Source: Cyanidioschyzon merolae
Lineage: Eukaryota
Length of the DNA: 64,000 nt
NCBI GenBank assembly: GCA_000091205.1
Contig: AP006496.2
Reading direction: 5' to 3' (one strand)
Shown: piece after piece, positions 1 through 64,000 of the stretch
Numbering within the stretch: position 1 is the first letter of the stretch
Layout of the letters: the number at the start of each line of letters is the position of its first letter
Made by a program: the position numbers and the translations under genes
The notes under the pieces: generated by a model
Told to the model about the DNA's origin: nothing
What the model saw: only the letters and a program-made list of their open reading frames with translations
The model's database searches: none

Positions 1-1578
1 TGGCAGTGCAGAAGCAGCGTGTACCCGCTGTTGGGCAACCAACACAGCTCCTGGGCAGCTACAAGATCAGGCCAGATGCGCACCATCGCCCAGAGCGCCG
101 GATCGACCTCATCAGTCTCACCTCGGAGTCGTTCTTGATCGCTGCGGCTCAGCGAGTCAAGTAATCTCTCCACTGAGTAGAGACGGAAGAAGTGTTGCGC
201 AATCCGCAGATCCGAGACCACAACCGAAAGCGCCGCCAGGTCGGAGTCGGTCATGAGCATCCAGCCACCCAGCAATAGCCGCAGATGCTCGTCGAGTTCC
301 TCCGCGAGTCGCTCTCCCATGACGCTTTTCGGACTCGTGGAGGACTCCTGCTGGAGCAGGTCAACCCAATCGAGTACGGTCACGAGATGCTTTTGCATGA
401 ACGCAGGCGACGGGAGGAGCGCCTCCAGAACGCCACGAGCCAGGGAAGCGTTCCGCTCTTGCCCAGAGGTCGCAGGTGGAAGCGCTCGTTGCTCCTTCGC
501 CAGGTCACGGATTGCAGTATCGAGAAGATTTGATGCAGTAATGAACAAATTCAAAGCGATGAAAGAGGGATCGCCCAGGGTCTGCGGTACTTTCAGATGC
601 TCCGCAGCGCCACTGGATGCATCGGTTACCAGCCTCGACGATTTCTCTGGGCTCGTCATCCGTTCCTCTTGCGGTGCGCGTGCGGCTTTTCGGGCAGCAC
701 CAACCAAGTCATGCAAGCGCTCGCAGATGTATGCCTGCAGCGTCGGAAGCAGTTCGCCGCGCCTCTGCAGGCAGGCAAGCAAGTGCTTTGTCTCTGGGTG
801 CTCGCCATCACAGAGAAAAGTGACTGTCGAGAGCAGCTCTGCGAATACAGCTTCTGGCAATGCGGGCTGTTGCACAGTTACCCCAGCGGACGGCAATGAT
901 ATCGCGTTGAGGCGCTGTGAGCGCTGCGCCCGACACTCGTGGACAATGAGTTCCAGCAAGTCAACGCGGTCGAGACACGGTGATACTTGAAAGCAGACCG
1001 CATCTGTTGTCAAGTCGATCTTCAGCAGTGAGGCATAGAGCGTGAAGTCATTGAGCGCGAACAACTCCACTAGTTTTTTTGCAGCTTCTTGCCAGTCCGA
1101 GCGCTGCAGCAGCACCTCGTCGAGGCTTTGGGTATTCGGTGCGAGCACGGGGACGCTTTCAGCGTTAGGGCCAGGAGAGCGCCTCTGGGACAAAAGTTCA
1201 GCTGCAAAACAAGGACGTGTCGGTTGCTGTGGCGAACTCGACACCGAGCCCGTACACTCTGGAGCGTGACCATTGGTTACCGAAACCGTGCCGTTTTTGC
1301 ACCCTAGGGTTTCAGTCTTTTTCCGTTCGTCCGCGATAGCTGTGGGAAACTCCTGGGAACCACAGCGCAAGTGAACGTTACGAAGCGGATAACTTGCTTC
1401 TTTCCCAAAAAGCCGCAGCTTAATCCAGATCTCACCGTCACGTTCTCGAATGGATTGGACGGTGCCGCTCTCCCAGAGTCCTTCTGCGGTGCGTACCTCG
1501 ACGCAGCGACCTCGCTTCAGCCAAACTGGAAGCGCTACGGCAGCGTCAGTCGGGGTTGACGTTTTGCGCCCCAGCATC
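1..1578 (-). CDS. 3'-truncated gene (continues beyond window start); protein with N-terminal Tudor/chromo-barrel-like domain, >=525 aa in window
   Basis: I translated the reverse complement of 1-1578 by hand and spot-checked six segments against the plus strand. One frame is open from ATG (complement of 1576-1578, with an in-frame TAG just upstream at 1629-1631) all the way to position 1. The N-terminus is MLGRKTSTPTDAAVALPVWLKRGRCVEVRTAEGLWESGTVQSIRERDGEIWIKLRLFGKEASYPLRNVHL, a Tudor-knot-like pattern, followed by a long helical-looking region. It is absent from the ORF track, presumably because there is no stop codon inside the window. The three open plus-strand frames at 253-990 are its antisense. 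Confidence 0.5.
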
Positions 1579-2351
1579 AGGTGGGCCCGCGAGCATGAAG
1601 CAACCCACGAATACGTATACACAAACCGCTACTCTGGAGAGCGTCTCGTTAATCAGGACGCTGCAAAGGCACCCCAGGGATCTGCCGAGTCGATGTTCGA
1701 AAAGCCAAGGATAGAGTGGATTCCTGCGAGGCCGACGTACGCCTCAGCGTGTCGGGGCGTGGCGGAGCATAGCCACGTTTGGCGCCACTACCATGGAATG
1801 AAGCCAAAATCCAGCTCCTCCATGTGTCTCAGATTCGAGGAGATCATTGAACTGTTCGTTCTGTTTCCGATTTTGTATTTTTCAGCTCTTGTTTTAGTTG
1901 TACAGCCTTGACATTCAAAGCGTGGCGATGAGAGGTTAGGGATGCATACGTCGTTCTAGGATTCGTGGTTGAATTTGTTTTTCGGAATGGCACAGATGAC
2001 CCTCGATCACTGGAATCGGTTACGTCATGCGAATCGTGGTGATTCGCGGAAGCTCGCAAAGAATGGTTCGTAAAATGAGCGACAAAATTAATGGATTCAT
2101 CAATACGGGCCTCTATGAGTCTTTTCTTCTTACGTGTAGCATGTTCAAATCACGCATTCTTCAAGTTTTTTACGGTCTTCCTGGTCCACGGCAACTCGCG
2201 GGTGCAGCTGCTCGCGCGTCGCTCCGGATTACCGCGGATCAAATCGTACAGTCTTGCATTGACGACCGCTGTTCAAGCCTATCCCGAAAGTTGATGGAAC
2301 TTGGCAGGTCGAATAATCGATGCTGTCGAAAAACAAATTCTCCAGTCTTTC

Positions 2352-2960
2352 TGAATACCCACGAAACTGCATTCCATAGCAGTAGGATACCAGTCGCGGG
2401 ATCTGCTCGCAGCGGCTTCTGTCACTTCTCTTTGCACGGTAAAGCGCCCTGGACTCGCGCTTGCGTCATCGGGGCGATCGCTTCTGGCGGAGAATGCGTC
2501 AGCGCTTTGCGTGAAGGCAGCGCTGTCGGATCGGAGTTTCTCGACTTGATTTCCATCCCGGATTTTCGTCCCGTTCATTGTTTCATCATGAACAACATCG
2601 CGTTCCGACAATCCTCCATGGAATGGAACAGCGTGCGCTTGCGTGCGCAGCTGACGGAAGACTCTCCGAGGATATCTCGCAGATAGAGCTTGTGATCCTG
2701 GGGTACAGCACCGAGCGCGGAAACGGAGTAAAGCATGTAGGGAAACCTTCTCTACCCGTCCAGGGCACGTACCGTGCAGTGAAACATGCGCTCATGTGCC
2801 AGAGAACGGCCGTTGGTAGAGAAAGTATTGCGGATACATTTGGGCACTTGACCTCCACCGAGTGTCACTGCTGCGCAGGACACACCGAGGGTACCATGCA
2901 AAGAAGAAGGCGATGGGAAAAGGATCGCAGATCTCAGCTTCCGTCCGCGCAAGCGATGCA
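2352..2960 (+). repeat. Copy of unclassified dispersed repeat family R1 (~0.6 kb)
   Basis: Nucleotide-level alignment to the 19.3-19.9 kb, 9.3-9.7 kb (minus strand), 27.05-27.34 kb and inverted-repeat-arm copies. Shared blocks include aaactgcattc near the 5' end, ggagaa(t/c)gcgtcagcgct, cccggatt, ccatggaatgg and (a/g)agtgtcac. Translated similarities between the overlapping ORFs 2027..2686 and 2578..3039 follow from this DNA homology. Confidence 0.5.
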
Positions 2961-4548
2961 TTCCTACCAACCGAACGTGGCGAAACTGGGGCTTGATCGC
3001 TGCGATCAAGCCTCAGTTTCTGCTGCTCTGCAAGGATGAAAAAATAGCTTGAACGTTGCGGTCGTCTACAAAGTGCCAAGTTGCTTCCTGCAGGCACAGC
3101 ATCTAAAACTTTGCATAGAGTACTGACCAGCGCGCTGAACCCGGCAAATGTTCCTGCAGCAGCGCTCCGCGCGGAATCGATACACAGCCGCACGCCATTC
3201 GCCTGCTACTGCGCCTAACCTTCGACCAGAGCAGTGTGTCTATTGTTCGCATGCGAATCACTGCTCGCAGACGGAGAACCTGGTGCAGCATCCCGACTGG
3301 AATCGACGGTCGGACTGCGCGGTGCTGAACCTGCGGGTACAATTTTGTCCGTACATACAGTCCATGGACAAAGCGCGTGTCGTGGAGCGTGCGAGCGCCT
3401 TGACGCCGTCGCGCGCTGGCGAATCAACGTATCCGTTCGTAGGGCTCGGTTGGCCCAGTTCGAGAGTGTTCACTACACGAGGCGAATCGCAGTCTCGGAC
3501 CAGTCGCTGCGTTCGCCAACGCTCGGCCTGGGAATCCGCAGCGACACTGCGACGCCATGCTGTCGCTGGAACGGAGGATCGTGTGGGCGGACCACTATCC
3601 CCGAATCAATGCTTGGATAACGGTAAAGAGGACTGGGAGGATTTGGTGCGCCATGTAGGCTTGCTTCCCGGATGCCGATAACCATCACATCATTGGGGAT
3701 CAGAGGTTAGATTCCAAAATCCTACACCATTAGGAATCACACTCGCGGTCCTGAGCACTTGGTAACCATCCGACACTCGGGGATTCCTCGTTAGATTCAA
3801 CAATGCTCTACCATGACGTCTTCCTATTGCTGGGTTCCGCCTGCGTTCGCCCGGGCGCCTCGCCGTGCTCCAGATGATCGATCATGGCGGAGCGTGCCAG
3901 CTGGAATCATCGCGAGGTATCGTGCCAGGCCCCAATATTACCTTGTGTGTCAAAGGCGGCACCGCGACGCGCACCAGCGACAGAGCCTGCAGCAAGAGAT
4001 TACTCTACGTGAGCTTCCGAGCTACGACACCTGATTTTCGCTGCAGTGCGATGCGAACACGCACGTGCGAGTGCGGGGTGTCGGACACGTGTCCTTCATC
4101 GATCGGTGAGGCGTCTCGCGCGGTGCACGCAGTGCGCTAAGTGAGCGTTCCTGGGAGATCAGGCAGGCATAAGACACGACGCGCGTGCCGCCGCTGAAGG
4201 GAAACGCGATCCTGATCTCTGGTGTGTTGTTCAGCTGTAAAAGTTGTATTCGCGCTGGAGTCGAACAAAAATATAGTTTTCAGTTCGTTTTTGTTTCAAA
4301 CTTCAAACAAGTCTAGTCAAATGTTTTTTCGCAGTATATAACAGAAGGGTTTAAAGAGCGTTCAAGAAATATAAAAATAAAAAAACGGAAAAAGGAACGC
4401 TATGAAAAAGCAAATGCACGATCCTGGAGGCCCAGGTTCGCCGGCTGCCAGAAAAAAATAGTGCCGAGTCCAGAAGAAAAGGAAGAGAAGAAGGACCGAA
4501 AGGCGGAGGTCCTACGTCGAAGGCGGCAAGAAAGACGACTGTACGACG

Positions 4549-5263
4549 AGATGGTGGTGAAAACCTTTCTTCTTGGACATATCAAGGATCCGTACAGGGA
4601 AAAGTTGCGAGACGCTATCGAAAAACGTGTTGCGTCATACTCCAAGAATATTATAAAGGCGTCGTCAGGACTGATGCATTTAGCAAGGGAGATGTACGAA
4701 GACGTCGCGAACATGGAAACGGTCGAGATTCCAGACGAGTTTTTCGACAAACCTTTATTCGTCAGCTGATGCTTGGCACAGGGGAAGTGCGGAGGGAAAA
4801 TGAGCGGGTGCGCGCCCTCCACGAAAAATATCCCTTTTACAGCTTCAATGGTACTCGATACAAGGGTGACCGGGGTATTTACGGCTACGGGGCGATGAAG
4901 TACCCCACGAACCTGAAGAACCATTTGACAGAGAACTTCGAACGTTTCATGGTACGCGCCGTGTTTGCGCTGTATCCGGACATCTCTCGCAATGGAAAAT
5001 GGGCGATGATCAACGGCATCACGAGCGATCGCAAGCATGAAGATGAGGTCGAATTTGTCGACAAGAAAGCGCCAAACGAGAACACGAATGAAGCTTCTGT
5101 AATCCGTGCGGTTATACAAGAGCATCGTGCGGTACTGGGGCTGGCGTATCCAACAGACAAGATATCAGCGTTGAAAAAGATAAGGAAAGATACTATCGCC
5201 TCATCCTGCGATATTTCGTGTTTCTGGACCGAGAGCTCGAACGCAAGGCAGAAACGAAGCTAA
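4549..5263 (+). CDS. Element ORF1 (about 240 aa if read from the first ATG across the frameshift; also the ORF-track pieces 4461..4769 and 4769..5263); K/R/E-rich NLS-like N-terminus; function unknown; frameshifted in copy A
   Basis: It is conserved with copy B: ...IKASSGLMHL..., ...GDRGIYGYGAMKYPTNLKN..., ...RNGKWAMINGITSDRKHED.... In copy B the region is a single frame. Copy A has lost one nucleotide near 4752 (A: aaacctttattcg; B: aagaccttttttcgc), which gives the TGA at 4767 and the frame switch. The first in-frame ATG is 4549 (MVVKTFLLG). The tracker start at 4461 is a GTG. Confidence 0.3.
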
Positions 5264-6618
5264 GTGAAGGAAAAAATGAAGAGTGGGAGAGACGGAAGGC
5301 TGCCCTAATGGGGAAGCGCTTCGATGTGGTTCCAGTGTGCAAGATCAAGTCACATTTTGTGACTATCGACTCCGGCGTCCTCTACGGCATCATGAGGGAC
5401 ATCAGTCCGGAGTTCAGTGTCAGCAGGGAGAACTTCACCGGCGAAAACCGGGAGACGTACTTGAAGAACATCTCCAATTTCAAACGTCTGAGAGTGAACA
5501 AGCAAAAGTTGTTCACTGGGATGATCGAAACCGATGGAGTAGCCTTGTGTGTACACTATCGGCGGTTGAAGAAAGATCGGCCAGTTCCGCCCTCGGCTGC
5601 GCCCGTGACGAAGGGTGCAGAAAAGAAAGAGGCGGATCCTGAGACGCAGGAGGTGGAGGATAACGACTTTGTCGTTGAAGTGACGAAGGATGAAGATGAG
5701 AAGGAGGCGGATCCTGCGACACAGAAGGTGCAAGATAACGACCTTGTCGTTGATGCGGCGAAGGATGAAGATGAGAAGGAGGCGGATCCTGAGACGCAGG
5801 AGGTGGAGGATAACGACTTTGTCGTTTGCGCGGACCCTGGGAACACGAATATCATCACCATCGCAGCACCGAAGCGTGCGGAAGATGGTACTGATGGTAA
5901 CGTACGTCAGAAAGACATGCGAGTTTTGAGGATCTCGAGAGCGAGATACTATCGAGAATCGGGAATAATGAATGCGAGGAAGAAAATTGCTACATGGAAT
6001 GCAGGAATGAAGGATCACCTGGAAGCTTTGAGTGAGGTGACTAGCCGAAGAGCGGACTTTCAAGCTTTTCGGAAATTCATGGAAGTTTGCATTGTCCATT
6101 GGGATGCACTGTGGGAGGAGTATACCAAGGCCCGGTGGGCTCGTTTGCGTATGAATTTGTATTGTGGGAAGCAGCGGGGGTTCGCGAATTTATTCAATAA
6201 CTTGAGCGCCTTGAAGGAGGATGAAAATCAGAGGCTCGTCGTAGCATACGGAGCAGGGCGCTGGAAGACCCAAAAAGGGACTACTCCAGCTCCAACGACA
6301 AGAACATACAGGGAGTGCGCACGGCGTTTCGTTACGATACCTGTAGATGAGTTCCGAACGTCCTATGCACACCATGAACTGGGTTGTACACTTCAGAGAG
6401 TCGAGATGGAAAAGTGCCAGAGGAGCGCTGAGGAAATAGCAAAGTACGGACCGCTGACGGAGGCGCAAACGGAAAGGAGTGCGAAAGTTCGTGGACTACT
6501 CGCTTTAGTGAGTATAACTCCGGACGGGAAGAAACGTATGGAGTTTGTGAACCGAGATTTTAATGCCGCAATCAATCTACGGAAATGTGCGGTACTGGAC
6601 AAGAGACCTCCAGAGTAG
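5218..6618 (+). CDS. TnpB-like RuvC nuclease of a eukaryotic OMEGA (Fanzor-type) system, 466 aa
   Basis: Motifs in order along the protein: [15 protein letters not shown] (RuvC-I, Asp ~205); [20 protein letters not shown]...EKC (TS motif plus a degenerate H/C zinc knuckle); [18 protein letters not shown] (RuvC-III, the RDxNAAxNI hallmark of TnpB, Cas12 and Fanzor). The canonical RuvC-II Glu is not obvious; the expected position reads RLVVAYGAG. The start codon is uncertain: the tracker uses a GTG, and the frame stays open further upstream. Confidence 0.7.
5619..5830 (+). repeat. 75-bp (25-aa) acidic tandem repeat x~2.8 inside ORF2
   Basis: The unit gaggcggatcct...gatgaagatgagaag recurs at 5619, 5694 and 5769, encoding [25 protein letters not shown]. 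Copy B has a single unit. Confidence 0.85.
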
Positions 6619-6843
6619 ACAAGAGAGAACTTTATTGGACAACCTCTCAAAGTCGAACTATATGAGAAAATGTTGGAAGCAGTAGTGGGTGGCCGGTCCA
6701 AAAAGACGGGCAGGCGTCTGCACATCAGTCAGAGACGATTTGTCTAAGGCGCGTTCGCCGCCATTACTGTACGCCGCCGACGTCGTTCGACTCTCGAAAG
6801 GCGTTTAGTCGTGGCGACAAGTCTGCAGTTCCAGTTGCAAGCA

Positions 6844-7122
6844 ATGGGCAAACGCACACGGAAAGTGGGCATCTGCGGCAAGTACGGTACGAGGTATGGA
6901 GCGTCACTGCGAAAAACCGTGAAGAAGATGGAAATCACCCAGCACGCCAAGTACACGTGTCCGTTTTGCGCGAAGGATGCAGTGAAGCGGAAGGCAGTCG
7001 GCGTATGGGAGTGCAAGCGCTGTCGGAAGCGGATAGCTGGTGGCGCCTGGGTCCTGAACACCACCGCAGCGGCAACAGTGCGCACGACGATTCGTCGTCT
7101 GCGCGAGACCGTGGAGCAGTGA
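6844..7122 (+). CDS. RPL37A: 60S ribosomal protein eL43 (L37a), 92 aa, single exon
   Basis: [88 protein letters not shown] matches the eL43 consensus, including the C4 zinc ribbon. The ATG is at 6844; the tracker start at 6811 is a GTG. Confidence 0.9.
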
Positions 7123-9269
7123 GGCTGTTCGGAGAAGGACAACGAGCACTGGGTGGCGTCTTGGATGAAAGTCGGCGAGGATGTGTCTAGTTCAAGGCGA
7201 ATGCGGCCTGTGCTGGGAGCACTAGCTAATTCGTATCGCCTACGCGCGGTTCGCTTGGTAATGAACGCCACGAGATAGCAGCGTGAGGTATGCAGCGCGT
7301 TCGACACCCAACGAGAGTGCTCCGAGTGAGCGCGCGCGACCTCTCGAGCTTGTACTGTGGGCACTTGTCGAATTGATATTCGGAGTGGCACGCCGCCACG
7401 CGCATCACTTGGAGATTACTGGTCCTGTGTGGTGATACGTTTCGCATGCCGCTTTGAGTGTAGCGTGCGCCTGTCGAGCGTCCACCGTTCGTAAGGTGTT
7501 GCGCGAGATAAGAGTCCCGCGCATTCCGCCCGCTAGAGCTTGATTATCCGATGATACATGAACGACTAGCTTGTCGAAACGTTAGCGGTAAAGAAGCGAG
7601 TATCTAGCGTACAAGACGCGTGTAGCTTTTCGCTCCTAAACACTGTACGCAGTAAAGAGCGCACGGCTTGGTGTCAGTCTCGAGCGCATGAACGACCACA
7701 GTGTTCTTCGATGGTTTGTGTAAAACTGGGCCCGCCTGAAAGGACAGCGATCTACGACACGATTAGCATCCGCGGACGCCTGGTCAGAGCGATCGGGATG
7801 CCTGTGGAAACGCGTACTTGCCGACGTTTGCAGGCGCTCACGGGCGGCCTCGGTGGCAGGGGCGAAGATCGAGCCCCTGCATCGATGATGCGTCATGCTT
7901 CTCTGCAGACGATTTAGATGCAGTCAAATGGGACTCGGCATCGAAACTGTCGTTACCTGCTGACTAGGTTGCCACAGCACGTAAGCAAACCTGCCGGCAA
8001 CCCCGGTGTGCGCCTTGCCGCGAGTGCTCACTTTTGAATGACTGCTGCGAGCCTGTGTTCGCTACAGGGCGCGACTACCCAGAGTCGCCCGGCACCAGTG
8101 CGTGTGCTCGTGACGACAGCAGCGCTGAACGCAGGTGATTGAGATTTGCTTACCTACCGGCTCGCTGAGCACATCGATTCACTGGACATGCGCGAACGAA
8201 GAGCTTTTCACGTGAAGCTACCATATCTCCCTGAGCGGATATGGCTTTCTGTCTGGACTGTGCAGAGGCAGCGGCGCCAAGTACGTTGCACTCGGATGCT
8301 CGCACGCTGCTGTTGCAACGCTGCAGGCACGCCAGAACTGCCACTACGGAGATACAGCATGCGATGCGCGGTTCTCGATACGTCCGATGATGACGCAGTT
8401 GTAGGTATCGCCCAGAACACGTGGTGGCTTTCCGAGCTCAGTCCATCGTCATGCTCCAGTGCGCATGGATTATCATGCAGCCGGGAGCCATAAAATGGAG
8501 CGCGAGACTGCGATGAACGCTTGCTACAGTGCTGAATGTGTTGCCACTGTCGCCGCACGGAAACAGCGCAAGTCGTCGTGTCGATGCTGGGGCCCACACG
8601 AAAGGCCGGATCGTAATGCGAGCGAGCGCAGCCCCGCGTTAGATGGTTAAACACATGTCAGACTAGAATGGAACAGGTACACTATCTCGGCTGCGCACTC
8701 TCAAGCCTGGACATGTCGTCAAGGTCATCAATATTAGCCGTCGTGGGCTTTTTCAGCAACAGCTTCCTCTTACCCTCCATAAACTCCGGCATTCAATTCG
8801 CTGGCCTCTTGCGTCCTTCCCGTTTCGTTGTTTGCTGTCGATTGATGCTGATGCCAGCCATACTGTGCCGATATCGCTGCTTCCGTCTGGTGTCAACGTA
8901 TTTCGTGCACAGACGCAAGTTGCGATCCAAATTCGTTTGTCTGTTGCACCCACTATGTCTAGTGCACCGGTGCACCCTGCGCAGCGATGTCCATTGACTG
9001 CAGTCAGATACGCAGATATGTCCACAGCGCCTACTTCTCCAAGTGCCACGCTGGGGCGCGTGAACGCTCGCTTCGTCCATTGGTGCTCGTCGGCGACGTG
9101 TAGAGAGGGCCTAACTGTTTGCGCTTATCTGTTTTCATGCCCAATACCGTACCCTGCGCTCACGGGCCTCTTCGGGGTGTTACCCAAAGCGAACTTGGTG
9201 CACGTCGCACACGCAAGCGATCGCTCTTCCATTCTTTTGAGGATTTGTGGAAATCGATTTTGTTCATAG

Positions 9270-9720
9270 TAGAGAGAGTTTCGGAAGGAAATGCACGCTG
9301 ATCAACAAGATATGAAATTTTGATCCGTCTTCACTTCCTTCGTGCAGAGCGCCGATGCATGATCCACGGGAAGCGATCCCAGCGATGACTAGAGTCCCAG
9401 GCCAAGACCTTTTTCCACGCAAAAAGAAGAAACGGGAGCCACTGGGAAGTTTCCTCCTGAGAGGGATCATATTGGTGCTGTCGAATCCGGCCTCGTCGAT
9501 AGACATGAGCGGAGGCGAATTTGCCTTTGTAACGAAATCGAGTATTGCACTCGAGCAGTTCAGTGAACATTCAGCAGGAGCGCGTGAACAGAACATCAAC
9601 GGACAATGTCGAGCTTTTCCCTTTCGTATTGCTGGCCCCACACCTTGCCTCGAAACGGAAAGATCAGAACCATGAAGAATATGTGATTTGAGAATGCAAA
9701 CTGTAGGAAAACGAGAAGAC
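9270..9720 (-). repeat. R1 dispersed repeat copy (reverse orientation)
   Basis: The reverse complement aligns to the 2.4 kb and 19.4 kb copies, for example ...gcatcggcgctctgcacgaaggaagtgaagacggatcaaaa... against ...gcgtcaccggtttgcacgaagaaagcccagacggttcgcc.... It explains ORF 9264..9641. Confidence 0.45.
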
Positions 9721-10199
9721 TCGAAACCTATAGATATGCACTGGATTCAAAAGTCGGTCAGCGGGGGAACCCATGTTCGAGGGCGTCGCGAATCATCTCG
9801 ATTCCGGTGCCATATCGAAATCCAGCGGCAAAATCCTTGGAGGAGCCATTCCGAATAACCAAAATCCACGAAAATCCTCGAACTCCATAGGAATTCGTAA
9901 CCTCTTTTCGCCGCTCTTTTCCATCTAGAGGCTATGCATCGAAAAATCCTTCGAAACGAAATCACAAGGCGGAAACAGCGCGAGCACTACGGTATTCCCT
10001 TTTCGTTCGACGCGCCCTTAGGGAAATACCCTACCGAGCGCGCAGCGCTGCGCTGCGCACGAGCACCAACGCACCAGAAAGCCTAGAGACGCACGGCGCG
10101 TCAAAGCGCCGTATACGATGCTATGCGCATCGCTGCACCACTCGTGGCGCTTTTCTGGTCTGGAGCCGAGGCACGAGGTGCACACTTCCGACCTCGAAG

Positions 10200-11096
10200 A
10201 TGACTCTGCTTGGATTCACGTATAATTTGTTGAGTGATGTTGCACTCTATAAAGGGCGCGCTTTGGCATCCACGTCCAGAGGGTGCAAAGCACGCAGTTC
10301 ACGTAGCCGCCGCTGGGCGCAGCTGCGTCGACGTTCGTCGCGGAGCACTGGAGCGCTTTTCCTACGTGCCGTTGAGGACGAGTCTGCGGAATCCGAGCTG
10401 CCGCCTGTCAAAGAGCCATATCCTGGATACTTTCGGGACCTGGAGCGCATGGGCGTGTCACGTGAGCAGGCAGTTGCACAGCTGCGTGAGAAGCTTGAGA
10501 GCAAACGGCCACCCAAGGACAAGAAAATTGGCGGCAAGGCGTCGCTGTATCGGCCAGACGGAACGCCCTACGCACCCTGGATGATTGGATTAGTGGAGGA
10601 GGAACCCTCAAAGGAGAAGGGTCTCGCTTCACGCACAGATGCACGAGGGCGACTCGCTGGTGACCCTCAAGCACAGGAAATTGCGGGTATCGGCTTGCGC
10701 GCCAGGATTGTGGACGACCGGGACGTCGAGCTACTGTGGCGCACCGAGGGTGAGACCAATAACGCGGGATTTCAGGTTTCACGGCGGCGTGGCAAGTCCA
10801 CGGACTGGGAAGTGATCGCAGACTACAAAAGCGCCCCCGACACGCTGCGAAGCAAGGGCGCACAAGGTGGAGCCTATCGCTTCATCGATACACCGCCAGA
10901 GGCTACGGGAACCTGGGTTTATCGCGTAAGCGACATTGATAATAGTGGCGAGGTGAGTGACCTATCGCAGATTCTAGTAGAATTCGAATCAGAAGCGGAG
11001 CGCAAACGACAGCTGTTGGTGTTAGCGGCACTCATCGGGACGCTTTTGCTCATAGGCACAGTGACCTCGATGCTGGATCCGCTTAGCGGCCCGTGA
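10200..11096 (+). CDS. Hypothetical protein, 298 aa; R/S-rich N-terminus, fibronectin-III-like middle region, C-terminal transmembrane anchor
   Basis: Long ATG-initiated ORF with protein-like composition. The conserved-looking segment is SLYRPDGTPYAPWMIGLVEEEP. The C-terminal hydrophobic stretch is LLVLAALIGTLLLIGTV. A (GCA)n tract follows the stop codon. Confidence 0.5.
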   Translation: MTLLGFTYNLLSDVALYKGRALASTSRGCKARSSRSRRWAQLRRRSSRSTGALFLRAVEDESAESELPPVKEPYPGYFRDLERMGVSREQAVAQLREKLESKRPPKDKKIGGKASLYRPDGTPYAPWMIGLVEEEPSKEKGLASRTDARGRLAGDPQAQEIAGIGLRARIVDDRDVELLWRTEGETNNAGFQVSRRRGKSTDWEVIADYKSAPDTLRSKGAQGGAYRFIDTPPEATGTWVYRVSDIDNSGEVSDLSQILVEFESEAERKRQLLVLAALIGTLLLIGTVTSMLDPLSGP

Positions 11097-11100
11097 AGGC

Positions 11101-11125
11101 GCAGCAGCAGCAGCAGCAGCAGCAA
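11101..11125 (+). repeat. (GCA)8 microsatellite
   Basis: gcagcagcagcagcagcagcagca, about 5 bp after the stop codon of the 10200..11096 gene. Confidence 0.9.
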
Positions 11126-12348
11126 CCCGCCTTGCGCATTTGGCGACGATTCACGAAACGAGATGATTGGGGCCGACGGCCTCTGCGTTCACGAAAAGGC
11201 AGCGGAAAGGCTTTGCAAGGTCATGCAAAAGCACAAACCAACCCGGCATCGGTCGGAATCTCTTGGACCGAGACACTGCCAAAAGATGATAGCATACGTG
11301 CGTCCCACAGGTTGCGTTCCGTGCGCAAAATGGGCGTCACAGCGGCGTGACGTGTCTAGGATACCGCAGCGCTGTAAACCAGATCAACGCTGAGTCAATA
11401 GATGCGAGCGCGGCTCTCACGAGTGGACATGTCTCGGCGCTCGCTCGAGACAGACACCATGATACGACAAATTGCGCAGGGACAGGAAAGCGATGCGCTC
11501 GTGCTCGTTGTGTTTCGAGCACTGGCTTTGAATCAACATAGTGGAAGGAAGCTCGAACGAGAGGTTTCGTGCTAACACATTCGGGTCCGAATGGAAACAC
11601 ACAGCGCTTCATCCGTGCGCCGGCGCCTCCACAGGTACAAACTTGCATCAACAACCTTTTCGAGTCTCGCCTCTGCAAGGCGCGATGCATCGATGAGCGT
11701 TTCGTATGGATCATGCGCACCGTTACCCAGTTTCGCGCCTCTTTTTCGCTGTCGAGTCCGGCTCAGATAGCGTTTTGATGAGACAATCAAGTGCTTCCCG
11801 TGAACATTCCCAAGGCAACGGATATAATGTAACAGCACTTGAAGACCACGGGTTTCATCTGGCGGGACGACGCGTTGCTGAGGCGCGTTCGTGTCGACTG
11901 GGACCATGGGCAGCGTTCCCAAGGCGCCGGCGAAAGGTCCCGGTATTGCATTGGTGCAAGCCTTGCCGCCCGCAGAGGGGTCAGAACGGACGAGACTTGT
12001 TCACAAAACGTTTCAGTCATCGCCGGGACAACCACTGCGATATGATAACTCTTGGTTGCCGTCGGAATCTCGGGCCGCACGCAATTAAGCTACAACAGCA
12101 GGAACGCAAACTGCCACGTGCGTCGCTGATGGCAATCTGGGACTTGCGCATTTTTCGCAAGCCGTGCCCTTGCGTACCGTCTGCATGTACTGCAGGCATG
12201 CAGGTTTCGCGGTCTTCGCCGCACCACCACCAGCAATACACAGTCATCATGTGCCGGGTCGGAGACGCAAACAAGGTCACGTTATGACGCAAGCAGCGCT
12301 CTGGAGCTTCCTGCTGCGATCCGCAGCGGGAACAAGACCAGACCCATC

Positions 12349-14409
12349 CTAGGCGTGGTAAATATCAGATCTAGCTGGCCCGCTCTCGCCATCATCGTCT
12401 CTGTCACTTTCGGTGTCCGACTCAGGATCGGCTGGGGAGTCTCGCTGACGTATTCCGCTACCGGCCCCGTCGAGAAAACTTGGCTCTAGAGTCGCAGACT
12501 CCGTTGCCTGCTCGAATGGATCGCTCTCGACGAGCTCAACCAGTGGACGTTGGTCCGGTGGCGGGGGCGGCGCGCGAATACGTTTGGTCAACGCTCGTGC
12601 CTCCTCTTCGGAAACCTGAAGCCATTCCCAGCGCGGTTTGAAAAGCGAGTCTATCGGGCGGCCCGCCTGCTCATAAGCTCTCTTCTCGGCGTCTAGAAGA
12701 CGATTCACGTAGGAGTTGGGTTGCAGCGCGTCCAGAGCACGTAGAAGCTCATCGTCATCATCGAGAATGATCGGATCAGACGCCAGTCGACAGAGGGCAG
12801 ACCGATTGCTTGGCCGTTCAACAAGCCCCTCTCCGAACGGGCTGTATTCTTTCTCGGGGCTATCGTCATCAATGAGCCGCAATCGCACGAGCAGTGCCCG
12901 AATCGGCGAGAAGCGTTGCCTTGCGCCCGGCGGCGAGCACTCTGCCAGGACCCTGTTCAGCGGATCCATCGAAAGCAGATCGTCTGGATCGTCGATTTTG
13001 GGGTGGTCCAGATCCGGCATTTTGGGAACCACAAAATTCAAGTAATAGAGGGCGTAGCAGAGATAAGCGACAATGGTACATGCCGCTACCACCAAGACGA
13101 TCTGGTGAAGCCCCTGTTCCAGCCATGCACCCAACCACAATGGGCGATGCCTTGCCAGCAGTGTGAGGCCCCAGCAACACGGATACTGCATGGCTACGAG
13201 TCCTGTACGAGGGCGCACAAGAGCACTGCAACGCAAGAGTATTGCCCACAGACATGATGCCGTGACGAGCCAGCGCCAGAGACAGAACGCGTGCACTAGT
13301 CGATTCTGGCGACCGCTGGCCATGATGCGTACCTCCTGATTCAGGTCTGGCCATTGCCACAGCGCCGGAATGGCCGCTGCCCGCGCCGAAATACCCACAA
13401 GCAGCCAAAAGATACCGATTTCGGTTAAGCCTCCTTGTATCCACGATGAGGTGAGAATGACGGGGTCGTGCACGAATGTGCATGCATTACCGATTGCGGC
13501 TGCTGAACCGAGCAGTGGCCAGACCATGAAAGCATACATCAAGAGGAGTCGCCGCACTGCATCGCTTGCGCGGTATCCTGGTAGACGCCGCGGATCAAAG
13601 CGCCGCGCCACTGGGGCGCTCAGAAAATCCCACGCGAGCAACACGACCGGTATCGCTACCATGATACACCCCGTCACCAGAAATGCGTCCAGTGTGGCAC
13701 CAATCGTCAGGGCTATAGCGTATCCGCCGGGTGTGCGGCTCGCAGCCCGCAGCAGGCTTCCCGCATGCCCTGTCACGGCGAGTAGCATTAGCACGAAGCC
13801 GAGCCGCCGTTTGAACCGGCGGACGCGTTTTCGATACAGACGGCGTTCGTCCATGTATGCAACCGCCTCGTCTCTGTCCCGAAAGCCGAGCCAGTTCAAA
13901 AAGAGGTTGTAGTCGAATTTTCTTTCCGCGGGTGCTGCTGATGGGTCTCTCGCGCCCAGCGTATCACTGAGATCCACGTCTTCCGGAATCGGCATACCAG
14001 GGAATATGCAGTGTTCCCGTAAACGATCTCGAAGCGACTGTCCTCGACGCCAGACGCGAGGCTCAATGTCCAAGAAATGTCGAACAAGCTCCGGCAGGAG
14101 CGGAGGGCCCGCAGTATCCAAGCCGAGTTCCTCTGCTTGCTCGAGCAGTGCGCTAAGCTTGGTTTGAGGTGGCAGCTTTTGATCACTGCCGGATTCGGGC
14201 CCAGATGAAGCGCAGGAACATAGTGCGTTTCTGTATGTGTGCCGCTGGCCGTTAGCGAGCCGCAGCTTCGCCAACCCGGGACCTGTTCGGTTCTTCGTGC
14301 GGCACGGCGACGCGGTTGCCGAACAAGCTAGCTGTGCGTGGCGTGACGGCAACGCCCTGGTAGCTCCAAAGCCGCTCGCTGGGCGTGCTACCCAGTTCGT
14401 CTGCCACAT
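12349..14409 (-). CDS. Hypothetical multi-pass membrane protein, 686 aa
   Basis: ATG start (complement of 14407-14409). There are at least 8 hydrophobic helices (LGFVLMLLAVTG, IMVAIPVVLLAW, FWLLVGISARAAAI, IVLVVAACTIVAYLCYALYYL and others). The C-terminal tail is acidic and proline-rich. I recognised no family. Confidence 0.55.
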   Translation of the reverse strand: MWQTNWVARPASGFGATRALPSRHAQLACSATASPCRTKNRTGPGLAKLRLANGQRHTYRNALCSCASSGPESGSDQKLPPQTKLSALLEQAEELGLDTAGPPLLPELVRHFLDIEPRVWRRGQSLRDRLREHCIFPGMPIPEDVDLSDTLGARDPSAAPAERKFDYNLFLNWLGFRDRDEAVAYMDERRLYRKRVRRFKRRLGFVLMLLAVTGHAGSLLRAASRTPGGYAIALTIGATLDAFLVTGCIMVAIPVVLLAWDFLSAPVARRFDPRRLPGYRASDAVRRLLLMYAFMVWPLLGSAAAIGNACTFVHDPVILTSSWIQGGLTEIGIFWLLVGISARAAAIPALWQWPDLNQEVRIMASGRQNRLVHAFCLWRWLVTASCLWAILLRCSALVRPRTGLVAMQYPCCWGLTLLARHRPLWLGAWLEQGLHQIVLVVAACTIVAYLCYALYYLNFVVPKMPDLDHPKIDDPDDLLSMDPLNRVLAECSPPGARQRFSPIRALLVRLRLIDDDSPEKEYSPFGEGLVERPSNRSALCRLASDPIILDDDDELLRALDALQPNSYVNRLLDAEKRAYEQAGRPIDSLFKPRWEWLQVSEEEARALTKRIRAPPPPPDQRPLVELVESDPFEQATESATLEPSFLDGAGSGIRQRDSPADPESDTESDRDDDGESGPARSDIYHA

Positions 14410-14568
14410 AAACCAACACTAGCAACCGCAGCGACAAACGCTTCCCCTAAAAGATGCTCTCGTTTTGGGAAACGCTCAGTGCTTGCCCGTGCGCAGGGCA
14501 AGCATTTATCTCGCGAACAGAGAAAGGAATAGCAAGCTGTCCCAGCACGCGCAGAGCAAGAGACTTGA

Positions 14569-15217
14569 GAGCACTGCGATGCAGCACTCTGGAAGATTCC
14601 ATGCGACATGTACTCGTGCACGCATCCGCGGGTGCACGCATTCTAGGACACGTGTATGTATGTGCATAGGCCTGCATGCACTTGATCCGTGCATCAAGAG
14701 CACTGCGATGCAGCACTCTGGAAGATTCCATGCGACATGTACTCGTGCACGCATCCGCAGGTGCACGCATTCTAGGACACGTGTATGTATGTGCATAGGC
14801 CTGCATGCACTTGATCCGTGCATCAAGAGCACTGCGATGCAGCACTCTGGAAGATTCCATGCGACATGTACTCGTGCACGCATCCGCGGGTGCACGCATT
14901 CTAGGACACGTGTATGTATGTGCATAGGCCTGCATGCACTTGATCCGTGCATCAAGAGCACTGCGATGCAGCACTCTGGAAGATTCCATGCGACATGTAC
15001 TCGTGCACGCATCCGCGGGTGCACGCATTCTAGGACACGTGTATGTATGTGCATAGGCCTGCATGCACTTGATCCGTGCATCAAGAGCACTGCGATGCAG
15101 CACTCTGGAAGATTCCATGCGACATGTACTCGTGCACGCATCCGCAGGTGCACGCATTCTAGGACACGTGTATGTATGTGCATAGGCCTGCATGCACTTG
15201 ATCCGTGCATCAAGAGC
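14569..15217 (+). repeat. 129-bp minisatellite x5
   Basis: The unit gagcactgcgatgcagcactctggaagattccatgcgacatgtactcgtgcacgcatccgc(g/a)ggtgcacgcattctaggacacgtgtatgtatgtgcataggcctgcatgcacttgatccgtgcatcaa starts at 14569, 14698, 14827, 14956 and 15085, and the array ends at ~15217. Its length is a multiple of 3 (43 codons). That explains the long overlapping ORFs 14447..15430, 14465..15391 and 14506..15213, which are not genes. Confidence 0.9.
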
Positions 15218-15765
15218 GTCCTCTATCGACCGCTCGCCTTCATGTACCGATGCTTTCTCTTGCGTACATCCTCGGGATCGCATCAACGCCACAATGGCAA
15301 CCGTACCAACAGATTGCCGTCCAACGTCATCTGCGGATTGACACACCAGAAACAATGCGGTTTGGAGTTGGTTGACACACTTCAACGATAACGGTTCTGA
15401 GACTTTGGCGTAATGCCCATTGTGCGGCAAGTTTAGCAGCCTGGACTTGTCTCAATATCGAATAGGTCTCGGTGAGGCGGCGTCAAACACGAAATACAAA
15501 CGGACGCGGCTTCGTGACGGTGCGCACGGGGAGTTGGCCTTCTGCTTCCGTCGGTCGGACACGAGGCTGAGCCTCGGGAGTCTCAGTTAGACTCTGCACG
15601 CTACACGAGCTAGCAGAAACACTGGACCAATTTTTAGCGTGCTATCGGACGCTTACTGAACAAGTGCACGTTGCGGACGAGTGAGACGCTGGGCTTGTCG
15701 TCGGCCGCGGGCGGAGGCCATACTCTTTGGTTCAGAGTCGACTGGGAAAGGCCCTGCCAACGTGA

Positions 15766-17601
15766 ATGCATGCACGGGCTAAGGGCCCGGTTGCGCCGCA
15801 AGTTTACCGACTCGCGTTCAGCACAGCTGCTGCTCCCTGGCGAGCACGGTCACAGCAGCAGGCGTGCGGAGTGCAGACGCGCAGCGCACCGCCTGAAGCA
15901 GCGCAAGAGACCTTGTCTCTGGACACCTTCACACCGGGAAACCTGCACATCTCAAAGCCTGCTCCTTGCATTCGACGCATGCGTTGGCCTGCGTGGCGCC
16001 ATGGGCGGTTTCGGCTATTGATGAAGCGTGAGCGACCTGTTCTCGCTTCCCGTCGTTCTGTGCGGTTTGTGGCTGCAAGCCGCAGAAAGCTGGCCAAACT
16101 CCGAACTCTCCTTCTCGAGCGACTGCTTCAAGGTTATGAACCAACGCCTGAGCTCGCGTCTATCTTGCTCGTGTATCTAGTACAAGGCGTCCTTGGTTTG
16201 GCTCGACTAGCCACCGTATTTTACTTCAAGGATGAGCTGAAGCTGTCACCTTCACAACTCGCAATGCTGAGTGGTGTCCAGACGTTGCCGTGGACCATCA
16301 AACCCCTCTATGGTTTTCTCTCTGATGCGGTGCCGCTCTTCGGCTATCATCGACGATCCTATCTTAGCCTCGCAGGGGCGTTAGGAGCCGCGTCCTGGTT
16401 GGGCCTTGCAACCTGGGCCCATACGCCGGCTCAGGCGCTGCTCTGCTCTACACTAGCATCGCTCGCCGTAGCCATCAGTGATGTTGTTGCCGACGGTCTC
16501 GTTGTTGAGCGGGTCCGCGAGAACTCACAGGAACGTGCCGGTTCACTGCAGAGTCTCTGCTGGGGCATATCGGCGTTCGGAGGTCTCGTGACCTCGTATT
16601 TCTCGGGATCATTACTGGAACGCTTCACGCCTCGTCAGATTTTTCTTATGACGGCAACGTTTCCCCTCATGATTAGCACCGTGTCCTTCTTCATCGATGA
16701 GCGACCGTCTTATAGCGAGCAAGCGCTCGTCCAAGAGCGGTCGACCGGCAGCGCTGCGAGTCAAGATGGAAGCCGCGTCCACCAGGCGACAAAATGGTCC
16801 CGGTATAGTGAGCAGGTCGCGCGAGACGCCAGGGAACTGCTGAGCAAGCTTTGGAATGCTATTCGACAGCCATCCATCCTCTATCCAACGGCGTTTGTCT
16901 TCCTGTGGCAAGCAACCCCTTCCGCAGAGACCGCGTTCTTTTACTACATGACAAATGAGCTTCACTTTGGACCAGAATTCCTCGGCCGCATTCGCATCAT
17001 CTCAAGTGCGGCAATGCTCGTCGGCGTTTTCGTTTATAATCGTTTCCTGCAACGCGTGCCGATCAAATCGATGCTTCGTTGGAGCACCATCCTCAGCGTA
17101 CCGCTGGGTCTCTCGCAGCTCATTCTCGTAACAGGTCTGAACACCCGATGGGGAATCCCGAATTCCTGGTTCGTGCTTGGGGATGCTGCGGTACTGACCG
17201 CTTTGGGTCAGGTCGCCTTCATGCCTACTTTGGTGCTGGCGGCTCGATTGTGTCCCCCAGGTGCAGAATCTGTCGTCTTCGCGACGCTCATGTCCCTGTA
17301 CAACGCGAGCGGGGTCTTGGGCACCGAAATGGGCGCGCTGCTGACGCAGGTGCTCGGGGTGACAGAGCAAAACTTTACGAACCTTTGGGCGCTCATCACG
17401 ATCTGTAATCTATCGTCTTTGCTACCGCTGCTGTTTATCGATTTCCTTGATCGTGCACCCATCGATCGGAACGCTGCAATGTCTTCCACAGATACGGCCG
17501 CTGCAGCGTCCGAAGAGTTTACCGATCTGGATGGCCTCGAGCGGGGCCACTCTTCGGTAACCGAGTCGACAAAGAATGCGAACGCTCGTTCTCGGCGATG
17601 A
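15766..17601 (+). CDS. Folate-biopterin transporter (BT1 family, MFS), 611 aa including an N-terminal extension
   Basis: LLVYLVQGVLGLARLATVFYFKDELKLSPSQLAMLSGVQTLPWTIKPLYGFLSDAVPLFGYHRRSYL is the BT1 signature region, followed by ~11 further transmembrane helices. The R-rich N-terminal ~125 aa may be a targeting presequence. Alternative Met codons are at 15979 and 16021. Confidence 0.85.
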   Translation: MHARAKGPVAPQVYRLAFSTAAAPWRARSQQQACGVQTRSAPPEAAQETLSLDTFTPGNLHISKPAPCIRRMRWPAWRHGRFRLLMKRERPVLASRRSVRFVAASRRKLAKLRTLLLERLLQGYEPTPELASILLVYLVQGVLGLARLATVFYFKDELKLSPSQLAMLSGVQTLPWTIKPLYGFLSDAVPLFGYHRRSYLSLAGALGAASWLGLATWAHTPAQALLCSTLASLAVAISDVVADGLVVERVRENSQERAGSLQSLCWGISAFGGLVTSYFSGSLLERFTPRQIFLMTATFPLMISTVSFFIDERPSYSEQALVQERSTGSAASQDGSRVHQATKWSRYSEQVARDARELLSKLWNAIRQPSILYPTAFVFLWQATPSAETAFFYYMTNELHFGPEFLGRIRIISSAAMLVGVFVYNRFLQRVPIKSMLRWSTILSVPLGLSQLILVTGLNTRWGIPNSWFVLGDAAVLTALGQVAFMPTLVLAARLCPPGAESVVFATLMSLYNASGVLGTEMGALLTQVLGVTEQNFTNLWALITICNLSSLLPLLFIDFLDRAPIDRNAAMSSTDTAAAASEEFTDLDGLERGHSSVTESTKNANARSRR

Positions 17602-19299
17602 AGGTCGCTCTGTATTGCTAAAATAGCCGTCCGGAGATTGTGAACCCAATGCGCTTGCACGGGAATTCAGGCCGTGTACTGGAGGACAGTGCGTGGCATC
17701 GCTTGCAAGAGTACATTGCCTCGGCTAGGGCGTCGCTAGCGCCTTGCTGGTGCATGGTACGCACGATCGGTGCAAGTGACGTACATCGGCCGACAGCAAC
17801 GTAGCCCTGAAAGTGCAGTAGTTCGCGCGTCCTGCATATAGAGCGCTAGTCGGGAACCTCTCCTGTTATCGTATCTGGGTAGCGGATCGCTCCATACGCG
17901 TGTTCGTGGAAAGCACCTCTTCGAGATTCAGCGCTTCTTTCTGACAAAGGAGATGAGTCCGTTGCTTGCAATGGATGCCCAATGCTCTATGCGAAAAATT
18001 TGCAGGGATTTGCGTATGCGCGCGCTGGCGACCCATGTCCAGCACACTCCTATGCAAGACGACTTGCGTTCGTGTTTCAGACTAGTCCTGTATCAGGTAC
18101 AAAGGAGCAGCAGCGACAGCACTGCAACGTACTTGCCTCAGCGAACGGTTGTGGTCAGCGCAGAGCCTCAGTAACGACGCAACGAGTAACGATGACGCTA
18201 GTTTCTCGCGGTGGTGATTCGTTTGCTTCAGTACGGGCATACCGTAGCGAGCGGTTCAGTCGTAGTATCTGGTGATCTTCTCGCCAAGGCCCGAACAACT
18301 TCAGTCAAAGCACGTTGACTGTAATCTCTCTGAGCAGCTGCGCTTGCGGCATTCCTCGCGTCCATGGTAGTCTCTCAGTGCGTGCAACGCTTCTGGATTG
18401 CCTGCAACCGATATAACGTAGACGCTCGCGTCCTATCACCCGCCATGACCCAGACGTCTTCATACAAACGGAATCCTATCCTCATCATTGCGCTGCTTGT
18501 GCGGTTCCCGAACGCGGGGTCGTGTATTTTCCAAGTGCTGTTTCCGATGCCACGCTTTGCATGAGCTTGAGTGCCGACGCATTACTGTGTTGCTTCTTCC
18601 TGTCCCGTTAAGCATCGCTCGGGTGAATGCGAGCAGGTGGCTTTTGACCGACGCGTGTGCATATATGCGACGTTTCATGGTATAACGCGGGTCCGTCAGG
18701 TGCGCTGCCTATGCGTCAGCGCGCGTGACAAGTCAGCGCGTACCCGATAGACGATCCAGCTTCACCTGTGCGACATAAAAATGGAACACTGAACTGCTCG
18801 CTCTGTTCAAGCACCTTGATCATTTTTCCGAACTTGCTAAGATATGCGTACGCGGGATGCAAAGCCCAGCAATAGGGGCTTAGGAATGCATACGTAGTTT
18901 CCGGATTCTCGATCAGGGTTTCAAAGTTGAGTCTTCGACGCTTTGCCTTTGGCATTCGATGCGTCATCAGAATGATGATGATTCTCGAAGCACGTGAACA
19001 GGGCTTTGTAAAGTAATCGACATTATTGTCCACTGCATACGTACAAGTATTCAATCTTCTCATGCCCTGATGTGGAACATGCGCAAATCACGATTGCTTC
19101 GAGTTTTCGATTTTTCTGGTTCGAGGCAAGTCGTGGGCGCAGCCATGCGTATCGTTGCATTGACGACGAAAGAAGAAACGTGATGTTGTCCCGTAATGAC
19201 TTGTTCATACGCTCATGTCGAAATTTCATGAAACATGTCACTTCATTCGATGATAGACTTTGTTAGAAATACGAATACTCTAGTCTCTGTGGTCATCGA

Positions 19300-19870
19300 C
19301 GAAACTGCATTCGATACCTGCACAATACTTCTCATGGGATATGCTCCCAGAGGCTCCTATGTCTTCAGAGTGCGCCGAAAATCCGCTTGGGATCGGACTT
19401 ATCCTAGTGACCGCTTCCAGTCGAGAGGGCGTCACCGGTTTGCACGAAGAAAGCCCAGACGGTTCGCCAACCCTCGACTTGATCTCTAGCCCGGATTTTC
19501 ATTCTGGTACATGTTTCACTGTCGATAAAATCTGGTTCCGTCAATGCCTTATGGAATGGGAAAGCACGGGCTCGCGCGTGCGACGGACAGGGTACTCCTC
19601 CGGGGGATCACGCAGACGACGACTATATTCGCAGTACATTGCATCGGGTGCTTCGAGCGAGCAGGGCAAAGATGGAAGACGTCTGTGCCCGTCGAGTGCA
19701 GGTACCGAGCCGTGAAGCAAGTATTGGCGTACCATAGGCCGGACCTTGCAGGAGTCATTGTGATGAACATACGTGAAAACCTGACAACAATCAAGTGTCA
19801 CCTGAACAAGAGGCACACCGAGCTGTTTACAACGACAATGAGCATCGCAAGTGAGGTGTAGATCGAAACG
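19300..19870 (+). repeat. R1 dispersed repeat copy
   Basis: It aligns to the 2.35-2.96 kb copy along its full length (for example cgaaactgcattcgatacc; gacttgatctctagcccggattttc; ccttatggaatgggaaagc; aagtgtcacctgaacaag). It accounts for ORFs 19341..19715 and 19544..19861. Confidence 0.5.
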
Positions 19871-20589
19871 GCCCCCGCAATGCATAGAGTGATTTGATAA
19901 CAGATAGAATCAGGGGAATCGGGTCTTCAATGCCGTCATCGACATCCTTTGACTGCTGGCAACGGAGCTGGAGGCAAATGCAGAGACCGATGTATTCAAG
20001 GCGGAAGCGAAGCGCGACGAGAAGGAAGCATTCACGGAACCAGCCCACTTACGTTGGTATCGATGATACTGGGAGGAGGTCAGAGCTTTGGGGTGAACGC
20101 CCGAGTCAGACGACCCTTTCCATGTTACCCTACCATGGACTCAGGAAAACCTTCCAGTGACACGAATTCGAGGCAGGATCCCATTTCACGGATACTGTGT
20201 TCGCGAAGCAACGACGTACCGATTCGGGTCACATTCGAGTTTCTGCAAAGCCGAGAAAACGGCACCGATTGTATATAGGGTAACTAGAGATGCCATTGGT
20301 AGGTGCAGGCGTGCTCCAGAATCCAGGACACCAACGCTGGAGATAGATCACCATCTGGGCCTCCGATAAACCCGGCCGTAGGCCACAAAATTTTACCTTC
20401 CTCCAATTGTTCGCAATTCAGCTGCGTCTCGAAAGCGAGCACACATTGCATACAAACCTGCAATACTTGAACGGCGATATTGTATTCGCATCGCGAAGCG
20501 CGCGAGCACCAAGTCACTCGTTTCTGGCTGCGTACGTGTTTGTGTGCAGGTCTTCGGGGCACCAACCGAGCACGTACAAGCATTATACC

Positions 20590-22149
20590 CTAGCAGCATT
20601 CTGCAGCATCAATCGCTGCACTCGTACTCCCAGAAGTGACCGTTTCATCGCCTCGCTCACACAACGAGCATCTGGGCTGCTGCTGCTGCTGCTGCGGCGG
20701 CGGCGGCGGCGGCGGCGGCGAGCTCTTTGCGAACAGAATCGACATCATCCCTTTCCGCTTCCAATAAAGAATCCCCATCATCAAAAATCCAGCACCGAGG
20801 ACCAGCGAGACGGCAACGACGACAAACCACGGCCAGGAGGGAGCCGTTTCCTCATAGGCTGGAATCGCAATGTTCATTCCGAAAAAATCCGCCGGAATCA
20901 GCATTATCAGGATCGTACAGAACCACAGATGACAGCTGATGTTCACTGTCCATAGCCGAGTCTGTTTCGCTGCGAGCGCAATCACTGTCAGTTCTTCAAT
21001 GTTGTGCAGCTGCTTCCGCAAGGCAGCTGCAGACATTTCATGATCATGGCACTGCCATAGCGCCCATTCAATCAGCGTGTAGACGCTCTCTTGAGTCGAG
21101 GCAAATGATGCCCGCATCCCAGCGTCATCGCCGGGGATGCACTCTCCGACCCAGGCTGCGACGGTTTCCGCAATACCGTCGTCGAGGCTCTCCTCCAGGC
21201 AGACACGGAGGTTCCGGGCTCGCAGCGCTACGAGTGCCACTTGTCGTGCTGCGCCTTGTAAAAGCCGCGGAGCCGCGGACTTTTCCACGGTATTGATGTG
21301 CAGTTGGCCGTGCTGCAGCTGCTGTTTGATCCACTGCAGCTTGCGCTCATTCGACTGAACGCAGGTATGGAGCATCGCTGCAAGGGCACGAAATCCAAAC
21401 GCCTCTCCTGGATCTGTTTCTGGCCCCGTGAGCCGACCAGACACCATTCGATGCAGGATGCGAGCATGCTCGCAGTCGAAATCCTGTATCAGCAGGCGTT
21501 CGGGTTCCAGAACAGCGCAGAGATGACGATGAAGCGCTGCGATGATCATACGGGGTCGAACTCGAATGGTCGGCTGCATCTGGTACACCGGCATGAAAAG
21601 TCGACGATCCACCGAATGGATGAAGATGTTTCGAATCTCTGCGCCTGATGCGCTCGAGTTTGAGTGGGGTATCCGCGTCGTCGTCCTCTTCGTCTTTGCC
21701 GTCGCTGAAGCTATACAGCATTCGTCATTGCGACATGGATCTTTTGAGCTGTACGCTGAGCACGAAAGCGTTTCGTAATGTTCGCGCGCGCCTTGCTTGC
21801 TTTCGACTCGACCGGCTCGAGGAACGCGATGCTCCGCGAACATACACAGACCGGCGCACGGCTGCGTCTCGCAGTAACATGTTCGCGACCAGATGACCTG
21901 TCCCTGATAGCCCGACGCTCTGTATTCGTGAAATCGATAGTTGAGCACGAGCAGTGCCTCCTGGCCGACGGCAGAGAGCCCCGAAACTCCGCCAGGGAAA
22001 GCGCCGGCACTCGCGAGCGTCTCGACGGAGCTGGCGAGTCGACTCGCTGGATTCTGCGCTATGCTCCGCAGAGGCCCAGACTCGAGACCATCGAAGATCG
22101 TTTTCCGCGGCTTGTTCTCTGACGCTGCAGTGAACCGCCGCTGAGGCAT
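20590..22149 (-). CDS. CorA/MRS2-family Mg2+ transporter, 519 aa
   Basis: The C-terminal transmembrane hairpin carries the diagnostic FFGMNIAIP (GMN) motif followed by TM2 (WPWFVVVAVSLVLGAGFLMMGIL). The poly-Pro/poly-Gln tail is encoded by a (CGG)n(CTG)n microsatellite. Confidence 0.8.
   Translation of the reverse strand: MPQRRFTAASENKPRKTIFDGLESGPLRSIAQNPASRLASSVETLASAGAFPGGVSGLSAVGQEALLVLNYRFHEYRASGYQGQVIWSRTCYCETQPCAGLCMFAEHRVPRAGRVESKQGAREHYETLSCSAYSSKDPCRNDECCIASATAKTKRTTTRIPHSNSSASGAEIRNIFIHSVDRRLFMPVYQMQPTIRVRPRMIIAALHRHLCAVLEPERLLIQDFDCEHARILHRMVSGRLTGPETDPGEAFGFRALAAMLHTCVQSNERKLQWIKQQLQHGQLHINTVEKSAAPRLLQGAARQVALVALRARNLRVCLEESLDDGIAETVAAWVGECIPGDDAGMRASFASTQESVYTLIEWALWQCHDHEMSAAALRKQLHNIEELTVIALAAKQTRLWTVNISCHLWFCTILIMLIPADFFGMNIAIPAYEETAPSWPWFVVVAVSLVLGAGFLMMGILYWKRKGMMSILFAKSSPPPPPPPPQQQQQQPRCSLCERGDETVTSGSTSAAIDAAECC
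20678..20720 (+). repeat. (CTG)6(CGG)8 compound microsatellite inside the CorA CDS
   Basis: ctgctgctgctgctgctgcggcggcggcggcggcggcggcg. On the minus strand it encodes PPPPPPPPQQQQQQ. Confidence 0.9.
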
Positions 22150-22419
22150 ACTGTGGCGAAAGTCTTCAGCGAGCCTGCTTTCTACGGCGACTCACACTTG
22201 CAGTCCTTGACTCGTGCAACAACTGGTGCGTATCAAAGTGCCAAAATGATGAGTCAAAGAAAAAGACCTTCAAACACCAGGAAACGCCTTATTGGTAAAC
22301 AGAAAAGTCTTTTACCAAGAAAGGAACGAGTGTCGAGTGGATGGACGGATTGCAGCCCCACATTGTTGCCCGAGCATGCGCCGGTGCTGCAGGCGACAGC
22401 GCCGTACCTCGGGTCGCCT

Positions 22420-23040
22420 CTCAGGTTCTTAGAGTCTTTCATTTGAATCGTGTTTCAATCCTCAAGTAAGTGTAATCAAGTGATTTTTCAGGGTTTGTAG
22501 CTGGAGCATTCAGAGTGTGTTCTTTTTAAAAAATAAACTTACGGGAATGGAAGTGAAGGATCCTGGAGGCCGTCATCGCCGGATGCCAGAGAAAAAGGAC
22601 GAAAATTTCGATCTTCTCGCCGACCATCGAGGGAGAAGTGCAAGTGACGAAGAAGAAGAAGAACAGGGTAGGTAGATGACAAAAGATGTTTGTCCGACAG
22701 GATGATGACGAGACTGTAGTCGAATAGAGGCCACGAGTTCTGGCAATCCTTGCGATGGTGAGTTCAACCAGAGGCAATGCACGCATGGAGATCGTGAACT
22801 TTGACTTTAACGCCACCATCAATACCAGACGATGTGTGGTGCTGAAGACGACTGCTGACGATATGAGGCCATCTATGTTTGTTGGGAAACCTCTCAGATG
22901 CGAAGTGTGCTAGGAGAAACTGAAAACGGCTGCAGGCGGCCAGTCAAAAAAGGCCGGGAGGCGTCTGAGAGGGAGTATATTTCTTTACACTCTATGGATC
23001 TACAGTTTTTTCGTTTCATTGAACACAAGGGTGCTTTTCC
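22420..23040 (+). mobile_element. Internally deleted (~0.6 kb) non-autonomous derivative of the Fanzor-family element, copy C
   Basis: Its 5' part (22444-22700) aligns to the leaders of A and B (ttgaatcgtgtttcaatcctcaagtaagtgtaatcaagtgattttt; ggatcctggaggcc...gccagagaaaaagg; gacgaagaagaagaagaac). Its 3' part (22780-22990) keeps a RuvC-III remnant, MEIVNFDFNATINT, and the conserved end block ggcggccagtcaaaaaaggccgggaggcgtctg. About 2 kb of internal sequence is missing. Confidence 0.55.
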
Positions 23041-24190
23041 TTTTGATGGACAGAACGCTCAACATGACCAGGGACGCTGTATTGCGGTATGGATTCGGGT
23101 AACCGGTAATGCATCTGTCGGTCCATACCCTTGGTTCAAGTTCTGGAAGCCACTCTTCGTACTTCCCCACGACGATACTGGTCATTCCGTACGTTCCATC
23201 GTGCGACGTTTCTCCTATGAGTTTTCGCAATAGTGCTTTTACAGTGCTGTTGCCAGCGCTGAATGTCCTCTGGCTGCCGGGGTGCTCGGATCACCGTCCA
23301 GGGTGTTGTCGGTCGCACCGCGATGCCACTTGGGGAGCCACTCGGCATGCGCTTGGCGCGCTTCTGTTGTCCCTGCTTCTAAGGTCTTCGGTGACCTCGG
23401 CATCCAACGAGCGCCTTGACTACACCACGCTCTAGTCGTCGGGATGTAACCTGAAGCAGCATCGTACGCGGAAGAGGTGAGGTTTACGTCCAGTGAACCG
23501 CGAGCATTTGCATATGCCCAGGGTGGGTGCCTCGACGCATCGACCCAGCGCCATCGACACGTGTGTGCTGTGTGTGTGTGTGTAGCACACGAGGATCTAA
23601 AGCGTTAAACGAATGCCGCAGTTCTTCGCTGAAGAAGCACCACATACGCGACGTATTAAGCATGAGGCTCCCATCGACACGGGTGCTTTTGCGTTACGGT
23701 GGCACCCAGCCCGGCATAGCGTTAGCGCAACGACACTGTCGCTCCGTTTCGAAAATACGTATGGTTTGTGGCAGTGGGTGGGCCCTGAAGATATGGTGCG
23801 GGAACCGCGGACGCTCTCCCGAAGGTCGATGACAACTGCGCAGTCGGGGATCCGCGGACTCGGGCAAACCTTCCGTCCATGAAGAGAAACAGGCGCAACG
23901 CCCAATCGGGCCGCATCGTGTCTCAACCGCAAGCTTCTGGTGCACTTCAGCTGCGCCCAGTTCGCATTTGCTGGGACTCGATAGGTGTTGGTATTCGACG
24001 GGTCGTACTGAGCAACGACATCGAGTCGCCATACAGGGCACTGCCAGCGTTTTCGTAGTTGCTGTCCCATTCAGGAGTTTATACGCGGCAAAACGCGCGC
24101 TTCGGACTCGGCACCGGCAAGTCGTCGCTACCACCGGGCGTCTTGCCGAGAAACTGGGCTTGGCATCGATTTCGCTGCAGTGAGTGGCCT

Positions 24191-24199
24191 TTATAAAAG
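24191..24199 (+). promoter_or_regulatory. TATA-like element upstream of NDUFS6
   Basis: ttataaaag lies 25-33 bp upstream of the ATG at 24224. By position alone it is only suggestive. Confidence 0.25.
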
Positions 24200-24223
24200 T
24201 ATTCTTACATAGTACTGGTGCAC

Positions 24224-24682
24224 ATGTGGCGAACTGTACTGGTGCGTGGAAGCACAGGCGCGCTGGTGTGGCGCGCCGTCACCCCGTCGTTGCCCGGGCT
24301 CGTGCCGAGCACCCCGCACTTGACCACGCCTTTGCCGCTGTTGGGGCGAAGCTTTGCAACCGACGCCCTCGCACTCAAAGACGGGTTGATTCGGTATCGA
24401 ATGCACTATCCCGACGGACAGGTACCGCCCAAGGTTGACCGGAACCTTGTGAGGTCCAAGTGGCACTCCGACGCCATGGAGCTCATCGAGCAGGTTCCGC
24501 CGCTTGTCGTCGAACGCGAGGTCATCGCATGCAACGGTGGACCCAACGTTGCCATGGGTCATCCCATCGAATACATTCGTGTGGATGCTGCGGATCCAGC
24601 ACCCAGCGTGTGCAAGTACTGCGGTTTGCGCTACATCCATCGGCACGCTGCCACCGCAGAGGCTGGATCCGAGCATCCCTAA
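24224..24682 (+). CDS. NDUFS6: NADH dehydrogenase [ubiquinone] Fe-S protein 6 (complex I 13 kDa subunit, zf-CHCC), 152 aa with a mitochondrial presequence
   Basis: The C-terminus REVIACNGGPNVAMGHPIEYIRVDAADPAPSVCKYCGLRYIHRH matches the NDUFS6 zinc-finger region (human: [22 protein letters not shown]...CGYCGLQF). The N-terminus is R/S/L-rich. Confidence 0.75.
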   Translation: MWRTVLVRGSTGALVWRAVTPSLPGLVPSTPHLTTPLPLLGRSFATDALALKDGLIRYRMHYPDGQVPPKVDRNLVRSKWHSDAMELIEQVPPLVVEREVIACNGGPNVAMGHPIEYIRVDAADPAPSVCKYCGLRYIHRHAATAEAGSEHP

Positions 24683-24906
24683 AGTCTGCTTCCGGTAGCG
24701 GGAAAGCAGACCGGGAATCCTGTACTGGCTGGCACCGGTTTTTCACATACGATGGGTGCGTACTGCTCATGAACCTGCGTGGAAGCTCCAACTCGGACGG
24801 TTCACTCGGCAACGCCTATCGCAAACGCTCGACTGGAAAATTCGGCACGCTCTTGTCCGTTGCTGCGGTTGCTCCCTGAAACACACAGGCATCTCAATGA
24901 TAGCTT

Positions 24907-25608
24907 TTACGTTTGTCTGGGCTCGCTCGCTACAGTCTCTGAATCCGGAGCGGATGAGGAGTGCATGCGAACAGTGAACACCGCACTCGGTGGTGCCGGC
25001 TCGCAGACGCCCTGCACCGTACACGGGTGTCCAAGCTGGGCGAGAAAGCCCCGAATAAGGCCGGCTGGAAACACACAGTACCAGGATGGTGCTCCTACGC
25101 TCTCGGGAAGTTCCTGCACATGGCGAAGCCAGCGAAAGCTCGCATCGAAAATCACGTAAACGCCACGGTGGTTTGTTTTCAGGCTGTCCACTTGTTTGCC
25201 GAAAACAGTTCGCCACAGGTCACGACAAAGTACTTTCAAGGCATCGAGCTCTGAGACGGGGTTTCCAGCGAGGGCCCCGACCCTTGGCACTCGGGGGCCA
25301 AGTCGCTCGCCGACGTAGAAGCCGGCCTCCTCGACTCGAGCGAGCGCCAGGGTCTCGGTTGTGAGTGCTTCAGTGCCCTGGTCGTTCTCGCTTGTCGTGT
25401 GGAGGTGCTGAGGTTTTCGTGGTCGCTGCCACAGCGGTGCTGGTACCGACCCGTGGCGCACTGGTGCGTCCGGTTTTCCAAAACCCGCTGCTGAAGCAGG
25501 CAACAGCGATGCGGTATTTTCGGCAACCAGTTCCATAAGAAGAAAGTCTAGCACGGCCGAGTCGAGCAGCACTACTGGTGCGCCCTCACTCGTGGCCTGA
25601 GCGTTCAT
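24907..25608 (-). CDS. TRAPPC6: TRAPP complex subunit 6 (Trs33/Bet3 family), 233 aa
   Basis: LDALKVLCRDLWRTVFGKQVDSLKTNHRGVYVIFDASFRWL...SWYCVFPAGLIRGFLAQLG aligns with human TRAPPC6 (LDIMKFICKDFWTTVFKKQIDNLRTNHQGIYVLQDNKFRLL...YLAFTCGLIRGGLSNLG). The start is an ATG (complement of 25606-25608). Confidence 0.8.
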   Translation of the reverse strand: MNAQATSEGAPVVLLDSAVLDFLLMELVAENTASLLPASAAGFGKPDAPVRHGSVPAPLWQRPRKPQHLHTTSENDQGTEALTTETLALARVEEAGFYVGERLGPRVPRVGALAGNPVSELDALKVLCRDLWRTVFGKQVDSLKTNHRGVYVIFDASFRWLRHVQELPESVGAPSWYCVFPAGLIRGFLAQLGHPCTVQGVCEPAPPSAVFTVRMHSSSAPDSETVASEPRQT

Positions 25609-27049
25609 CCTCGCTCTTGTCGAAGAACGCAGCAGACGCGCTGGTACACACCGGGTGCCCCTGAGAGCACCTACGCCTTCAAGCGGTTACACGAAGTAAG
25701 CCAGGAGTGTGTTCGTCGGGAAAAACGCACAGACATCTGCACTGCACCCAGGTTGTCTGAGAGGTACCTGGTTGCTGCGTAGCGCCCTTTCCACAGTCAC
25801 AAGAGCGGCTTGCCGCCTGCCGTCGCGACCAGCCATAGCGGGATAGGTGGCTGCTCAGATGCATCGGTGCCGTTTCCCTGCTCGAAACAGGATCGATAAC
25901 CAGAGAAGCGACTAGCGTTCGTTCGTGATCCCTTTCGCATTCCAATAGCTCCAGACCGGTTTTAGGCCTTGCGATAGAGCTTTGATCGATCCGGCGACTT
26001 TTTCTTGTTGCCAGTCTTCTGAGGATGCTCGTGGCGGTGCTGGATGTATCGTTGCCCAAGTTGCTGTAGAGAGCGCGCACGCGCGGGTACGTGGTACCTC
26101 TAGGGGCATCGATTCGAGATGCGCTGGTGATGCCCTCGATCAGCTGTGTTTCCCTCTTGGGAAGTGCATTTGTAAAGTTGGCCGGATTCCAACGCGTTCC
26201 ACGGGCTCCTGCGTCGCGATCAAAGTGCCGTAGATACGTTGAACCTCAGCAGTAGCAATGATAACAACACGCTGCATTCGAAGAGGTGAGCAACGCACCC
26301 AGGTTTTGGATGCGCAGCACAAGTGCTCGTTCCGATTCCATGGTATCGGGGCTTTGACGAAAGCTATCCCTTGGAACAAAGAGTCTTGACCCGGCGATGC
26401 CGAGATACATCCTCATTTGTCTGTGACGCAGTCCTGAAACCTTACTGGTATTCGCTGCCACCGGTTACCTACAGGCAGCGTTTGGCACTAGCAGACGCAG
26501 CCGCGGATGCACCCACCCTGCAAATATGATCTTTTTTTGACTGGCAGAACGTTTATAGGAACTGGGTGTCCGATTGTGCGATGTGGATCGGCAGCACAGA
26601 TGCAAACATCGTAGAGAGCGGCGACTTGGACGAGGCGCACTCTTCGACGAACGGTGAACAGGTGCGTGCAACAGCCATCTCACTACACTGTAAGAAAGAA
26701 ACGCACCAGGTGGAGTAACTTGGATGTAAAGAATAATGTATGGGTCTCTTTCCAAAGTCGTGAACAGCAGCCTGTTCGGAATTTTCGTGCGACTGTTTCG
26801 CTTTCCGGTCTGCGATATCCGATTTTTACTACGGGGTCTCTCCTTTCCTTCCAGCTCTGTTGCTCGCAGTCAAAGAATACTGATTTCAGCGTTAGGGTCC
26901 CGACTTCACTGCTTCGAGGTGTGGTCGACGCATATTGTCCCCAGTCGGAAGCTTCAATCTAAGCTTCAGCTGCCGTTTCGGTCCTCTGCCGTAGACAGCG
27001 ACGGTGCGCTCTTCGCATCGATAACCCTTGACTGTGCTTAGGGGTTGTT

Positions 27050-27340
27050 GTTCGTGCACCGCAACCACTCTTTCGACGGGGTCACCCTGGAGAATCCCGT
27101 GATCGTGGAATACTGTACCATGTGCGAAACGAAGCATGGCATCGAGACGAGCCTTGTGTACCCATCAACCGCATGCACCGAGCGATGCAGCAAGCGTTCA
27201 GGCGTCATAGACCGGACCTCGGACGCCGAGAAGCGGTGAACATACCCGACAATCTGACCATAGTCAAGTGTCACCGAGGCAAAATGCGCACCGATCAGTC
27301 TACAAATAAGATAAGAATGGCAAGCGAAGCGCACATTCCA
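27050..27340 (+). repeat. Partial (3' half) R1 dispersed repeat copy
   Basis: It aligns to the 3' halves of the other copies (aatcccgtgatcg; gcatcgagacgagcc; caagcgttcaggcg; catagtcaagtgtcaccgaggc). It explains ORF 27122..27466. Confidence 0.4.
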
Positions 27341-27890
27341 ACGACCACCTATGCATACCCTGTGTTGACAACAGCCAGAATTAGGGAAATCGCGACTTTC
27401 ATGCTATCATCAGCATCTTTTTCTGCGTATAACAATGCTGGGGCCAAGGAGAAACCTGCGAAATGAAAGCCGGAGTTAAGACAAAGGACAAGGGAGCATT
27501 CGCAGAACTTGCCCACAAATGCTTGTGCTGGTTACACGTAGAAAAGACCCAAACTTTAGTGTATACCCCGAGTTAGCCAGGCATCCCTGTTTCGGTCTTG
27601 TCTGACATGGATGTAGTATTCTGGAGTATCTACGCTCTGAATCCGAGCAGAGCGTTGCAAACTGTCAAACGAAAAAAATGTCGCCGTGTCAGAGCGCAAC
27701 CCCTGCCGGGGCGCGTGTCTCGCAGAGAGGGCGGCGCGAGCGCACTGCTTCCATTGGCGTGGCGTTTTCTCTACCACGTGTCTGAGCGCTTGCACGCACT
27801 GCATCCACCCTGCACTTTGCTGCACTTGTAGTGCTCGTTTTTCTTCGAATTGCAATGCGCTTTCTTTGTCCAAATAAGCTCTCGTTGCAA

Positions 27891-28637
27891 ATGCGCGATT
27901 GGACGGTACTATTACTGGTGTCGGTGACGCTCACACTGCTCCACTACGGTGCCGTCGCGCCGGCTACCGCAGCTGCAGTTGACCTCCGCTTTCTGCCCGC
28001 TGGAGACTTGGAAATAGCTGCGGCAAAGGAGCTCCTTTTTCCAGTGGATCGCGTTTCTCTAAACATAACGAGTTTCGACTCTGCCTTGCTACAAGAGGTC
28101 AATAAAACCTGGGTGAACACCACGCGGCACTTGAGCGAGAGCGGGGGAGCGAACGCCAGCCACCCCATCGACCACGTTGCGCAGGGGTTGTGTTTCACGC
28201 GTATTCTTCAAGAGGCCGCCGATCGTGTCGTATTGGCCGTGGAAGCGCAGTGCACACCGGTAGACGTTCAGGACGGAAACTGCAGCGATGTGGTGCAGGG
28301 AGCTGCTGATCGAGCTCTCCTTGATCGCGGCTGGACAAGTCCGGCTATCGAAGTGCTGTCTGAGGCGTCGCAGCTCCCGTTCCATTTGGACTCTCTGAAC
28401 TCGACTGGATCCGGTGGGGTTGGTCCTGGCGACTACGACATTCTGATTGGCATCGCCAAGCTAGTTGCTGAGCGCATCAAACCAGAAGTAGAGCGCGCGG
28501 CCGCGCTGTTTCATAGCGATGGCCTGGCAGGCATCAGCAGCGCGCTGCAGCCAGTTGCAGGGAACTCTTCCGCAACGAACCTTTACATAATCATATTCTT
28601 TGGGAAGGATAGCACCCAGCACTGCCTTGGAACCTAA
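27891..28637 (+). CDS. Hypothetical secreted or GPI-type glycoprotein, ~248 aa
   Basis: Signal-peptide-like start MRDWTVLLLVSVTLTLLHYGAVAPA. There are many N-glycosylation sequons (NIT, NKT, NTT, NAS, NCS, NST, NSS). I recognised no family. Alternative ATG at 27855. Confidence 0.45.
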   Translation: MRDWTVLLLVSVTLTLLHYGAVAPATAAAVDLRFLPAGDLEIAAAKELLFPVDRVSLNITSFDSALLQEVNKTWVNTTRHLSESGGANASHPIDHVAQGLCFTRILQEAADRVVLAVEAQCTPVDVQDGNCSDVVQGAADRALLDRGWTSPAIEVLSEASQLPFHLDSLNSTGSGGVGPGDYDILIGIAKLVAERIKPEVERAAALFHSDGLAGISSALQPVAGNSSATNLYIIIFFGKDSTQHCLGT

Positions 28638-29109
28638 TCTGCGGCGCGTTCAGGTCTTGGAACAGGACGACGACTGCACACGGCGTGCGCCTGCAGAGCG
28701 AAAGCTGTCAGGCTGCAGGCAGCAAGGGCCATGCGGCTGCATGAATCGTGGCGCCAGCGGGGACCAGGTTACGATGTTCCGCGACACCGAGGCGCAGCAG
28801 CGAAGCATAATCGTGTGACAGGCGGTGATGCATACATGACGCTGCTCGAGCATTGCTTTCAGCGATAGCATGAAGGTGGCCCCATCGTGACTGGATATGC
28901 GCGCGCTCGCCGATGCGTACACAGTGGGCAAATAGGCAATGTAAAGGTGAACCGGAAAGACTCTTCTTGAAGTTAGCCAACAAGGAACGCGCCGATTTCC
29001 CATCGAGCATCCGCCACGTGCTGGCCTACGCGCTCCAGGAAAGTTCAAAAGGCATCCCTGGTGCCGATCGCATCATCGATCCCAAGGAGGCTCCGGTTGC
29101 GAGCGTTTC

Positions 29110-29628
29110 TCATGAGTGTTCTTCCTCGGGGGGCAGGTGGACAGTCGTGAAAGCCTCACCGTCAAAGTCCTCGCGGGTCGTGGCGGTGGCGGTGCGTTCC
29201 ACGTGTTTCAGCTCGACGGGATACGGCACGATCGACGGGATTCCTCGGGTCACCTCCGCATCGGGACGCGGAATATGGACCGGTATACCAATATCCGCGT
29301 CACACTCTTGAATATAGACGCGAACCAGCCCGATGCCGCTAGAGCAACGCAGATGGATCGGCAGATGCGTCTCTGTCTCGGTATCTGCGGGAACACTGGG
29401 GAACTGCGCGTCCGCCACGGGGTCGTAGGGCGGAAGCCCCCGGATTTCTCGGAACCAGTTACCTTGTTCTGTCGCTGGTACGATGACTGGACCAGGGCCC
29501 AGCGGTCCCGATAAGCGAACTCGAACGGTGAGCTCTCTCACGATCCCCCGAGGTTCGTGGCGCAGGATCAAGTCTATCGTTCGCTTGCCTGGAGCCAGGA
29601 GCAGCCGGGGCAACCTCAGCATAAGCAC
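29110..29628 (-). CDS. Possible hypothetical protein, 172 aa (beta-rich, V/P/I/E-rich)
   Basis: The composition is protein-like (…TIDLILRHEPRGIVRELTVRVRLSGPLGPGPVIVPATEQGNWF…). No homology was recognised. Overlapping ORFs on the other strand make this uncertain. Confidence 0.2.
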   Translation of the reverse strand: MLMLRLPRLLLAPGKRTIDLILRHEPRGIVRELTVRVRLSGPLGPGPVIVPATEQGNWFREIRGLPPYDPVADAQFPSVPADTETETHLPIHLRCSSGIGLVRVYIQECDADIGIPVHIPRPDAEVTRGIPSIVPYPVELKHVERTATATTREDFDGEAFTTVHLPPEEEHS

Positions 29629-30149
29629 TTGTGCAATCGGTTGCGTCGCTCAGTCTACGCCCCTTATGCGTAGCTGAAGAACGGGTAGCGCAGACAGCCC
29701 AGCGTCTGTACGTAGCCGGATACTGGAGCGTGCACGAGGCAGCGGCAACGACCTCGCCGGGTCACCGGTTGAGGTTACGGCCTTGCGTGGACCGCTGACT
29801 CAGTGCAGGCAACTCTAAGAGAGCCGTGAATAGAGTTCCCCGAAGCAAACTATAGTCCAAGGCAAGTCAACGTCAATGCGAACACAAGAGCGGGACACTT
29901 GACGCGCGTTCACGGGATAACGCTTTCAGCACAGAGAGCAGTGCAAGTTCTGTCGCGGAAGCGCCGTGCGTCGAGTAGCTCGCACCAGCCGCACTGGAAA
30001 CGTCGCTCGAGTGTACTGTATCCAGTCGCTGCCGCTTCTTCGAGTTGTCCTATTCAGATGCGCCTTTTCCAAATGTCTAAAGTCTGGGATGCGTAGGTAC
30101 CAATGGCTGTGAGCGCTTCAGCACACGGGACAAGTGCAGTGCCATTCAC

Positions 30150-30565
30150 TGATCTCAGACCGGAGAAGAATATCTTATCATCCAGGATCGAGCATTGAGT
30201 GCACTTTTGATTACACAAGGAGCAATCGTGTAGCATTCACGGATTACATACCGCAATGCGTCTCCTTGCATATATCGTTCATCGGTAGAAGAATATCTTA
30301 TCATCCAGGATCGATCATTGAGTGCACTTTTGATTACACAAGGAGCAATCGTGTAGCATTCACGGATCACATATCGCAATGCGTCTCCTTGCATACATCG
30401 TTCATCGGTAGAAGAATATCTTATGATCCAGGATCGATCATTGAGTGCACTTTTGATTACACAAGGAGCAATCGTGTAGCATTCACGGATCACATACCGC
30501 AATGCGTCTCCTTGCATACATCGTTCATCGGTAGAAGAATATCTTATCATCCAGGATCGAGCATT
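30150..30565 (+). repeat. 123-bp minisatellite x~3.3
   Basis: The unit gaagaatatcttatcatccaggatcgagcattgagtgcacttttgattacacaaggagcaatcgtgtagcattcacggat(t/c)acataccgcaatgcgtctccttgcata(t/c)atcgttcatcggta starts at 30165, 30288, 30411 and 30534. Its length is a multiple of 3, which explains ORFs 30134..30688 and 30155..30550. Confidence 0.9.
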
Positions 30566-30748
30566 CCGTACTCAAGCGCCGTGTTCCCATGCCGCAGCGC
30601 GAAATGGCGTCGCTGCAGCGATCCGTCGGCGGGGCGCCCTTATAGCTGGATGAGCGCGCGCGGCCCGTCGTCGCGGACGTCTTGGTAATGCGGAGCGTTT
30701 CTCAGCGTTCTGTTGTGGAACAAGCAGGCACCTGTATCGGAACTTGTC

Positions 30749-32173
30749 ATGTACGTAAACTCCTTATGTGGAAGCGGTTGGCTCCAGAAAGCATCGTTCT
30801 TAGGTAATAGGTCTCAAGATGCTGGAGCGAGCTTCCACCAAGTGGGTGTGTGCCGGGTAGCGCGACACGCCAACTGCCGCGCTTCGTCGCCGCTGCGGCG
30901 TTTCCTCGCCATGCATACCCGGGTGCCGCGCAACGAAAACTTTTCGAAGCTCCAGGGTGGGTACCTGTTTCCACAAATAGCTCAAAGACGACGAGAGTAC
31001 CTGGAGAAGCACCCAGATGCAGCGCTTATCTCGTTAGGTATTGGCGATACGACGCAGCCTATACCTCCGCATATCTGCGCGGGATTGACGCAAGGCGCTA
31101 AGAAACTTGCCACGAAAGAAGGCTATAGCGGTTACGGCGATGGCGAGGGTCTGTATGCGCTCCGAAAAAGCATCGCTTCACGTCTCTATGGCGATCGCAT
31201 CAGGCCGGAGGAGGTGTTTGTTTCCGACGGTGCCAAGTGCGACATCGCCCGTCTCCAGATGGTCTTCGGTAGCGAGGTCACTGTGGCGGTGCAGGACCCC
31301 AGTTATCCTGTGTACGTGGACACTGCGGTTATGACGGGCCAGACTGGTCGTATCAATGCCGATACCCGCCAGTATGCCGGCATCGTGTACATGCGCTGCG
31401 ACGCTGCCAATGACTTTTTCCCGGACTTGTCTAAGACACCGCGCACGGATCTCATTTTCTTTTGTTCGCCGAACAATCCAACTGGAGCTGCCGCAACGAG
31501 AGAGCAACTGGCAGAGTTGGTGGCCTTCGCGCGACACAACGGCAGCATCATTGTGTACGATGCAGCATATGCGCCGTTTATTCGTGATCCCGCCGTCCCG
31601 CGCTCTATTCTGGAAATCGATGGAGCACTTGAATGCGCTATTGAAGTGAACTCATTCAGCAAGTACGCGGGTTTCACGGGTGTACGCCTCGGCTGGACAG
31701 TTGTGCCTTCAGCGCTTCGTTTTGCTGACGGAACACCAGTCGCGAAGGACTTTGGGCGAGTCATGAACACGGCTTTTAACGGTGCGAGTAATATCGCACA
31801 GCAAGGAGGCATGGCGTGCCTAGATGATGAAGGTCTCGCGGAGATCGAGCAACTCATATCCTACTACCTGGAGAACACCCGCATCCTGCGAGAGGGTATG
31901 GAATCGCTTGGGTTCTCGGTCTACGGCGGCCGCAATGCACCCTATATTTGGGTCCGCTTTCCCGGTCGCTCGAGCTGGGACGTGTTCACCGAGTTTTTGG
32001 AAAAGTGCCAGGTCGTTACGGTCCCTGGGGCAGGATTTGGCCCAGCAGGCGTCGAGTATGTGCGTCTGTCGGCGTTTGCGCCGCGCGAGGCCTGCCAAGA
32101 GGCTGTGCGTCGCATCCAGACAGCGTTCGGGGGCCGCCCTGCCGACCCGATTGCCGCCTCATCATTCCAGTGA
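30749..32173 (+). CDS. dapL: LL-diaminopimelate aminotransferase (AGD2/DapL-type, PLP class I), ~474 aa with a probable transit peptide
   Basis: NFSKLQGGYLFPQIAQRRREYLEKHPDAALISLGIGDTTQPIP...SFSKYAGFTGVRLGWTVVP matches the plant, algal and chlamydial DapL (for example the Arabidopsis MEKLQAGYLFPEIARRR region). The PLP-binding Lys lies in SFSKYAGF. The region between the ATG at 30749 and MHTRV at 30911 is R/S/A-rich and resembles a targeting presequence. Confidence 0.85.
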   Translation: MYVNSLCGSGWLQKASFLGNRSQDAGASFHQVGVCRVARHANCRASSPLRRFLAMHTRVPRNENFSKLQGGYLFPQIAQRRREYLEKHPDAALISLGIGDTTQPIPPHICAGLTQGAKKLATKEGYSGYGDGEGLYALRKSIASRLYGDRIRPEEVFVSDGAKCDIARLQMVFGSEVTVAVQDPSYPVYVDTAVMTGQTGRINADTRQYAGIVYMRCDAANDFFPDLSKTPRTDLIFFCSPNNPTGAAATREQLAELVAFARHNGSIIVYDAAYAPFIRDPAVPRSILEIDGALECAIEVNSFSKYAGFTGVRLGWTVVPSALRFADGTPVAKDFGRVMNTAFNGASNIAQQGGMACLDDEGLAEIEQLISYYLENTRILREGMESLGFSVYGGRNAPYIWVRFPGRSSWDVFTEFLEKCQVVTVPGAGFGPAGVEYVRLSAFAPREACQEAVRRIQTAFGGRPADPIAASSFQ

Positions 32174-33544
32174 CTGGTCATCGGGGTTGGACTCCGTGCG
32201 CGCCGTCGTCGAGGCGCTTCAGCGACTAGCAGGGGAGAGAAAGATCATGGACTGTACACACTTGGTGGAATCGTACGACACACCGGCCGGCTGTTTTACA
32301 GATTCGGGGGCCCGCAAACCTGTGCCTCACTGTCAAAAGCTTGAATCCTTCTTGTGGCTCGTCGTGCAGTTCCTCGATCTCATCCGAAATTTCTTCCTCT
32401 GATCTCTGTATATCGCCATGCCGAGGTGCTTGGGGGCCAGAACTGCGGCGCTGCCTCTCTTCTTGGCGCAGTCCGTTGGCGCTCCGGAGCCGTAACCCAC
32501 GCGCTCACACAGCTTTCGTGGAGTGGTCCGTTTCCCATCGAGTTCGGGTGTGATTCACGACCACCTCGAGCCGTAGCCGCTTCGGTATTCGAGGAATTCG
32601 ACGGCCGCTTGTGCGAGTTTCGAGGCGCACACGCGACGGTCGAGCGCTTTCGGGGGGTACCCGATTGTAGGCTCCTGGCAATGTTCGCGCGGCGGTGGCG
32701 GGATGCTCGCGGCAGTACCGGTTCATTCCCCGAAATGAATCGACATCAAATTGGCTCCGTAAGACGCATAAAGATGCAGAAGGTCCTCTAAATCGTGCAC
32801 GCACGATGCTCTTCTCACCGCTCCGGCCGTGGCTCGTTTCAATTGATCATTCGAGAATATGATACGGTTTTCTGTTCAAAGCTTCAGGAAGTTTGCGTCT
32901 TCATCGCAGTCATACGCTGGCTTCGTATCGCCCTGCCATTGACATCCAGTAATTCCGAACCAGAGCTCCATCGAAAGGGATGCGATGGCAAGCGCGCCGG
33001 CGCACCGCGAGGGATCGAGCGCTCGTGCACGACCCGCAAATGGGCAGTGAGTCGGGCGTCGTACCCGCGGGCAGCCCGCTGCACAACCGCTCCTGCAATC
33101 TCGCCATCGATTCAGCTACGCAAGAGCGGCTGCGCTAGGTTATCGCGTGCCCTTACCATGGAAATGCGTTCACCGCCTCACACTGCTGTATAGCGAATGC
33201 GGACCGCGCTACGAAGAAGCCTACCGCAAAGGTCCCTGTTCTCGCTAGAGTCTCGTAAATGCAAAAAATGCAGTGCGTCACGAGCGCTTAGATTCACGGA
33301 ACGTTCCGGGGTTCCCGCTATTCACGAGAGAGAAAGAGCGCGCGCGCGCTCCAATGGCACCAGCACGACGCGCATAGCGAAGCTGGTCCAGTCGTTCGCG
33401 GATCGAAGCTTGCTTGCTTCGATCTATCCGTTTCTTGGAAAACGCTACCGCTTTGCTAACGCACATAACACCTACAACAAGTGATACGTCCATGCGCACA
33501 CGTAAAAGCGAAGCATGCGCTCGCACACGACGCCTTCGAAGGCA

Positions 33545-33600
33545 TTCGGATGACATGCACGCATGCACGCATGCACGCATGCACGCACGCATGCTCGTAG
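33545..33600 (+). repeat. (ACGCATGC)n octamer microsatellite
   Basis: gcacgcatgcacgcatgcacgcatgcacgcacgcatgc, in the convergent intergenic region between the DapL and DRG 3' ends. Confidence 0.85.
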
Positions 33601-33990
33601 CGTGCGTGTCCATGCGCGCCACTGCATGACTTCATAGGGTGCATATCCGCGGTGCGTATTCGCGAAGCGCGCAACGATACCACTCGCGCAGCAGATCGCC
33701 TCCTTCAGGCGTACGGCCAGGGGTGCCGCACCATCCGTAAGCGACACACACGCTAGGTAGCACGCTCAGCGTCAGAACGAACGTCTGCGGTACGCGCATT
33801 ATCCGTTCATTCACTGGATCAGATATGTCTGTGATCGATGAGCGAACACCGTACTGGATACTGTGGAGCGTGGTAGCGTCCGCGGTAACCCATGAGGAAA
33901 ATCCTTGGCAAAGGGCACCGCTCGCGCAGCGTCCCGATGCGTCTGTTGGCATCGACCCATCGCATACAAATGAAAAACAAGTACCCACGT

Positions 33991-35118
33991 CTATTTCGTG
34001 ACTACACAGAGGACATCCTCATCGGCAAGCTGATGAGATAGACCTACTCGTTGAGGGTCGTGTTTCGTGCTGCGTCCCCAGACCAGTGCGTAGCGGAACT
34101 GTGTCGGGTCGGCTAGGGATCGATGGATCTTGCGACAGGCGTCCGCTACCCGCGCCTGGCTGGAGCGCAGAATCAGAGGTCGCTCAAAGTCTGGCGGTTC
34201 TCCGCGTTTCTTGGTGTAGACTCGGACGATCTTCAGCGCTCGCCATATTTTCTCCAAGACCTCATCCATATTCAAGCGAAGTGCGCAACTGAGCACCACG
34301 CCGTGGTACGGATCCGACCGCGCCAGGCGGTCCAGCTCCTCTATGGTGATCAAGTCAATCTTATTATAGACGTGGATGCACGGAACATACACTCTGTTCC
34401 CCTCAATGACGTCAATAAACTCATCCACGTTTACATCTTCACGAACCAGGATGTCGGCGTTATAAATTCGATACTCTTGAAGGATAGCGTACACCAGCTT
34501 TTCATCCAAATGGCTGAGCGGGCAGGTAGCGTTAAAGGTGATGCCCCCGCCCGCTTTCTTCAGCTGGAACATGACGTTCGGCGGGCGCCTGTTCAAGCGA
34601 ATACCGGCCAATTCAACTTCCCTTTCGATGAACCGCCGTTGCGCGTCCACGTCCTTACCGACGTCGAGCATCATAAGTACCAGGTCCGCAGAGCGTGCCA
34701 GCGCAATAACCTGTCGTCCACGGCCGCGCCCCTGTGCAGCGCCTTCGATGATCCCGGGCAGGTCGAGCAGCTGGATGCGAGCTCCGCGCAAGTGCAGCTC
34801 ACCGGGGATGCAGTCCACAGTCGTGAACTCGTACGCAGCCACGGCACTGTCGATACCGGTTACCTGCGATACAAACGTCGACTTGCCTATGGATGGTGCA
34901 CCGAGCATGATTACCCGGGCGTCACCTTGTTTGGGGACCTCGAAGCCCTCGGCGCTGCCGGCGCCCTGCTTCCGTGCCTTCTCCTCGTCCAGAAGCAGCT
35001 GTGTTCGCAGGCGCGCCAGGCGCGACTTTAGCCTGCAAATATGGCCCATGGTAGCCTTATTTACCTGAGTCCGCTTGAGCTCCAGCTCTATGTCACGAAT
35101 TCGATCCAGGATGCCCAT
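33991..35118 (-). CDS. DRG2: Developmentally regulated GTP-binding protein 2 (Obg-family GTPase), 375 aa, single exon
   Basis: MGILDRIRDIELELKRTQVNKATMGHICRLKSRLARLR...GAPSIGKSTF (G1)...DLPGIIEGAAQGRGRGRQVIALARSADLVLMMLD...NKID (G4)...TGS-like C-terminus ALVWGRSTKHDPQRVGLSHQLADEDV. It matches DRG2 more closely than DRG1 (compare MGILEKI and VIIMMLD). Confidence 0.9.
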   Translation of the reverse strand: MGILDRIRDIELELKRTQVNKATMGHICRLKSRLARLRTQLLLDEEKARKQGAGSAEGFEVPKQGDARVIMLGAPSIGKSTFVSQVTGIDSAVAAYEFTTVDCIPGELHLRGARIQLLDLPGIIEGAAQGRGRGRQVIALARSADLVLMMLDVGKDVDAQRRFIEREVELAGIRLNRRPPNVMFQLKKAGGGITFNATCPLSHLDEKLVYAILQEYRIYNADILVREDVNVDEFIDVIEGNRVYVPCIHVYNKIDLITIEELDRLARSDPYHGVVLSCALRLNMDEVLEKIWRALKIVRVYTKKRGEPPDFERPLILRSSQARVADACRKIHRSLADPTQFRYALVWGRSTKHDPQRVGLSHQLADEDVLCVVTK

Positions 35119-35293
35119 GGTTTGTTACGCTTCAACAAAACTCGAGGGAGGGATTGATGCTCACGCGGAGCCTGCATGCATTGTTGCGCCATGGTGGCTG
35201 CGGCTCTAGCTATTCGCCAGCTGCAGGCAGCGCAGCGAAGCGAAGTTGAAGCTTTCCCGGACCTCGTTAGCTGCGTTAAACGAGCATCCGTTT

Positions 35294-37885
35294 ATGAGAG
35301 GCCGGCTTGCAAGCCTGGTGCACACTGTAGGACGAACAACCTGGAGTGCGCACTTGCAGCGGTTTGGGTTGGCGGAGTCTGCAGACTGCGTTCACCGGTG
35401 CGGAGTTGCGGGGCATTTGTCCTCGGTACGTGCGCTACACGTGCAGTCGTTCATGAGTGGTCGGCTTGCAAGCCTGGTGCACGCGATAGGACGAACTCCT
35501 AGGAATGTGCACCGGCAGCGGTTACGATTTGCGGAGTACGGGCCTAGAAATGCACGGCTTGAGGACTCTGCTGAGCGCCAGCTACAGGCAAGCGCTGCTC
35601 TTCGGCTCCGAGCATGCGCGAGCGCACCGCTGCACAGCGAACTGTCCAGAGCGCTGCAACAGGACTACCGGACGCAGGTAGCGTCAGGGTGGACTCGGTT
35701 TGAGCAGGGATTGAAAGGGCGCTTCAACGCTTCGCGAGCGCACGAGGCACGCGTTCGCCGCCAGAATCTGTCGACCAGCCGCAGCACCAGCGAGGCGACA
35801 CCAACGGGACGAGCGGCAGAAGGTCCGCAGCACAGCACCAACGCCTCGACGAATGGTGCGAGCGAACTCGAATTCCGCTTCAAGCTACCAGACGCAGTGT
35901 CCATTCGACGCTTACTGCGCCTAGCACAGCCGCATAGCCGGCTTCTAGCGGGAGCAGTAGCGACGCAGGTCGCCTCGGCGCTCTCCACCATGGCGTTTCC
36001 ACTCGCTGTTGGACGCATGATTGATGCTCTCACTGCAGCAGACGGCCTCGAGCAGCTCCGACAAGTCGCTGTGATCATGGCGGTGGTATTCGTGCTGGGC
36101 GCCTTCGCCGTCGGTGCCCGGGTGCTGCTCCTGAACATCACCGGCGAGCGAGTCGCGCGAGCGCTCCGCAAGGACCTCTTCAGTGCGATGCTTCGGCAGG
36201 ATACTTCGTTTTTCGATGCGCGTTCTACGGGTGAGCTTGTTAACCGCCTCTCGGCGGATGCCTCTGCTGTGGCGCGAACCCTAACGGACAATCTCGCACG
36301 CAGCATTCGCGCCTCTATTACGACTGTATCAGCGATAGGTTTCCTGGTGTATTTGTCGCCGCAACTCACCACAGTTTCACTGTGCATGGTCCCGGCCTTT
36401 GCCGCAGGCGTTGCTCTTTTCGGCCGATACGCTCGGCGGTTGAGTCGCCAACTACTAGACGCGCTGGCAGCAGCGAATCAAGTGGCGGCGGAACGCATCG
36501 CAGCTATTCGAACTGTTCGATTGTTTGCAGCAGAGCAATTGGAACAGGCCCGATACGACCGTCGTATCGATGACACCTATGATATTGCCCGACGGGTAGC
36601 CGTCATTGAAGGAATCTACATGGGGGCGGGCTTCCTGACTGCGCAGACATCGCTGCTTGGGGTCCTCTGGTACGGAGGCACAATGGTCTACCACGGCTCC
36701 CTGACGGTTGGCGCACTCACCTCTTTTGCGATGTATGCTGTGAACCTGGGAGTTGGCGTCACATCGCTGAGCTCGGCTATTGGGCAGCTTGTGCGAGCCC
36801 AGGGCGCGGCAGCGCGCATCTTTGAAGTCCTCGATCGTGACTCCTGTGATGCAGGCTCGACAACCACGAGCGCGAAACCAGACAGCGACACGGGAACGCC
36901 CGCTCCAGAGCGTCCTCTGCCGTCCGGGAAAGTCGCTGCTGTTGAGCGTTCGTTGAGCGCGCGTCCAGAGCATCCCAACGATCGCAGCGGTAGCGCCGGA
37001 TGCCGTACAGGAGGCATCGTGCTGCCGGTGGGGTACGCCCCACCGGCCATTGAATACGACAAGGTGCATTTTCGGTATCCGACTCGCCCCGATACACCCA
37101 TACTGCGCGGTTTTCAATTAGCCATTGAACCTGGTGAGCTGTGCGCCCTCGTGGGTGGCTCTGGATCCGGCAAGTCGACATTGCACATGCTCCTGGCCCG
37201 GTTGTACGACCCGGATCACGGGACAATACGCTTTGCTGGCCATGATCTGCGCGTTTTGGATACTGCGTGGCTTCGGCGACAACTTGGAATAGTGCAGCAG
37301 GAGCCGGTGCTTTTCGCTGGTACAATAGCTGCGAACATCAGCTACGGACGAGATGCACAACGTTTTCCCGCGGCGCCCGACGCAGCTGCAGACAGGGTTT
37401 CTGCGCTGGATGCTGACGCCCTGCGTCGCGCTGCTGAGGCGGCTGCTGCCCACGAGTTCATCTCTGAGCTCCCGGGCGGCTATCAAACTCGGATTGGTGA
37501 GCGAGGCGCGGGCCTTTCTGGTGGCCAGATTCAACGTATTGCGATCGCAAGGGCGTTATTTCACGAACCCACTGCTCTGACGCTTGACGAGTGCACCTCG
37601 GCGCTTGATCTGGAGACCGAGCTCCGAGTACTCGAGAACCTCGTGCGCGTGATTCGAGAGCGTCGACTGACGACGCTGGTGATAACCCACCGGGTCCCGA
37701 TCATGAAAGTTGCCGACCGCGTGGTGGTGCTCGCAGGCGGCGTCTGCGCTGAGCAGGGCTCGTTCGCGACCCTGATCCAGAACCCGCACGGCGTCCTGCC
37801 GCGAATGCTGCTCTCGGCTCAGGAGTCGCTTCTGGCTGGACGAACGGGAGCCTCGAAAGCTTCGATTGCGAGCGCCACTGCCTGA
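35294..37885 (+). CDS. ABC transporter, B-family half-transporter (TMD-NBD) with a long N-terminal extension
   Basis: Six-helix TMD (IRRLLRLAQPHSRLLAGAVATQVASALSTMAF...). NBD with Walker A GGSGSGKST, signature LSGGQIQRIAIARAL, and Walker B LTLDECTSALD. An unusual ~80-aa low-complexity insert sits between the TMD and the NBD. The start is uncertain: 35294 is the first in-frame ATG, and the tracker ORF begins at 35246. Confidence 0.8.
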   Translation: MRGRLASLVHTVGRTTWSAHLQRFGLAESADCVHRCGVAGHLSSVRALHVQSFMSGRLASLVHAIGRTPRNVHRQRLRFAEYGPRNARLEDSAERQLQASAALRLRACASAPLHSELSRALQQDYRTQVASGWTRFEQGLKGRFNASRAHEARVRRQNLSTSRSTSEATPTGRAAEGPQHSTNASTNGASELEFRFKLPDAVSIRRLLRLAQPHSRLLAGAVATQVASALSTMAFPLAVGRMIDALTAADGLEQLRQVAVIMAVVFVLGAFAVGARVLLLNITGERVARALRKDLFSAMLRQDTSFFDARSTGELVNRLSADASAVARTLTDNLARSIRASITTVSAIGFLVYLSPQLTTVSLCMVPAFAAGVALFGRYARRLSRQLLDALAAANQVAAERIAAIRTVRLFAAEQLEQARYDRRIDDTYDIARRVAVIEGIYMGAGFLTAQTSLLGVLWYGGTMVYHGSLTVGALTSFAMYAVNLGVGVTSLSSAIGQLVRAQGAAARIFEVLDRDSCDAGSTTTSAKPDSDTGTPAPERPLPSGKVAAVERSLSARPEHPNDRSGSAGCRTGGIVLPVGYAPPAIEYDKVHFRYPTRPDTPILRGFQLAIEPGELCALVGGSGSGKSTLHMLLARLYDPDHGTIRFAGHDLRVLDTAWLRRQLGIVQQEPVLFAGTIAANISYGRDAQRFPAAPDAAADRVSALDADALRRAAEAAAAHEFISELPGGYQTRIGERGAGLSGGQIQRIAIARALFHEPTALTLDECTSALDLETELRVLENLVRVIRERRLTTLVITHRVPIMKVADRVVVLAGGVCAEQGSFATLIQNPHGVLPRMLLSAQESLLAGRTGASKASIASATA

Positions 37886-39214
37886 TAGGTCAGCGGGGTC
37901 ATGGAAGCGGCGCTGAAGGCAGTTGCGTACTGCGCAGACGCCATTGCTTATGGCTGGCGTCTGAGACTGGACGCCAGCTGCTGAGGCGGTAGCGCTCTTC
38001 TGCCGCTTCGAAACTGGACTTTCCTCACTGTTTGCGGGGCGTGGGTTTGTAGTGCATCTGGTCGAGATATCAGCGCACCTTGGGTACCAGCTGGACGCAG
38101 TGTGCATTCCAACGGATACCGTCCCGAAGATAGCAGTAGCGGTGATTGGCTGCGCAACGTCGCGGAGACAACTGGCGATAGGCAGGAGATGGTGTGACCG
38201 GCGTTGCTGGCGTGCCACTGCGCCAGCTGCGGCATGGTCTTGGACGCCGGCTGAGCGCCGCTTCCTGCTGCTTGCATAGGTTGCATTCGTGGGTAGCGTT
38301 GCCGCCGCTGCCTCCAACGCCTTGCATACCATCTCCGAGGGCATCCTGTACCGATTCCAGATATGTTGTTCGGGCGACGAGCTTTACGCAAGTCAAAGTT
38401 GGCAATGGTTTGTACATAGATGAGGCGCTCTTTGTCAGAGCGCTCGATTTCGTGGACGCTGTTCTCTTCAGAGCGATACGGACTCGAGAAGCTGCCACGG
38501 AGCTCCAAGTCGACAAATGGTCCACTCAAATCTTGCAATCGCTGAAAGGCCGTGGATGGTGCGGCGGTTATCGCAGACGAGTGCTCGCCGATGGTGCCCC
38601 AGCGCTCTTTCAGCACGTCGTGTTCGGTCATGGATTTGCTGTATAGATCGTCGGCGTTGATCAAGATGCTGTGGATGGCGAAGCGGCTGCGGTACCAGCA
38701 GCGGCAGACAATCGTTCTGCCGCCCACGACATCCCGCAGGTTTCCGATCCGGACGTGCACCTATCAAGCGCTACCCCGCGTCGACAACGGAAGCGTGATG
38801 AATGAAGTATCCATGCAACCATGCGACGCTCGGGGGCGCTTTCATTCCGGTCTACACGTTTGAATTCGTGTCGGCATGTGTCGGATTCAACTGCAGCAGC
38901 AACGCCAACTATTCGTAATGCCTTGATGAATTCACCAGCACGCAACGGTAGCCAGCAGGCCGCTTGTATTCGTCGCGTCTGTTGCTCGTTGCCTGCACTG
39001 GTGGCGGCGCTCAAGGGCACTGCACGCCCGCGCAAGCCCTTGGCAAACTGTTTTAGCGAGGCCGCGCTTCAGCAGCCGGACAGAAAAGGAAAAGGCGCTC
39101 GAACGCAGGTTGTCACTGAGAAGACCATCCCGGTGGAGTGTTTCATGAGCTTCGTTCCGCGTCGGAATCGCGGCATAAGAAGCGCTGCGCCCCGCAGCTT
39201 CAATACCAGCAGCA

Positions 39215-41689
39215 TCAGCAAAACCCTAACGTAGAGACGCAAGGAGGCTCCAACAGCGTCTGCACGCCGTGGCGTTGCTTCTCGAAAGCCATGAGCTGGC
39301 GCCAGAATCCAAGATTCGGTCGACTGATGGAGCGTCGCTCACGCATCAATTCCCATGCTGCAGATAGTGTCCAGCCGCTGTAAACTAGGTAGGCAAGCAC
39401 TGCGCTGACACTGCGGCTGATTCCAGCGTAGCAATGGACCAGTATAGTGCTGTCCGGGTCGCGACGGCTCTCATCGATAAAGGCGAATATCGCTGGATAC
39501 AAGCTGTCGAGCGCTTCATCACTCGAGTCGAGAGCAGGCAGCTGTTTGTAGGTGAGCGCTCCAGGAAAGTGCGGCCGCAGCTCGCTGCCCACAACGAGAA
39601 TATGTGTGATACCAGCGAACTGCAGGAAACTCCAATCCGATGCATCGCGCTCGCTACCAACATAGAGATAGGGCAGTATACGACTTGCAGGCTGCGCCCG
39701 CTCGTGTAAAAACTGATGTAGCAGCCGCTCGAACAGCGGTCCAACACGAGTGCGCATCGCTGCACAGAGGTTCATACCGATATCATCGTCGCAGACGCGG
39801 ATGATATGTTGATGGTGTGCGCGAGACATCGCAGTGAATCCTCCTCTAAGCAGACATACGCGACGCACTTGCAGGTTGCGGAGCGCAAACTCTGCGTTCA
39901 GCAGACAGACAAGTTTTGCAGCGATCGACAGCGGTTTGTCCATCGACTCTGTACAGTGGTCGTAGAGGACCACCAAGTCCAGCGGACCGCTTTCCTGCCG
40001 AACGCGCTTACAGACATGTCTCACAAAGGCCAGCTCCCGTTTCTCGTCGCTCGAGTAGCGGTCAGGTTCGACCCAGAGGTGCTCCGCGTGGCGGATATGC
40101 TCGAACACGAACGACATCCGGGGCCGTACATCGAGCACCAAGAGCTGCTTCGCGGTACGCTGCTGTTCGTGCGTACCTCCGTGTACGACGCCTTGCGAGG
40201 CGGCACCTTTCGTAGCCTCTTCCGGTGAAGACGCTGCACTTGCGCACTGCTCCTGCTGCAGTGCAGCTTCGCGTGGTGATTCGATCGGGGCACCTGTTTC
40301 TGAAAGCGCGGTCAGTCGCCGCTGTTCCTTGTCAGCTTGCTCAGTCATGCGATCCAGATAACTGGCTAGTTCGCACGGCTCCAATAGTGCTGATGATGCC
40401 GGACTCCTCGGCTGTTTCAGTTGCTGCTCCGCAGCACAGCAATAGCCGGAAACGCCGTTCGAGTCGGACCAATTCAGCTGCCCGCTGCTAATGACTCTTG
40501 AATCGTCTTCAGGTGATCCCAGCCGATGATTCCAGCGTGCTCCCGGTTTCGACGGTACCGTTGTTGTTGTTGTTGTTGTTGTTGTTGTCGATTCCTCTGT
40601 CGAATCTCCATCCTGGGCTTTCTGCTCTTCACAGAAAGCGCCTGGCGGCCGCATCATGCGCAGCGTCCGAGCCCCCAGCCCTGCGTCCGAATCCGCACGC
40701 CTGTCACCCGTGTCAGCTTGCGCCGCTAAGCGCGGGAAAAGCATCTCAGGACACGTTGCTTCTTCCGCGTGCATCGAACGTGCACACGCACGCGAGCACG
40801 CAGTCCAGGGCTGGTGGCGTTTCTCCAGTGCCGATGCATGCGACGCGCTGTCTGCTTTTTTGACGCATCCCTCAATAGGAGGCACCTGCTCAGATTCGAG
40901 AAAGCTGTCCTCAATGAAGCTTGTGGCGATGTTTCGCGTCTCCGTGTCAAGCTGAACATCGAGCTTCAGCGGTGGCTGTTCATCAACTGGGCTCGTCGCG
41001 AGCTCAAGACTGCACGCAGGGGGTTCGCCCCAGCGCCCAGCACCACATCCCTCGGGCACGTCACATGCCGCCTGGATGGTAACGAACTCTGGGTTCTGTG
41101 TTGAATGCTGGTCGCTCAGCAAACTCAGACGTGCCGTATTATGGAAAAGTCCTGGAGACCAAGCCGCACGTCCCAGAGGGTGTGCAGCCGCTGGTGTGCT
41201 GGCTGTGTGCTCGCTGGTTTCCGCCTGAGGTGCTAGAAAGCTAACAGAACCGGCCGCCTCCGCCAGCGTTGTCACGGACCAATGTTCCAGTTCGGGAGCC
41301 GTCAAAACGGCACGGCTGCCCGGTTGCTCCCGGACGGCTCCGTGCCAAGTGCATGCCGCCGCATTACCTGCGCTGGAAGTGCAGCTCACGAAACGGTACC
41401 CGTGCGGAGCGTGTCCCCAATTCAGGCATAGCGACTTACCGGTAGAGGTTGACTCGAACCCTAGACAGCGCTCCGCGGCAGATAAATGTTTCAGACACCA
41501 GCGGCTCGACGAGTGTTGGCGCGGGGACGTCAGCGGCGCACACAGACTTGTCGATAGGCGCCCTGCGCCTGCCTCCGTTTCGGACTCTGTTGCTCCCTTC
41601 CAGTCTAGGGGCGCACCGCACGTCGCTAGCTGAAGCCTCGGGGCAGCCTCGCTCTTCTGAGTGTCAGAAGCAGCTTCAGCGGCGCGCAT
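39215..41689 (-). CDS. Dual-specificity (MAP-kinase-phosphatase-like) protein phosphatase with a rhodanese-like domain, 824 aa
   Basis: The C-terminal catalytic loop is VHCYAGISRSVSAVLAYL (HCxxGxxRS). A preceding rhodanese/CH2-like segment reads LLVLDVRPRMSFVFEHIRHAEHLWV. The long low-complexity N-terminal half contains a (Thr)9 run from a (GTT)n tract. Confidence 0.75.
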   Translation of the reverse strand: MRAAEAASDTQKSEAAPRLQLATCGAPLDWKGATESETEAGAGRLSTSLCAPLTSPRQHSSSRWCLKHLSAAERCLGFESTSTGKSLCLNWGHAPHGYRFVSCTSSAGNAAACTWHGAVREQPGSRAVLTAPELEHWSVTTLAEAAGSVSFLAPQAETSEHTASTPAAAHPLGRAAWSPGLFHNTARLSLLSDQHSTQNPEFVTIQAACDVPEGCGAGRWGEPPACSLELATSPVDEQPPLKLDVQLDTETRNIATSFIEDSFLESEQVPPIEGCVKKADSASHASALEKRHQPWTACSRACARSMHAEEATCPEMLFPRLAAQADTGDRRADSDAGLGARTLRMMRPPGAFCEEQKAQDGDSTEESTTTTTTTTTTVPSKPGARWNHRLGSPEDDSRVISSGQLNWSDSNGVSGYCCAAEQQLKQPRSPASSALLEPCELASYLDRMTEQADKEQRRLTALSETGAPIESPREAALQQEQCASAASSPEEATKGAASQGVVHGGTHEQQRTAKQLLVLDVRPRMSFVFEHIRHAEHLWVEPDRYSSDEKRELAFVRHVCKRVRQESGPLDLVVLYDHCTESMDKPLSIAAKLVCLLNAEFALRNLQVRRVCLLRGGFTAMSRAHHQHIIRVCDDDIGMNLCAAMRTRVGPLFERLLHQFLHERAQPASRILPYLYVGSERDASDWSFLQFAGITHILVVGSELRPHFPGALTYKQLPALDSSDEALDSLYPAIFAFIDESRRDPDSTILVHCYAGISRSVSAVLAYLVYSGWTLSAAWELMRERRSISRPNLGFWRQLMAFEKQRHGVQTLLEPPCVSTLGFC
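40560..40588 (+). repeat. (GTT)9 microsatellite inside the phosphatase CDS
   Basis: gttgttgttgttgttgttgttgttgt. On the minus strand it encodes TTTTTTTTT. Confidence 0.9.
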
Positions 41690-42671
41690 TCTTCCTGCCG
41701 GCCAAAGTGTGTGTGTGCGCTAGTGCCTGCAACGCTCCTGGTACGCCTCGGGGGAGTATAACGGAGAATTGCTCGCGGGCTGGTGACCCGGGCGACGCGA
41801 TCTCCGGGAGGGGCTTGAGGCGGCGCGCGCCATTGCGCAGCGTCACGCTTTCGTCTGTTGACTGGTGTTAACGAGAAACGTCCAATAATTGTATTTAAAT
41901 GTATTAAATGATACAAAAATGAAATAGAAGCGTCAGCCTCATCTGGATGTGCTCGGAGCACGGAGACGGCTGCGACGATTTTTACGGTTTGACAGATCGC
42001 TCACATTGACCATGGATCGCAGAATGCGGAGTTGATGGATATTGGCTTTCAGGAAAGCGTCCATCATGCCGCTGCACCCTATCTTCAGTTTCCATTATTC
42101 ACGCTTCCTTTCGGCTGTACTGCTCGTCTAGTACGTTCTATCGTGCGCTGAGTTCCTGCTTTGAGCAGCCGCCGTAGCGCCTGTACCACTTGAGCGAATG
42201 CATCACGGAGACAGAACGGCTTTTTCCGTACCACTGAGGGCGTTGGCTCGAGGCGAGCATCATCCGGCACGGGGTCGGTGTATATCATCATTGTGGAAGC
42301 CTGCAAACTGCGCAGACAGACCAAGAGCTTGCGGTAATGGGAAGCGATATGCAAGGAGACCATCGCGACCAGAGCGACGCCCAGACGGTGCCTACCCGCT
42401 CCTCGTCCCAGCGTAGACTGCATTGGGGACGAGTCGCTCAGATCTCACTAAAGCACGTGCAAATGGGGCGAGCATCAAGCACGAGCGTGGGAGACTCGTC
42501 TCGCGTGCGGGACCTTCCGCACAGGCGGCAACCTTTCGACAATACGGGAAGATTTTCCCTCTTTTCATGTTTATCGTTGAGGGGGAATGAAATCGTTACA
42601 TCTTTGCTATTTAATGATTAGTCTCTTTTCTTTTTTCCGTATTGTGCGGTCGATACGCGCATCTCCATATC

Positions 42672-45160
42672 TGGCAGGCATGAGACACGACGTGCATCTC
42701 GCTGTTGAGGGGAAACGAGATCCTGACCTTTAGTGTGCAGCTCTAACCTACAAGTTGTATTATGGTTGAAGTCATAGCAGAGTATGCTCTCTCGATTCAA
42801 TCGTGTTTCAGCCCTCAAGCAAGTACATTCAAGTGATTTTCCACGATTTATAGCGGACGCATTCGAAATAGGATCTTTTTCAAAAATAAAAAAGAAAAGT
42901 AATCGAAATGGAAGTAGAGGATCCCGGAGGCGCGGTGTCACCTGCTGGTGGAAAAAAACGAAAAACAGAGTCAAACGTAGAGGAACAAGACATGACGAAG
43001 AAGCAGAAGAAGAAGGCCCGACGCCAAAGGCTGCGAGAAAGATGACAATACTACGAGATTGTTGTAAAAGCCTGTCTTCTTGGATAAATCAAGGATCTGT
43101 ACAAGCAAAAGTTACGAGAGGCCATCAGAAACTGTGTAGATTCGTACTCCATGAGTGGTATAAAGGCTTCGTCAGGGCTAATGCATTTGGTGAAGGAGCT
43201 GTATCGGGACCTGATGGAAATCAAAAGACGCGTGGTTCCGGAAGGTTTATTCAACAAGACCTTTTTTCGCCACCTGATTGTTGGCACAGGGGCAGCGTCG
43301 AGAAGAGATGAGGGAATGCACGCCCTCTACGAAAAATTCGCCGAATTCCGCTTCGACGGTACTCGATACATGGGTGATGCGGATATTTACGGATGCGGGG
43401 CAATGAAGTACCTCACGAATCTGAAGAACAATATGCTCAGTATCCTCGAACGTTTCATGTTACGTTCTATCTTTGCGCTGTACCCGGGCCTGTCTCGCAA
43501 TGGGATATGGGGCATCATCGAAAGTATCACGAACAATCGCCAGCATGAAGATAGGATCCAATCCGTCGACGACAAGACATCACGCAGGAGCAGGAATGAA
43601 GCTTCTGTATTGCGTACGGCTATACAGGAGCATCGTGCGGTACGGGGACTGGCGAATCCTGCAGAAAAGGTAACGGAAATGAAAAAAGATGTTATCACCT
43701 CATCCTAAGCTATTTCGTGCTTCTGGACCGAGAACTCGAACGCAAGGCAGAGATGGAGCTGGGCGTGAGAAAAAATGAAGAGTCGTTGGAACGGAAGGCT
43801 TTCCTGATGTGGAAGCGCTTCAACGTGGTTCCGTTGTGCAACATCAAGTCACATTTTGTGACTATCGACTCCGGAGTCGTTCATGGCATCGTAAGGGAGA
43901 TCAGTCCGGAGTTCGATGTAAGCAAGATAGAGTTCACCGATGAAACGCGGGAGACGTACTGGAAGAATATCTTCGATTTCAAACGTCTCAAAGTGAGCAA
44001 GCAAAAGCAGTTCACTGGGATGATCGAAACCGATGGAGAAGCCATCTGCGTACATCATCGGCGCTTGAAAGCAGATCGTCCAGTTCCGTCCTCGGCTTCG
44101 CCCTCGGCGAAGCATGAAGAAAAGAAGGTGGCGGATCCTGCGACACAGAAAGTGCAGGACAACGACTTTGTCGTTGGCGCGGCCCCCGGGAACTTGAATA
44201 TCACAACCATTGAAGCACCCAAGTGTGCGGAACATGGTGACGACGGCAACTGACGTCAGAAGGACATGCGTCTTGTAAAGTTCTCAAGGGCGAGGTATCG
44301 CCTAGAATCGTGAATAATGAATGCAAGGAAGAAATTTGGGACTTGGAATGCAGGAGTGAAGGAGCGCCTGGAAGCTATGAGCGCGGTGACGAACCGCGGA
44401 GCGGGCTTTGACTATTTTCGGGAATTCATGGAAGTTCGCATTGCTCATTGGGATGCGCTGTGAGGGGAGTACACCAAGTCACGATTAGCTCGTAAGTGTA
44501 TGAGACTGTACTGTGGGAAGCAGCTTCGCGTCGCGAACTTCTTCAATGAATTGAGCGCCCTCAAAGAGGATGAAAGGCGGAGGCTTGTAACAGCATACGG
44601 AGCAGGACGCTAGGCTTCCAAAAAAGGAGCATACCTGTTCCATCGACAAGAGTGTACAAGGAGTGCACACATCGTTTTCTCACGATACGGGTAGATGAGT
44701 TCTGAGCGTCGTATACACACTTCGAGCTGGGGTGTATACTCCAGAGGGTCGAGATGGAAAAGTGCCAGCGGAGCTCTAAGGATGTAAAAAAGTACGGAGC
44801 GCTGAAAGAACAGGAAATGGAACGGAGGGCACAGGTTCGAGAACTCCTTGCACTGGTGGGTACAACCAACGGGGGCAAGAAACGCATGGAGTTCGAGAAC
44901 GGTGACTTGTTCTCGCCGCAATCAATAGAACGAGATATGCGGTCCCGGAGAAGAGACCCGACGCGCTAACACGATCTAAAATTCGCAGGGCAGCCGTGCA
45001 GTGTCGAGGTGTACAACGAGAAACTGAAACCAGTAGCAGAGGGCCGGTCCAAAAAGACTGGAGGCGTCTGCACGTCAGTTGGAGATGTATTGTCTATGGC
45101 GGTCACTCGCCACTAATGTGCACCGGTTATGCAGCGTTTGATGATTGAACGGCATGCCTG
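42672..45160 (+). mobile_element. Fanzor-family element, copy B (degraded)
   Basis: It is collinear with copy A from ctggcaggcatgagacacgacg (about 4165 in copy A) through the conserved 3' block at 45031-45080. It has an AT-rich leader. Coding capacity is disrupted; see the pseudogene feature. Confidence 0.65.
43717..44969 (+). pseudogene. TnpB-like ORF2 of copy B, inactivated
   Basis: The RuvC-I Asp is replaced ([14 protein letters not shown] against [14 protein letters not shown] in A). There is a stop after ...CAEHGDDGN at 44253, and further frame breaks. The RuvC-III region has degenerated to MEFENGDLFSPQSIERD. The ORF1 homologue upstream also carries TGA and TAA stops (43043, 43085) and a TAA at 43706. 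Confidence 0.65.
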
Positions 45161-46402
45161 TGCTGGTGGTGGTGGTGCTGCGATGCGCAGGACGCACAAA
45201 CTCCGGCCTGCGTCGTTGCATCGCAAGGAGAAAAGATACGTCAGGGCAGGAGCAGGCGCCTACGAGTATCCCGCCTGTCATGTCTGCGCGGTGCAGGTTC
45301 ATTTGGTGGCTGTGCATTGGGTGCAGCGCGATGCACGCTTCTACAATGACTTGGAACTGTGTAACGCAACGATTGGCGGTAGCGGGTTGCATCGCTGTTA
45401 CTTCATGGTGCAGGTGCAGCCGCTGTATGTATCCCGCGAACTGAGGTACCACTCTCATCGATTCATGCACAAGCGCTGCGGCCATGCACTGATGCTGCGT
45501 TATGGGCGTCGGTGAATCGGCGAACAGGCTTCTCGCTCCACGGACTAACCTTCAAAAGCTTCGATCAAAAAGCCTCTGGGAGCGGGTTTTCTCGTTGCGG
45601 ACCTTAAAAGGCGATACCGTACAATTCTGTTGGCATCGTATTCGGAAATCGCAGCAGAGGAGCGCCAAGCATTCCGTGGCTGGTTTGCGAGATTCGCTGT
45701 CTGCTAGGCGAGGACTATGGACCTGAGCCACTCCCGACGCAGTGCCAGGCGAGCATGCATGCCACCCCTGGCACATCGCTATGATGCTCATATGTTCAAG
45801 GTCCAAGTATGCCCAGCCACGGCCATCGCTCCAATGCTGACTTGCTGGTGTCAACAGGACAACACCCCGTCTCCGCAAGGCTATTTCTTTATGAACCGGC
45901 CATGTCCGGAAACGTAAGCATAGCATGACAGAATCCTGTATGATATAGGATAGAGACGATGGTTTTTAATTCTCTAATCAGCAGGAGAGAGAGCGTTGCC
46001 AGCGAGCACGCTGCGCGAACAACAGGAACGGTTAGTGGTCGCTGCTACCTCTTGTCACGTAGATTATCACTCGATCACCCAGATGCACTTGTGAGCGTAG
46101 CGCCCATCATCCCTGAATTCCGAATCCTAGTGAAATGTTCCCCATGAGTGATAAAACTTGCCTGTGTAGACGATCCCCAAAGCGCCGGTGGTGCTGTAGC
46201 CGTCCACCTGCTGCGCCTCCGGCTTGCGCAGTCCTAACGCAGATGACGCGTACGCTGTCGTGCAGCGCCACAGTGTTACGCCTACCTGTTGCCGTTCGGG
46301 TTAGGTAGGTTTTGTTTTCGGGCGCTCCGTCTTGGTGTAAGCGGTAGTCAGAGGTGCTCGGCGCAGGAGCAGCGACAACCGAGTGTTGCGCGTGCGTTTC
46401 CC

Positions 46403-46819
46403 ATGGGCGCCGTTGACGAGGTGGTGGAGCCTCCTCTGGCCCACGACGTTCGGGCAGACGTGCTCGAGACGTTGAAGGCGAGCGGCGAGTGGTGGAGACT
46501 GCGTCGACTTTTTAGAGAGCAGCTTGAGGACTGTGGCTGGCGTGATGCGGTGAAACGGCGCTTCCGTAGACTTGTGCGTGAAGCCGAACAGCGTGCTGGA
46601 GCCACAGCGACGCTCGCCGAAGACTCGTCCTCGCCTCAAGCCCAGGGTCCCTTTCTCCTGAGTCAACTTGATCTTGACGAACTTATTGATAAGGCTACCT
46701 CGCAAATATTCCTCGCAATTCCAGAATCTGTCCAGGAAGCACTGCTATGCAGTGTTCGCGAGAGTGTCTGTGCGGCAGTCGGTGAACTCGAGACTAGCTC
46801 CGCTCCTCCGAGCGTCTAA
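46403..46819 (+). CDS. ENY2: ENY2/Sus1-like transcription and mRNA-export factor (SAGA DUB / TREX-2 subunit), 138 aa
   Basis: GEWWRLRRLFREQLEDCGWRDAVKRRFRRLVRE parallels human ENY2 [33 protein letters not shown]. Downstream, IPESVQEALLCSVRE parallels VPDSVKKELLQRIRT. The ATG is at 46403; the tracker start at 46289 is upstream. Confidence 0.55.
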   Translation: MGAVDEVVEPPLAHDVRADVLETLKASGEWWRLRRLFREQLEDCGWRDAVKRRFRRLVREAEQRAGATATLAEDSSSPQAQGPFLLSQLDLDELIDKATSQIFLAIPESVQEALLCSVRESVCAAVGELETSSAPPSV

Positions 46820-48412
46820 CACCGACGCTCTGCCATGAACCCTGAAATGCAGTGGAGGACGTCTATCGGGCGGTTTTGCTATTCTAGGAGCTTCACACCG
46901 CGACACAGAATTTGGCGGCAGAATAAGTGCTATACGATATGCAGCGTTTTGCGAACGACCTTGCATGTGACTTGCCGTTATCCATCAGAGCAGAGAATCC
47001 TGGAGTATCTGCACTAGAACGCTCTGTTTGTTTTTGTTGTTTTCTTGAAGGAATTCAACGACGGCGTTCATGGTGTTGATTGGAGAAGTGTTGCTGAAAG
47101 CGTCGATGTTGTCTGTGCTAGCTGGAAAATTATCTCGTTATGCATTCAGGTCAGTCGATCAACGGTCAGCTGGACGATGAGCCGCCCTTCTCGACGTGGG
47201 TAACCTGCACATCGTGCACCTAAACCATGTTTTATCAAAATCTTTCTTTACGATCGTCTCCTCGCCAATTCGTTCCACTCCATTCGTTCTTTATCAAAAA
47301 AGACCAAAGCAGCAGGCGTTGAAGTTTGCGTATCGTTGATACGAACGGAGATGAAGACCAGGATGGGCAAAGAAAATAGCGCGTTTGTATGGGAGACCAT
47401 CGCGCGTTGAATACGACGCAATCTACTTTGTGCTGAAACGCGAATGTCTATTACAAGAGCAACGGGTTTTCGCGTCACTCGAAGACATCGCATTCAGCAG
47501 AAGAGGTAGACCTTTACATAGGCTATCAAAGAGAGGAGACCATTGTTCGTCGAGAAGCGCATTGCGTGCATTCCGAAAACGTTGGACTCAGCGGCAATTC
47601 AGTCGTCTCGTCGACGACAAGTCGCAAACGGACCGAATTTTGTAACACCCAATCCATGTCGAAGCAATTCCTGGCTTCTTTCTTCACATTCTTCCGTCCT
47701 GCTCATACACAATTCGGTTTTTCATCATTCAAATGCAGCTAAAGAATACGCAGCTCAGATTGGCATAGATCTGCTCTTCGTGCCAGCGATTGCTCTCTGG
47801 GTCAATCCAATCGCGGGCGTTTTCTACGTTGTCAAACGCCACGTTTGCGCCCACGGATCCATAGACGAGTCGTTGGCATCAGTGATACCGTTCTTCGAGT
47901 AAATATGCTTCGGCACGTCGTTCTGAATCTTCACCAGTTGGCAACTGGTCCGTTGTTCGTCAGTATGAGTGCGGAAAGGAGCGAAACGACGCGTCCCGGT
48001 TCGCGGGCGTCCTCGGGACGGAGGAGGTGACGGAAAAGTAACTGGCGAATTGAAGATACATATATTGAAAAGGTGCGCAGCCGTTCCACAGTGAACCTAG
48101 TGCATATGCGTGCGGTGCGAAAAACGAATAAGACGTGTAGCGGTCATAACCATACCAATTCGTCAGGAGGACGATAAGGAATAGAAGGAGCTGGTCTCTG
48201 CGAGCAGATATGAAGCTTTCGAACAACTTTACGATTAGCGTTGGCGAGACTCATTTGTGGTTTTTCCTACACACTGAGAAAATAAGAAACAAATGGACAT
48301 GAACGATAGAACCCGATGGAATATCACGATTAATGCACGTTTCGAACACCAGGACAGGCTCGAGTAACCACCCCGTATTCTGAACCGTTCGTAATAGAAT
48401 AAGGGAATTTGT

Positions 48413-48900
48413 TTGCTGAAAGGCGTCAAGGCCTTCGCCCTACCGTTAGATCACGAGGGCGGAGCCAAATACCTGAACCGTAACCAGATGACGCCGCTCA
48501 GCTCTTCATGGACTTGGTATCATCGAGAGTCGGGCTTGATGGACCCCAGGAAGCACATCGCCAACTGGAATGACGACGACACGGCCTACCTTGATGCTCT
48601 GGGCACCATGCCATGCAGGCGCGGACACTTTGAACGCCTCGTCTGGAGAATACGTGAGAGCGCGCCTGGGCCGCCAACAGTTTCGGTTACAAGGATTCGC
48701 GACGTTTGCATTCGTCAACGTCTCTAATGACTTGGAAAAAGAAATGACCCACTGGTTGTGTCATTTGCTCGTAGCCAATCGCGCTGGACGTGCTGTAGCG
48801 CGCAAAGGCTGCACTCCTGGGGCCCCCGCCAGCACCCGAATCGAGTGCTGGAATCTCTTCTGTACGATTCGCATCGATGCGCTCTAGATGACGTACACGT
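48413..48900 (+). pseudogene. Divergent TnpB/Fanzor-like relic, copy D
   Basis: ORF 48413..48727 contains WYHRESGLMDPRKHIANWNDDDTAYLDAL. The counterparts are [28 protein letters not shown] in copy A and RARYRLES*IMNARKKFGTWNAGVKERLEAM in copy B. The ~130 aa that follow in A are collapsed here, and no RuvC-III motif is recognisable. Confidence 0.3.
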
Positions 48901-49565
48901 TTCAAGATTCGAGGAAGACGCTGAAGCAGGCTGAGCAGGAAAGCTTCAAACAGAGCTGAATGCACGAGATGGTGTCCTTGAAGACGAACAGACGTCAAAT
49001 GAGGATACAATAGAATAAGACAGGCCTGCACGGGGGTGTGTGCGAGCACCACCAACGATGCGCGCAAGCATTTTATGCACCAAGTCTTCAGCGCCTCAAT
49101 CAACATCCGAAAATATCTCGTGCTTCTGGAGCGTTCACACGCTTTAATTCAAGCAAGCCTTGGACGGAAGCGTTGAGTACTCTGAGTAGACGTTATGCGG
49201 AAACGCTGAAAACTTGTTATGAAAAAACCAGTCGCCAGTACAGTGGCAGTTGGATGCGCACCCGAAGCAAGGCACTGGTACAGTCCGCTTCGACAAGCCA
49301 GAGGCGCTGGACCGCCGCATGCATATACCTGGAATTTGATTCCTGGTTCATCGATAGACGATTATGGTGCTCCATGTTTCGATGTGACTTAGAAGCGGAC
49401 CGGTTCAACGCATGAGTGCCAAAATCGCAGCAGTATACACCAGAATGCACTAGGATATAGCGGCAAGAAAACAACAAGGATACAGGACCTTGTCAAGAGA
49501 TGGAGTGAACTATGGTCTTTTACATTTCGCCGTCGCGCTTTTTCTCGAAGAGTTTGTTTCATGGA

Positions 49566-50750
49566 TCAGGCTTTTTTCACCTTACCGCCTCGCAGCGTCT
49601 TCACCTGGGAGTAAATGGCAACTCCAGCGAGTGCGATGACAGTCCCAATGATGTTCTGTCGTGAAACGGGATTTCGGAAAAAGAGCACGGAGCTCACAAT
49701 AACCGCGACACGTTTCACGGTGTTTCCGATCGAATGCGTCACCGGCGAGACGCGCTGCAAGACCACATAGGAGAACTGGTTGTAGAGGTAATGCAGGAGT
49801 CCACAGAGCGCAAGCATCCCTAGCAATGAAAGACCTCCAATGGACGCATTCGCAGCACTCCACACACCTGCATACTTCGTGTAATCGACGACTATGGCTA
49901 ATGGGATAGCTGTAATCGCAGCTAAGCAGGATATCCAGCCGAAAAGGTTGACGTCATCGAACTCCACGCCTTTCATGAATTTTTTGCTTAGGACGTTGCG
50001 GGACTGGAAGGACACGTTGCTCGCAACTGCAGTAAGAAAACCGGGCCAGTTGAAGCTGACTTCGCTCACGGAGGCGAGAACAACACCGAATACAATTGGA
50101 ACCAGCGATGCATAGATTGGCCAGGAGAAGGTAGTACCGGGAAGAAAAATTTTCGCCAGAACCACGGAGAAGAAAGGTTCGCTTGCCTTGATGACATGGG
50201 TGAAACTAACCGCCATTTGTCGCAGGGAGAAGTTCGTGAAGAGGTTTCCAAAGAGATGCGCTAATGCCAGCGGATAGATTTTCCGCAAGTCGGCGGGTGT
50301 CGCGCGTTGAAACCGATGCATGCGCGTGCCCCACAGAAAAAGCGAAATAGTTGCCCCGGCGAGCATTTGTACGGCGGTGACACTCACGAAGAGCGGGAAT
50401 GACTTCATCAGCGTCTTGTTGACGATGTTAAAACCAATGTTTGCAGCATACCAACAGGCGATGTATGCTCCTAGGGCCAGACGGCGCCCAAGTGAGGCGC
50501 TGAGATCAGTCGGCGCACTCGTGCCGCTCGCCGCTGGCTCTGATGCCGTCATCTGCAGCGTTGCGGGCGAGCAATGCTGAGTATGACGTTCAATCACGTG
50601 GGTCTTGGTCTTTCCAGGAAAAAGACTACAGCGCTTGTACTGAATCGACTGCCAGCGCCTCGTGCTCGCTGGTGCCGTGTTCGAGCGAAAGGCTGCACCC
50701 GATAGCCGCCAGCACGGCGCAGGCGACGTCATCACAAATGCTGGCTCCAT
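49566..50750 (-). CDS. Plastidic phosphate translocator family protein (TPT/PPT/GPT-like, DMT superfamily), 394 aa with an N-terminal presequence
   Basis: LGAYIACWYAANIGFNIVNKTLMKSFPLFVSVTAV...HVIKASEPFFSVVLAKIFLPG...NVSFQSRNVLSKKFMKG. The KASEPFF and NV.F..RNV..KK motifs are characteristic of the plastid triose-phosphate and PEP translocators. About 90 aa of S/T/A/R-rich leader precede the first transmembrane helix. Confidence 0.8.
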   Translation of the reverse strand: MEPAFVMTSPAPCWRLSGAAFRSNTAPASTRRWQSIQYKRCSLFPGKTKTHVIERHTQHCSPATLQMTASEPAASGTSAPTDLSASLGRRLALGAYIACWYAANIGFNIVNKTLMKSFPLFVSVTAVQMLAGATISLFLWGTRMHRFQRATPADLRKIYPLALAHLFGNLFTNFSLRQMAVSFTHVIKASEPFFSVVLAKIFLPGTTFSWPIYASLVPIVFGVVLASVSEVSFNWPGFLTAVASNVSFQSRNVLSKKFMKGVEFDDVNLFGWISCLAAITAIPLAIVVDYTKYAGVWSAANASIGGLSLLGMLALCGLLHYLYNQFSYVVLQRVSPVTHSIGNTVKRVAVIVSSVLFFRNPVSRQNIIGTVIALAGVAIYSQVKTLRGGKVKKA

Positions 50751-51659
50751 TTTTATTTGTTCTCCTAAATTGAGTTGATGATGAACGAGGCTTCAAGATT
50801 CTGTGAACTAGTTACGATCTCGCACAACGCTTACCCAGTTGCGTGGCCGGCAAGCTGCGCGTCCAGTGGAGGGTTTCGTATCCGTCGAGCTGCGAAGGCG
50901 GATAAGAGCAGTGCCTGGAAACGGATCGCCGCCGCCGCCGCCGCCGCCGTCGCCGCCGCAGTTGTGCCATCAGCACAGGCCGCGTATATTCGCCGATCGT
51001 CGTTGCATTGAAGAGCAGAGGGGCATTTCGTACAGACTGTACATTTATGTCAGTTTTGAGATCAGACGGACATAGGGATGTTGTGGACGATTCGTGTTGT
51101 TCATTGATCGCGAGCTTGGTACCTGGAGCGTTGCATGATCGAGCTGGGATCCCTAACGATCGGACCAGTCTGAGGCTGGTGGAATGAAACAGGTACAGGA
51201 TATACTAGATGATCTTTTTCGCGGCTGCTGGGAGAACTCGCGTATGCGCTGGGATTCCGATGGAGTGCATCGAGCTTCCATCATTAAAGCAGGGGTGACG
51301 CATAGTCTATTCCCGGCGGAATTGGTGCAGATCGGCAACGATCCCTGCACGCCCGATTACAAGCGGCACTTACGCATTTGCAAGAATTTGGGTAGATCCG
51401 CCTACCCGGGACGACGTGACAGGCAGCATACGACCTTCGTTGGTGCGCACTAAATAATGCACATTTGTATTCCTAGCAAGTATAGTGCACCTGGTAGGCG
51501 TTGGCTTTGAGCCCCGATGGTCGTTCTGCGGAAAACATAAAGTATGTGTACGAAAGTCCTCGTTCACAGCAGAGGATTAGCACCGTCGTAGCCAAAACAA
51601 GGCCGGGTGACTGGCAGGTGTTCGGATCTCTTGGTCAGCGATCTGGTCTCTCGGACATT

Positions 51660-52856
51660 GCACCCATATCAGACGAAACGGGAAGGCCTACAAACAGATG
51701 ACTCGAGCGTCCGTTCAAAAGTTCGGGTCTATTGCCAATGCCATCCAACATGGGCCTCCGCGTGCCTTTGAGCTGCCTGCTGTTTTCGCTCTCTCTTACC
51801 TTCGGATTTACATGCGCCTGTCGCTCATGAACCTCTCCCAGCTGCGATGTCAGCCGTCGACAGATGTCGACGGGAGCGTTCAAGTCCCGACTGCGCCGTT
51901 CCCGGCAGTTGTCGACGCATTTCGTGCACGAGCGGAAGTTGCAATGCACAACCCGTCTGCCGTTTTTCATCCTCTCTGTACTCGGACGCAGACTGCCCGT
52001 CACCACGATGACATTTGATCGCACTCAGGTGTTTTCGCAGGTTAAGAACACGTGCCTCTCTGAACGCCGCTCTGTGGCGCGTGAACGCTTGCCTCAGTGC
52101 TCGGTAGACGCCCTTGGCGGGTGCAGGAGGCTCCACTCGATGCACTCTTCCATATCCCCGCCCAGTGCCGTACATCTGAATCACGGGCTTGTTCTGGGCG
52201 GTGCCTTTGGTATCTACGTTGTTCGCTGTATGTGCACGCGCACGGTGCTCGCTCCAATAAAGGACTTGCGGGACGCCTTCTTGCCCATATGAAACAAGTG
52301 CCAGAGGGAAGTCCGGCCAGACGAAGAATTCGCGGCGGTGCGATTCGCCCACGCGCGCGTCTTGCACAGCGCTGACGCGTTCTCCAGTGGAGGCGCTCGC
52401 TGCGATAACTAGGGTCCGAGTCCAGTACACGGTGCTGTGTAGGCACAGGAGCCGCGATGCTCTGTGAGCGTACTCCCTGAGAGGCAACATGCTGCTGCTG
52501 AATGCCGCTGGGTCGATGGCCACGAACCAAAGAGCATCTGCCTTCGGAACCAGGTCAATGATCTCCGGCGACAAGCACAGTGAGCTTTAGGCATCGTGCT
52601 GTGAGCAAGATGTCGAAAGCAGACTTTGAGCGTTTCTCGGCGTCCATAAAGCAGCGCAGGCCTCTGCGCCAACGTGTTGCCTTGAAACAGAAATGCAGGA
52701 TAGCTGACGCATATGTGATTTGAGCATTCTGCACATAAGGAAAGGAGAAGTGTGCAGGCGTGAATGTAGGTATTGGATCATGGTATTGGTTTTGCTACAA
52801 ACCGCTGTCCCATGATGTCGCGAGTCGCCTAGAGTCCGGTGAGCCACCGAATACCA
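51660..52856 (-). repeat. Inverted-repeat arm 1 (~1.2 kb; contains an R1-family copy and a 249-aa ORF reading outward)
   Basis: Its reverse complement is ~99% identical to 55988-57192. The ORFs 51825..52574(-) and 56279..57028(+) are the same 249 aa apart from 3 substitutions. Boundaries were set where identity is lost: at ...ataccaa|t on the inner side and after ...SSDMG on the outer side. Confidence 0.85.
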
Positions 52857-53756
52857 ATTTCAAACAAAAAAAAACACGCGAAGAAGCTACTCCTAAAACA
52901 CGACCGAGACTCCCGGAATTCTGCATGCATCTGCAGGCCCTCCATACTGCACTTTAAATACCAATGCGGTGCACCCAAGAAATGTTAAGAAAAAATCGAA
53001 AGGCAGGAACAGATCGAGCAGATCAGTGTTCTATCCATATCTGAAACGGGTGTCGCGCATACGCTGCGTGCGATGGGCTCGGCACCGGCGAAGCGTCTCG
53101 TCGCCCGTCTCAGACAACAGCTTTTGAGACAACATTGTACCAGGGCGCACCGCCAGCTGCTAGAACGCATCCGCATCGATCATCGCCTGCGCCGCGCTCC
53201 GCGGGCGCTTCACACCGGGCAGCGTCGCAGGCCGTCGACACCACCTCTTTTCTGAGACAAAAAGGACACAGATCCATCGACCGGCGATCGCCGCATGGCT
53301 TCGCCAGCCGGCATGCCTGCATGGTGGCGCTCAGCGCGTTTTCCGCAGCCGCACCCGGACGCTGCGCCGTTCAGATTGAGACGATTTGAATCCGGGTCTG
53401 CGCGCGCGGCAGTTCGTGCGCGCGCACCCTCCTCAGAGCGCGCAAACGTGTTGTTTGGTGTCTTTGACCCAGAGGCTAACCTAACGAGGTTTCCGCAAGG
53501 CGTCTACGTACGTACTAGATAGAAACTTTCAAGGACGACTTTACCGCCTTGATATCTTAGTGGATTCAGCGCATAGAACAAGTGTTTCTCTCTCGAACCG
53601 AGGAGTCGCGCCACCGAAACCTGACGAGTCCGTTATCCGGTTCGCGCCGCCACGTTTTACCCGCTGCTTAGCTCAGGTCGGCAAAACACCAGGGAACTGA
53701 AGTGAAGTTCATAGTTTTCACTGTTTCGTGAGTATTTTAATTGGAAAGGTCATCAA

Positions 53757-54038
53757 ATGGTTGGTAATAATACGGAAGCAGGAATGGCGAAGTTTCTGGA
53801 GTTAAAGGCAGCTTTCGAGGACGTGTATGAGGACACGACAAAGTTTTTCGAGAAAGGGAACAAGGCCGCAGCCGTTCGTGCTCGTAAGAAGCTTTTAAGG
53901 TTGCGAGAAATTGCACAAGAAATGCGTGTTCTCATTCAGCAGACGAAGGCGCAGCTAGAGCAGGAGCACAAAACCGCTCGAACCAGCGGCGGGGGTGGCG
54001 GTTTGGGCGCAGACAACCAAGTGTCCATGGGAGAGTGA
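53757..54038 (+). CDS. Small protein (93 aa, or 84 aa from the second ATG at 53784) with an Hc1-like (chlamydial histone-H1-like) N-terminal motif
   Basis: MAKFLELKAAFEDVYEDTTKFFEKGNKAAAVRARKKLLRLREIAQEMRVLIQQTKAQ against my recollection of Chlamydia Hc1 MALKDTAKKMTDLLESIQQNLLKAEKGNKAAAQRVRTESIKLEKIAKVYRKESIKAE. The EKGNKAAAxRxR core is shared, and the distance from the start is the same. There is an AT-rich tract directly upstream. It has no K/A-rich tail; it ends in a Gly run. Confidence 0.4.
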   Translation: MVGNNTEAGMAKFLELKAAFEDVYEDTTKFFEKGNKAAAVRARKKLLRLREIAQEMRVLIQQTKAQLEQEHKTARTSGGGGGLGADNQVSMGE

Positions 54039-55987
54039 GCTTTCCTTCACCGGAGCGCTGCTAAGCCACGATGGCTTTTTCGTGCTGTATTTGTTGAATC
54101 GGTAAGCGTTCAGGCTCTTGAGGTCCGCGCCCTTGAACTATTTGCTCCTGTATGACCGCAACTCGTACTGGTTTTGTTTTCTGGACATCGTCCTGAGCCT
54201 TCCCACGGTTCGTCGCCTGTTTCGGCCGCCACAGCTGATACTTTGCAGGCCACGTGCAGGGTCTCCAGAGGCAGGCCGAAGTTTTCTCCGTACGCGGAGG
54301 GTTCGTGGCGGATCGATGAGTCCGTCAGGTTTCTCTAATTCCGAAACTATGCATAGAATCGACGTTCTCTGTGATGAAAGATAGTTTGAGCCAAAGATAT
54401 TGCAGCAACGAATTGTGAGCCGCTTGCATCGGACTCAACGTGACTAGCAGCCGTACCAGAGGAAGTAAAGATCCCGAATGGTTCCTAAATAGTTCTCTCG
54501 TGTCATGGTTGGAACTCCCGGTCAAATGAATGGTCAGGGGATTTTCTGGAATGTGTTCCACGACGAATACTGGGGCTCGTTTTGATTGTATTCCATTTTG
54601 CGGCCTGAGGGTTTCCGAATGAAGGGTTTCCAATTCTGATTAATTTATGCTGCGAAGATCGGACACTCTTGCTGATAGAAGCTGCTGACGCCCGTAAGGA
54701 ATGCCCCACACGAGAGCAAACTTGCCAACGGCTCTTCGATACCAGCACGCTCTTCGTTAGAGCGAAGCCGTTCACCCTAGAGCCACAGGTGCGTCGAGAG
54801 GACTTAGAGTTCCCGGTTAGTTTTGGACGTGCCTGTTACTCGTTGTTTTGGCCGCCAGTCGTGTCGGATAAGGCGACTCGACCTGACACGGAGCGGGCTC
54901 TTGACATATAAAAGAAGAGGCGGCGCGGCAAGGGATCCAACGGGAAGCAGGGAGGGAACGTGTCCGTCTGTTCCATCACGGACCTGATCAGTGATCCTGC
55001 AGCTAAGTCTTTCGATTGGGGAGGGTCTGCACCAATGTATACCTTTGAACAGAGGGATCCAGAGCGATCGAGGCCGTTCGCCTCGCACAAGGCACGAGGC
55101 GTCGTTTACAGAGCGACGCCCCTTTCATGAGGCGTACCCGGCGTGCTCGCTGCTGCCTTACCGAGCGGAACGTTATCCCTGGCGTCTGATGAGAACACTT
55201 TCCCGCTATATTCTACAGAACCGCTTTCGGCTCCTGGGCTCAAGACAGCTCTTGTCCTCTACATCCAGCGCGTTGCAGCGCATGAATCTACAGTGAGTCT
55301 GCTGCATATCCTGCACGTTTGCGAACCAAGCTGAGCACAGCTCGTGCACTCCTATGCAAAAATGGCTACTCTTTTGATCTTCAGCATGTTGCAGCATTCG
55401 AATCGGAACAGCGACCCGTTACCGAACATGTCTCCAGTTTTTGGACGTCGCTGCGGAAAGGAAATGCACCAGCCGATGATGCAGAGTGTACAGATCCGTA
55501 TCATCCTGATGGTGACGCTGCTGGCTTGGATTCGTTCAAACTATCGGGACACTGGGTCGGAGCCTCGCTATCACTTTAAATGCAATCCGCGTGAGCCTCG
55601 AGTGTACCTGTTGATGGAGGAATTTCGAATCTTTGGAAACTGGAGCGCTTGGTGCCCACGGCGCTGCATTTACCCCACTCGTCCCGTGGAGAGAAGCTCG
55701 CTCTGACTTCTATCCTGGTTGTCCAACTGGTGCATTCTATAGCCGGATCGGGCCATGGACGAACGATTGGGCATTCAGCGACCGCCTGAGACACGTCGCA
55801 TCTACGTACTGTACTTGCGTGCGATGAAAATGGAACACTGATCTGCTCGCTCTGTTCCTGTCTTTCTATTTTTGCTATACTTTTTTAGACTTGCAACCTC
55901 GGCATTTGAAGTGCAGCAATACGCGCAGACGAAGTCAGACGTCGTTTCAGTATCGTCGGCAGTATTTTTGGAATGCCTCCCTCGGCA

Positions 55988-57192
55988 CTCTGGCGCTGGT
56001 ATTCGGTGGCTCACCGGACTCTAGGCGACTCGCGACATCATGGGACAGCGGTTTGTAGCAAAACCAATACCATGATCCAATACCTACATTCACGCCTGCA
56101 CACTTCTCCTTTCCTTATGTGCAGAATGCTCAAATCACATATGCGTCAGCTATCCTGCATTTCTGTTTCAAGGCAACACGTTGGCGCAGAGGCCTGCGCT
56201 GCTTTATGGACGCCGAGAAACGCTCAAAGTCTGCTTTCGACATCTTGCTCACAGCACGATGCCTAAAGCTCACTGTGCTTGTCACCTGAGATCATTGACC
56301 TGGTTCCGAAGGCAGATGCTCTTTGGTTCGTGGCCATCGACCCAGCGGCATTCAACAGCAGCATGTCGCCTGTCAGGGAGTACGCTCACAGAGCATCGCG
56401 GCTCCTGTGCCTACACAGCACCGTGTACTGGACTCGGACCCTAGTTATCGCAGCGAGCGCCTCCACTGGAGAACGCGTCAGCGCTGTGCAAGACGCGCGC
56501 GTGGGCGAATCGCACCGCCGCGAATTCTTCGTCTGGCCGGACTTCCCTCTGGCACTTGTTTCATATGGGCAAGAAGGCGTCCCGCAAGTCCTTTATTGGA
56601 GCGAGCACCGTGCGCGTGCACATACAGCGAACAACGTAGATACCAAAGGCACCGCCCAGAACAAGCCCGTGATTCAGATGTACGGCACTGGGCGGGGATA
56701 TGGAAGAGTGCATCGAGTGGAGCCTCCTGCACCCGCCAAGGGCGTCTACCGAGCACTGAGGCAAGCGTTCACGCGCCACAGAGCGGCGTTCAGAGAGGCA
56801 CGTGTTCTTAACCTGCGAAAACACCTGAGTGCGATCAAATGTCATCGTGGTGACGGGCAGTCTGCGTCCGAGTACAGAGAGGATGAAAAACGGCAGACGG
56901 GTTGTGCATTGCAACTTCCGCTCGTGCACGAAATGCGTCGACAACTGCCGGGAACGGCGCAGTCGGGACTTGAACGCTCCCGTCGACATCTGTCGACGGC
57001 TGACATCGCAGCTGGGAGAGGTTCATGAGCGACAGGCGCATGTAAATCCGAAGGTAAGAGAGAGCGAAAACAGCAGGCAGCTCAAAGGCACGCGGAGGCC
57101 CATGTTGGAAGGCATTGGCAATAGACCCGAACTTTTGAACGGACGCTCGAGTCATCTGTTTGTAGGCCTTCCCGTTTCGTCTGATATGGGTG
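55988..57192 (+). repeat. Inverted-repeat arm 2
   Basis: See arm 1. Its outer end lies 44 bp from an in-frame ATG (57236) upstream of the SHMT conserved start. Confidence 0.85.
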
Positions 57193-57454
57193 TAGGTATG
57201 CAACGCATCCGCGTGCTTGCGAACGTGCGTCGATTATGTACATAACTGGACACTACTGGCCACTTGCTCTGATCGTCGCCGCGGGGAGCTGGCGCACGGC
57301 CTCGGGGCCTGCCCTCGGCACCGGCCCCGCAGCCGATGCCGGTACGCGCCGTGGGCCGTGCCAATCCAGAATCGTATCCACGACACTAGTGCTTACGATT
57401 CGGTGTGAAGCACAGTTTTCGCAAGCCACAGTTGTTCACTTTTGCGCTATCAAC

Positions 57455-58852
57455 ATGGTTAACTCTGTGTATAGAGAGTGCTATGATGACAGTCACTATC
57501 GACCGGAGTTTGAGGGGTTCATTGGGAACCGTCCTCTGGAAGAAGTAGATCCCGAGGTTGTGACGCTCATCCGGGCCGAGAAACAACGTCAGGCCGGCGG
57601 TTTGGAACTGATAGCCTCCGAGAACTTTACCTCAAGGGCCGTTATGGAAGCACTTGGATCATGTTTCACAAATAAATACTCGGAAGGGTATCCTGGAAAG
57701 CGATACTATGGTGGCACGGAGGTTGTTGATGAATTGGAGCGCCTGGTGCAGCAACGTGCGCTGAGCCTCTTTGGGCTCGACCCACAAGAGTGGGCGGTTA
57801 ATGTCCAACCGTACTCTGGGTCGCCGGCCAACTTTGCAGTGTACACCGCGTTACTAAAGCCGCATGATCGAATCATGGGCCTGGGGTTACCCTCGGGTGG
57901 GCACTTGACGCACGGCTTTTACACTGCGAAAGGAAAGCGGATCTCCGCAACCTCGATATACTTCGAGTCCCTTCCGTACCAGGTCCATCCTCAGACAGGT
58001 TATGTTGACTACGATCGTCTAGAAGAGCTGGCACTGCTGTACCGCCCTCGACTCATTATCTGTGGGGCGTCGGCGTACGCACGCGACTGGGACTATGCGC
58101 GGATGCGCGAGATCGCCGACAAGGCCGGCGCGATGCTCATGTGCGACATGGCGCACTACTCGGGTCTCGTCGCTGCAGGGGAGCTCACTTCGCCGTTTCC
58201 GTTCTGCGATGTTGTAACGACAACTACGCACAAGTCGCTGCGCGGGCCAAGACAGGGCATGATTTTCTGTCGCCGTCAGTACGAAGCGGATATAAATGAG
58301 GCGGTCTTCCCGGGGTGTCAGGGAGGCCCTCACAATGCAACAATGGCAGCGCTTGGTGTTGCTTTGAAAGAAGCGATGACGCCTGAGTTTCGCGCCTATC
58401 AGCAGCAGGTTCGCGCAAATGCGAAAGCACTCGCCGGGGCATTGCAGGCCCGGGGCTATACAATCGTCACCGGTGGTACGGATAACCACCTAGTGCTTTG
58501 GGACCTGAGGCCAGAGGGCCTCACGGGTAACAAAGTTCAGAAGCTCTGCGATCAAATCAACATAACCCTGAATATGAACGCGGTTCCTGGTGATACGAAC
58601 GCACTCTCTCCTGGCGGCGTGCGTCTAGGCACGCCTGCGCTCACTAGCCGTGGTTTCAGGGAAAAGGACTTTGAGCAGGTGGCTGAGTTTCTCCACCAGG
58701 CCGTCCAACTTTGTCTCAAAATCCAAAAGGATTCCGGAAAGAAGCTTGCAGATTTCGAGCGTGCCCTTGAAGGTCGTCCTGAGCTCGCAACGCTGCGCGA
58801 CCAAGTGCGGGCCTTTGCCTTGCGGTTTCCAATGCCCGGCGGGCCGCGTTAA
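57455..58852 (+). CDS. SHMT: Serine hydroxymethyltransferase, 466 aa from MVNSV (539 aa if read from the ATG at 57236)
   Basis: [70 protein letters not shown]...[10 protein letters not shown]...[18 protein letters not shown] is canonical SHMT, including the PLP-Lys segment [10 protein letters not shown]. The extension from 57236 is hydrophobic, then S/T/R/A-rich ([12 protein letters not shown]...[21 protein letters not shown]), and could be a targeting presequence. Confidence 0.9.
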
Positions 58853-60046
58853 TGTGGACTATACCTCGAAGCAGAACATGCTGGTCATGCGCTTATTCCG
58901 ATGAGACTCTCTCGCTTTCATCTGCACAGTGCGCAAATACCATTGGGCGGACAAATGCAATCCCAGTGTACATTTGCTTGGATTCTAAACAAGAGACCTG
59001 GTGTTGAGCATCTTCGTGGATTCCGCATTGCCATTAGATATGGCCTAATGGAGTCTGCTCGAGCTGCGCGGAAACCTCCGTTTTCTAGACCACTCTCCAC
59101 AGTGGACAAAGTCCGCGTATTCTGCCTTTAATCGGCATCCATGGAGCGCTGCCGTGCGACAGATGCCGAGACCCTGGCGTTCTTCATCCATTATCGTACC
59201 AATATCAGCGCCGGAGGCACAGTTTACACAAGAGACGATTGCCATCGCAGCCGGTTAGACGAGGCACTCGGAGCGTTGCGTCGTTCTCTCCCAGACACGC
59301 CTGGTGCGTCTTCGCTGTGCACGTCATTTGCGTCAATGGACACGCATGACGCGTCTACGACACGCATGTGATGGGTATCAGCGACACACGCATGGTGTCG
59401 TCGGGTGAAGCGTTCCACACCGTTTCGCATCCAAGAATGGCGCTAAACAGCGCTTCTTCGGACGCGTCTCGCGAGGCTGTAGTGACTCACTGCTCGCAGA
59501 GGTAACCTGTCGCTATCATGAGGCATCGTCACTTGACCGTGCGCATTTTGGCCGCTATTCCGTCGGAAACGGATCTGGATAGGTAACGTACCTATGTCCA
59601 GTGCGCAAATCGGCCTCGCATTCCCACCGGCCATCGTGCTTTTTCCGGGAATACCCCATGCGCATGTCAAGCGCACATCACGAGGGCTGTTCGGGCATAC
59701 CGGCATTGTTCGGATGCCTTGACGAACGTCTCGATTAGGGCGCCAGAGGCGTAGCGCGGCAGCACCGAATGGCCCGGTACACTCGTCTTCTATGAGATGT
59801 GCAGTCCCGCTCGATGCGCCGTGCTCGAAACGTACACATCGCACAGCAATGCATCGGGTAACCGCATAAACACGTGAACATACAGCAACAGATTTCCTGA
59901 TCGCCTACAATATGCTCTTCTCTGAATGTCTGTGTTCCATGATATGAATCGCATGCACCAATCTCTTCATGGACACTGTGCTGGCGAGCGAGCAATCCTC
60001 CAGTCGCTAGCATACGGTGACAAACTCCGCGACTCGGCAACCGGCG

Positions 60047-62413
60047 CTATCGCAGCCCCGTGCTCGCGTCATCCTGCACGGCCGCGTATGGTGAACGCGG
60101 CACTGGCACGAATACTTTTTCGAGAAAGCGGCGAAATCGCCGCGCATACGAGCTCGGTTCGATAACACTAATGCTATCGTGAAGACAGAGTAGGTGCGCT
60201 TTCCCGAAATGTTCGAGTTTCTTTTCTGCATTATATCGATCGAGGACGTCGATAATACCGAAAAAGAGCCGCGCCTCCTCCCCGTTCTCCAGCAAACCGA
60301 CCCAACTGTTTGCATGTCGGGCGTCCCGTTCGCGCAGACGGCGCCATGATTCTGCTGAAACCGGCAAGTTTGCCGATGTGTCCACGTACTGCAAGCCGAG
60401 CAGAAAAGAGTAATCCATGATATGAACGCTTTCCAGGAACAGGCAATCCATATCGATTTGGTTGAGCATTCTGCGTCTCAGTCGTCGGTCAATAGCGATA
60501 GGACCCACACCGTCTCGAAACAGGTCTAGGTCCTTTCGGGGTTGTCTTGGATCCAACTCCTGGGACGCTCTGCAGAGAAGGCTTGGTCGAAACCGCTGCT
60601 GCGGGGCCGTCTGCTGCTCGTCGTCGTTTGAGAGAACATGCGACGCCGGAGTCCGTGAAAACCTGCCATGCGTACTGCCTTTGAGATCATAGCGCAAATG
60701 AATTGGTGTTCGGGTTGGCAGGAAATTGCTCATGACGACCATACGGATGCGACGCCGCCGCAATCCAAGACGGTGGGTCGTTACACGATGCAGGCCGAAA
60801 AAGCGCGTGATGAGAGATTCCGGATTCTTCATCATGTGAAAGTAGTACTGGGGAAGAATGCTGAGCAGGACACTGGCTTCCTGCTTGGACAGTGTCTTCA
60901 GAATGAAACGGTCATCGCTGCTGTAGTAGAAGAGCGAGCCGCTCTTTCCGGCAGTGGTCGCCTCCCTGAGGGCCTCCTCGCCGCACAGCGAGCGCAGATA
61001 CGATGTAGGACTAATCCCATAACGCTGCCTCAATTGGCGGAATACCATCGGGGCATAGTCTTTGAAAGTGAAGCACTTCTCGATGGGGGGCGTGTCTGAT
61101 GAGCCCACTGCCGGAAAGCGGATCGTGTTGCTGGTCCGAAAATCAGCCATGCAGAGGTTCCGCGGCGCCAACGCGTTCTGTCGCTCCACCGTGTAGCGTA
61201 TTCCAGCTTTGATCTGCATCATCAAATGATAAGAGCGATGACCCTTGTAGATGACCTCGCCGTGGCGGATTTGGAAATTGCCGCGCCTGGTGAATGGATG
61301 CAGTAGGTTGTAGGTGCCAATGACACCGGCTGAATGGCACGATCCAGTTGCTGACGCATGGCCAACCGGTTGGAGCGCGCCCCGTGCAGACCCCGGAAGC
61401 GGCGACTTGGGCGGCATCGCCGGCAGCGCATCAATGTACAGGTGCACGGCGGGTTCCACAACGAGCGGCGGCAACGGTGGCGGCAGCACCGTATGGGATC
61501 CGCGTCTCACGTCGCGTCGGCGGTGTGTACTTCGCGCATCGGCATGCACAGCGGCATAGGCGCCATGCTCGAAACTGCCGTCCCCGAGGCCTGCAGCACC
61601 TACAATGGTGGCCGGCCTGGATTCGGAAAAAGGCACCGAGGCGAATCCGTTCACAGAAAGTTGCTGCCCACTGCTAGCACTCGAAGATGATTGTGGTTCA
61701 ATGGATGAGCTATGCGCGGTACCCATAGCGTGCTCGGCGCGCATGACGCGCGAGGTAGCGCTTGTCGAGACGCTCAGGGGCGCTACTTCCAGGGTACCCG
61801 ATTGCTGTGAATACGTGCTATTGGTCGTTCCGGAGTGTACAGAGTTATTTTCGGCGTTCGTCAACAAGACTAGCCTTGACTTTGTTGGTTCGGCGTTCTC
61901 TTCGGTAGCTGCAACAGTGACCTGAAGCGGTGGCGGTCGTCGAAGTCGTCTACCAAGCGACATTCGCACTTCAGTTCTGCTTTCCGCACGTTTGCGTGCG
62001 TCCGAGTCGTCTGTTGCGTCGTCGAGTGTTGTGCCAGCGCTACCGCTACCACTGCGGTCGCTGCCGCCCTGTTCCATTGTTCCCTGCTTTTCGGGTGTGT
62101 CCGAGGCAGGCGCTGCGCAAGCGCTGGACACCAAAAGAGAACCAGCAACTGCAGGCGCAACGGCCGCTTTCTGTAAGCTTTCTGCTGCCTCAACGGTAGC
62201 TAGATAGCTTCCCGCATCATTAGACAACGAGCTGTTGTTTTTGGGGTCGGTGAAATGGACCTCCTCAGTGTTGTTGGCGTCCTCAGCGGCAGCGCCCAGC
62301 TCGGTCGTCAGTGTTCGCGCCATAGACACATGCTGCTCCTTCTCTTTGCCAGATGTTCGGGACAATCTAGAGGTTTCAGTATGAGTATCCTCCAGAGAAA
62401 GAGCGACGCCCAT
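60047..62413 (-). CDS. PIP5K: Phosphatidylinositol 4-phosphate 5-kinase (PIPK domain), 788 aa
   Basis: Kinase core SGSLFYYSSDDRFILKTLSKQEASVLLSILPQYYFHMMKNPESLITRFFGLHRV...IMDYSFLLGLQY...GIIDVLDRYNAEKKLEH. The N-terminus MGVALS fits an N-myristoylation pattern. The N-terminal half is long and S/A-rich and low in complexity. Confidence 0.85.
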   Translation of the reverse strand: MGVALSLEDTHTETSRLSRTSGKEKEQHVSMARTLTTELGAAAEDANNTEEVHFTDPKNNSSLSNDAGSYLATVEAAESLQKAAVAPAVAGSLLVSSACAAPASDTPEKQGTMEQGGSDRSGSGSAGTTLDDATDDSDARKRAESRTEVRMSLGRRLRRPPPLQVTVAATEENAEPTKSRLVLLTNAENNSVHSGTTNSTYSQQSGTLEVAPLSVSTSATSRVMRAEHAMGTAHSSSIEPQSSSSASSGQQLSVNGFASVPFSESRPATIVGAAGLGDGSFEHGAYAAVHADARSTHRRRDVRRGSHTVLPPPLPPLVVEPAVHLYIDALPAMPPKSPLPGSARGALQPVGHASATGSCHSAGVIGTYNLLHPFTRRGNFQIRHGEVIYKGHRSYHLMMQIKAGIRYTVERQNALAPRNLCMADFRTSNTIRFPAVGSSDTPPIEKCFTFKDYAPMVFRQLRQRYGISPTSYLRSLCGEEALREATTAGKSGSLFYYSSDDRFILKTLSKQEASVLLSILPQYYFHMMKNPESLITRFFGLHRVTTHRLGLRRRRIRMVVMSNFLPTRTPIHLRYDLKGSTHGRFSRTPASHVLSNDDEQQTAPQQRFRPSLLCRASQELDPRQPRKDLDLFRDGVGPIAIDRRLRRRMLNQIDMDCLFLESVHIMDYSFLLGLQYVDTSANLPVSAESWRRLRERDARHANSWVGLLENGEEARLFFGIIDVLDRYNAEKKLEHFGKAHLLCLHDSISVIEPSSYARRFRRFLEKVFVPVPRSPYAAVQDDASTGLR

Positions 62414-64000
62414 AAAGTTTACAACAATCGTCCGGAAATCATGGCACTGCGTCGGAGAAAGCTCAAATCCAGTTGAAAGACAAAACGGTTGTCGACGAAT
62501 GCCGCTGGCGCCGCTGGCGAACGCTGCTGGTGCTCTTGTAAATCTGGGGTTTTGTAGCTGCAGTCTATGCTGTGGCGCTTGACTCGGGTGGATCTTTTCT
62601 TGTGAAGATGTTGTGTCTGTATTTATAAGTGAGCAGGTTACAGCAACTCTGGCCTAGAGCAGGTTTTTTTGTATGTTTGATCTCTGCTAGACAGCGTTCT
62701 TTCTGTGCAGGTATTTTGTCTGTATGACGGAGTGACTGGGCCACTGCACCTTTAAACTTGAACGTACTTTTGTGTGTGATCGCCACATGTAGAAATTTGT
62801 TTCTTTTGGTGTCGAGGCCCTGAAGTTCACTTACTACGAACGATGCTCATAGACTTATCAATCTCGTAAAGCAGACTTTCGGGTCAAAGGTTGAGAACTG
62901 AGCAGGCATTGCATACGAATATTCAATCTTGTGCTGAAGCCTTCCTGCTGCTTCTGGAAACATATCGCCCCCGCCTGAGTGTTCCGAAAAGGAAGCGAAA
63001 CTTCTTTGGTCGTCATCGGCTAGAAGACTGACAGCGATCAACAGCGTATTTGGTGTGGTATTCGCCCGCAATGCCGCTTTGACGCGCACCTGCACCATAC
63101 GTTCACAGTGTCGGAGCAGCGCGTGCTGCGCGCTCAGCAGGCGCATACGAAGCTGCGGGTAGTCGTCTGAGAAGCGATCCCATGACCTGCGGTACTGGAG
63201 GCAACTGGCCTAATGCACATCCGGAGGAACCGCAGCAGGCCAGATGCAGGGGATCGTAGCCGCTTCGAGCGCATCAACACTCCATCTAGCTGCGAGATTA
63301 GAGAGCGCATTGTTGACAGATGCGCTCAGGGTCATTGACGAGCAGAAAACCGCAGTTTAAAAACATTGAATCCCACTTGTGATCCTGGGGTGCACCCAAA
63401 ACATGATGCTATGGCCATTAACTTGTATGCAATACGGCGATCTTCGCCCTCGCGCGTTACTGCAGAGGCGACAGGGAAAGATCGCCTCGCAGGCGTCACC
63501 GCCTGCGAGGCGATCGACTGCATCGCAAATGGCTCGCCATGAACCTGTTTCCGGTATACGGTTGGCGGTACGCAGAGGGTCTCGATCAGATTGAAGCTCG
63601 TTCTCCAGGCTGACGACAGCAAACGCACATTCAGGGCATTCTCGTTAGGTTCATCGATGTTACATGATCAAACAGTAAACCTGAAGTTCCGGTGGTGGCC
63701 AGCTGCCTGTATCCACGCCACGTCTGAGCTCAGCGTCGCTGGGGCTGTTCAGTCTGCAGACGCATTAGCAGGTATCCCGCTAATCGTTTGCGATTCGTTC
63801 CATAAGATCCAGGCGCACCAGATCCTATGCTTCGGTACTGGGGGAGGGTAGTGTGCCAACCTGAGAAAGCCCCGTGAGCGCTCGTTGCGGAGGCTGCCGG
63901 TCACGTGCGAGCCTGCCGTTTCGCACGCGGGTGCGGTATCATTGCCGCTTTAGCGAGTGGCGCTTTCCAGCGAACCTTTCAGTTGGAGCAAAGTTCTGCC

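Follow-up and report, generated by a model that had tools for sequence, protein, structure and literature searches.

Fanzor1 genes are found inside the Mariner elements PUl-1 and PUl-2, which have terminal inverted repeats (TIRs) of 24-33 bp and TA duplications (PMC3627910, supplement 1). For Cyanidioschyzon merolae, no Mariner-Fanzor element is given in PMC3627910. The published Fanzor1 element of C. merolae, CMe-1A, is 3,169 bp long and has ~150 copies, in which no TIRs were found (Repbase); the '253-copy WSV486-like interspersed repeat' described by Nozaki et al. (2007) is probably the same element. The C. merolae genome is usually described as nearly transposon-free. Among DNA transposons, the non-autonomous elements that arise by internal deletion include Ds, which derives from Ac, and the precursors of MITEs in Tc1/mariner families. 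The sequence that encodes the guide RNA of TnpB and Fanzor systems lies at or after the 3' end of the nuclease gene.

In this paper we looked at a dispersed repeat family, R1, in a 64-kb stretch of C. merolae DNA (the window, meaning the whole stretch that was analysed), which holds five copies of full or almost full length and two half-length ones. These copies are very probably dead, non-autonomous DNA transposons of the IS630/Tc1/mariner type that carry a Fanzor tail; as an element R1 is of an ordinary type, and its family is new or poorly described. The closest parallel is PUl-1 and PUl-2 of Pythium ultimum (Bao and Jurka, 2013). The lineage shares with them the combination of an IS630/Tc1/mariner DDE transposase with Fanzor1, short TIRs (24-33 bp there, ~30 bp in an intact environmental relative of R1), an apparent TA target and a length of 3.2-3.8 kb. 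R1 itself differs in being 1.38 kb long, in keeping ~60% of the transposase and the last ~130 Fanzor codons out of frame, and in having a red alga as its host. With CMe-1A it shares the genome, the protein superfamily, old age, divergence and intergenic position. Unlike CMe-1A, it has a transposase part and recognisable terminal repeats, it keeps the CxxC..CxxC zinc ribbon that is largely lost in CMe-1, and its copies are ~57% identical in pairs, against ~74% for two CMe-1A copies here.

As in Ds and MITE precursors, the ends are kept, the interior is deleted, there is no active transposase and many copies would derive from one deleted master. The R1 deletion differs in that it spans two genes and leaves a chimeric pseudo-ORF, and 1.38 kb is more than the size of typical MITEs. 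The tail resembles the TnpB/IscB OMEGA and Fanzor nucleases (Saito et al., 2023; SpuFz1, 8GKH) in its RuvC-II Glu context, zinc ribbon and RuvC-III motif. Unlike these nucleases, R1 has no WED, REC or RuvC-I, no intact frame and no detectable guide-RNA structure, and it cannot be a working nuclease.

Copies of the family

An earlier note, made from the same sequence, had described an old dispersed family that produces misleading mid-size ORFs, and self-BLASTN together with an nhmmer DNA profile finds the repeat at every place that it named, in the orientations that it gave (Table 1). With default scoring the copies match each other at E 1e-9 to 1e-22; with +1/-1 scoring the alignments span 1.0-1.4 kb at E 1e-45 to 1e-80. 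The profile, built from four copies, reaches E = 0 on the full or nearly full copies and E 1.5e-66 and 4e-30 on D1 and D2 (Table 1), and no further match above noise was seen with it across the 64 kb. The dimensions had been misjudged. The unit is ~1,370-1,390 bp, more than double the ~0.6 kb proposed, which is only the best-kept core, and the pairwise identity is 55-58% overall (K2P ~0.65) instead of 65-75%, with 66-67% reached only in the best local stretches. What had been taken for one partial copy at 27050-27340 is a pair of 5'-truncated copies, D2 and D1, that adjoin head to head. All copies are intergenic relative to recognisable genes, as had been described.

Table 1. Positions of R1 copies and of their parts in the window.
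Feature	Position	Strand	Remarks
R1 copy A	1818-3047	+	5' end kept; last ~190 bp including 3' terminal repeat gone; nhmmer model positions 44-1237; encloses the previously reported interval 2352-2960
Transposase part of copy A	1969-2615	+	HTH-like N-terminus and DDE_3 core through 'FIMNNIAFRQS'; tblastn E 1.9e-59
Out-of-frame deletion junction, copy A	2610-2625	+	Sequence reading; common to all copies
Fanzor/TnpB tail of copy A	2620-3007	+	tblastn of consensus tail E 2e-21, 1e-3; two frames
R1 copy B	8650-10018	-	Full length, 1,369 bp; both ends with TA
R1 copy C	18763-20145	+	Full length; 3' end less sharp
R1 copy D2	26686-27078	-	5'-truncated; Fanzor tail and 3' end kept; nhmmer E 4e-30
R1 copy D1	27072-27613	+	5'-truncated, begins shortly upstream of junction; nhmmer E 1.5e-66
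R1 copy E	51661-53052	-	Full length; upstream of TPT transporter gene
R1 copy F	55805-57192	+	Full length; end 44 bp before first ATG of SHMT frame
Inverted-repeat arm, copy E	51661-52856		Gene-converted 3' 1,196 bp; pairs with 57192-55997
Inverted-repeat arm, copy F	55997-57192		Gene-converted 3' 1,196 bp
249-aa hybrid ORF, copy F	56279-57028	+	Twin in copy E at 51825-52574(-); no Pfam match

Outside the window, at least 95 mutually diverged copies are present in public data. An ortholog of copy A, 98-98.5% identical, is found in metagenome contigs (L008-L011), an ORF of copy D1 is represented by P0122, and some copies have other genomic surroundings, as in L020, where a nucleoporin gene is the neighbour. 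Nothing specific to R1 appears in the repeat census of Rudenko and Korotkov (2024) or in the 2025 HGT paper. A word-indexed protein search with the R1 alignment matched only ORFs of the window's own copies, and a codon-usage score separated real genes poorly from spurious ORFs in the window.

R1 makes up ~12% of the window and CMe-1A another ~10%, together ~22%. CMe-1A copies lie at 4158-6776 and 42669-45125, and ORF 5218-6618 identifies the element, being nearly identical to the published CMe-1 protein. The R1 DNA profile does not match these copies in the window, the protein similarity between the two families reaches only E 0.003-0.02, and an early R1 alignment gave a weak hhalign probability of 7.5% against the CMe-1A family.

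Remnants of two genes

No Pfam match was found for the ORFs of individual copies, so the classification of R1 depends on consensus and profile searches. In the consensus of seven copies the first remnant derives from an IS630/Tc1/mariner-type DDE transposase, of which it covers the N-terminal and catalytic regions to just past the second Asp. Pfam DDE_3 scores 29.9 bits on it (cut-off 28.6; E 5.9e-7), or 25.9 bits (E 9.8e-6) when a short coincidental stretch is left out and only the confirmed transposase-derived part is used. The NCBIfam IS630 transposase model matches at E 8.3e-6, and transposases that themselves score 89-105 bits on DDE_3 are matched by the consensus at E 8e-26 to 4e-32. Over the N-terminal ~150 codons the transposase frame is kept in all copies and the IS630 model match extends further (positions 51-177, E 0.012). 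Direct HTH matches are weak, with HTH_Tnp_4 at E 0.059 on the consensus and HTH_Tnp_Tc3_2 and HTH_33 weak in relatives. The complete D-D-E/D triad is missing: the homology ends ~10 codons past the second Asp, and the deletion took away the third residue. In copy A, whose transposase part lies mostly within ORF 2027-2686, the second catalytic Asp is also mutated to Asn. A reading of the four-copy consensus in which 'VFVAIDE' was RuvC-I and R1 a pure TnpB/Fanzor relic was abandoned, as the seven-copy consensus assigned this part to the DDE_3 transposase.

The second remnant, joined out of frame, consists of the last ~130 codons of a Fanzor1/TnpB-type nuclease. The Pfam Cas12f1-like TNB domain (PF07282) scores 34 bits on the consensus (cut-off 26.3; E 3.4e-8), and the NCBIfam models Cas12f2 and guided_TnpB match it at E 1.5e-5 and E 1.1e-3. 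The motif can also be read directly: HLTAVKCHRC...CMKC is followed by a RuvC-III motif with RD and then by the stop, which agrees with the pattern [TS][TS]-x-x-C4 zinc finger-x(5,50)-RD of Bao and Jurka (2013). In copy A this tail shows a RuvC-II region, a degenerate zinc ribbon and a decayed RD motif. The N-terminal WED/REC half of a Fanzor is absent from R1, as is an intact Fanzor frame, and the RuvC-I 'LDPGR' of the relatives (residue ~415 of P0392) has no counterpart.

Between the two remnants, the transposase motif runs to about nt 840 of the consensus and DNA homology to intact Fanzor genes starts exactly at the junction, at nt 843 ('GAATGGAACAGCGTGCGC'); Fanzor protein homology begins only at 'EQRALARAAD', ~130 codons before the stop. 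The same junction was found in all window copies, in metagenome copies (L005, L019, and L020) and in 19 of the top 150 database fragments. A junction at 'EYSPRVSP', taken as a PYSPxLNP motif, proved coincidental, and the DNA homology puts the junction ~35 codons upstream. When the PDB was searched by sequence, neither the R1 profile nor the consensus parts, the CMe-1A ORF or P0392 found an informative structure; only the CMe-1A family profile had SpuFz1 (8gkh) as a weak top match (E 0.3).

The short blocks that the earlier note found to be shared among copies are real, and they are remnants of coding motifs: aaactgcattc encodes (D)ETAF, gcgtcagcgct ECVSAL and cccggatt PDF, ccatggaatgg is the transposase/Fanzor junction, and agtgtcac holds the first Cys of the zinc ribbon. 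The non-coding origin that it favoured fails with these two protein-gene remnants, both of them above the Pfam cut-offs. Its suggestion of the end of a non-autonomous element comes close.

Intact relatives, element ends and target site

A profile of translations from the window alone, run in exhaustive HMMER searches, matched 567 proteins at E<=1e-3. Among these are full transposases (P0314 and P0332; DDE_3 102 and 89 bits) and Fanzor-type proteins of 682-698 aa (P0366 and P0392; TNB 34 and 32 bits). From RuvC-I to RuvC-III, P0392 aligns to the published C. merolae Fanzor1 family CMe-1 with an hhalign probability of 92.9%, E 3.6e-7. Both genes occur side by side in an environmental contig, L015, and in its copy L016, where a DDE_3 gene (253 aa), a 29-bp gap and a 698-aa Fanzor gene lie on one strand. 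This element is 3.2 kb long, its transposase is complete and its end sequences are the same as those of R1. The gene pair is bounded by 30-nt inverted repeats (TA-CACCCATGTCAGG... and ...GGGTG-TA), with TA on both sides. The R1 consensus matches its transposase at E 8e-26 and its Fanzor in the tail at E 5e-29 with 50% identity. The intact composite elements (50.5% GC) have 30-50% protein identity to R1 and are relatives of it, not its actual parent; an autonomous R1 copy was seen neither in the window nor in the same-species contigs examined. Judged by sequence, the two-gene architecture of L015 appears to be the source type and R1 an internal-deletion derivative of it.

The boundary at most copy ends is TA-CACCCATG...CATGGGTG-TA, exactly or with one substitution. 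The 3' ends (...CATGGGTG) are followed by TA in six of eight copies and by CA in the other two, and 5' ends with TA-CA.. occur in three of eight, the remainder being one substitution off; altogether, among the 16 ends that were examined, TA stands at 9 and a single substitution separates the others from it, in copies that are very diverged. D1 ends in ...CATGGATG-TA and D2 in ...ACAGTG-TA. Over its first ~15 nt, the 30-nt TIR of L015 is matched by both the 3' ends and the 5' ends (CA.CC.TG...) of R1. Searched with a profile of the 5' ends, the reverse strand gives matches (E 0.004-0.08) in B, F, and D1, each at the same position of the 3' end. When the two consensus ends are aligned to each other, only a 10-nt inverted match is found, which is not significant and is equalled by internal controls. 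Beyond the terminal nucleotides, which are the same in all copies, the similarity ends and the flanking DNA is unrelated. The probable exact termini of R1 follow from this sequence pattern, from which we also infer that TA was duplicated on insertion. A solo LTR, another of the origins proposed earlier, does not fit ends of the form CAC...GTG flanked by TA instead of TG..CA, nor a content of DNA-transposon genes.

Decay and the inverted repeat

All R1 pairs are equidistant at 55-58% identity, including the adjacent D1 and D2. Identity at codon positions 1/2/3 is 0.58/0.59/0.58 and 0.56/0.58/0.57, with 0.59 in the non-coding 5' part, and every copy has stops or frameshifts, in agreement with the earlier view that the copies no longer code. 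Against a metagenome strain that is 98-99% identical, R1 shows 7-13 differences/kb, coding sequence ~4/kb and other intergenic DNA 1.6-23/kb. The gaps between copies number 12-18 per 1.3 kb at K ~0.65, which is lower than expected for neutral DNA and may be partly an effect of the alignment. The R1 copies are neutral relics of one old burst, and we infer that they have no present function.

The inverted repeat at 52/56 kb is the result of gene conversion between two inverted R1 copies, E and F. Its arms are 99.5% identical and the tract ends at the last base of the element; in the 5' ~190 bp of E and F only a 55-bp stretch aligns, at 85%, and the divergence there is about that of unrelated family members. 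The uninterrupted 249-aa frame reported for these two copies exists, as an accidental hybrid: a 1-nt deletion just past 'PDF', a gap at column 792 of the copy alignment, moves the transposase frame into the Fanzor frame. At the syntenic locus of Cyanidiococcus yangmingshanensis the genes and their order are unchanged, and R1 is absent.

Origin of R1 and alternative explanations

A probable course of events can be put together from these data. The ancestor would have been an autonomous element of ~3.2 kb, with ~30-bp TIRs starting CACCCATG, inserted at TA and carrying a DDE_3 transposase gene followed in tandem on one strand by a gene for a Fanzor1-type nuclease (RuvC and zinc ribbon). A single internal deletion of ~1.9 kb would then have removed the transposase from ~10 codons past the second catalytic Asp and the Fanzor up to ~130 codons before its stop, joining the remnants out of frame. 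The product would be a 1.38-kb element with both ends kept, from which neither protein can be made. This deleted element would have been copied around the genome in one burst, with the transposase presumably supplied in trans by full-length relatives, and would have decayed neutrally since, to ~57% pairwise identity. In E and F, which lie inverted and 3 kb apart, the 3' 1.2 kb would later have been homogenised by gene conversion, giving the 52/56-kb inverted repeat.

One further option concerns what the deletion spared, namely both terminal repeats, the Fanzor 3' end and ~190 bp beyond it. R1 might have lived as a parasite on the full element, carrying a guide RNA and being mobilised by the transposase and protected or homed by the Fanzor of that element in trans. 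If true, such a role could explain how a deleted master came to outnumber its parent (at least ~95 copies), and as a corollary the class II content of the 'simplest' eukaryotic genome could be much under-counted. We regard this role as unlikely. A guide (omega) RNA was looked for at the 3' end, where the 232-nt consensus folds no better than shuffled sequences (z = +0.31); covariation cannot be used in R1 because the copies have decayed neutrally.

It is also conceivable that one chimeric pseudogene was spread by segmental duplication or ectopic recombination, without transposition. Five to seven copies in 64 kb is denser than the likely genome average, the conversion between E and F demonstrates recombination acting on copies, and D1/D2 form a rearranged head-to-head pair. 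We find this route very improbable, since all copies share their terminal nucleotides and have unrelated flanks, their ends agree with the inverted repeats of a genuine element, even the neighbours D1 and D2 are as distant from each other as any pair, and the public copies are mutually diverged, some of them in other contexts such as that of the nucleoporin gene.

Equally slight is the chance that R1 was co-opted as a promoter or 5' region of the genes directly downstream. Copy F ends just before SHMT, D1 lies 240 bp before ORF 27855, E is upstream of TPT and the E/F tract is nearly identical. The near-identity is accounted for by conversion, however, A, B, and C are not placed in this way relative to a downstream gene, and the variant density in R1 is ~2x that of coding sequence. 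Moreover, the gene order in Cyanidiococcus yangmingshanensis is the same without R1, so the downstream genes can do without it.

A living gene family, in the form of a transposase-Fanzor fusion or a truncated transposase under selection (for example a DNA-binding regulator), would be suggested by the 219-aa ATG ORF of copy A (2027-2686), which spans the whole transposase remnant and is present in a related strain (P0243), by the 249-aa ORF kept in E and F, and by the reported transcription of another C. merolae repeat family (PMC1955436). We give it hardly any probability. The consensus changes frame at the junction, several stops or frameshifts interrupt each of the other copies, the three codon positions are equally identical, and the catalytic residues are mutated or deleted (MDK to MNN in copy A, the third residue absent). 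P0243 and the window ORF differ by four amino-acid changes (V>M, M>K, P>R, and G>E), which fall among ~11-16 nucleotide differences across copy A.

Least tenable is a non-coding repeat (solo LTR, non-coding element end or structured-RNA pseudogenes), for which speak the lack of a long intact frame outside the 249-aa ORF, conservation without three-base periodicity and the failure of single ORFs in Pfam, and which has practically no chance against a consensus above the cut-offs for two protein domains, hundreds of protein-level relatives with intact transposases and Fanzors among them, an Rfam search at gathering thresholds without matches in the window (and no tRNA found), the unremarkable fold of the 3' tail, the CAC..GTG termini with TA and the reported absence of LTR retrotransposons from C. 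merolae (PMC1955436). The independent matches of real database proteins also make it unlikely that the domain matches are artefacts of building a consensus. A leishmanial SIDER-type retroposon was dropped as a candidate, the host being C. merolae.

Implications for annotation and for Fanzor elements

The reading of R1 as dead transposons with a Fanzor tail explains the misleading 100-250-aa ORFs and the inverted repeat in the annotation of this region. Much of the intergenic DNA in the window is decayed DNA transposon, in a genome famed for 'only eight class II elements', and the shares of R1 and CMe-1A here can be set against the published 0.7% transposons and 5% repeats. The understanding of how such elements work is unchanged by R1. 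What the Fanzor field gains is a red-alga Tc1/mariner-Fanzor1 lineage, a clean two-gene internal-deletion derivative, and a route to intact 680-700-aa relatives that can be found, together with their transposase and terminal repeats, in public assemblies. Virus-like contigs from a habitat of the same type, hot and acidic, carry some of these relatives.

Extent and number of R1 copies

By self-comparison of the window, R1 was found to be a dispersed family, with copies at all the sites and in the orientations that the earlier note had named. The unit was described there as ~0.6 kb long, yet this is only its best-preserved core. R1 is really ~1.38 kb long, since both the alignments obtained with sensitive scoring (1.0–1.4 kb, E 1e-45 to 1e-80) and a DNA profile built on four copies span that length. 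The profile detects seven copies, of which five are complete or almost so (E = 0) and two partial (1.5e-66 and 4e-30), with no further match above noise over the rest of the window. After refining the copy bounds by terminal motifs, R1 accounts for ~7.7 kb (12%) of the window. All pairs of copies are 55–58% identical overall (K2P ~0.65), with 12–18 gap events per 1.3 kb. The truncated 3' end of copy A, where the RD motif region formerly lay, holds a near-perfect palindrome that may be the mark of the rearrangement which took away its 3' tail.

Features of the window, and ends of R1 copies within and outside it (a slash marks the element boundary)
Feature	Position	Strand	5' end	3' end	Remark
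R1 copy A	1818-3047	+	TC/CTCCATG		without last ~190 bp
Junction in copy A	2610-2625
Palindrome	2982-3020				39 nt, 92%
CMe-1A copy	4158-6776
CMe-1A ORF	5218-6618	+			466 aa, apparently intact
Repeat in CMe-1A ORF	5605-5826				75 bp (25 codons), in frame, 3 copies
R1 copy B	8650-10018	-	TA/AGGGCG	CTGACATGTGTT, before TA	full length
Tandem array	14568-15217				129-bp unit, 5.0 copies, 99% identical; between gene 12349-14409 (-) and BT1 gene
R1 copy C	18763-20145	+	TT/CACCTG		full length
CMe-1A fragment	22435-22967
R1 copy D2	26686-27078	-		ACAGTG/TA	5'-truncated; head to head with D1
R1 copy D1	27072-27613	+		GTCTGACATGGATG, before TA	5'-truncated
Tandem array	30164-30565				123-bp unit, 3.3 copies, 97% identical; immediately upstream of aminotransferase gene (30713-32173)
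CMe-1A relic	42669-45125				2.5 kb, 74% identical to copy 4158-6776, with frameshift
CMe-1A relic	48254-49137				more decayed (tblastn E 1e-16)
R1 copy E	51661-53052	-	GA/CACCCG	GGGTG/CA	full length
Hc1-like gene	53757-54038	+			93 aa; Pfam E 2.8e-15
R1 copy F	55805-57192	+	TA/CGTACTG	GTCTGATATGGGTG, before TA	full length
R1 copy G			TA/CATTCC	...CCG/TA
R1 copy H (L019)				CATGAG/TA	outside the window
R1 copy I (L020)				GGGTG/CA	outside the window

An exhaustive HMMER search of public data, with a profile made of translations from the window only, returned 567 protein relatives at E<=1e-3 and 217 at E<=1e-10, the majority being short ORF fragments of additional R1 copies. When the best 150 representatives are taken so that no two exceed 50% identity, 95 of them cover one and the same profile position, and therefore at least ~95 distinct copies exist in public data. 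Further copies lie in other host contexts, for example adjoining a nucleoporin gene (metagenome contig L020).

Transposase and Fanzor remnants in R1

No single R1 copy gives a protein-family match, and the ancestral content becomes readable via a seven-copy consensus (A, B, C, F, D1, D2 and an eighth-locus copy from metagenome contig L005). One frame of this consensus, ...GMAPSTLCRWN...VSRQVVGAA...VFVAIDETAFDSSMIPVMGYAPRGSRLF...VIAAIASSGECVSALHEGSVDGSKFLDLI...CFIMDKIAFRQS, is an IS630/Tc1/mariner-type transposase. It is matched by Pfam DDE_3 at 29.9 bits (cut-off 28.6; 25.9 bits without a coincidental stretch) and by the NCBIfam IS630 transposase model at E 8.3e-6, the latter reaching into the N-terminal region. 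After a 1-base frame shift the consensus continues as EQRALARAADRVLAEGITQKKPVIVGYGTGRGNG...PSLPVKGMYRAVKQAF...VVDIPEHLTAVKCHRCEG... and then a stop, which is the C-terminal RuvC-II / zinc-ribbon / RuvC-III portion of a TnpB/Fanzor protein (Pfam Cas12f1-like TNB 34 bits, cut-off 26.3; NCBIfam Cas12f2 E 1.5e-5 and guided_TnpB 1.1e-3).

Intact relatives exist for both parts. The database proteins P0314 and P0332 are transposases with complete DETGF / MDNVAFH / NPIE motifs (DDE_3 102 and 89 bits), and the C-termini of the 680-700-aa proteins P0366, P0392 and P0377 closely resemble the R1 tail (TNB 32-34 bits). P0392 aligns with the CMe-1 family of published C. merolae Fanzor1 proteins from RuvC-I (LDPGR/ADPGN) to RuvC-III (92.9% probability, E 3.6e-7), and thus the R1 tail derives from a Fanzor1-type gene.

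Parent architecture and the deletion junction

In the environmental contig L015 a 253-aa DDE_3 gene is followed after 29 bp, in the same direction, by the P0392 gene, an arrangement repeated in the Logan assembly L016. Inverted repeats of 30 nt (232-261 and 3426-3455; gc/TA/CACCCATGTCAGGTTATTTTGCAACACT ... AGTGTTGCAAAACACAGAGGCTTGGGTG/TA/ct) enclose the pair, and the whole is a Tc1/mariner-like element of 3.2 kb that inserted at TA. Both its transposase (E 8e-26) and its Fanzor tail (E 5e-29, 50% identity) are matched by the R1 consensus.

The R1 copies share one out-of-frame junction between the two parts. Against the Fanzor genes of L015 and of a second contig, L013, the alignment of the R1 DNA profile starts exactly at consensus nt 843 (GAATGGAACAGCGTGCGC = (M)EQRALA), and the transposase motif IMDKIAFRQ ends at ~nt 840, which fixes the junction within ~10 nt. 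The transposase is gone from ~10 codons past the second catalytic Asp, so that the third catalytic residue is missing, and only the last ~130 codons of the Fanzor part are kept. The matching distance in L015 is ~1.9 kb. Among the best 150 representatives, 19 cross the junction.

The element in contig L015 (1-3718; ENA ERZ27315610 k141_54156; 50.5% GC; also L016 and L017) seems complete: its TIRs measure 30 nt, TA flanks it on both sides, and it carries a DDE_3 transposase together with an intact gene for a 698-aa Fanzor-like protein. The N-terminal HTH part of the transposase sits in another frame, which could reflect a frameshift or an intron; this is a candidate active element or nuclease. 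Two JGI metagenome contigs, L013 (5569-7224; 3300035702) and L014 (3330-5408; 3300028368), each carry a Fanzor-like gene (551 and 692 aa, respectively) that is a close relative of the R1 tail and adjoins RNA ligase, 2H-SAK and Peptidase_S74 genes (55% GC). This context looks viral, and it would agree with the proposal that Fanzors pass from host to host by way of viruses.

Ends of R1

The terminal nucleotides of R1 are those of the L015 repeat. A 5'-end profile run against the reverse strand of the 3' ends matched those of B (E 0.004), F (0.035) and D1 (0.08), in each case at the same position, and the consensus ends aligned with each other were not significant alone. TA flanks 9 of the 16 ends examined, the share that ~25% decay per copy of an original TA would leave; the flanks were thus presumably TA at insertion.

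Decay and origin of the family

Both parts of every R1 copy contain stops and frame changes. When seven full copies are compared, codon positions 1/2/3 show identities of 0.58/0.59/0.58 (transposase part) and 0.56/0.58/0.57 (Fanzor part), next to 0.59 in the non-coding 5' part. Compared with a 98-99% identical metagenome strain, R1 differs at 7-13 sites per kb, SHMT and TPT coding sequence at ~4 and other intergenic sequence at 1.6-23. These three results together indicate that R1 has decayed neutrally, under no coding constraint since copying. The 249-aa ORF of copies E and F, which had been taken for a kept frame, is an accidental product, because a 1-nt deletion right after 'PDF' moves reading from the transposase frame into the one that the Fanzor tail uses by chance.

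The copies are equidistant pair by pair, even the adjacent D1 and D2, which is consistent with a single burst from one already-deleted master. The deleted element would have been moved in trans at TA sites by the transposase of full-length relatives, and R1 probably has no present function. We regard it as very probable that R1 is overall a mobilised, dead, internally deleted transposon family. It is less probable that the Fanzor 3' end and tail kept in R1 also carried a guide RNA, which would have made it a hitch-hiker on Fanzor and transposase alike; folding of the tail consensus gave no signal (z = +0.31), a weak test as the consensus of decayed copies is imperfect.

Copies E and F are complete family members, and the 52/56-kb inverted repeat of the earlier note is most simply explained by gene conversion between inverted copies 3 kb apart. 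Over the 5' ~190 bp the two differ as much as unrelated copies do, and their 3' 1,196 bp are 99.5% identical, the tract stopping at the element's last nucleotide on both sides. Two short JGI20133J14441 contigs (L002 and L004, compared with 51661-57251) join an E-like 5' flank to an F-like body, and one has a partial internal duplication, which suggests either that the inverted repeat varies in structure or that the contigs are chimeric assemblies there.

Comparison with published elements

In C. merolae only 8 class II elements were reported, 'closest to bacterial transposases' (E 0.071 to 6e-7), together with a 253-copy interspersed repeat whose truncated ORF is weakly similar to WSSV WSV486 (Nozaki et al., 2007, PMC1955436). 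Bao and Jurka (2013, PMC3627910) described the C. merolae Fanzor1 element CMe-1A (~150 copies, 3,169 bp, TIRs not found), one Fanzor1 in WSSV, and Pythium Mariner elements with Fanzor1, 24-33-bp TIRs and TA duplications; none of the Mariner-Fanzor elements in their list is from C. merolae. At the nucleotide level R1 and CMe-1A are separate elements, as the R1 profile does not match CMe-1A copies. It is possible that R1 copies are among the 8 'class II' or 253 'WSV486-like' elements, or in Repbase under a different name. We rate R1 as a non-autonomous Tc1/mariner-IS630 element from a Fanzor1-carrying parent that is new, or at least not clearly described.

Gene setting and CMe-1A elements

The window is eukaryotic DNA with ~55% G+C. 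Its genes are long, lack introns and lie on both strands, among them an ABC transporter, dual-specificity phosphatase, PIP5K, BT1 transporter, SHMT, TPT transporter, TRAPP, OBG-type GTPase, EnY2 and Hc1. For SHMT, identity is 89% with the Cyanidiococcus yangmingshanensis protein and 81% with the Cyanidium caldarium one, and hot-spring metagenome contigs match the window at 98-99.6% identity across kilobases. Together with the CMe-1A ORF, these matches point to C. merolae or a very close relative as the source. The syntenic C. yangmingshanensis region (phosphatase - EnY2 - TPT - Hc1 - SHMT - PIP5K) contains neither R1 nor CMe-1A, and therefore the insertions are either Cyanidioschyzon-lineage-specific or were erased in Cyanidiococcus. 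The gene with a bacterial-type histone-H1-like Hc1 domain lies in the spacer between E and F, a position conserved in Cyanidiococcus. The 129-bp tandem array produces spurious overlapping ORFs on both strands.

R1 and the CMe-1A relics, as Fanzor-associated transposons, make up ~22% of the window. The 466-aa CMe-1A ORF is nearly identical to the published CMe-1 consensus Fanzor1 protein, of whose 734 aa it covers the C-terminal two-thirds (longer homologues of 560-750 aa exist), and has 172 relatives in hot-spring metagenomes. Its internal tandem repeat encodes an acidic stretch, with one unit in the published consensus. Against the PDB, the family profile finds Spizellomyces Fanzor1 (8gkh) as its top match, at a weak E of 0.3. 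In the database protein P0282 (342 aa) the CMe-1A Fanzor C-terminus runs directly into the R1 transposase part, so that the two elements must be adjacent or nested somewhere in the genome.

Follow-up and report, generated by a model that had tools for sequence, protein, structure and literature searches.

The segment at positions 3900-6803 of the window, a 64-kb stretch of chromosome 14 of Cyanidioschyzon merolae 10D that was analysed as a whole, is very probably a dead, 5'-truncated copy (copy 1 below) of the CMe-1 Fanzor1 family, whose published consensus is CMe-1A. An earlier note, made from the letters of this DNA, had seen in it a TnpB-like (Fanzor-type) element and had left open whether the family was new; it is not, being the CMe-1A/CMe-1 family of the study in which Fanzor received its name (Bao & Jurka 2013, Mobile DNA 4:12, PMC3627910). 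There, CMe-1A is a C. merolae Fanzor1 family with some 150 copies, whose identity to the consensus is around 80%; it has no TIRs and codes in a single exon for the 734-aa protein CMe-1, and the first 635 bp of its consensus are homologous to TE-N2_CMe. Taking the 3169-bp CMe-1A consensus from Additional file 2 of that paper, we found by blastn that positions 4157-6803 correspond to consensus 671-3169, with 84-89% DNA identity over 2.5 kb. The eukaryotic host named in the note is confirmed by two neighbouring proteins, which match C. merolae 10D CMN319C and a phosphate translocator exactly.

Table 1. Coordinates of copy 1, its parts and its relatives in the window
Feature	Position	Strand	Basis
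Copy 1, 5'-truncated pseudogene copy from the CMe-1 (Fanzor1) transposon family	3900-6803	+	blastn to CMe-1A consensus; 5' part common to other copies
Alternative 5' module, absent from the 2013 consensus, cut short at ~3900 in copy 1	3900-4156	+	similarity to other copies
AT-rich leader (element promoter/5'UTR region), consensus 671-905	4157-4401	+	alignment to consensus, sequence reading
Original start ATG (4402-4404) and first 19 codons, ending at TAG (4459-4461)	4402-4461	+	sequence reading; indel list
ORF fragment 1, N-terminal REC/WED part, about consensus aa 24-125	4461-4769	+	alignment to CMe-1
ORF fragment 2, REC part, about consensus aa 126-290	4769-5263	+	alignment to CMe-1
ORF2, 466 aa, C-terminal 60% of the Fanzor1 protein, consensus aa 276-691	5218-6618	+	BLASTP to CMe-1
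75-bp tandem repeat x3, acidic 25-aa unit, in frame, just before RuvC-I	5605-5826	+	TRF
RuvC-I catalytic Asp D206 (ORF2), in ADPGNTN	5833-5835	+	Asp in 89/89 relatives
Gly G345 at the canonical RuvC-II Glu position (VVAYGAG)	6250-6252	+	Gly in 89/89 relatives
Alternative RuvC-II catalytic Glu E378, in VDEFRTS	6349-6351	+	Glu in 89/89 relatives
RuvC-III catalytic Asp D447, in NRDFNAA	6556-6558	+	Asp in 85/86 residues aligned at the column
Premature stop TAG (consensus TTG, Leu), removes last 43 codons	6616-6618	+	sequence reading, alignment
Leftover in-frame C-terminal coding sequence to original stop TAA (6745-6747)	6619-6747	+	sequence reading, alignment
3' untranslated end, GGCG...CGCC hairpin and terminal hairpin (6780-6803) ending on the last base	6748-6803	+	hairpin energies
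CMe-1A remnant with an internal deletion that fuses consensus 786-965 to 2849-3083	22430-22967	+	similarity to consensus
Copy 2, full-length CMe-1A, consensus 4-3154, 82-83% identity, five frameshifting indels	41987-45154	+	blastn, alignment
Strongly degraded remnant from a second Fanzor1-like family of greater divergence	48416-49137	+	tblastn

Boundaries and relatives of the element

The span of 4165-6800 (~2.6 kb) first proposed for the element needs correction at both ends. Its 3' end lies exactly at 6803, past which similarity among 34-40 non-redundant copies drops sharply, and on the 5' side it reaches to about 3900, where it is truncated. The module at 3900-4156 shares 74-85% identity with the upstream regions of 10 other copies (L066, L020, L068, L008, L061, L005, L056, L074, L028, L060), which carry about 220 bp more of it than copy 1 does. 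Copy 1 has no match to consensus 1-670 and lacks the TE-N2_CMe-homologous 635 bp that define the 5' end of CMe-1A; this absence, together with the different 5' module, indicates by sequence comparison that copy 1 is a subfamily variant of CMe-1 and not a strict CMe-1A. The AT-rich leader described earlier was found, the AT-rich stretch itself lying at about 4260-4400. Two environmental orthologous loci, L045 and L079, are 98.4-99.5% identical to copy 1.

The window holds four copies or remnants in total, in agreement with the claim of at least three further relatives in it (Table 1). The aligned portion of copy 2 (41990-45139) corresponds to consensus 4-3154, and this copy keeps the TE-N2_CMe-like 5' part (81% identity over consensus 4-669). 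The most decayed remnant, at 48416-49137, contains no long ORF and matches the relative P0143 by tblastn in three co-linear pieces at 33-42% identity, with weaker similarity to CMe-1 and to P0002, an intact 752-aa relative. A further 360 related stretches were found in metagenome contigs.

The conserved 3' UTR is 56 nt long, and an omega-RNA scaffold, if the family follows Fanzor1/TnpB, would lie within it (6748-6803); in Fanzor1 the omega-RNA (fRNA) is encoded at the element's 3' end, across or after the stop codon, and takes its guide from the flank. RNAalifold folded this end at -5.9 kcal/mol with one covarying pair; covariation in the local 3' hairpins was not above the shuffle control, and the 3' end has no match in Rfam.

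Mobility of the family

As to how the element moves, the carrier may possibly be a non-autonomous Helitron2-type (rolling-circle) transposon like Chlamydomonas CRe-1/2/3, with a RepHel protein supplying its mobility in trans; this reading, which we regard as plausible but doubtful, is compatible with copy 1 being a dead CMe-1 Fanzor1 copy. Non-autonomous Helitron2 elements are described with a 5' hairpin and ATIRs, a 3' hairpin preceded by an ATIR, TTTT just before the insertion point and a RepHel partner, and their reported target is TTTT^T/C. The flanks of CMe-1 copies match this target: full-length copies are immediately preceded by a T run, and the 3' flanks begin with T (T at +2 in 32/34). 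In both subfamily variants the terminal hairpin closes on the last base (-13.4 and about -7 kcal/mol), and many copies are 5'-truncated or 5'-variable with a fixed 3' end, the pattern described for CRe-1. The consensus also contains an exact 10-nt inverted match between positions 5-14 and 3098-3107, a length reached by only 3/2000 shuffles; however, its 3' part stands 62 nt from the end instead of the typical 20-30 nt, and it is seen in the consensus only, not in individual decayed copies. Conservation of the 3' flank over about 10 nt (TTTGTTGYYG) is likewise more than a T^T target explains, and the 2013 paper of Bao & Jurka, in which Helitron2 itself was defined, assigns CMe-1A to no class. 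We know of no RepHel partner in C. merolae. The Helitron2-like look of the termini may be a new observation.

Retroposition, i.e. target-primed reverse transcription of the element transcript, would explain both 5' truncation and a short simple-repeat-like tail, and the variable 5' ends, the constant 3' end and the (KTG)n-like 3' flanks (e.g. TTTGTTGTTG, GTGGTGGTG) fit it. We nevertheless consider it improbable, as no reverse transcriptase is linked to the CMe-1 family, target-site duplications are not evident, poly(A) is absent, and many apparent 5' variants result from internal deletions or the use of alternative modules and are not simple truncations.

Lesions of the nuclease gene

The window ORFs at 4461-4769, 4769-5263 and 5218-6618 align co-linearly to CMe-1 and are three frames of a single 734-aa gene. 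In a mafft alignment to the consensus, copy 1 carries a 7-bp deletion at about 4453, which creates the TAG at 4459-4461, and 1-bp deletions at about 4750 and 5173, which part fragment 1 from fragment 2 and fragment 2 from ORF2, respectively; the residues of fragment 1 form one continuous frame in both P0002 and the CMe-1 consensus protein. ORF2 was present as reported earlier (466 aa, plus strand) and contains WED strands, a disordered acidic linker, RuvC and a reduced TNB. It begins with GTG, its first ATG being codon 31, and 354 of its 466 residues (76%) are identical to CMe-1 by BLASTP, or 85% outside a 50-aa repeat insertion. That insertion reflects the tandem repeat, which is present as one 75-bp unit in the consensus and amounts to 150 bp of additional sequence in copy 1; it sits in a disordered linker, with pLDDT <50 at the equivalent P0002 residues 376-469. 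The premature TAG at 6616-6618 is common to L045, L079 and P0001, the lesions of copy 1 recur in L045 and L079 as independent environmental orthologues, and an intact CDS was found in none of 81 sources (80 environmental loci and the window). The dN/dS of ORF2 against the consensus is 0.27-0.29, thus most of its divergence accrued while the lineage was still coding, and the death of the copy is recent when measured against how far it has diverged from the consensus of the family.

An active CMe-1 element would have encoded one bilobed 734-aa protein, with REC/WED at the N terminus and, at the C terminus, a RuvC nuclease whose D...E...D triad is rearranged. Going by its homologues SpuFz1, PpFz1 and GtFz1, this protein would bind an omega-RNA from the 3' end of the element and then cut DNA that carries a transposon-adjacent motif (TAM) and a match to the guide; a candidate TAM is hinted at only by the T-rich sequence that lies 5' of full-length copies. 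In copy 1, three frameshifts and a nonsense codon split the gene, leaving only the RuvC-containing 466-codon fragment open. Because of these lesions and the lost 5' end, copy 1 cannot make a functional nuclease, and two earlier descriptions of it are not supported: that it behaves as a mobile OMEGA-type system, and that it is the most intact copy, copy 2 being the full-length one at the DNA level. The converse, that copy 1 is a functional OMEGA-type system in which ORF2 alone, or the ORFs joined by frameshifting, produces a working RNA-guided nuclease and so maintains the mobility of the element, is very unlikely. While ORF2 keeps all three catalytic residues, has a low dN/dS and, like the other two fragments, contains no further stops, it lacks the first 275 residues (REC/WED lobe), which in solved Fanzor1 structures clamp the TAM duplex and form the cleft for the RNA-DNA heteroduplex (PMC11423790). 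Moreover, a stop follows 19 codons past the ATG, made by the 7-bp deletion, ORF2 has no ATG before codon 31, the 5' end of the element is gone, and a nonsense codon together with three separate shifts that differ in direction does not fit the pattern of programmed frameshifting.

Fanzor1 homology and catalytic site

A profile of 89 relatives, searched against the PDB, matched PpFz1 (9cf0, E=1.3e-21), SpuFz1 (8gkh, 2.1e-12) and GtFz1 (9cer, 4e-8) with the catalytic motifs aligned. Structure was modelled on P0002, which is 75% identical, and not on the broken protein of the window; the AlphaFold2 model (pLDDT 82, pTM 0.80) gave in Foldseek against the PDB seven best matches that were all Fanzor1 (E=1.6e-16 to 1.5e-13, target TM 0.50-0.73), Cas12 proteins following only at E>0.03. 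Judged by profile and model, CMe-1 is thus a true Fanzor1-type TnpB homologue, as the earlier note had read from the motifs, and the Foldseek comparison that it had called for led to Fanzor1 structures (E=1e-16, TM 0.71). The Pfam comparison that it had also suggested divides: as single sequences the window ORFs have no Pfam, NCBIfam or PDB match, and thus none to the OrfB models, and P0002 reaches only E=0.23 to PF07282, while 11 of 70 relatives match this model weakly, which points to a reduced TNB that remains. The missing OrfB match is therefore not a valid refutation, since these relatives match PF07282 and the family profile matches solved Fanzor1 structures; rather, the lack of Pfam and NCBIfam matches in the ORFs and the E value of P0002 indicate that the CMe-1 protein is a superfamily-level homologue of bacterial TnpB and not a member of TnpB as such. 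That the motifs are a chance resemblance in an unrelated repetitive protein, a reading favoured only by the ORFs having no Pfam or NCBIfam match of their own, is refuted by the profile-to-PDB and fold searches, which return only Fanzor1 (E 1e-8 to 1e-21), and has next to no probability given catalytic columns that are invariant or nearly so in 89 relatives.

Both motifs noted for RuvC-I and RuvC-III were located and are conserved across the 89 relatives. CADPGNTN lies at nt 5827-5850, the Gly of its D-P/x-G motif being present in 89/89 relatives and the motif aligning to DPG/DPN of PpFz1 and SpuFz1; the RuvC-III motif (xRDxNAAxNI, nt 6550-6579) aligns to NRD of the same two proteins, with Arg in 86/87 and Asp in 85/86 of the relatives aligned there. 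At LVVAYGAG (nt 6235-6258), where displacement of the RuvC-II Glu had been suspected, the canonical position holds Gly. Fanzors are known to carry Gly or Pro at this site (PMC10530073), and the rearranged RuvC-II is defined by an alternative conserved Glu downstream in DE[FY]xT[ST] (PMC10530073, PMC11423790); in copy 1 the compensating Glu lies 33 residues downstream of G345 in DEFRTS, which aligns to DEFRTS/DEYKTS of PpFz1/SpuFz1. D206, E378 (in DEF) and D447 are thus the putative rearranged Fanzor catalytic triad. The suggestion of a combined TS/zinc-knuckle motif held for its first half: the segment with DEFRTS is present at nt 6346-6387, but zinc-binding CxxC...CxxC pairs are absent between the catalytic Glu and the last Asp of copy 1, which has ...EKC there, and 88/89 clade relatives have no CxxC in this short stretch (41-70 aa). 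A C4 zinc finger has been listed as strictly conserved in Fanzor1, and CMe-1 was put in Fanzor1 despite missing it (Bao & Jurka 2013, PMC3627910). Such cysteines are expected of TnpB/Fanzor, and their absence makes even intact family members only candidate nucleases. The clade-wide lack of these cysteines (88/89 relatives) may be new.

Significance and comparison with known systems

As a discovery, the locus carries little weight: it is a dead copy, and the paper that coined the name Fanzor had already reported the family together with its host, copy number and relationship to TnpB. What is added here is confirmation of CMe-1 as a Fanzor1 at the level of profile and structure, corrected boundaries, a lesion map, a clade without the zinc-finger cysteines said to be universal, and terminal features suggesting a Helitron2-like carrier. 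We tentatively propose, as a possibility less likely than not, that CMe-1 and more than 1,000 uncharacterised relatives from public metagenomes form a distinct Fanzor1 lineage without TNB zinc-ribbon ligands, with a D-E-D triad under purifying selection, carried by rolling-circle elements of a Helitron2-like kind that have T runs as their insertion sites. If this holds, the lineage would represent a structurally minimised form of the RNA-guided nuclease that works independently of zinc, and the mobility of the C. merolae family, to which no mechanism was assigned in 2013, would have an explanation. Since C. merolae is an easily handled model alga that has almost no introns and supports homologous recombination, a resurrected CMe-1 consensus would offer an easy test of DNA cutting by a zinc-less Fanzor1.

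Among known systems, CMe-1A/CMe-1 shares with copy 1 the organism, the 3' end, the absence of TIRs and an old, decayed multi-copy state, whereas copy 1 has another 5' module in place of the TE-N2_CMe-like first 635-670 bp, is truncated, has three acidic repeat units against one, and its gene is broken. SpuFz1, PpFz1 and GtFz1 (PDB 8gkh, 9ceu-9cez, 9cf0-9cf3, 9cer-9cet) resemble CMe-1 in the bilobed fold (TM 0.71-0.73 to SpuFz), in the DPG...DE[FY]xT[ST]...NRD motifs with Gly at the canonical RuvC-II site, and in having multi-copy eukaryotic transposons as carriers; however, the CMe-1 clade shares only 12-15% sequence identity with them, has a short Glu-Asp segment (41-70 aa) without CxxC...CxxC zinc ligands and a long disordered acidic repeat linker, and its omega-RNA, TAM and cleavage are predicted by homology only, whereas these three proteins have been characterised experimentally. 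Bacterial TnpB (IS200/IS605, IS607; e.g. ISDra2 TnpB) and Cas12f share the RuvC (RNase-H-like) core and the [TS][TS] and RD motifs, with weak PF07282 matches in 11/70 relatives and with Cas12f and other Cas12 proteins as distant fold matches; in CMe-1, by contrast, Gly stands in place of the canonical RuvC-II Glu and the catalytic Glu has moved to another position, the REC lobe is much larger, there is neither a TnpA partner nor a zinc ribbon, and the host is a eukaryotic nucleus. Chlamydomonas CRe-1, 2 and 3 likewise have Fanzor1 cargo, a 3' terminal hairpin, a T-rich insertion context, 3' ends that outnumber 5' ends and a short 5'/3'-subterminal inverted match, but differ from CMe-1, where the distance of this match from the end is 62 nt and the gene is intronless.

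Results

Copy 1, the element under study, is a decayed copy of a transposon family described in 2013, and the family is already known. The paper that named Fanzor (Bao & Jurka 2013, PMC3627910) lists a single Fanzor1 family for C. merolae, CMe-1A, with ~150 copies, each ~80% identical to a consensus of 3169 bp that codes in one exon for a 734-aa protein (CMe-1), lacks TIRs and has no determined TSDs; another repeat, TE-N2_CMe, makes up its initial 635 bp. Using the consensus DNA and the CMe-1 protein from the supplementary files of that paper, we found that window 4157-6803 matches consensus 671-3169 at 84-89% identity and stops exactly at the consensus end, while ORF2, the RuvC-containing part of the copy 1 gene, shares 354 identities with CMe-1 residues 276-691, the sole large gap being a 50-aa insertion.

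Three relatives of copy 1 were found by self-comparison of the window, as the earlier note had anticipated. When aligned to the consensus, copy 2 matches positions 4-3154 over window 41990-45139 (82% identity), and a short remnant (22430-22599 and 22736-22967) is a CMe-1A copy with an internal deletion. The remnant has its leader joined to the 3' end, and a 49-bp scrap of TE-N2-like 5' region lies ~200 bp past it, at 23160-23208. The third relative (48416-49137, +) aligns co-linearly with P0143, a metagenome protein, in three pieces at 33-42% identity. It is the decayed relic of a second Fanzor1-like family that is more divergent; only one Fanzor family was recognised in C. merolae by Bao & Jurka (PMC3627910).

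Features of the copy 1 gene and relatives of copy 1 in the window
Feature	Position	Strand	Basis or remark
Original ATG of copy 1 gene	4402	+	direct reading
7-bp deletion	near 4453	+	alignment to CMe-1A consensus; makes TAG 19 codons after ATG
1-bp deletions	near 4750 and 5173	+	alignment to CMe-1A consensus
CADPGNTN	5827-5850	+	ORF2
RuvC-I Asp	D206 of ORF2		conserved in 89/89 relatives
LVVAYGAG	6235-6258	+	ORF2
Gly in AYG	G345 of ORF2		conserved in 89/89 relatives
[TS][TS] motif stretch (14 letters, sequence not shown)	6346-6387	+	ORF2
Glu in DEF	E378 of ORF2		conserved in 89/89 relatives
RD motif stretch (10 letters, sequence not shown)	6550-6579	+	ORF2
Final Asp	D447 of ORF2		85/86 aligned residues
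TTG to TAG	6616-6618	+	43 codons ahead of real stop TAA 6745-6747
Short remnant	near 22.4-23.0 kb		window self-comparison
Copy 2	~42.0-45.1 kb		74% DNA identity to copy 1 (window self-comparison)
Much more divergent remnant	near 48.4-49.1 kb		window self-comparison

Pfam and NCBIfam scans of the three window ORFs, together with a PDB phmmer search with ORF2, returned nothing relevant, and these single-sequence nulls reflect low sensitivity, not absent homology. The best Pfam match of P0002, a metagenome relative, was PF07282 at E=0.23. P0002 was also run by HMMER exhaustively against 1.84 billion representatives (E<=1e-3), which recovered 1232 relatives, many of them full-length (600-700 aa) at 30-40% identity; PF07282 was matched by 11 of 70 relatives, with a best E of 5e-6. 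A profile built from an alignment of 89 protein relatives matched exactly three kinds of protein among solved structures, namely the Fanzor1 of Parasitella (9cf0, E=1.3e-21), Spizellomyces (8gkh, E=2.1e-12) and Guillardia (9cer, E=4e-8), and DPG, DEFRT and NRD line up with the matching Fanzor motifs in these alignments. The AlphaFold2 model of P0002 from the same alignment is confident (pLDDT 82, pTM 0.80) and disordered only at the acidic repeat linker, residues 376-469. When the PDB was searched with this model by Foldseek, the first seven entries were all Fanzor1, with E values of 1.6e-16 to 1.5e-13 and a TM, normalised to the target, reaching 0.73; Cas12 proteins came next, at E>0.03. Homology to Fanzor/TnpB is established because the fold, RNase-H-like, matches Fanzor1 and the D/RD motifs align, so the Fanzor-type assignment was correct and falls to Fanzor1. 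Many of the homologues P0001-P0120 carry a precomputed Pfam label, PF26935.1, which a Pfam-A scan neither reproduces nor names.

ORF2 was recovered as first read (5218-6618, +, 466 aa), with its four motifs in place. ORFs 4461-4769 and 4769-5263 (both +) adjoin it, each in one of the two remaining frames; the single gene shows as three ORFs because of the two 1-bp deletions, and P0002 (752 aa) holds all three window segments in one frame, which is the intact arrangement. Copy 1 also has an in-frame 150-bp insertion, which TRF resolves into two additional copies of the 75-bp unit repeated at 5605-5826. This tandem array holds three units, each coding for an acidic 25-aa segment within a predicted disordered linker just before RuvC-I; the number of units ranges from 1 in the 2013 consensus to ~5-6 in metagenome copies. 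The lesions of copy 1 are not assembly errors, since two independent environmental contigs, L045 and L079, which are 98.4-99.5% identical over the element and flanking gene, share with copy 1 both the open stretch and the stop. Relative to the consensus, copy 2 carries five indels that shift the frame, and no intact CDS was found in the best 80 environmental loci, nor in copy 1 or copy 2. None of the 120 homologues listed came from NCBI or UniRef, so the reference C. merolae proteome seems to leave these genes unannotated. For ORF2, dN/dS was 0.27 relative to the CMe-1 consensus and 0.29 relative to P0002. The lineage was therefore still coding while most of the 13% divergence built up, which implies that copy 1 lost its activity fairly recently compared with that divergence and supports the argument made in 2013 (Bao & Jurka, PMC3627910) that the protein mattered for the family.

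In Fanzors, Gly or Pro replaces the canonical RuvC-II Glu and an alternative conserved Glu lies downstream (Jiang et al. 2023, PMC10530073); in Fanzor1 this Glu is on a loop ahead of the TNB domain, the triad of SpuFz1 being D383/E541/D606 (Xu et al. 2024, PMC11423790). The earlier note had taken LVVAYGAG as a sign of either a rearranged catalytic site or inactivity: the former holds, both the Gly and the downstream Glu being invariant among the relatives, and the latter is not implied by the rearrangement. A C4 zinc finger between the [TS][TS] motif and RD is held to be 'strictly conserved' (Bao & Jurka, PMC3627910). However, the 'zinc knuckle' proposed for ORF2 is not a zinc site: no CxxC pair occurs in the segment from the catalytic Glu to the final Asp (window 6346-6560), which has EKC, nor in the corresponding 41-70 residues in 88 of the 89 relatives. 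Because of this absence, the whole clade is, as judged from the alignment, one with a reduced, cysteine-poor TNB without the C4 zinc finger. Volvox VCa-1 and VCa-2 in the 2013 supplement have a similar cysteine-poor look by eye.

The 3' end is sharp, similarity among 34-40 non-redundant copies ending after ...GAAAGGCG at window 6803. The 5' end had been placed at 4165, whereas ten other copies match window ~3900-4156 at 74-85% identity. This module is not in the 2013 consensus, and since the ten copies share it and run ~220 bp further upstream, copy 1 belongs, as a 5'-truncated copy, to a subfamily whose 5' module differs, and it spans ~3900-6803. A simple 5' truncation at consensus 671 was dropped, the alternative module being common to other copies. 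As to extent, the complete element is copy 2, not copy 1, which had been called the most intact copy. In this subfamily (window 3900-4156 and loci L066, L028, L068, L020 and L008) the module takes the place of the TE-N2_CMe-like 5' region and measures ~480 bp, and several loci share further sequence ahead of it, suggesting composite or nested repeats. The metagenome contig L026 (Ga0080006_1131177) agrees with window 2500-4300 at 98% identity, within the element its identity is only 95% as far as 5833, and from there it diverges; recombination between copies or chimeric assembly may account for this.

Neighbouring minus-strand ORFs at 20590-22149 and 49566-50750 exactly match the C. merolae 10D proteins CMN319C and a phosphate/PEP translocator, which are encoded on an 852,727-bp chromosome. 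These matches bear out the clearly eukaryotic host and identify it as C. merolae, a red alga with almost no introns, and the chromosome as number 14. The last base of copy 1 lies only 40 nt upstream of the eL43/RPL37A ATG (6844) on the same strand, an insertion common to the environmental orthologues L045 and L079. This gene is highly expressed, and its promoter or start of transcription probably sits within the element 3' end.

Discussion

By homology, an intact CMe-1 protein would assemble with RNA transcribed across the element 3' end, the resulting RNP would cut TAM-flanked DNA matching a guide derived from the flank, and cleavage would favour retention of the element once it has been excised or copied. 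The 56-nt 3' UTR is conserved, with a GGCG...CGCC hairpin and a terminal hairpin ending on the last base, the latter in two subfamily variants, CGTCGTTCGA-CTT-TCGAACGGCG (-13.4 kcal/mol) and CGTTTTTC-TTTT-GAAAGGCG (about -7 kcal/mol). We only infer the omega-RNA step, since folding the final ~270 nt of 34 non-redundant copies with RNAalifold yielded a weak structure with essentially no covariation, three hand-defined 3' hairpins were 77% paired with covariation no better than column shuffles, and an Rfam scan of the whole window matched no family. The point is moot for the copy 1 locus because the gene is broken.

Helitron2 elements carry Fanzor1 in Chlamydomonas (Bao & Jurka 2013, PMC3627910), and the CMe-1 carrier could likewise be a Helitron2-like element, which we consider rather unlikely; the fit of its termini is partial. 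A T run lies ahead of full-length copies, 5' ends are variable or truncated and 3' ends constant, the 3' end is a hairpin, and 3' flanks start TTTGTTG..., position +2 being T in 32 of 34 copies and A being nearly absent from the first ten bases. Consensus 5-14 (GACAAAACGT) is the exact reverse complement of 3098-3107, a length reached by 3 of 2000 shuffles; however, the 3' inverted match sits 62 nt from the end and is visible in the consensus only, and the ATIR (inverted-repeat) idea was not upheld for individual decayed copies. The 3098-3107 stretch is a 3' subterminal site overlapping the stop codon (~6733-6744 in copy 1). The ten bases past the element end (6804-6813 in copy 1, 45155-45164 in copy 2) are non-random, ~TTTGTTGYYG over 34 copies (columns 278-287 of the 3'-end alignment), and this bias may stem from a preferred target, from terminal bases of the element that have gone unrecognised or from a tail of simple repeats.

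With copy 1 placed as a decayed CMe-1A copy, only two points might repay more work: the clade's zinc-less TNB and its Helitron2-like termini. The CMe-1 clade differs from Fanzor1 as defined in 2013 (PMC3627910) in being without the C4 zinc finger, the 10-nt inverted match of CMe-1A is reminiscent of Helitron2 asymmetric terminal inverted repeats, and the RuvC-II arrangement of the copy 1 clade is exactly that of the Fanzors of Jiang et al. 2023 (PMC10530073).

Follow-up and report, generated by a model that had tools for sequence, protein, structure and literature searches.

Copies of the Fanzor1 element in the window

The window (the whole stretch of DNA that was analysed, 64,000 nucleotides from Cyanidioschyzon merolae) contains three related copies, A, B and C, of an element carrying a Fanzor1 gene, all on the plus strand (Table 1). 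The element family is CMe-1A, for which a 3169-bp consensus has been described from C. merolae, with ~150 copies that are each ~80% identical to the consensus, without terminal inverted repeats (TIRs) and with an undetermined TSD (Bao & Jurka 2013, Mobile DNA 4:12, PMC3627910). The copy number, the divergence, the absent TIRs and the undetectable TSDs of the family studied here all agree with that description. The protein tail of the published consensus is identical to the tail of the family consensus derived here, and the published DNA consensus, which ends in ...GTCTAGGGCGCGTTTGCCGCCACTACTGTACACCGCTGGCGGCAGCGTTTTTCTTTTGAAAGGCG, aligns at its 3' end base for base with window positions 6613-6808, with few differences, among them a TTG where copy A has TAG. 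Upstream of copy B lies sequence that agrees with the published 5' start. When compared with this consensus, copy A has another 5' module and is 5'-truncated.

Copies A (4158-6776) and B (42669-45125) are aligned by blastn with 74-75% identity. The deletion junction of copy C is also found in a second copy, at L015:6688-7104. At least 262 related stretches are present in metagenome contigs, and 57 non-redundant 3' ends were analysed. One metagenome contig, L029, covers the same locus as copy A at 98% identity. An intron-less eL43 gene lies directly after copy A. A fourth, distant Fanzor fragment is found at 46967-49137, with the remnants of a DDE_3 gene upstream. A search with nhmmer, using a profile of the 3' UTR, found no further right ends, whether solo or ghost, in the rest of the window.

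Table 1. Positions of the element copies and of the features of copy A in the window
Feature	Position	Strand	Characteristics and basis
Copy A, CMe-1A-family Fanzor1 element	3904..6816	+	Decayed, 5'-truncated compared with longer relatives; class-1 homology from 3904; pairwise alignments end no later than ~6816-6825
Fanzor1 coding region of copy A	4403..6747	+	Pseudogene with frame breaks and a premature stop; translation, tblastn with P0006/P0002, homologues, published CMe-1A protein
Premature TAG	6616..6618	+	Consensus TTG/CTG, Leu; GAGTTGACA in the published consensus, GAGTAGACA in copy A
5' strand of a predicted long-range helix, GCAGUAGUGG	6679..6688	+	Predicted to pair with 6761-6770, the sole connection of the block to the RNA structure; RNAalifold on 51 copies, MFE of 6676-6825; compensatory changes not convincing
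Conserved block	6680..6729	+	Codons for AVVGGRSKKTGRRLHIS, basic C-terminal Fanzor1 tail; codon-position pattern of changes
Family stop codon	6745..6747	+	TAA in A, TAG in the consensus; after ...WRRFV
SL1-like small GC hairpin	6748..6762	+	GGCG..CGCC in A; GGCGGG-UUU-CUCGCC in many copies; in-family pairing, compensatory stems across lineages
Conserved linker, consensus ACTACTGTAC	6763..6771	+	ACTG(T/G)A also 3' of the hairpin in ~44%-identity relatives
Long terminal hairpin (SL2-like)	6772..6816	+	Inner stem CGUCGUUCGA/UCGAAAGGCG; outer stem CGCCGC/GUGGCG; ends at the element right end
Host DNA 3' of the right end, candidate guide source	6817..6836	+	Conservation 0.33 beyond ~6811-6825; putative, by analogy with SpuFz1
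Copy C, short derivative of a divergent subfamily	22430..23008	+	5' UTR with the first codons, followed by the final ~85 codons (block at 22930-22967) and an unrelated 3' tail of its own
Copy B, full-length but heavily decayed CMe-1A	41987..45175	+	Block 45031-45079; stop mutated to TAT at 45095-45097; SL1 45098-45111; terminal hairpin ~45120-45163

The gene is a Fanzor1

The gene family is a true Fanzor1, as is seen from the profile homology, the RuvC triad and the predicted model of a relative, and the preliminary description of this DNA was correct in recognizing a Fanzor/TnpB-type gene. The RuvC motifs DPGNTN, VDEFRTS and NRDFNAAIN are found in the translation of copy A, and across 71 relatives the catalytic columns D421 and D659 are invariant and E592 is nearly invariant. 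Relatives were collected by a search of 5.8 billion proteins, which gave 181 sequences, and by another search that started from P0119, a distant relative, which gave 82 diverse proteins. The profile of the 71-sequence family matches the solved chains of PpFz1 (9cf0, E = 3.3e-20), SpuFz1 (8gkh, E = 5.1e-14) and GtFz1 (9cer, E = 0.0075); PDB searches with single sequences or with a 15-sequence profile gave no match. Pfam entry PF07282 (Cas12f1-like TNB) is matched by 12 of the 71 relatives. At the zinc-finger/TNB position the window protein and CMe-1A have HH..C..C instead of C4, and a Pfam scan of the window protein and three homologues gave no match. The AF2 model was calculated for P0119, which is ~44% identical to the window family (pLDDT 88, pTM 0.85). 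When this model is used as a Foldseek query, SpuFz1 (Saito et al. 2023, PDB 8GKH; Xu et al. 2024) is the best match (E = 4e-17, TM 0.62/0.72), followed by PpFz, GtFz and Cas12f. The protein identity between SpuFz1 and this family is only ~15%.

The conserved block is part of the coding tail

The preliminary description had drawn attention to a 50-nt block common to copies A, B and C, described as hyper-conserved and non-coding. Its position in copy B, 45031-45080, is borne out (45031-45079/80), whereas the string that was quoted for copy A, cagtag..ggccggtccaaaaagac..aggcgtctgcac.tcagt, is read from the sequence at 6680-6729, 10 nt to the right of the reported 6670-6719. A conserved stretch is indeed present in the three copies, but neither its coordinates in copies A and C, nor its degree of identity, nor the hyper-conservation, nor its non-coding status could be upheld.

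The block at 6680-6729 is part of an ORF in a decayed CMe-1A copy. Apart from the TAG at 6616, the frame of copy A is continuous through the block when the ORF 5218-6618 is translated onward, and the same frame is recognizable in copies B and C. In intact relatives and in the published CMe-1A consensus the frame continues as far as ...AVVGGRSKKTGRRLHVSWRRFV*, where it stops at 6745-6747, and most of the 40 homologues with readable tails cross the block and end in ...GRRLHVSWRRFV* (GGRSKKxGRRLHVSWRRFV) or a close variant. The stop after WRRFV is conserved in the 57 non-redundant DNA copies. The premature TAG lies 21 codons upstream of the block and is followed by 43 codons, and its presence explains why the tail of copy A was mistaken for non-coding DNA. 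The codon concerned is hypervariable in the 57 copies (TAG 10, CTG 10, TTG 9, TGG 9 and TCG 8).

The residues encoded by the block, AVVGGRSKKTGRRLH, form the basic part of a C-terminal extension of ~40 residues. In the solved Fanzor1 proteins, SpuFz1 among them, the chain stops within a few residues of the RPxxFSR motif (RPPE*TREN in the window) and this tail is lacking; the extension is therefore family-specific. Divergent subfamilies keep the GGRSKKxGRRL motif and then diverge. The changes in the block are distributed over codon positions 1, 2 and 3 as 102/88/159 (p = 6e-6), whereas the distribution in the true 3' UTR is flat (262/269/280). In the last eight codons the third-position excess that is typical of coding sequence is absent (108/68/60). 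The block is conserved in copies A, B and C in the manner of protein-coding DNA on which purifying selection has acted in the past.

Conservation of the block among the copies

The identity of copies A and B in the block had been given as ~90%, against ~70% for the neighbouring coding DNA. The measured values are 39/50 (78%) for 6670-6719 and, by a hand count on the A-B alignment, 43/50 (86%) for 6680-6729, and the identity of the coding DNA is 78% overall. For 50-nt windows of the A-B alignment the mean identity is 0.746, the 95th percentile is 0.86 and the 99th percentile is 0.90. The block at 6680-6729 is thus at about the 95th percentile, and windows of the ORF at 5324-5330 and 5492-5500 reach 0.90-0.94, above the block, which shows that the block is not exceptional. 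This is also in agreement with the family-wide data, where over 53 non-redundant copies the columns of 6670-6719 have a mean conservation of 0.868, compared with 0.88-0.905 for the upstream ORF and 0.86-0.91 for the rest of the gene, such that there is no excess that could be called hyper-conservation.

With average family-wide conservation, and with 42% of the 50-nt A-B windows equalling or exceeding the similarity found at 6670-6719, it could be argued that the block has nothing specific to it and merely reflects the comparison of one copy with two badly decayed ones. We consider such a sampling effect very unlikely when weighed against the rank of the block at 6680-6729 and against the pattern in the divergent copies, where the homology of C-type copies, L062 and L084 runs through GGCCGGTC.AAAAAG..GG.AGGCGTCT and is lost directly after it. 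An end of homology right after AGGCGTCT indicates a conserved peptide motif.

Copy C itself retains the block, as had been noted, but its homology to copy A is lost right after GGCGTCTG, at 22967, and does not extend to the reported 22988. The block is kept in copy C because the last ~85 codons are kept. Its retention had been taken to fit a role as guide-RNA scaffold, which is a weak argument, as copy C keeps the coding end, with a different 3' tail and without the hairpins of the main family. The idea that copy C is a mobilizable miniature that keeps an omegaRNA was considered and rejected, since the 3' UTR of the main family is absent and the tail is a different one.

The right end of the element

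The real non-coding right end is the segment of ~70 nt after the family stop, 6748-6816. In the alignment of 57 copies the column conservation is ~0.8 from the stop at 6745-6747 to ~6780 and 0.62-0.67 to ~6810 (0.62-0.81 over the two zones), after which it falls to 0.33, the random level. Pairwise alignments between copies end no later than ~6816-6825, and the published CMe-1A consensus ends at the equivalent of 6808. The right end is probably ~8-15 nt past the end of the published consensus, where the terminal hairpin has a GT-rich 3' strand. The loss of homology a short way downstream of the block was therefore correctly seen in kind, but the family-wide boundary is at ~6808-6825 and not at 6760-6800. 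With the structured segment running from the stop to ~6816, the right boundary and any guide are located 20-60 nt further to the right than had been proposed.

When the sequences 3' of the segment are compared across insertions they are unrelated beyond the terminal hairpin, as a guide region would be, but the comparison resolved no conserved TAM-like motif in the flanks; the one feature of note is a T-rich run that precedes the published left end. A variable flank may be regarded as a necessary but insufficient sign of a guide region. Terminal inverted repeats were looked for in copies A, B and C and none was found, and in a TSD test on 11 full-length loci the two flanks of a locus resemble each other no more closely than flanks paired across loci (p = 0.25). 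The GCTGCGA that is common to both flanks of copy B is within chance expectation. On the left, alternative 5' modules make up a mosaic in which the upstream sequences fall into five or more classes, the starts are staggered and repeats are nested, and from these classes a single left end is not definable for the family copies.

Predicted hairpins of the 3' non-coding segment

The segment downstream of the stop is predicted to fold into a small hairpin (SL1-like), a conserved linker and a long terminal hairpin (SL2-like) (Table 1). SL1 has 4 bp in copy A and 4-6 bp in general (plus 3 in some folds); all six pairs are formed in 17/49 copies and four of the six in 20/49. The long SL2 is predicted in nearly all copies by per-copy folding. 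For its inner stem there are two versions, CGTCGTTCGA-CTT-TCGAACGGCG and AACGTTTTTC-TTTT-GAAAGRCGTT, which differ at 7/25 aligned positions and each provide ~10 bp through a register shift; copy A has the 'type I' stem and the published CMe-1A consensus the 'type II' stem. In the outer stem a GTACACC-like strand pairs with a GT-rich, GGTGTG-like motif, with at least 6/7 pairs within 28 nt in 41% of the copies, compared with 12% further out (p = 1e-4). With MAFFT and RNAalifold only 3 pairs are obtained for the 3' UTR, because the two types of inner stem are in different registers; subsequently, per-copy folding and a loop-anchored comparison were used. A comparison of the 3' segment with Rfam gave no matching family.

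The predicted folding is more stable at the right end than elsewhere. For the last 150 nt of the element the median folding z is -2.0 (49 copies), when compared with +0.2, -0.4 and 0.0 for two control windows of the ORF and for the flank, and with an intermediate value (z = -1.2) for 6481-6630, the ORF window that adjoins the 150-nt stretch. In copy A the values are -2.07 for 6745-6825 and -2.47 for 6676-6825, whereas 6670-6719 alone has z = +0.27. Better-preserved copies reach z = -2.4 to -5.1 with the same two-hairpin layout. The minus strand of the 3' UTR of copy A folds as well as the plus strand. Over the family the plus strand is the more stable one in 42/50 copies, a difference that is confounded by the G+T richness.

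Covariation within the family is weak: a duplex test of own arm versus other arm gives p = 0.025, and for SL1 and P3 82% of the cells pair versus 81% in shuffles, although the double-change cells stand out (11 versus 5, 1/500). The weakness is explained by most copies being neutrally decaying pseudogenes. In a comparison of four lineages, aligned by hand, the SL1 stem directly 5' of ACTG(T/G)A is GGCGGG/CTCGCC in the family studied here, and AAGGGG/CCCCTT and AGAGGA/TTCTCT in relatives of ~44% protein identity, and these stems are entirely different in sequence yet complementary in each case.

Comparison with known systems

The omegaRNA of SpuFz1 has a 75-nt scaffold and a variable extension of 14-15 nt (PMC10432273). 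The solved Fz1 RNAs start with a 7-bp SL1, and in SpuFz1 and PpFz1 there is one further stem-loop before the guide (PMC11423790). There are also differences. The elements of SpuFz1 carry inverted repeats of 30 nt as well as a CA(TA) motif, neither of which is found here, and it is for SpuFz1 that expression and cleavage have been shown. The short non-autonomous 'ghost' copies of SpuFz1, of ~550 nt, are comparable in size to copy C (PMC10432273).

The omegaRNA (reRNA) of ISDra2 TnpB is derived from the right end, takes its guide from the flank and has a scaffold that overlaps the 3' end of the gene (PMC10432273); the preliminary description had this model in view. ISDra2 is bacterial, in an IS200/IS605 context with TnpA, and its long overlap with the ORF was shown experimentally, whereas here there is only a predicted helix.

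The P0119 group consists of metagenomic two-gene elements, with a Tc1/mariner DDE_3 transposase and a Fanzor1, whose Fanzor1 proteins are ~44% identical to those of the CMe-1A family over the full length. Downstream of the stop both groups have the same hairpin-ACTG(T/G)A motif. The P0119 group, however, keeps its transposase, ends in ...GAGTATA next to TA and has 3' UTRs of 125-185 nt, and its proteins have a shorter tail, stopping ~25 residues earlier, before the block. All of the distant relatives have the DDE_3 (Tc1/mariner-type) transposase just upstream and the same ...GAGTATA end, and remnants of a DDE_3 gene are also found upstream of some members of the CMe-1A family. Fanzor1 proteins associated with Mariner elements, PUl-1 and PGv-1, have been described before (Bao & Jurka, PMC3627910). 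A pairing of the ACTGTA linker with a TIR-proximal TACAGT in the distant relatives was also considered, and was discarded as it is not conserved in L086.

A candidate guide-RNA scaffold and its alternatives

The layout and the size of 6748-6816 match those of the known Fz1 omegaRNAs, which points to a candidate scaffold in this segment and a candidate guide from ~6817. The segment is likely a better candidate for the omegaRNA scaffold and the right end than the block is. The preliminary interpretation, in which the block itself was the omegaRNA scaffold or right end, is thus partly supported: the family and the general location were correct, and a structured, conserved right-end segment with unrelated DNA beyond it does exist, but the segment that was chosen, a coding tail that alone is unstructured, and the boundary were wrong. 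Taken together, we regard it as probable that the block is the CMe-1A coding tail and that the adjoining 6748-6816 is the right end and candidate omegaRNA scaffold.

By analogy with the solved Fanzor1 complexes, the 3' segment would be transcribed as part of the 3' end of the Fanzor1 mRNA or be derived from that end, and would form the omegaRNA scaffold, in the order SL1, SL2 and guide, with the next ~15-20 nt of the flank (from ~6817 in copy A) supplying the guide. Where a copy still has an intact ORF, the nuclease would be expected to cut sites that match the flank.

The block could still belong to the scaffold if the latter starts inside the ORF, with the sequence having a dual use and being conserved for RNA as well as for protein. 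A long-range helix of 10-12 bp is predicted between GCAGUAGUGG (6679-6688) and CCAYUACUGU (6761-6770), with 76-96% of the copies paired, and a second pairing between GGCGUCU (6713-6719) and AGACGNU (6733-39), in which 83% are paired, with an alternation of G-U, G-C and A-U at two pairs. The fold of the 150-nt window of copy A that includes the block and the short C-type derivative, which retains ~250 nt of 3' coding sequence, are in agreement with such an arrangement, and an overlap of omegaRNA and ORF has precedent in ISDra2 TnpB and in GtFz1, where it covers 17 codons (PMC10432273). The predicted helices and the lost periodicity of the last eight codons indicate that a 5' RNA extension overlapping the ORF is possible. 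Against this, the conservation of the block is not above that of the ORF and its coding periodicity is kept, and alone it has no stable fold. In copies where the 3' strand of the helix is altered (CACCACTG, CACTATTG, CATTTCTG), the 5' strand has not changed to match, and the relatives that have the ACTG linker without the protein tail are also without the upstream complement. In addition, SL1 is the first element in the solved Fz1 RNAs, and the chance of finding a 9-nt complement within ~100 nt is ~0.02, which is not negligible given the regions examined. We therefore consider a dual use of the block unlikely. The full version of this idea is somewhat less likely still; in it the scaffold, of ~140 nt, would begin in the C-terminal coding extension, through pairing of the AVVGG codons to the ACUACUG linker and of the RRL codons to the WRR codons, and the family of this thermoacidophilic red alga, in which intact ORFs are still present, would provide an active, possibly heat-tolerant RNA-guided nuclease.

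It is also conceivable that the hairpins of 6748-6816 are not a guide scaffold but signals acting in cis, either as a transposition end recognized as DNA, like the subterminal hairpins of the Helitron or IS200/IS605 type, or as an element for mRNA 3'-end formation or stability. The terminal hairpin abuts the exact end of the homology, the element is without TIRs, and Fanzor1 genes are known inside Helitron2 transposons with terminal hairpins (Bao & Jurka, PMC3627910). The equal folding of the minus strand of copy A and the weak in-family covariation would also fit such signals. The order of small hairpin, linker, long hairpin and variable flank within ~70 nt is, however, the layout of the SpuFz1 and PpFz1 omegaRNAs, the stems of the sense strand are rich in G-U pairs, and the plus strand is the more stable one in 42/50 copies, which is in part a matter of composition. 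Moreover, SL1 and ACTG are shared with relatives that have Tc1/mariner-type transposon ends, so that the motif tracks the Fanzor gene and not the transposon end. The roles of transposition end and guide scaffold overlap in any case in Fanzor/TnpB systems. On balance a purely cis-acting role appears doubtful, and the adjacent ~70-nt segment may be considered a reasonable candidate omegaRNA scaffold of a known kind.

Implications for the CMe-1A family

With a known family and an ordinary coding tail, the finding of the conserved block itself matters little. Guide RNAs of Fanzor1 at the 3' end of the element have been known since 2023. The CMe-1A consensus, including the block as coding sequence, was published in 2013; the RNA of CMe-1A was outside the scope of that paper (Bao & Jurka). 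What is gained here is, first, a correction, in that the block is coding, its coordinates in copy A have to be moved by 10 nt, and the element ends on the right at ~6808-6816. Second, a concrete omegaRNA candidate can be proposed for CMe-1A, from the stop to ~70 nt downstream, and none has been described in the literature that was searched. Third, the hairpin-ACTG motif is common to the CMe-1A family and to distant relatives carried by Tc1/mariner elements. Copies A and B are dead as genes, and their scaffolds are relics. If an intact copy from this alga of hot acid springs were active, it might, speculatively, be of interest to those seeking compact nucleases.

Coding region and insertion site of copy A

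In the decayed copy A of the CMe-1A-family Fanzor1 element, the repeat units of the ORF, which are 86-93% identical to one another, encode an acidic repeat (..KEADPxTQEVxDNDFVV..), and the number of these units differs across the family, copy B having one and the related proteins P0003 and P0006 having more. The codon after the residues RPPE (window 6616-6618) is hypervariable among 57 family copies, being most often TAG (10), CTG (10), TTG (9), TGG (9), or TCG (8). This position is the C terminus of several database "proteins" and is also close to the natural end of other Fanzor1 proteins. The gene of ribosomal protein eL43 starts about 28 nt past the right end of copy A, and the transposon is therefore located in the promoter or 5′ UTR of this gene. 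The same layout is preserved, at 98% identity, on the metagenome contig L029.

Features in the window
Feature	Position	Strand	Remark
Tandem repeat	5605-5826		3 units of 75 nt, within Fanzor1 ORF of copy A
eL43 (L37a) gene	6845-7122	+	intron-less
Two-gene remnant	46967-49137	+	DDE_3, then Fanzor1
DDE_3 (Tc1/mariner-type) transposase remnant	46967-47950	+	
Distant Fanzor1, partial	48431-49137	+	~35% identity to relatives

Left ends and short derivatives of the family

Upstream of ~4128, the 5′ sequence of the family falls into at least five unrelated classes with staggered start points, as seen when considering window 3904-4158 and the loci L036, L049, L066, L015, and L017. In longer relatives, the class of copy A runs on into DDE_3 remnants, and the 5′ module of copy B is the published CMe-1A/TE-N2_CMe module. 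In window 41975-41990 and about 20 loci, most independent insertions have a T-rich motif (TGATTTTTYTC-like) before the start of the published CMe-1A consensus, and the sequence to its left is unrelated between insertions. This motif reflects either a true left end about 10 nt outside the consensus or a T-rich target preference. The C-type short derivative is present at two or more sites (window 22430-23008 and L015:6688-7104), with an identical internal deletion junction in both copies. Its own 3′ tail bears a small hairpin, whose stems differ compensatorily (GAGTA..TACACTC versus GGGTA..TACCC).

Distant DDE_3-Fanzor1 elements

The right ends of the distant elements, compared 3′ of the Fanzor1 gene at L002, L086, L088, L089, L091, and L095, share the terminus ...GAGTATA (adjoining TA). 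They also have an internal motif in common, TCTATATAC, which lies 50-70 nt from the end. Sample names suggest a brine origin for several of the contigs carrying such elements. All distant relatives have DDE_3 followed by Fanzor1, and this order, as found at 46967-49137, is the ancestral two-gene layout.

Follow-up and report, generated by a model that had tools for sequence, protein, structure and literature searches.

A 0.6-kb, internally deleted Fanzor1 copy in Cyanidioschyzon merolae is probably a fossil of a short, non-coding CMe-1A subfamily

Fanzor1 proteins are eukaryotic TnpB-like RNA-guided nucleases. To our knowledge, how elements that carry only this nuclease move is not known, and the family CMe-1A has been unclassified since 2013. 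We analyzed a stretch of 64,000 nucleotides of Cyanidioschyzon merolae DNA (the window) in which two long copies of such an element, A and B, are accompanied by a much shorter copy, C, that has lost the body of the nuclease gene. The locus raises a simple question: is C the remains of a full-length copy that was deleted on the spot, or is it one member of a family that spread in its short form, and if so, what could have moved elements that encode nothing?

Copy C occupies 22430..23027 on the plus strand (~598 bp), as placed by BLAST to B and by the short-family HMM, with boundaries set by alignment with independent short copies. The element of ~0.6 kb that a first-pass annotation had put at 22420-23040 is therefore real and its coordinates nearly right. 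BLAST aligned C with B in two parts, 22435-22570 with B 42788-42931 (72%, E 1e-17) and 22727-22967 with B 44825-45070 (68%, E 1e-16), and the short-family HMM covered C end to end (22444-23032, E 8e-152). Reading along the plus strand, C begins with a left-end motif (TAGAGTCTTTCATTTGAATCGTGTTTCAATC, 22430..22460), the same ~30-nt motif that is found at the boundaries of independent copies. It is followed by a 5' untranslated leader (22461..22548, aligned with A, B, L002, and L019) and by the ATG with an N-terminal coding remnant of ~58 codons (22549..22721, from the alignment and the ORF list), so that the left boundary lies ~115 nt 5' of the ATG. Within this remnant sits an insertion that is specific to the short family (TTTCGATCTTCTCGCCGA, ~22606-22623, plus strand, by alignment). 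A C-terminal coding remnant follows the deletion junction (22722..22883, by tblastn and alignments) and includes what is left of RuvC-III (MEIVNFDFNATIN, 22785-22823, plus strand, aligned to A). Next comes the conserved 3' block (22884..22967), which runs from GGGAAACCTCTCAG through a GGCC-AGTCAAAAAA-GGCC hairpin to GGGAGGCGTCTG and was delimited by alignment A2 and the short-family consensus fold. The copy closes with a 60-nt right-end tail of the short type (22968..23027, by alignments).

The junction itself falls at ~22721/22722, where ~1.9 kb of nuclease body, equivalent to about A 4566-6470, is gone. Reading this deletion as a spliced intron was rejected, since its boundaries are not GT-AG in the alignment. 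By tblastn, only part of the uninterrupted homologue P0002 was matched in C (residues 693-752, at C 22710-22886). The reading frame of C is broken at 22673, and its longest ORFs are 52 aa. Only the last motif of the RuvC D/E/D set is left (NFDFNATIN), and thus C encodes no nuclease. BLAST, the HMM, and the alignments all bear out the architecture that had been proposed from the letters alone, with the leader and the ORF1 start kept on one side, the RuvC-III remnant and the 3' block kept on the other, and the nuclease body lost. The stronger wording, that exactly the two termini are preserved, is right or wrong depending on the reference. Compared with A and B, in which the left-end motif is preceded by a conserved block of ~135 bp (L1) and by upstream modules, C lacks both, and its final ~60 nt are unlike the A/B tail. 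Measured against its own subfamily, C has both ends, with the left-end motif on one side and a right end of the short type on the other. The neighboring ORF (20590-22149) clusters at 90% with CYME_CMN319C from C. merolae 10D, and a (GT)n microsatellite lies at 23565-23585, in the same intergenic region as C.

The long copies supply the background against which C has to be read. Copy A (3904..6806, plus strand) has a core at 4138-6806 and shared upstream sequence from 3904; it carries frameshifts at ~4769 and ~5218-5263 and a premature TAG at 6616. Copy B (41997..45154, plus strand) is the long copy nearest to C within the window. All on the plus strand, it comprises an upstream module (~41997-42648), block L1 (42649-42784), and an internal left-end motif (42785-42813); its core extends over 42649-45154, with frameshifted Fanzor ORFs and a right end at ~45154. 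The two are 74% identical by self-comparison of the window, and B is the more degraded. We also found copy D, a highly degenerate remnant of a long copy's 3' half (48425..49128, plus strand, by tblastn, nhmmer, and translation), which is absent from the first-pass list of copies A to C. It resembles P0002 residues ~490-677 at 31-35% identity (tblastn), gives an nhmmer match at 49047-49128, and retains a RuvC-III remnant (FMHQVFSASINIRKYLVLLER). About 170 close homologues of the long copies are present in hot-spring metagenomes. Intact long copies are rare (1 of ~45), the uninterrupted homologue being P0002 with 752 aa.

Assignment of these ORFs to Fanzor1 required a deep profile. Pfam gave no match for the ORFs of A and B, phmmer and a shallow profile gave none against the PDB, and AlphaFold2 run on a 9-sequence alignment reached a pLDDT of 33. 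Only the deeper profile A3, made of P0002 and 32 relatives, succeeded, with matches to the solved structures of Fanzor1 from Parasitella parasitica (9CF0, E 2.8e-18) and Guillardia theta (9CER, E 1e-4); the diverse relatives came from an exhaustive search with 1337 representatives. The Cas12f/TnpB zinc-ribbon model PF07282 matched two relatives weakly. The published Fanzor1 motif, D-X(125,275)-[TS][TS]-X-X-[zinc finger]-X(5,50)-RD, corresponds to the RuvC D/E/D residues (Bao & Jurka 2013, PMC3627910). The A ORF and alignment A1 satisfy this motif (ADPGNTN ...C ... NRDFNAAIN), with zinc-finger ligands that are atypical in the CMe-1A ORF (HH..C..C). CMe-1A was described in C. merolae as ~150 copies of ~3 kb with ~80% identity to their consensus, mostly degraded and few intact ORFs, no terminal inverted repeats (TIRs), undetermined target-site duplications (TSDs), and no assigned class (PMC3627910). 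The long copies in the window fit this description and are the published Fanzor1 family CMe-1A.

Two stretches of the Fanzor ORF deserve mention in their own right. Just upstream of RuvC-I, the A ORF contains a 75-bp tandem repeat (window 5605-5826) of three copies, 86-93% identical, that encode acidic units. The number of units ranges from 1 to 5 across the homologues in alignment A1, which implies that this linker expands and contracts. The stop of the Fanzor ORF is not fixed (window 6616-6745; homologues P0002, P0003, P0005, P0006, and P0009). It is TAG after RPPE in A and TAA after NFxG in P0002 and P0005; other homologues read through to a conserved GTC-TAG/TAA at ~A 6745, and the interval is conserved with codon periodicity.

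The window and the loci hold other repeated sequence as well. An inverted duplication of 1.2 kb at 99.5% identity (51661-52856 / 55997-57192) has a 249-aa ORF in each arm, the arms flanking ~3.1 kb. Tandem arrays lie inside long ORFs at 14568-15217 (period ~129 bp, about 5 copies, 99%) and at 30164-30565 (period ~123 bp, about 3 copies, 97%). Old dispersed repeat pairs of 65-67% identity, unrelated to the Fanzor core, are found at 2328-2683 / 19266-19616, 18768-19142 / 55819-56189, and 19684-20048 / 27157-27516. Among the loci, L026 encodes a 339-aa ORF (516-1535, plus strand) with a CPCCG...ET..H....CP.W motif, present as three copies of ~72% identity. The zinc-binding tail of a non-LTR reverse transcriptase typically has a motif of this kind.

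For a view beyond the window, we used 80 metagenome loci from a protein-alignment scan (about 1.0 Mb, partly redundant between samples), which are 97-99% identical to the window where they are orthologous to it. Pairing of left and right arms split the copies into two classes, with a gap of 3-30 bp in the short class and 1736-2126 bp in the long class. Twelve non-redundant short copies, including C, were counted, two of which sit in L082 beside a 941-bp identical sequence. By the HMM, nine of the twelve span the junction and three have an additional internal deletion; these three share the right-hand breakpoint of that junction, and some share little beyond it and the tail. C alone lies within the window; the others come from close relatives sampled as metagenome contigs. 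Short copies (about 12) and long copies (about 10) are roughly equal in abundance in the unbiased portion of the sample, which comprises the flanks and the window.

The nine complete copies align through one and the same junction (...GACGAGACTGTAGTG|GCACAGAGGGCACGAGTT...). All of them carry the insertion (TCTTCTCGCCGA and neighbors), which is present in no long copy, including L046, and the downstream flanks of the short copies are unrelated to each other. A shared junction and a shared insertion at unrelated sites imply that the family multiplied from a single deletion derivative, which arose in a B-like subfamily. Right-arm identity is 0.68 between short copies versus 0.59 between short and long ones. 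Ten diagnostic positions in the right arm separate the short copies from most long copies, with the short-type state at 7 of 10 in B and 9 of 10 in L010. Taken together, these alignments show that C is not a one-off deletion; it belongs to a family that spread as short elements.

What are the ends of such an element? The left-end motif bounds C exactly (22430), as it does the short copies L026s and L053s, which lack the module that we call X. In most short copies, this non-coding module of ~0.9 kb separates the left-end motif from the leader. The motif, which reads (TA)TAGTCTTTCAACTCAATTTTGTTTCATCC, is likewise the left boundary of X in 8-9 independent copies whose upstream flanks are unrelated. 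Module X is also found 5' of the long copy L046 and was never seen by itself in the sample (examples are L058 13450-14419, L030 2081-3049, L027 9201-10164, and L046 8894-9823). The two X modules of L082 (6776-7716 and 10555-11495) are 100% identical over 941 bp and their adjoining short elements differ; the pair may be a very recent duplication or an assembly artifact. Elsewhere in the window, the motif occurs only within the leaders of the long copies, in B and, in a more diverged form, in A, against a chance expectation of 0.05. There it is internal, behind the conserved 135-bp block, as it is internal in most long copies. We considered an absent left end in C, since similarity between A and B reaches 120-135 bp further; that view was dropped given the motif at the boundaries of the X-type copies. 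The shared boundaries support the motif as a candidate terminus of the C lineage. The left-end motif and the short-type tail are also found among long copies, in L046 and L010, and no long copy encodes a transposase.

Right ends are sharp, and the downstream flanks of long copies share nothing. Long copies end in ...CACTACTGTACAC..GGCG..CGTTYGACTTTCGAAAGGCGTTT, and compensatory changes are seen in their terminal hairpin. The short family, together with the long copy L010, ends in ...GTGAAACG-TTTT-CGTTTCAC-TGATCACA, and here the hairpin arms covary (GTGAAACG/CGTTTCAC, TTGAAAC/GTTTCAA, and CGAAAG/CTTTCG). This subterminal hairpin of the sister copies is degenerate in C. At the other side, each long copy has one of three upstream modules, which are shared to nested extents. 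Two of the modules (G2 and G3) also occur solo, and a modular 5' part found alone in this way resembles TE-N2_CMe, a 635-bp element that corresponds to the 5' end of CMe-1A (Bao & Jurka 2013, PMC3627910). The solo modules are probably TE-N2_CMe. The upstream module of Group I holds a 3'-terminal fragment (the right-end tail) of another Fanzor element (L009 922-1004; L081 1589-1796), 760-850 bp 5' of the element core, which suggests head-to-tail or nested arrangements that were later copied as a unit.

By eye, there is no inverted similarity between the aligned ends, only a direct GTTTCA-containing word. For the seven copies in which both ends are defined, the longest word shared by a copy's own flanks averages 3.43, versus 3.40 for mismatched pairs, so the target-site duplications for which a search had been proposed are not found around the copies. 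Copies start with TCTTTCA and end in ..TCACA. The 5' flank is mostly G-final, not A or TTTT, and shows only a weak T-A-N-R-G tendency, which may belong to the element. No left-end (5') hairpin was seen. The left-end GTTTCA and the 5' arm of the hairpin at the right end are complementary, but the left-end word sits ~20 nt in from the terminus, not 0-2 nt. MITEs are defined by TIRs and TSDs. The C family resembles them in that its members are short and non-coding, occur in multiple copies, and derive by deletion from a longer element; it differs from them in lacking TIRs (by eye) and TSDs (flank-word test), and thus the classic MITE picture does not apply. Of the earlier proposal of a non-autonomous element mobilized in trans, the multiplied short non-coding family stands, with 12 copies in unrelated flanks.

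The first-pass annotation had also called for a dedicated transposase acting on these ends. None turned up in the ~1 Mb around the 80 Fanzor loci, where the sole recurrent ORF is Fanzor with its antisense frame; an apparent second multi-copy ORF family proved to be that antisense frame. In the same ~1 Mb, no RepHel or other HUH gene and no TnpA was seen, and Helitron end signatures were not found on the short-family ends. The long copies are as non-autonomous as C. Among 82 loci at at least 88% identity, there was no presence/absence polymorphism. No empty site was seen at L083, a strain 99.3% identical to the window, and C is present there too.

The alignments show that a single ancestral element of the B-like long subfamily lost ~1.9 kb of its nuclease gene, from codon ~58 to just upstream of RuvC-III, gained the insertion of 12-18 nt, and went on to be copied into many unrelated places in the genome. 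The copies have kept the ~30-nt left-end motif, the leader with its ATG, what is left of RuvC-III, the 3' block, and the right end with its subterminal hairpin; in one sub-lineage, the additional ~0.9-kb module X follows the left-end motif and precedes the leader. Since the short copies encode nothing, the machinery that moved them must presumably have acted in trans. Such machinery would have recognized a fixed 3' end and, less strictly, a 5' end, and it would have left no inverted repeats or target duplications; mobilization may have been of a single-strand or rolling-circle kind (HUH-type, Helitron2-, IS91-, or IS200/605-like). Rolling-circle copying from the 3' end, as for the CRe elements of Chlamydomonas, appears to be the likeliest mechanism, and a cut-and-paste DDE transposase does not fit the copy pattern. 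Since then, the copies have decayed neutrally to about 65% pairwise identity. Here we infer mobility from the structure of the copies and mechanism from their negative features. On this basis, we believe with a probability of roughly 75% that C is a fossil of a short, non-coding CMe-1A subfamily that multiplied after one deletion and was moved in trans by rolling-circle-like machinery.

Known elements offer partial parallels to this proposed fossil subfamily. C comes from the same organism as CMe-1A, and it and its relatives have the same family features. The 2013 description covers a 5'-end element and no two-ended form in which leader and N-terminus are joined to RuvC-III and the 3' region (PMC3627910). 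The C group is that form. [quoted passage not shown] Their Helitron2 ends match those of an autonomous Helitron in the same genome, and they insert after TTTT, often with TSDs (PMC3627910). Fanzor guide RNA (fRNA) is encoded between the end of the ORF and the right end, and the fRNA of CrFNuc-1 has 20 extra copies in the Chlamydomonas genome (PMC10530073). The C family is like CRe-1/2/3 and CrFNuc-1 in that deletions spare the 3' end, the 3' region outnumbers the nuclease gene, and mobilization in trans is proposed. It differs from the CRe elements in that Helitron2 ends, an autonomous partner, a TTTT target, and TSDs were not found. With Helitron and Helitron2, the short family has in common a 3' subterminal hairpin, degenerate in C.

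PATEs are miniature derivatives of IS200/IS605, bacterial tnpB-carrying elements, and are moved by the Y1 HUH transposase TnpA. Elements of the IS200/IS605 type have hairpins at both ends and insert 3' of a fixed target of 4-5 nt. The C family is like the PATEs in having no TIRs, no TSDs, a subterminal hairpin, and a lost body with both ends kept, including the end that overlaps the guide RNA. PATEs are prokaryotic, however, and in the C family no left-end hairpin was seen; we know of no Y1 HUH TnpA in C. merolae. A bolder reading sees in the leader, the 3' guide-RNA region, and the right end of a Fanzor1 element a self-sufficient mobile unit of a eukaryote. Guide-only satellites would then have been copied or retained by RNA-guided homing, with Fanzor protein acting in trans, and/or by a 3'-anchored, HUH-like system of red algae that is as yet undescribed and works without TIRs or TSDs. 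We regard this reading as unlikely.

If the 3' region had a function of its own, the short elements could instead be guide-RNA genes under selection, with a promoter and leader fused to the Fanzor RNA scaffold and the guides serving Fanzor made elsewhere. The leader, the 3' block, and the right end that such a unit would need are all retained, stand-alone fRNA copies do occur in Chlamydomonas (PMC10530073), and one intact Fanzor ORF (P0002) survives in relatives. The 3' regions of 43 long copies also give a strong consensus fold (-41.8 kcal/mol, with few covarying pairs), including a long-range helix of 12-13 bp (CAGTAGTGG / CCACTACTG). This helix, however, is not retained in the short family. 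Single-sequence z scores of the 3' region against shuffles are -1.2 in A, -0.7 in B, and +0.65 in C, where the terminal hairpin is gone. Rfam yielded only a chance-level snoRNA hit. RNAalifold found no structure in a mixed alignment of long and short copies, because the long and short tails are not homologous column by column.

Up to ~A 6730, the 3' block of the long copies shows codon periodicity, in the Fanzor frame, of 0.87/0.91/0.84, versus 0.91/0.92/0.81 in the ORF. This periodicity, along with the read-through in some homologues, implies that most of the block once coded for the C-terminus, which argues against guide-RNA genes. Nor do the short copies diverge as such genes should. Their identity is 0.64 in the left arm, 0.675 in the RuvC remnant, 0.67 in the 3' block, and 0.54 in the tail; the 3' block is no better conserved than the remaining sequence, and decay is uniform but for a faster tail. 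Between the window and the L083 strain, C has 8 differences in 598 bp and the remainder of its intergenic region has 11 in 849 bp, so C changes between strains as fast as neighboring intergenic DNA. An RNA role for the 3' region of C is thus unsupported, and selected guide-RNA genes are a very unlikely reading of the short family. With its terminal hairpin lost, C is probably immobile and functionless. That an RNA scaffold travels with the ends, as first suggested, is true of the region itself, which does travel; in C, neither the conservation nor the fold of a scaffold goes with it.

Copies that have no TIRs and are fixed at the 3' end but variable or truncated at the 5' end could also be products of reverse transcription. 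The short copies would then be retrocopies of a transcript running from the left-end motif to the 3' hairpin, inserted by a resident non-LTR reverse transcriptase. The left boundary at ~115 nt upstream of the ATG would suit a transcript, and the zf-RVT-like ORF fragment in L026 would suit such an enzyme. Against this, the short-type right end has no poly(A) or simple-repeat tail and the copies have no TSDs. The alignments give the internal deletion no GT-AG boundaries, and the X-type copies place 0.9 kb between the motif and the leader. We consider retrocopying highly improbable.

Recombination among copies does occur, as implied by the shuffling of 5' modules between subfamilies (module X and the three upstream modules) and by the short-type tail on the long copy L010. 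Could segmental duplication, or ectopic recombination or gene conversion between Fanzor loci, then have spread the short copies in place of transposition? Outside the element, however, different short copies have dissimilar flanks, and independent copies have sharp, identical boundaries, which makes this quite implausible as the means of spread. Finally, that C arose once, by deletion within a full-length copy at this locus, and was never mobile as a short element is scarcely credible: it is the single short copy in 64 kb and is old and degenerate, but relatives hold 11 further non-redundant copies in unrelated flanks, a result that clears C of the purely local deletion held up as the first-pass annotation's own refutation, and the complete ones have C's junction and an insertion that is absent from long copies, L046 included.

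Transposon copies with internal deletions are routine, and C itself appears to be dead. As a short element that spread, C met an ordinary transposon fate and calls for no new mechanism. The genome of C. merolae is small, intron-poor, and genetically manipulable. Within it, the short CMe-1A subfamily to which we assign C delimits the minimal cis requirement for copying: a left-end motif of ~30 nt, ~300 bp of leader and N-terminal sequence, and ~300 bp of 3' sequence with its terminal hairpin. The nuclease gene was dispensable in cis for copying, and the short family may thereby narrow the search for the mobilizing enzyme and for the guide-RNA region.

Follow-up and report, generated by a model that had tools for sequence, protein, structure and literature searches.

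On chromosome 14 of C. merolae (10D-like), an inverted repeat lies between TPT and SHMT, two divergently transcribed genes, and the question is how its two arms came to be nearly identical, and what has kept them so. The locus was analysed within a 64,000-nt stretch of DNA, hereafter the window. An earlier note, made from the sequence alone, had reported the repeat at 51660-57192, and the repeat is indeed present. Its arms (51661-52856 and 55997-57192) are 1196 nt each and align with 6 mismatches and no gaps, far above chance expectation, across 3140 nt between them. The note had placed the ends at 52856 and 57192 correctly, and its starts of 51660 and 55988 are here corrected to 51661 and 55997. 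The Hc1-like ORF that it had described in the spacer was also found, and the same ORF was called in environmental contigs. The in-frame ATG that it had placed 44 nt beyond the right arm lies at 57236. The parts of the locus are arranged as follows.

51661-52856, minus strand: left arm, formed by module B of the left R1 unit (its 3' 1196 nt); identity to the right arm 99.5%
52857-53046, minus strand: A_L, 5' module of the left unit, family-homologous and ~60% identical to A_R
52980-53034, minus strand: conserved block at the 5' end of the left unit (GGAACA...TGTTCC), one half of a short second inverted repeat, I2
53047-55817, no strand: unique spacer separating the two complete R1 units, without repeat-family homology
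53757-54038, plus strand: Hc1-like (histone H1-like) 93-aa ORF in the spacer (Pfam PF07432, E 2.8e-15)
55818-55996, plus strand: A_R, 5' module of the right unit, containing the conserved terminal block at 55830-55884
55997-57192, plus strand: right arm, formed by module B of the right R1 unit

Searches of the whole window with Rfam at the gathering threshold and with ARAGORN gave no matches.

Each arm is, over its entire length, part of the R1 repeat family. Arm positions 1-1196 aligned end to end with other R1 copies (nhmmer E 1e-63 to 1e-73), which refutes the view that each arm is an R1 copy set within ~0.3 kb of extra flank per side. The R1 unit is ~1375 nt long and reaches 178-190 nt inward past the inner end of each arm. 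R1 pairs other than the arm pair were 48-62% identical, and the other copies are diverged by 38-52% among each other, rather than by the 25-35% previously stated. The window holds the following further copies.

1827-3054, plus strand: R1 copy c2k, diverged and 3'-truncated
8650-10012, minus strand: R1 copy c9k, diverged and full-length
18769-20132, plus strand: R1 copy c19k, diverged and full-length
26631-27663: two 5'-truncated R1 copies, head to head (27095 to 26651 on the minus strand and 27013-27660 on the plus strand), 56% identical to each other

When the 5' module A was sought as its own target sequence, no solo A modules were found in the window. Neither TIRs nor TSDs were present at the ends of the R1 unit; a weak direct motif (TCWGAYATGG) occurs near both. 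No homology was found beyond the 3' family end of the arms. Insertion of a new R1 copy into an old one was rejected, as no displaced old B module lies past the arm ends.

On sequence grounds, R1 is classed as an ancient, decayed, 5'-deleted Fanzor1 (eukaryotic TnpB-like) repeat family; the earlier note had spotted the family and missed this derivation. The R1 consensus matched Pfam PF07282 (TNB, zinc ribbon) at 31.9 bits (E 1.5e-7; cut-off 26.3). The arms' own translations gave no TNB match, and TNB membership therefore applies to the family consensus and not to the arms as they stand. Alignment of the R1 profile (A3) with a Fanzor1 profile (A5) in hhalign gave a probability of 99.0% (E 5.8e-18) over 168 columns, and the R1 consensus matched CMe-1 by BLASTP (E 6e-4). 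A tblastn comparison of P0022, a 756-aa Fanzor1-like protein, with the arm gave 46% identity (E 5e-13), window nt 56615-56848, within the right arm, aligning to P0022 residues 566-639. A profile of the R1 consensus and its environmental homologues recovered both P0022 (E 3e-103) and P0023 (E 2e-80). The N-terminal 540 aa of P0022 have no counterpart in any R1 copy, and the ~1375-nt unit does not hold a complete protein with a WED/REC part and RuvC-I (GxDPG).

The motif of Bao and Jurka, D-X(125,275)-[TS]-[TS]-X-X-[C4 zinc finger]-X(5,50)-RD in one frame, can be read in the reconstructed consensus as AID...LTTIKCHRC...CNFRLCTKC..., its D falling in a part that resembles DDE_3 and not in the Fanzor RuvC-I. 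In the arms this motif is broken, with SAIKCHRG followed by a 1-nt frameshift ahead of the zinc ribbon and then by HCNFRSCTKC...SRDLNAPVDI. A DDE_3 origin (IS630/Tc1-mariner, Pfam PF13358) of the N-half of the consensus was rejected at 19.7-21.7 bits, below the cut-off of 28.6; individual R1 copies did not match PF13358, and a word-index search was also empty. A search of PDB sequences with the R1 family profile returned chance ribosomal matches only. RNAalifold, applied to five 3' ends highly diverged for such a test, gave a consensus energy of -2.44 kcal/mol, and the covariation term was positive. A conserved 3' RNA structure (omega RNA) was not supported by this analysis or by Rfam, where no matches were obtained.

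The arms carry two overlapping reading frames.

56279-57028, plus strand: 249-aa ORF with a TTG start (mirror copy at 51825-52574, minus strand)
56829-57245, plus strand: 138-aa ORF in the +1 frame, with the remnant zinc ribbon and RuvC-III motif (mirror copy at 51635-52024, minus strand)

The 249-aa ORF does read outward in each arm, as had been noted, but it is not the ancestral frame of the family, its last ~46 codons being out of frame relative to the consensus. Its C-terminal 116 aa are identical to the annotated CYME_CMN329C (CMN329C). By comparison with the family, the 249-aa ORF is classed as a frameshifted fragment of a Fanzor1-like gene. No R1 copy in the window contains an intact ORF. 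Six-frame tblastn between R1 copies gave similar scores in all frames, and thus no frame is favoured. The arm ORFs as they stand contain no Pfam domain, and no homologue of the 249-aa ORF at >90% identity was found outside the TPT-SHMT locus. Neither the flanking proteins nor CMN329C were on record in the contig index when looked up by exact match. The arms are predicted to be inactive in RNA-guided DNA cleavage.

Identity between the two units is mosaic. The 5' modules (178-190 nt) are 60.5% identical, a value typical of any pair of family members (54-62%), and identity then rises to 99.5% over the 1196 nt that lead to the 3' end of the family; the boundary sits inside a longer stretch of older family homology. 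For environmental comparison 21 related loci were used, with 19 arm sequences available for arm position 892. Where an allele lies more than ~150 nt away from a unique flank, its link to an arm depends on short-read contigs that cross the repeat. At position 892 both window arms have A, and 19 of 19 environmental arm sequences have T, an arm assignment less safe than that at position 1177. This T changes AAA to a TAA stop inside the 249-aa ORF in wild populations. At position 1177 both window arms have C, and A was found on the SHMT-linked arm (L008, L009) as well as the TPT-linked arm (L013, L014, L016); the site is only 19 nt from the unique flank, so that its arm assignment is reliable. A CA/AG haplotype at 1087/1089 was likewise found on both arms, with an assignment less sure than that at 1177. 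At 892, 1177 and 1087/1089, the arms share states within a lineage and differ between lineages.

The inner end of the repeat also varied. In three independent assemblies (L015, L018 and L020) the spacer is joined at its left end to an A module of the R type, and the switch falls right at the unit end; in wild contigs the inverted repeat spans the whole unit and stops exactly at its 5' terminus. The A_L-B junction of the window was found in none of the 21 loci and the A_R-B junction in 17. A_L was absent from all environmental contigs examined, and A_L-specific probes against JGI metagenome contigs gave 0 matches for both. The palindromic contig L011 was discarded, its shape being attributed to folding back of the assembly at a natural 12-nt palindrome near 53416, and the 5' parts of L012 and L013 were discarded as probable chimeras, their odd junctions disagreeing with each other. 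The structure of the locus is polymorphic between the reference strain and wild populations.

The arm-shared polymorphisms, together with the whole-unit repeat in environmental contigs, indicated gene conversion from arm to arm. Ongoing conversion was among the possibilities raised in the earlier note, and it gains support from the jump from 60% to 99.5% identity within the unit, the arm-shared states and the strain-variable tract length. We consider it fairly probable that the near identity was made, and has been kept, by gene conversion between two inverted, decayed R1 copies. The two copies, with their 3' ends outward, enclose the 2.8-kb unique segment with the Hc1-like gene; a break or stalled fork in one arm would be repaired with the other arm as template, and this non-reciprocal homologous recombination would be the source of arm homogenisation. 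The outer limit of the conversion tract would be the end of family homology, and its inner limit a boundary that varies among strains. Gene targeting by homologous recombination is known to be efficient in C. merolae. If the pair began as two old copies at 60% identity, canonical homologous recombination could not have started between them, and the model therefore requires either that the copies have been homogenised continuously ever since they were inserted, the 5' module having escaped, or that the pair is younger. Its beginning may have been two old insertions or a single younger duplication. Nothing relevant was found in the literature on gene conversion or nuclear inverted repeats of C. 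merolae.

Recombination between the arms may also have inverted the spacer. L013, L014 and L016 connect A_R-B to the TPT flank, and the spacer of L020 is reversed relative to SHMT. These arrangements suggest flip-flop (inversion isomers) at the locus; as all of these contigs run through 1.2 kb of repeat or more, their path may be the choice of the assembler.

The most serious alternative, although unlikely, is that one decayed R1 unit (A plus B, ~1375 nt) gave rise, not long before the sampled lineages split, to an inverted copy at a distance of 2.8 kb, identity reflecting youth, and that the left 5' module was later replaced in 10D. Such a duplication would account for the coverage of the whole unit in wild contigs up to its 5' terminus, for an outer end that coincides with the 3' terminus of the unit, and for an A_L module known from the window only. 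The arms differ by 0.5%, about equal to the 0.4-0.65% between lineages; as this is not below the lineage divergence (0.41-0.65%), youth alone could account for most of the identity. However, a 130-190 nt ectopic replacement would be required in 10D, from a donor ~55-60% identical and without flanking homology, and no other young R1 copies were found. With the Fanzor ORF broken and no TSD, a mechanism of duplication is not evident, and the arm-shared polymorphisms would still demand conversion.

Maintenance of identity by selection, either on a domesticated protein (CMN329C) or on paired regulatory or boundary elements for TPT and SHMT, is improbable. The ORFs and both flanking genes all read outward, the 10D annotation lists the ORF as a gene, and contigs (DNA or RNA) cover the arms, all of which would fit a selected function. 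Against this, the ORF has a premature stop in wild populations and a C-terminus out of frame with the ancestral protein, and it lacks both a Pfam domain and a close homologue beyond the locus.

Slightly less credit is given to a nuclease trigger, in which copying between R1 units would be more than passive repair: a Fanzor nuclease from a still-intact Fanzor1 copy in the genome would cut the unit ends and set it off. Partner-templated break repair would then overwrite exactly up to the element terminus, which would explain tracts that end precisely at the 3' terminus of the unit and, in wild populations, at its 5' terminus. Eukaryotes would then have their own counterpart of the TnpB-promoted retention of transposons through homology-directed repair.

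A composite or foldback-type mobile element, with R1 units as its termini and the Hc1-containing spacer as cargo, had also been proposed. It would be in keeping with near-identical inverted terminal modules around a short cargo and with the further head-to-head R1 pair at 26.6-27.7 kb, but that pair is truncated and 56% identical. The outer flanks, ...CGGACATTG on the left and TAGGTATGC... on the right, have no repeat in common and hence no target-site duplication, and the arms are decayed, non-functional gene fragments. No second spacer was found in the window, and no arm-spacer-arm unit elsewhere in the window or in the 21 related loci; related contigs with enough unique flank all map to the TPT-SHMT locus, and the odd junctions of L012 and L013 look chimeric. 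A mobile element is thus unsupported and highly improbable. Wrong doubling of a single copy in inverted orientation, an error to which repeats longer than the reads are prone and with which the A_L-B junction, confirmed by no independent contig, would agree, is scarcely credible given that independent assemblies hold the A_R-B junction (17 loci) and the joins of B to the SHMT and TPT flanks, that contigs end at repeat boundaries as a true two-copy repeat predicts, and that 6 sites differ between the arms.

The chief value of these results lies in annotation, as CMN329C, a "hypothetical protein" in the C. merolae reference, is reassigned to a second Fanzor1-derived repeat family, not labelled before, of which it is a fragment. 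If the arms have been converted as proposed, the locus is a compact natural case of gene conversion between the arms of a small inverted repeat in the nuclear genome, and a possible marker for recombination studies in Cyanidiales. The understanding of Fanzor elements and inverted repeats in general is left unchanged.

Among known systems, R1 is comparable to the Fanzor1 family CMe-1A of C. merolae, which is old and dispersed, with no TIRs and no detectable TSDs (Bao & Jurka 2013, PMC3627910). True CMe-1A-like copies lie elsewhere in the window.

4402-6744: CMe-1A-like copy
42902-45094: CMe-1A-like copy

Both families occur in the same genome and have the C-terminal layout of Fanzor1 (LYxxxQRAxA, xYGxG, E-x-x-T-[TS] and the zinc ribbon), and the R1 consensus is collinear with CMe-1 residues 487-679. 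R1 is nevertheless a separate family, with 22% aa identity to CMe-1 and no DNA similarity; its unit is ~1375 nt, compared to 3169 nt in CMe-1A, and of a ~750-aa protein only the C-terminal ~240 aa are retained in R1, with no intact copy in the window. The full-length Fanzor1-like proteins of related hot-spring algae, P0022 (756 aa, with the 46% identity to the arm ORF confined to residues 566-639) and P0023 (551 aa), possess an N-terminal ~540 aa with TDGV and GxDPG (RuvC-I) motifs that has no counterpart in the R1 unit. Compared via the Pfam TNB domain, R1 also resembles bacterial TnpB-only elements of the IS200/IS605 type (e.g. IS1341), in which a TnpB-type gene is the sole coding content and TIRs and TSDs are lacking, and it shares with them a conserved subterminal 5' block with hairpin potential. 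It differs in that no conserved 3' RNA structure was seen, TnpA is absent, and the gene is truncated and decayed. Finally, the locus resembles sex-chromosome palindromes and plastid inverted repeats in its near-identical inverted arms, sharp boundaries, unique spacer and derived states shared by the arms within a lineage. In contrast to those systems, the arms here are only 1.2-1.4 kb long and consist of transposon relics instead of genes; their inner boundary falls inside an older repeat unit and varies among strains. In palindromes and plastid inverted repeats, spacer inversion is an expected by-product.

The inverted repeat reported in the earlier note was confirmed as two arms of 1196 nt (51661-52856 and 55997-57192) that differ by six mismatches and no gaps and are separated by 3140 nt, although the positions given there deviate by 1 nt for the left arm and by 9 nt for the right arm. 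The arm boundaries were sharp on both sides. Five of the six mismatches were clustered within 89 nt (56284-56372), and the remaining one lay at 57110. Four alleles in the window were specific to the right arm (56355, 56367, 56372 and 57110), with the alternative state found in the left arm and in all other environmental arms; the allele at 56355 was also present in one environmental contig, L012. Three of these four fall inside 18 nt, suggesting that they arose in a single complex event or as a short patch. A short second inverted repeat (52980-53034 and 55830-55884, 85% identical) was located about 120 nt inward of the arms.

Each arm had been described as a copy of the dispersed repeat family R1 embedded in about 0.3 kb of extra flank per side. 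This description was refuted, as arm positions 1-1196 aligned end to end with other copies in the window:

2011-3029, plus strand, R1 copy aligned to the arm
8650-9824, minus strand, R1 copy aligned to the arm
18950-20132, plus strand, R1 copy aligned to the arm
26631-27663 (26.6-27.7 kb), two 5'-truncated R1 copies, head to head, their 3' ends pointing outward like those of the main repeat

Family homology extended a further 178-190 nt inward of each arm, as far as the conserved block AAAATGGAACACTGAnCTGCTCGCTCTGTTCC, and it is this block of both units that forms the short second inverted repeat. The R1 unit is about 1375 nt long, comprising an inner module A (178-190 nt) and an outer module B (1196 nt), the arm. 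All R1 pairs other than the arms were only 48-62% identical. The head-to-head copies at 26631-27663 overlapped by about 80 nt with a mutual identity of just 56%, and tail-out inverted pairs made up two of the five R1 loci of the window. Two more decayed copies were found in L007, a Cyanidioschyzon-like contig (GC 55%), at 1990-3237 and 9273-10476, in direct orientation and 7 kb apart, and R1 is thus dispersed outside the window as well. A weak direct motif, TCWGAYATGGRT, was observed close to the 5' and 3' ends of R1 units (for example, 53020-53046 and 57175-57195), but it was too short and too diverged for terminal direct repeats to be called.

Module A was 60.5% identical between the two units, which is not more than unrelated family members share; from the A/B junction on, identity rose abruptly to 99.5% and stayed there up to the family 3' terminus. 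No homology beyond the unit ends and no displaced old copy were found. The environmental set comprised 21 contigs from hot-spring metagenomes and Logan assemblies, three of which (L006, L007 and L022) lay elsewhere; contigs of the locus between the triose-phosphate translocator (TPT) and SHMT genes were 99.2-99.7% identical to the window. At arm position 892, A in the two arms of the window contrasted with T in every environmental arm. Position 1177, which lies 19 nt from unique flank, was C in both arms of the window, and A was present in environmental arms joined to the SHMT flank as well as in those joined to the TPT flank. A two-site haplotype at 1087/1089 was likewise present on both arms. 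Parallel mutation is an unlikely source of such sharing, which indicates that sequence has moved between the arms. In three independent assemblies (L015, L018 and L020, one of them with k=141), a module A of the right type adjoined the left spacer end, and the switch fell exactly at the unit end, so that the repeat spanned the unit in full. The junction of the left module A (52857-53046) with module B was seen in 0 of 21 loci, that of the right module A (55818-55996) in 17, and two probes specific to the left module A had no match among JGI metagenome contigs. Taken together, the identity mosaic, the alleles shared by the arms and the variable tract length support gene conversion, one of the explanations first proposed, and we favor, with moderate confidence, non-reciprocal recombination between the inverted units as the operating process that keeps the arms alike. 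Conversion of module A from the partner arm would be backed by 1196 nt of identical sequence to one side.

A recent inverted duplication, also proposed earlier, was retained as a rival for the origin of the pair, although the shared alleles still point to exchange between the arms. Under this explanation, the whole unit was duplicated shortly before the lineages split and the left module A was later replaced in strain 10D. Because the arm difference of 0.5% is comparable to the 0.41-0.65% among three sampled lineages, such an origin is possible. Against it, the replacement would demand an ectopic donor at only about 55-60% identity and without flanking homology. As the main cause of the identity, a young duplication is considered less probable than gene conversion. 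If the pair instead began as two ancient copies, recombination could not have begun at 60% identity unless homogenization had been continuous since insertion. Flip-flop inversion of the spacer may also occur, as it would fit L013, L014 and L016, in which the right A-B junction leads to the TPT flank, and L020, with a reversed spacer; each of these contigs, however, runs through 1.2 kb or more of repeat, where its path may be the assembler's choice. An assembly artefact is unlikely because three junctions of the repeat (both outer and the right inner) were confirmed in independent contigs. The composite or foldback transposon of the earlier note found no support, since no target-site duplication was present at the outer ends, the spacer was unique in the window, and related contigs with sufficient unique flank all placed at the TPT-SHMT locus.

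The outward-reading 249-aa ORF of the arms, previously taken as the frame of the family, proved to be frameshifted. An extra base in GATGAAAAACGG puts its final 46 or so codons out of frame, and the zinc ribbon and the SRDLNAPVDI motif are located in an overlapping 138-aa ORF; the first zinc-finger pair in the arms reads CHRG. The C-terminal 116 aa are identical to CYME_CMN329C (XP_005537433.1) of C. merolae 10D, encoded on a chromosome of 852,727 bp, and an archived 221-aa protein matches the left-arm ORF exactly when that ORF is read from its first ATG. These matches, together with the CMe-1A copies described below, assign the window to 10D-like chromosome 14 of C. merolae. The Lys204 codon (56888, arm position 892; 51965 in the left arm) was AAA in both window arms and a TAA stop in all environmental contigs, which indicates that the CMN329C frame is not conserved even within the species. 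For annotation, CMN329C is a transposon relic.

No Pfam domain was detected in the 249-aa ORF, and among 5.8 billion proteins a single cluster was significant, its contigs coming from the TPT-SHMT locus itself. All six reading frames scored similarly when R1 copies were compared. A rebuilt R1 consensus had a single frame (...PVIAVYGTGRGNGAGH...EHLTTIKCHRCEGHT...VDCNFRLCTKC...), whose motifs were also kept in environmental homologues. It scored 31.9 bits, above the gathering score, against the Pfam Cas12f1-like TNB (OrfB zinc-ribbon) domain and was collinear with CMe-1 residues 487-679. A profile of the consensus and environmental homologues matched a second profile, built from the C-terminal halves of six published Fanzor1 sequences (hhalign probability 99%, E 5.8e-18). 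When 1.84 billion representatives were scanned with HMMER, full-length relatives were recovered, 550-800 aa in length. P0022 (756 aa), the best of these, carries the Fanzor1 motifs TDGV and GxDPG, and its residues 566-639 aligned to the arm itself (46% identity, E 5e-13); its first 540 aa had no counterpart in R1. As judged from sequence, the TNB score, the CMe-1 collinearity, the profile match and the P0022 alignment identify R1 as a 5'-deleted, decayed Fanzor1 derivative. An omega RNA was not detectable in the R1 copies, which are too diverged for a fair test. The N-terminal half of the consensus (VFVAIDETAFDSSMIPLRGYAPRGSR...TLVIAAIASSGE, about 56320-56520) scored 19.7-21.7 bits, under the cut-off of 28.6, against the first 67 positions of DDE_3 (IS630/Tc1-like); this may reflect a chimeric origin of R1 or mere RNase-H-fold resemblance.

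CMe-1A, the Fanzor1 family of the C. merolae genome described by Bao & Jurka (PMC3627910), is separate from R1 and was also present in the window:

4402-6744, plus strand, CMe-1A copy, near full length
42902-45094, plus strand, CMe-1A copy, near full length, about 76-81% DNA identity to the 4402-6744 copy
22710-22976 and 48473-48956, more diverged CMe-1A fragments

Both near-full-length copies had 70-77% amino acid identity to the published CMe-1 consensus, and a 466-aa ORF was retained at 5218-6618.

The flanking genes are eukaryotic and without introns (triose-phosphate translocator, SHMT, PIP5K, a dual-specificity phosphatase and an ABC transporter), and GC content in the window is about 55%. 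Within the spacer, a 93-aa ORF (53757-54038, plus strand) has a clear Hc1 (chlamydial histone H1-like) domain, here in a red-algal nuclear genome, and was called on every environmental contig covering it. The GC-rich segment 53380-53490 contains a 12-nt palindrome, GTGCGCGCGCAC, and several environmental contigs stop there, turn back on themselves (L011) or continue into unrelated sequence (L012, L013). This segment either is difficult to assemble or marks where transcription of the Hc1-like gene starts. L011 was rejected as a fold-back artefact, and the 5' parts of L012 and L013, unrelated sequence that differs between the two, as probable chimeras. Two tandem repeats were also noted:

14439-15346, 129-nt repeat in about six copies, up to 100% identical, inside a long ORF
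30164-30565, 123-nt repeat in three copies, 97% identical, inside a long ORF

In C. merolae, the inverted repeat could serve as a naturally occurring reporter of recombination within a chromosome. It behaves like small palindromes under concerted evolution. Within the TnpB superfamily, its R1 building block belongs to the Fanzor1 branch as a decayed derivative and differs from an intact Fanzor in lacking a full-length ORF and the N-terminal two thirds.
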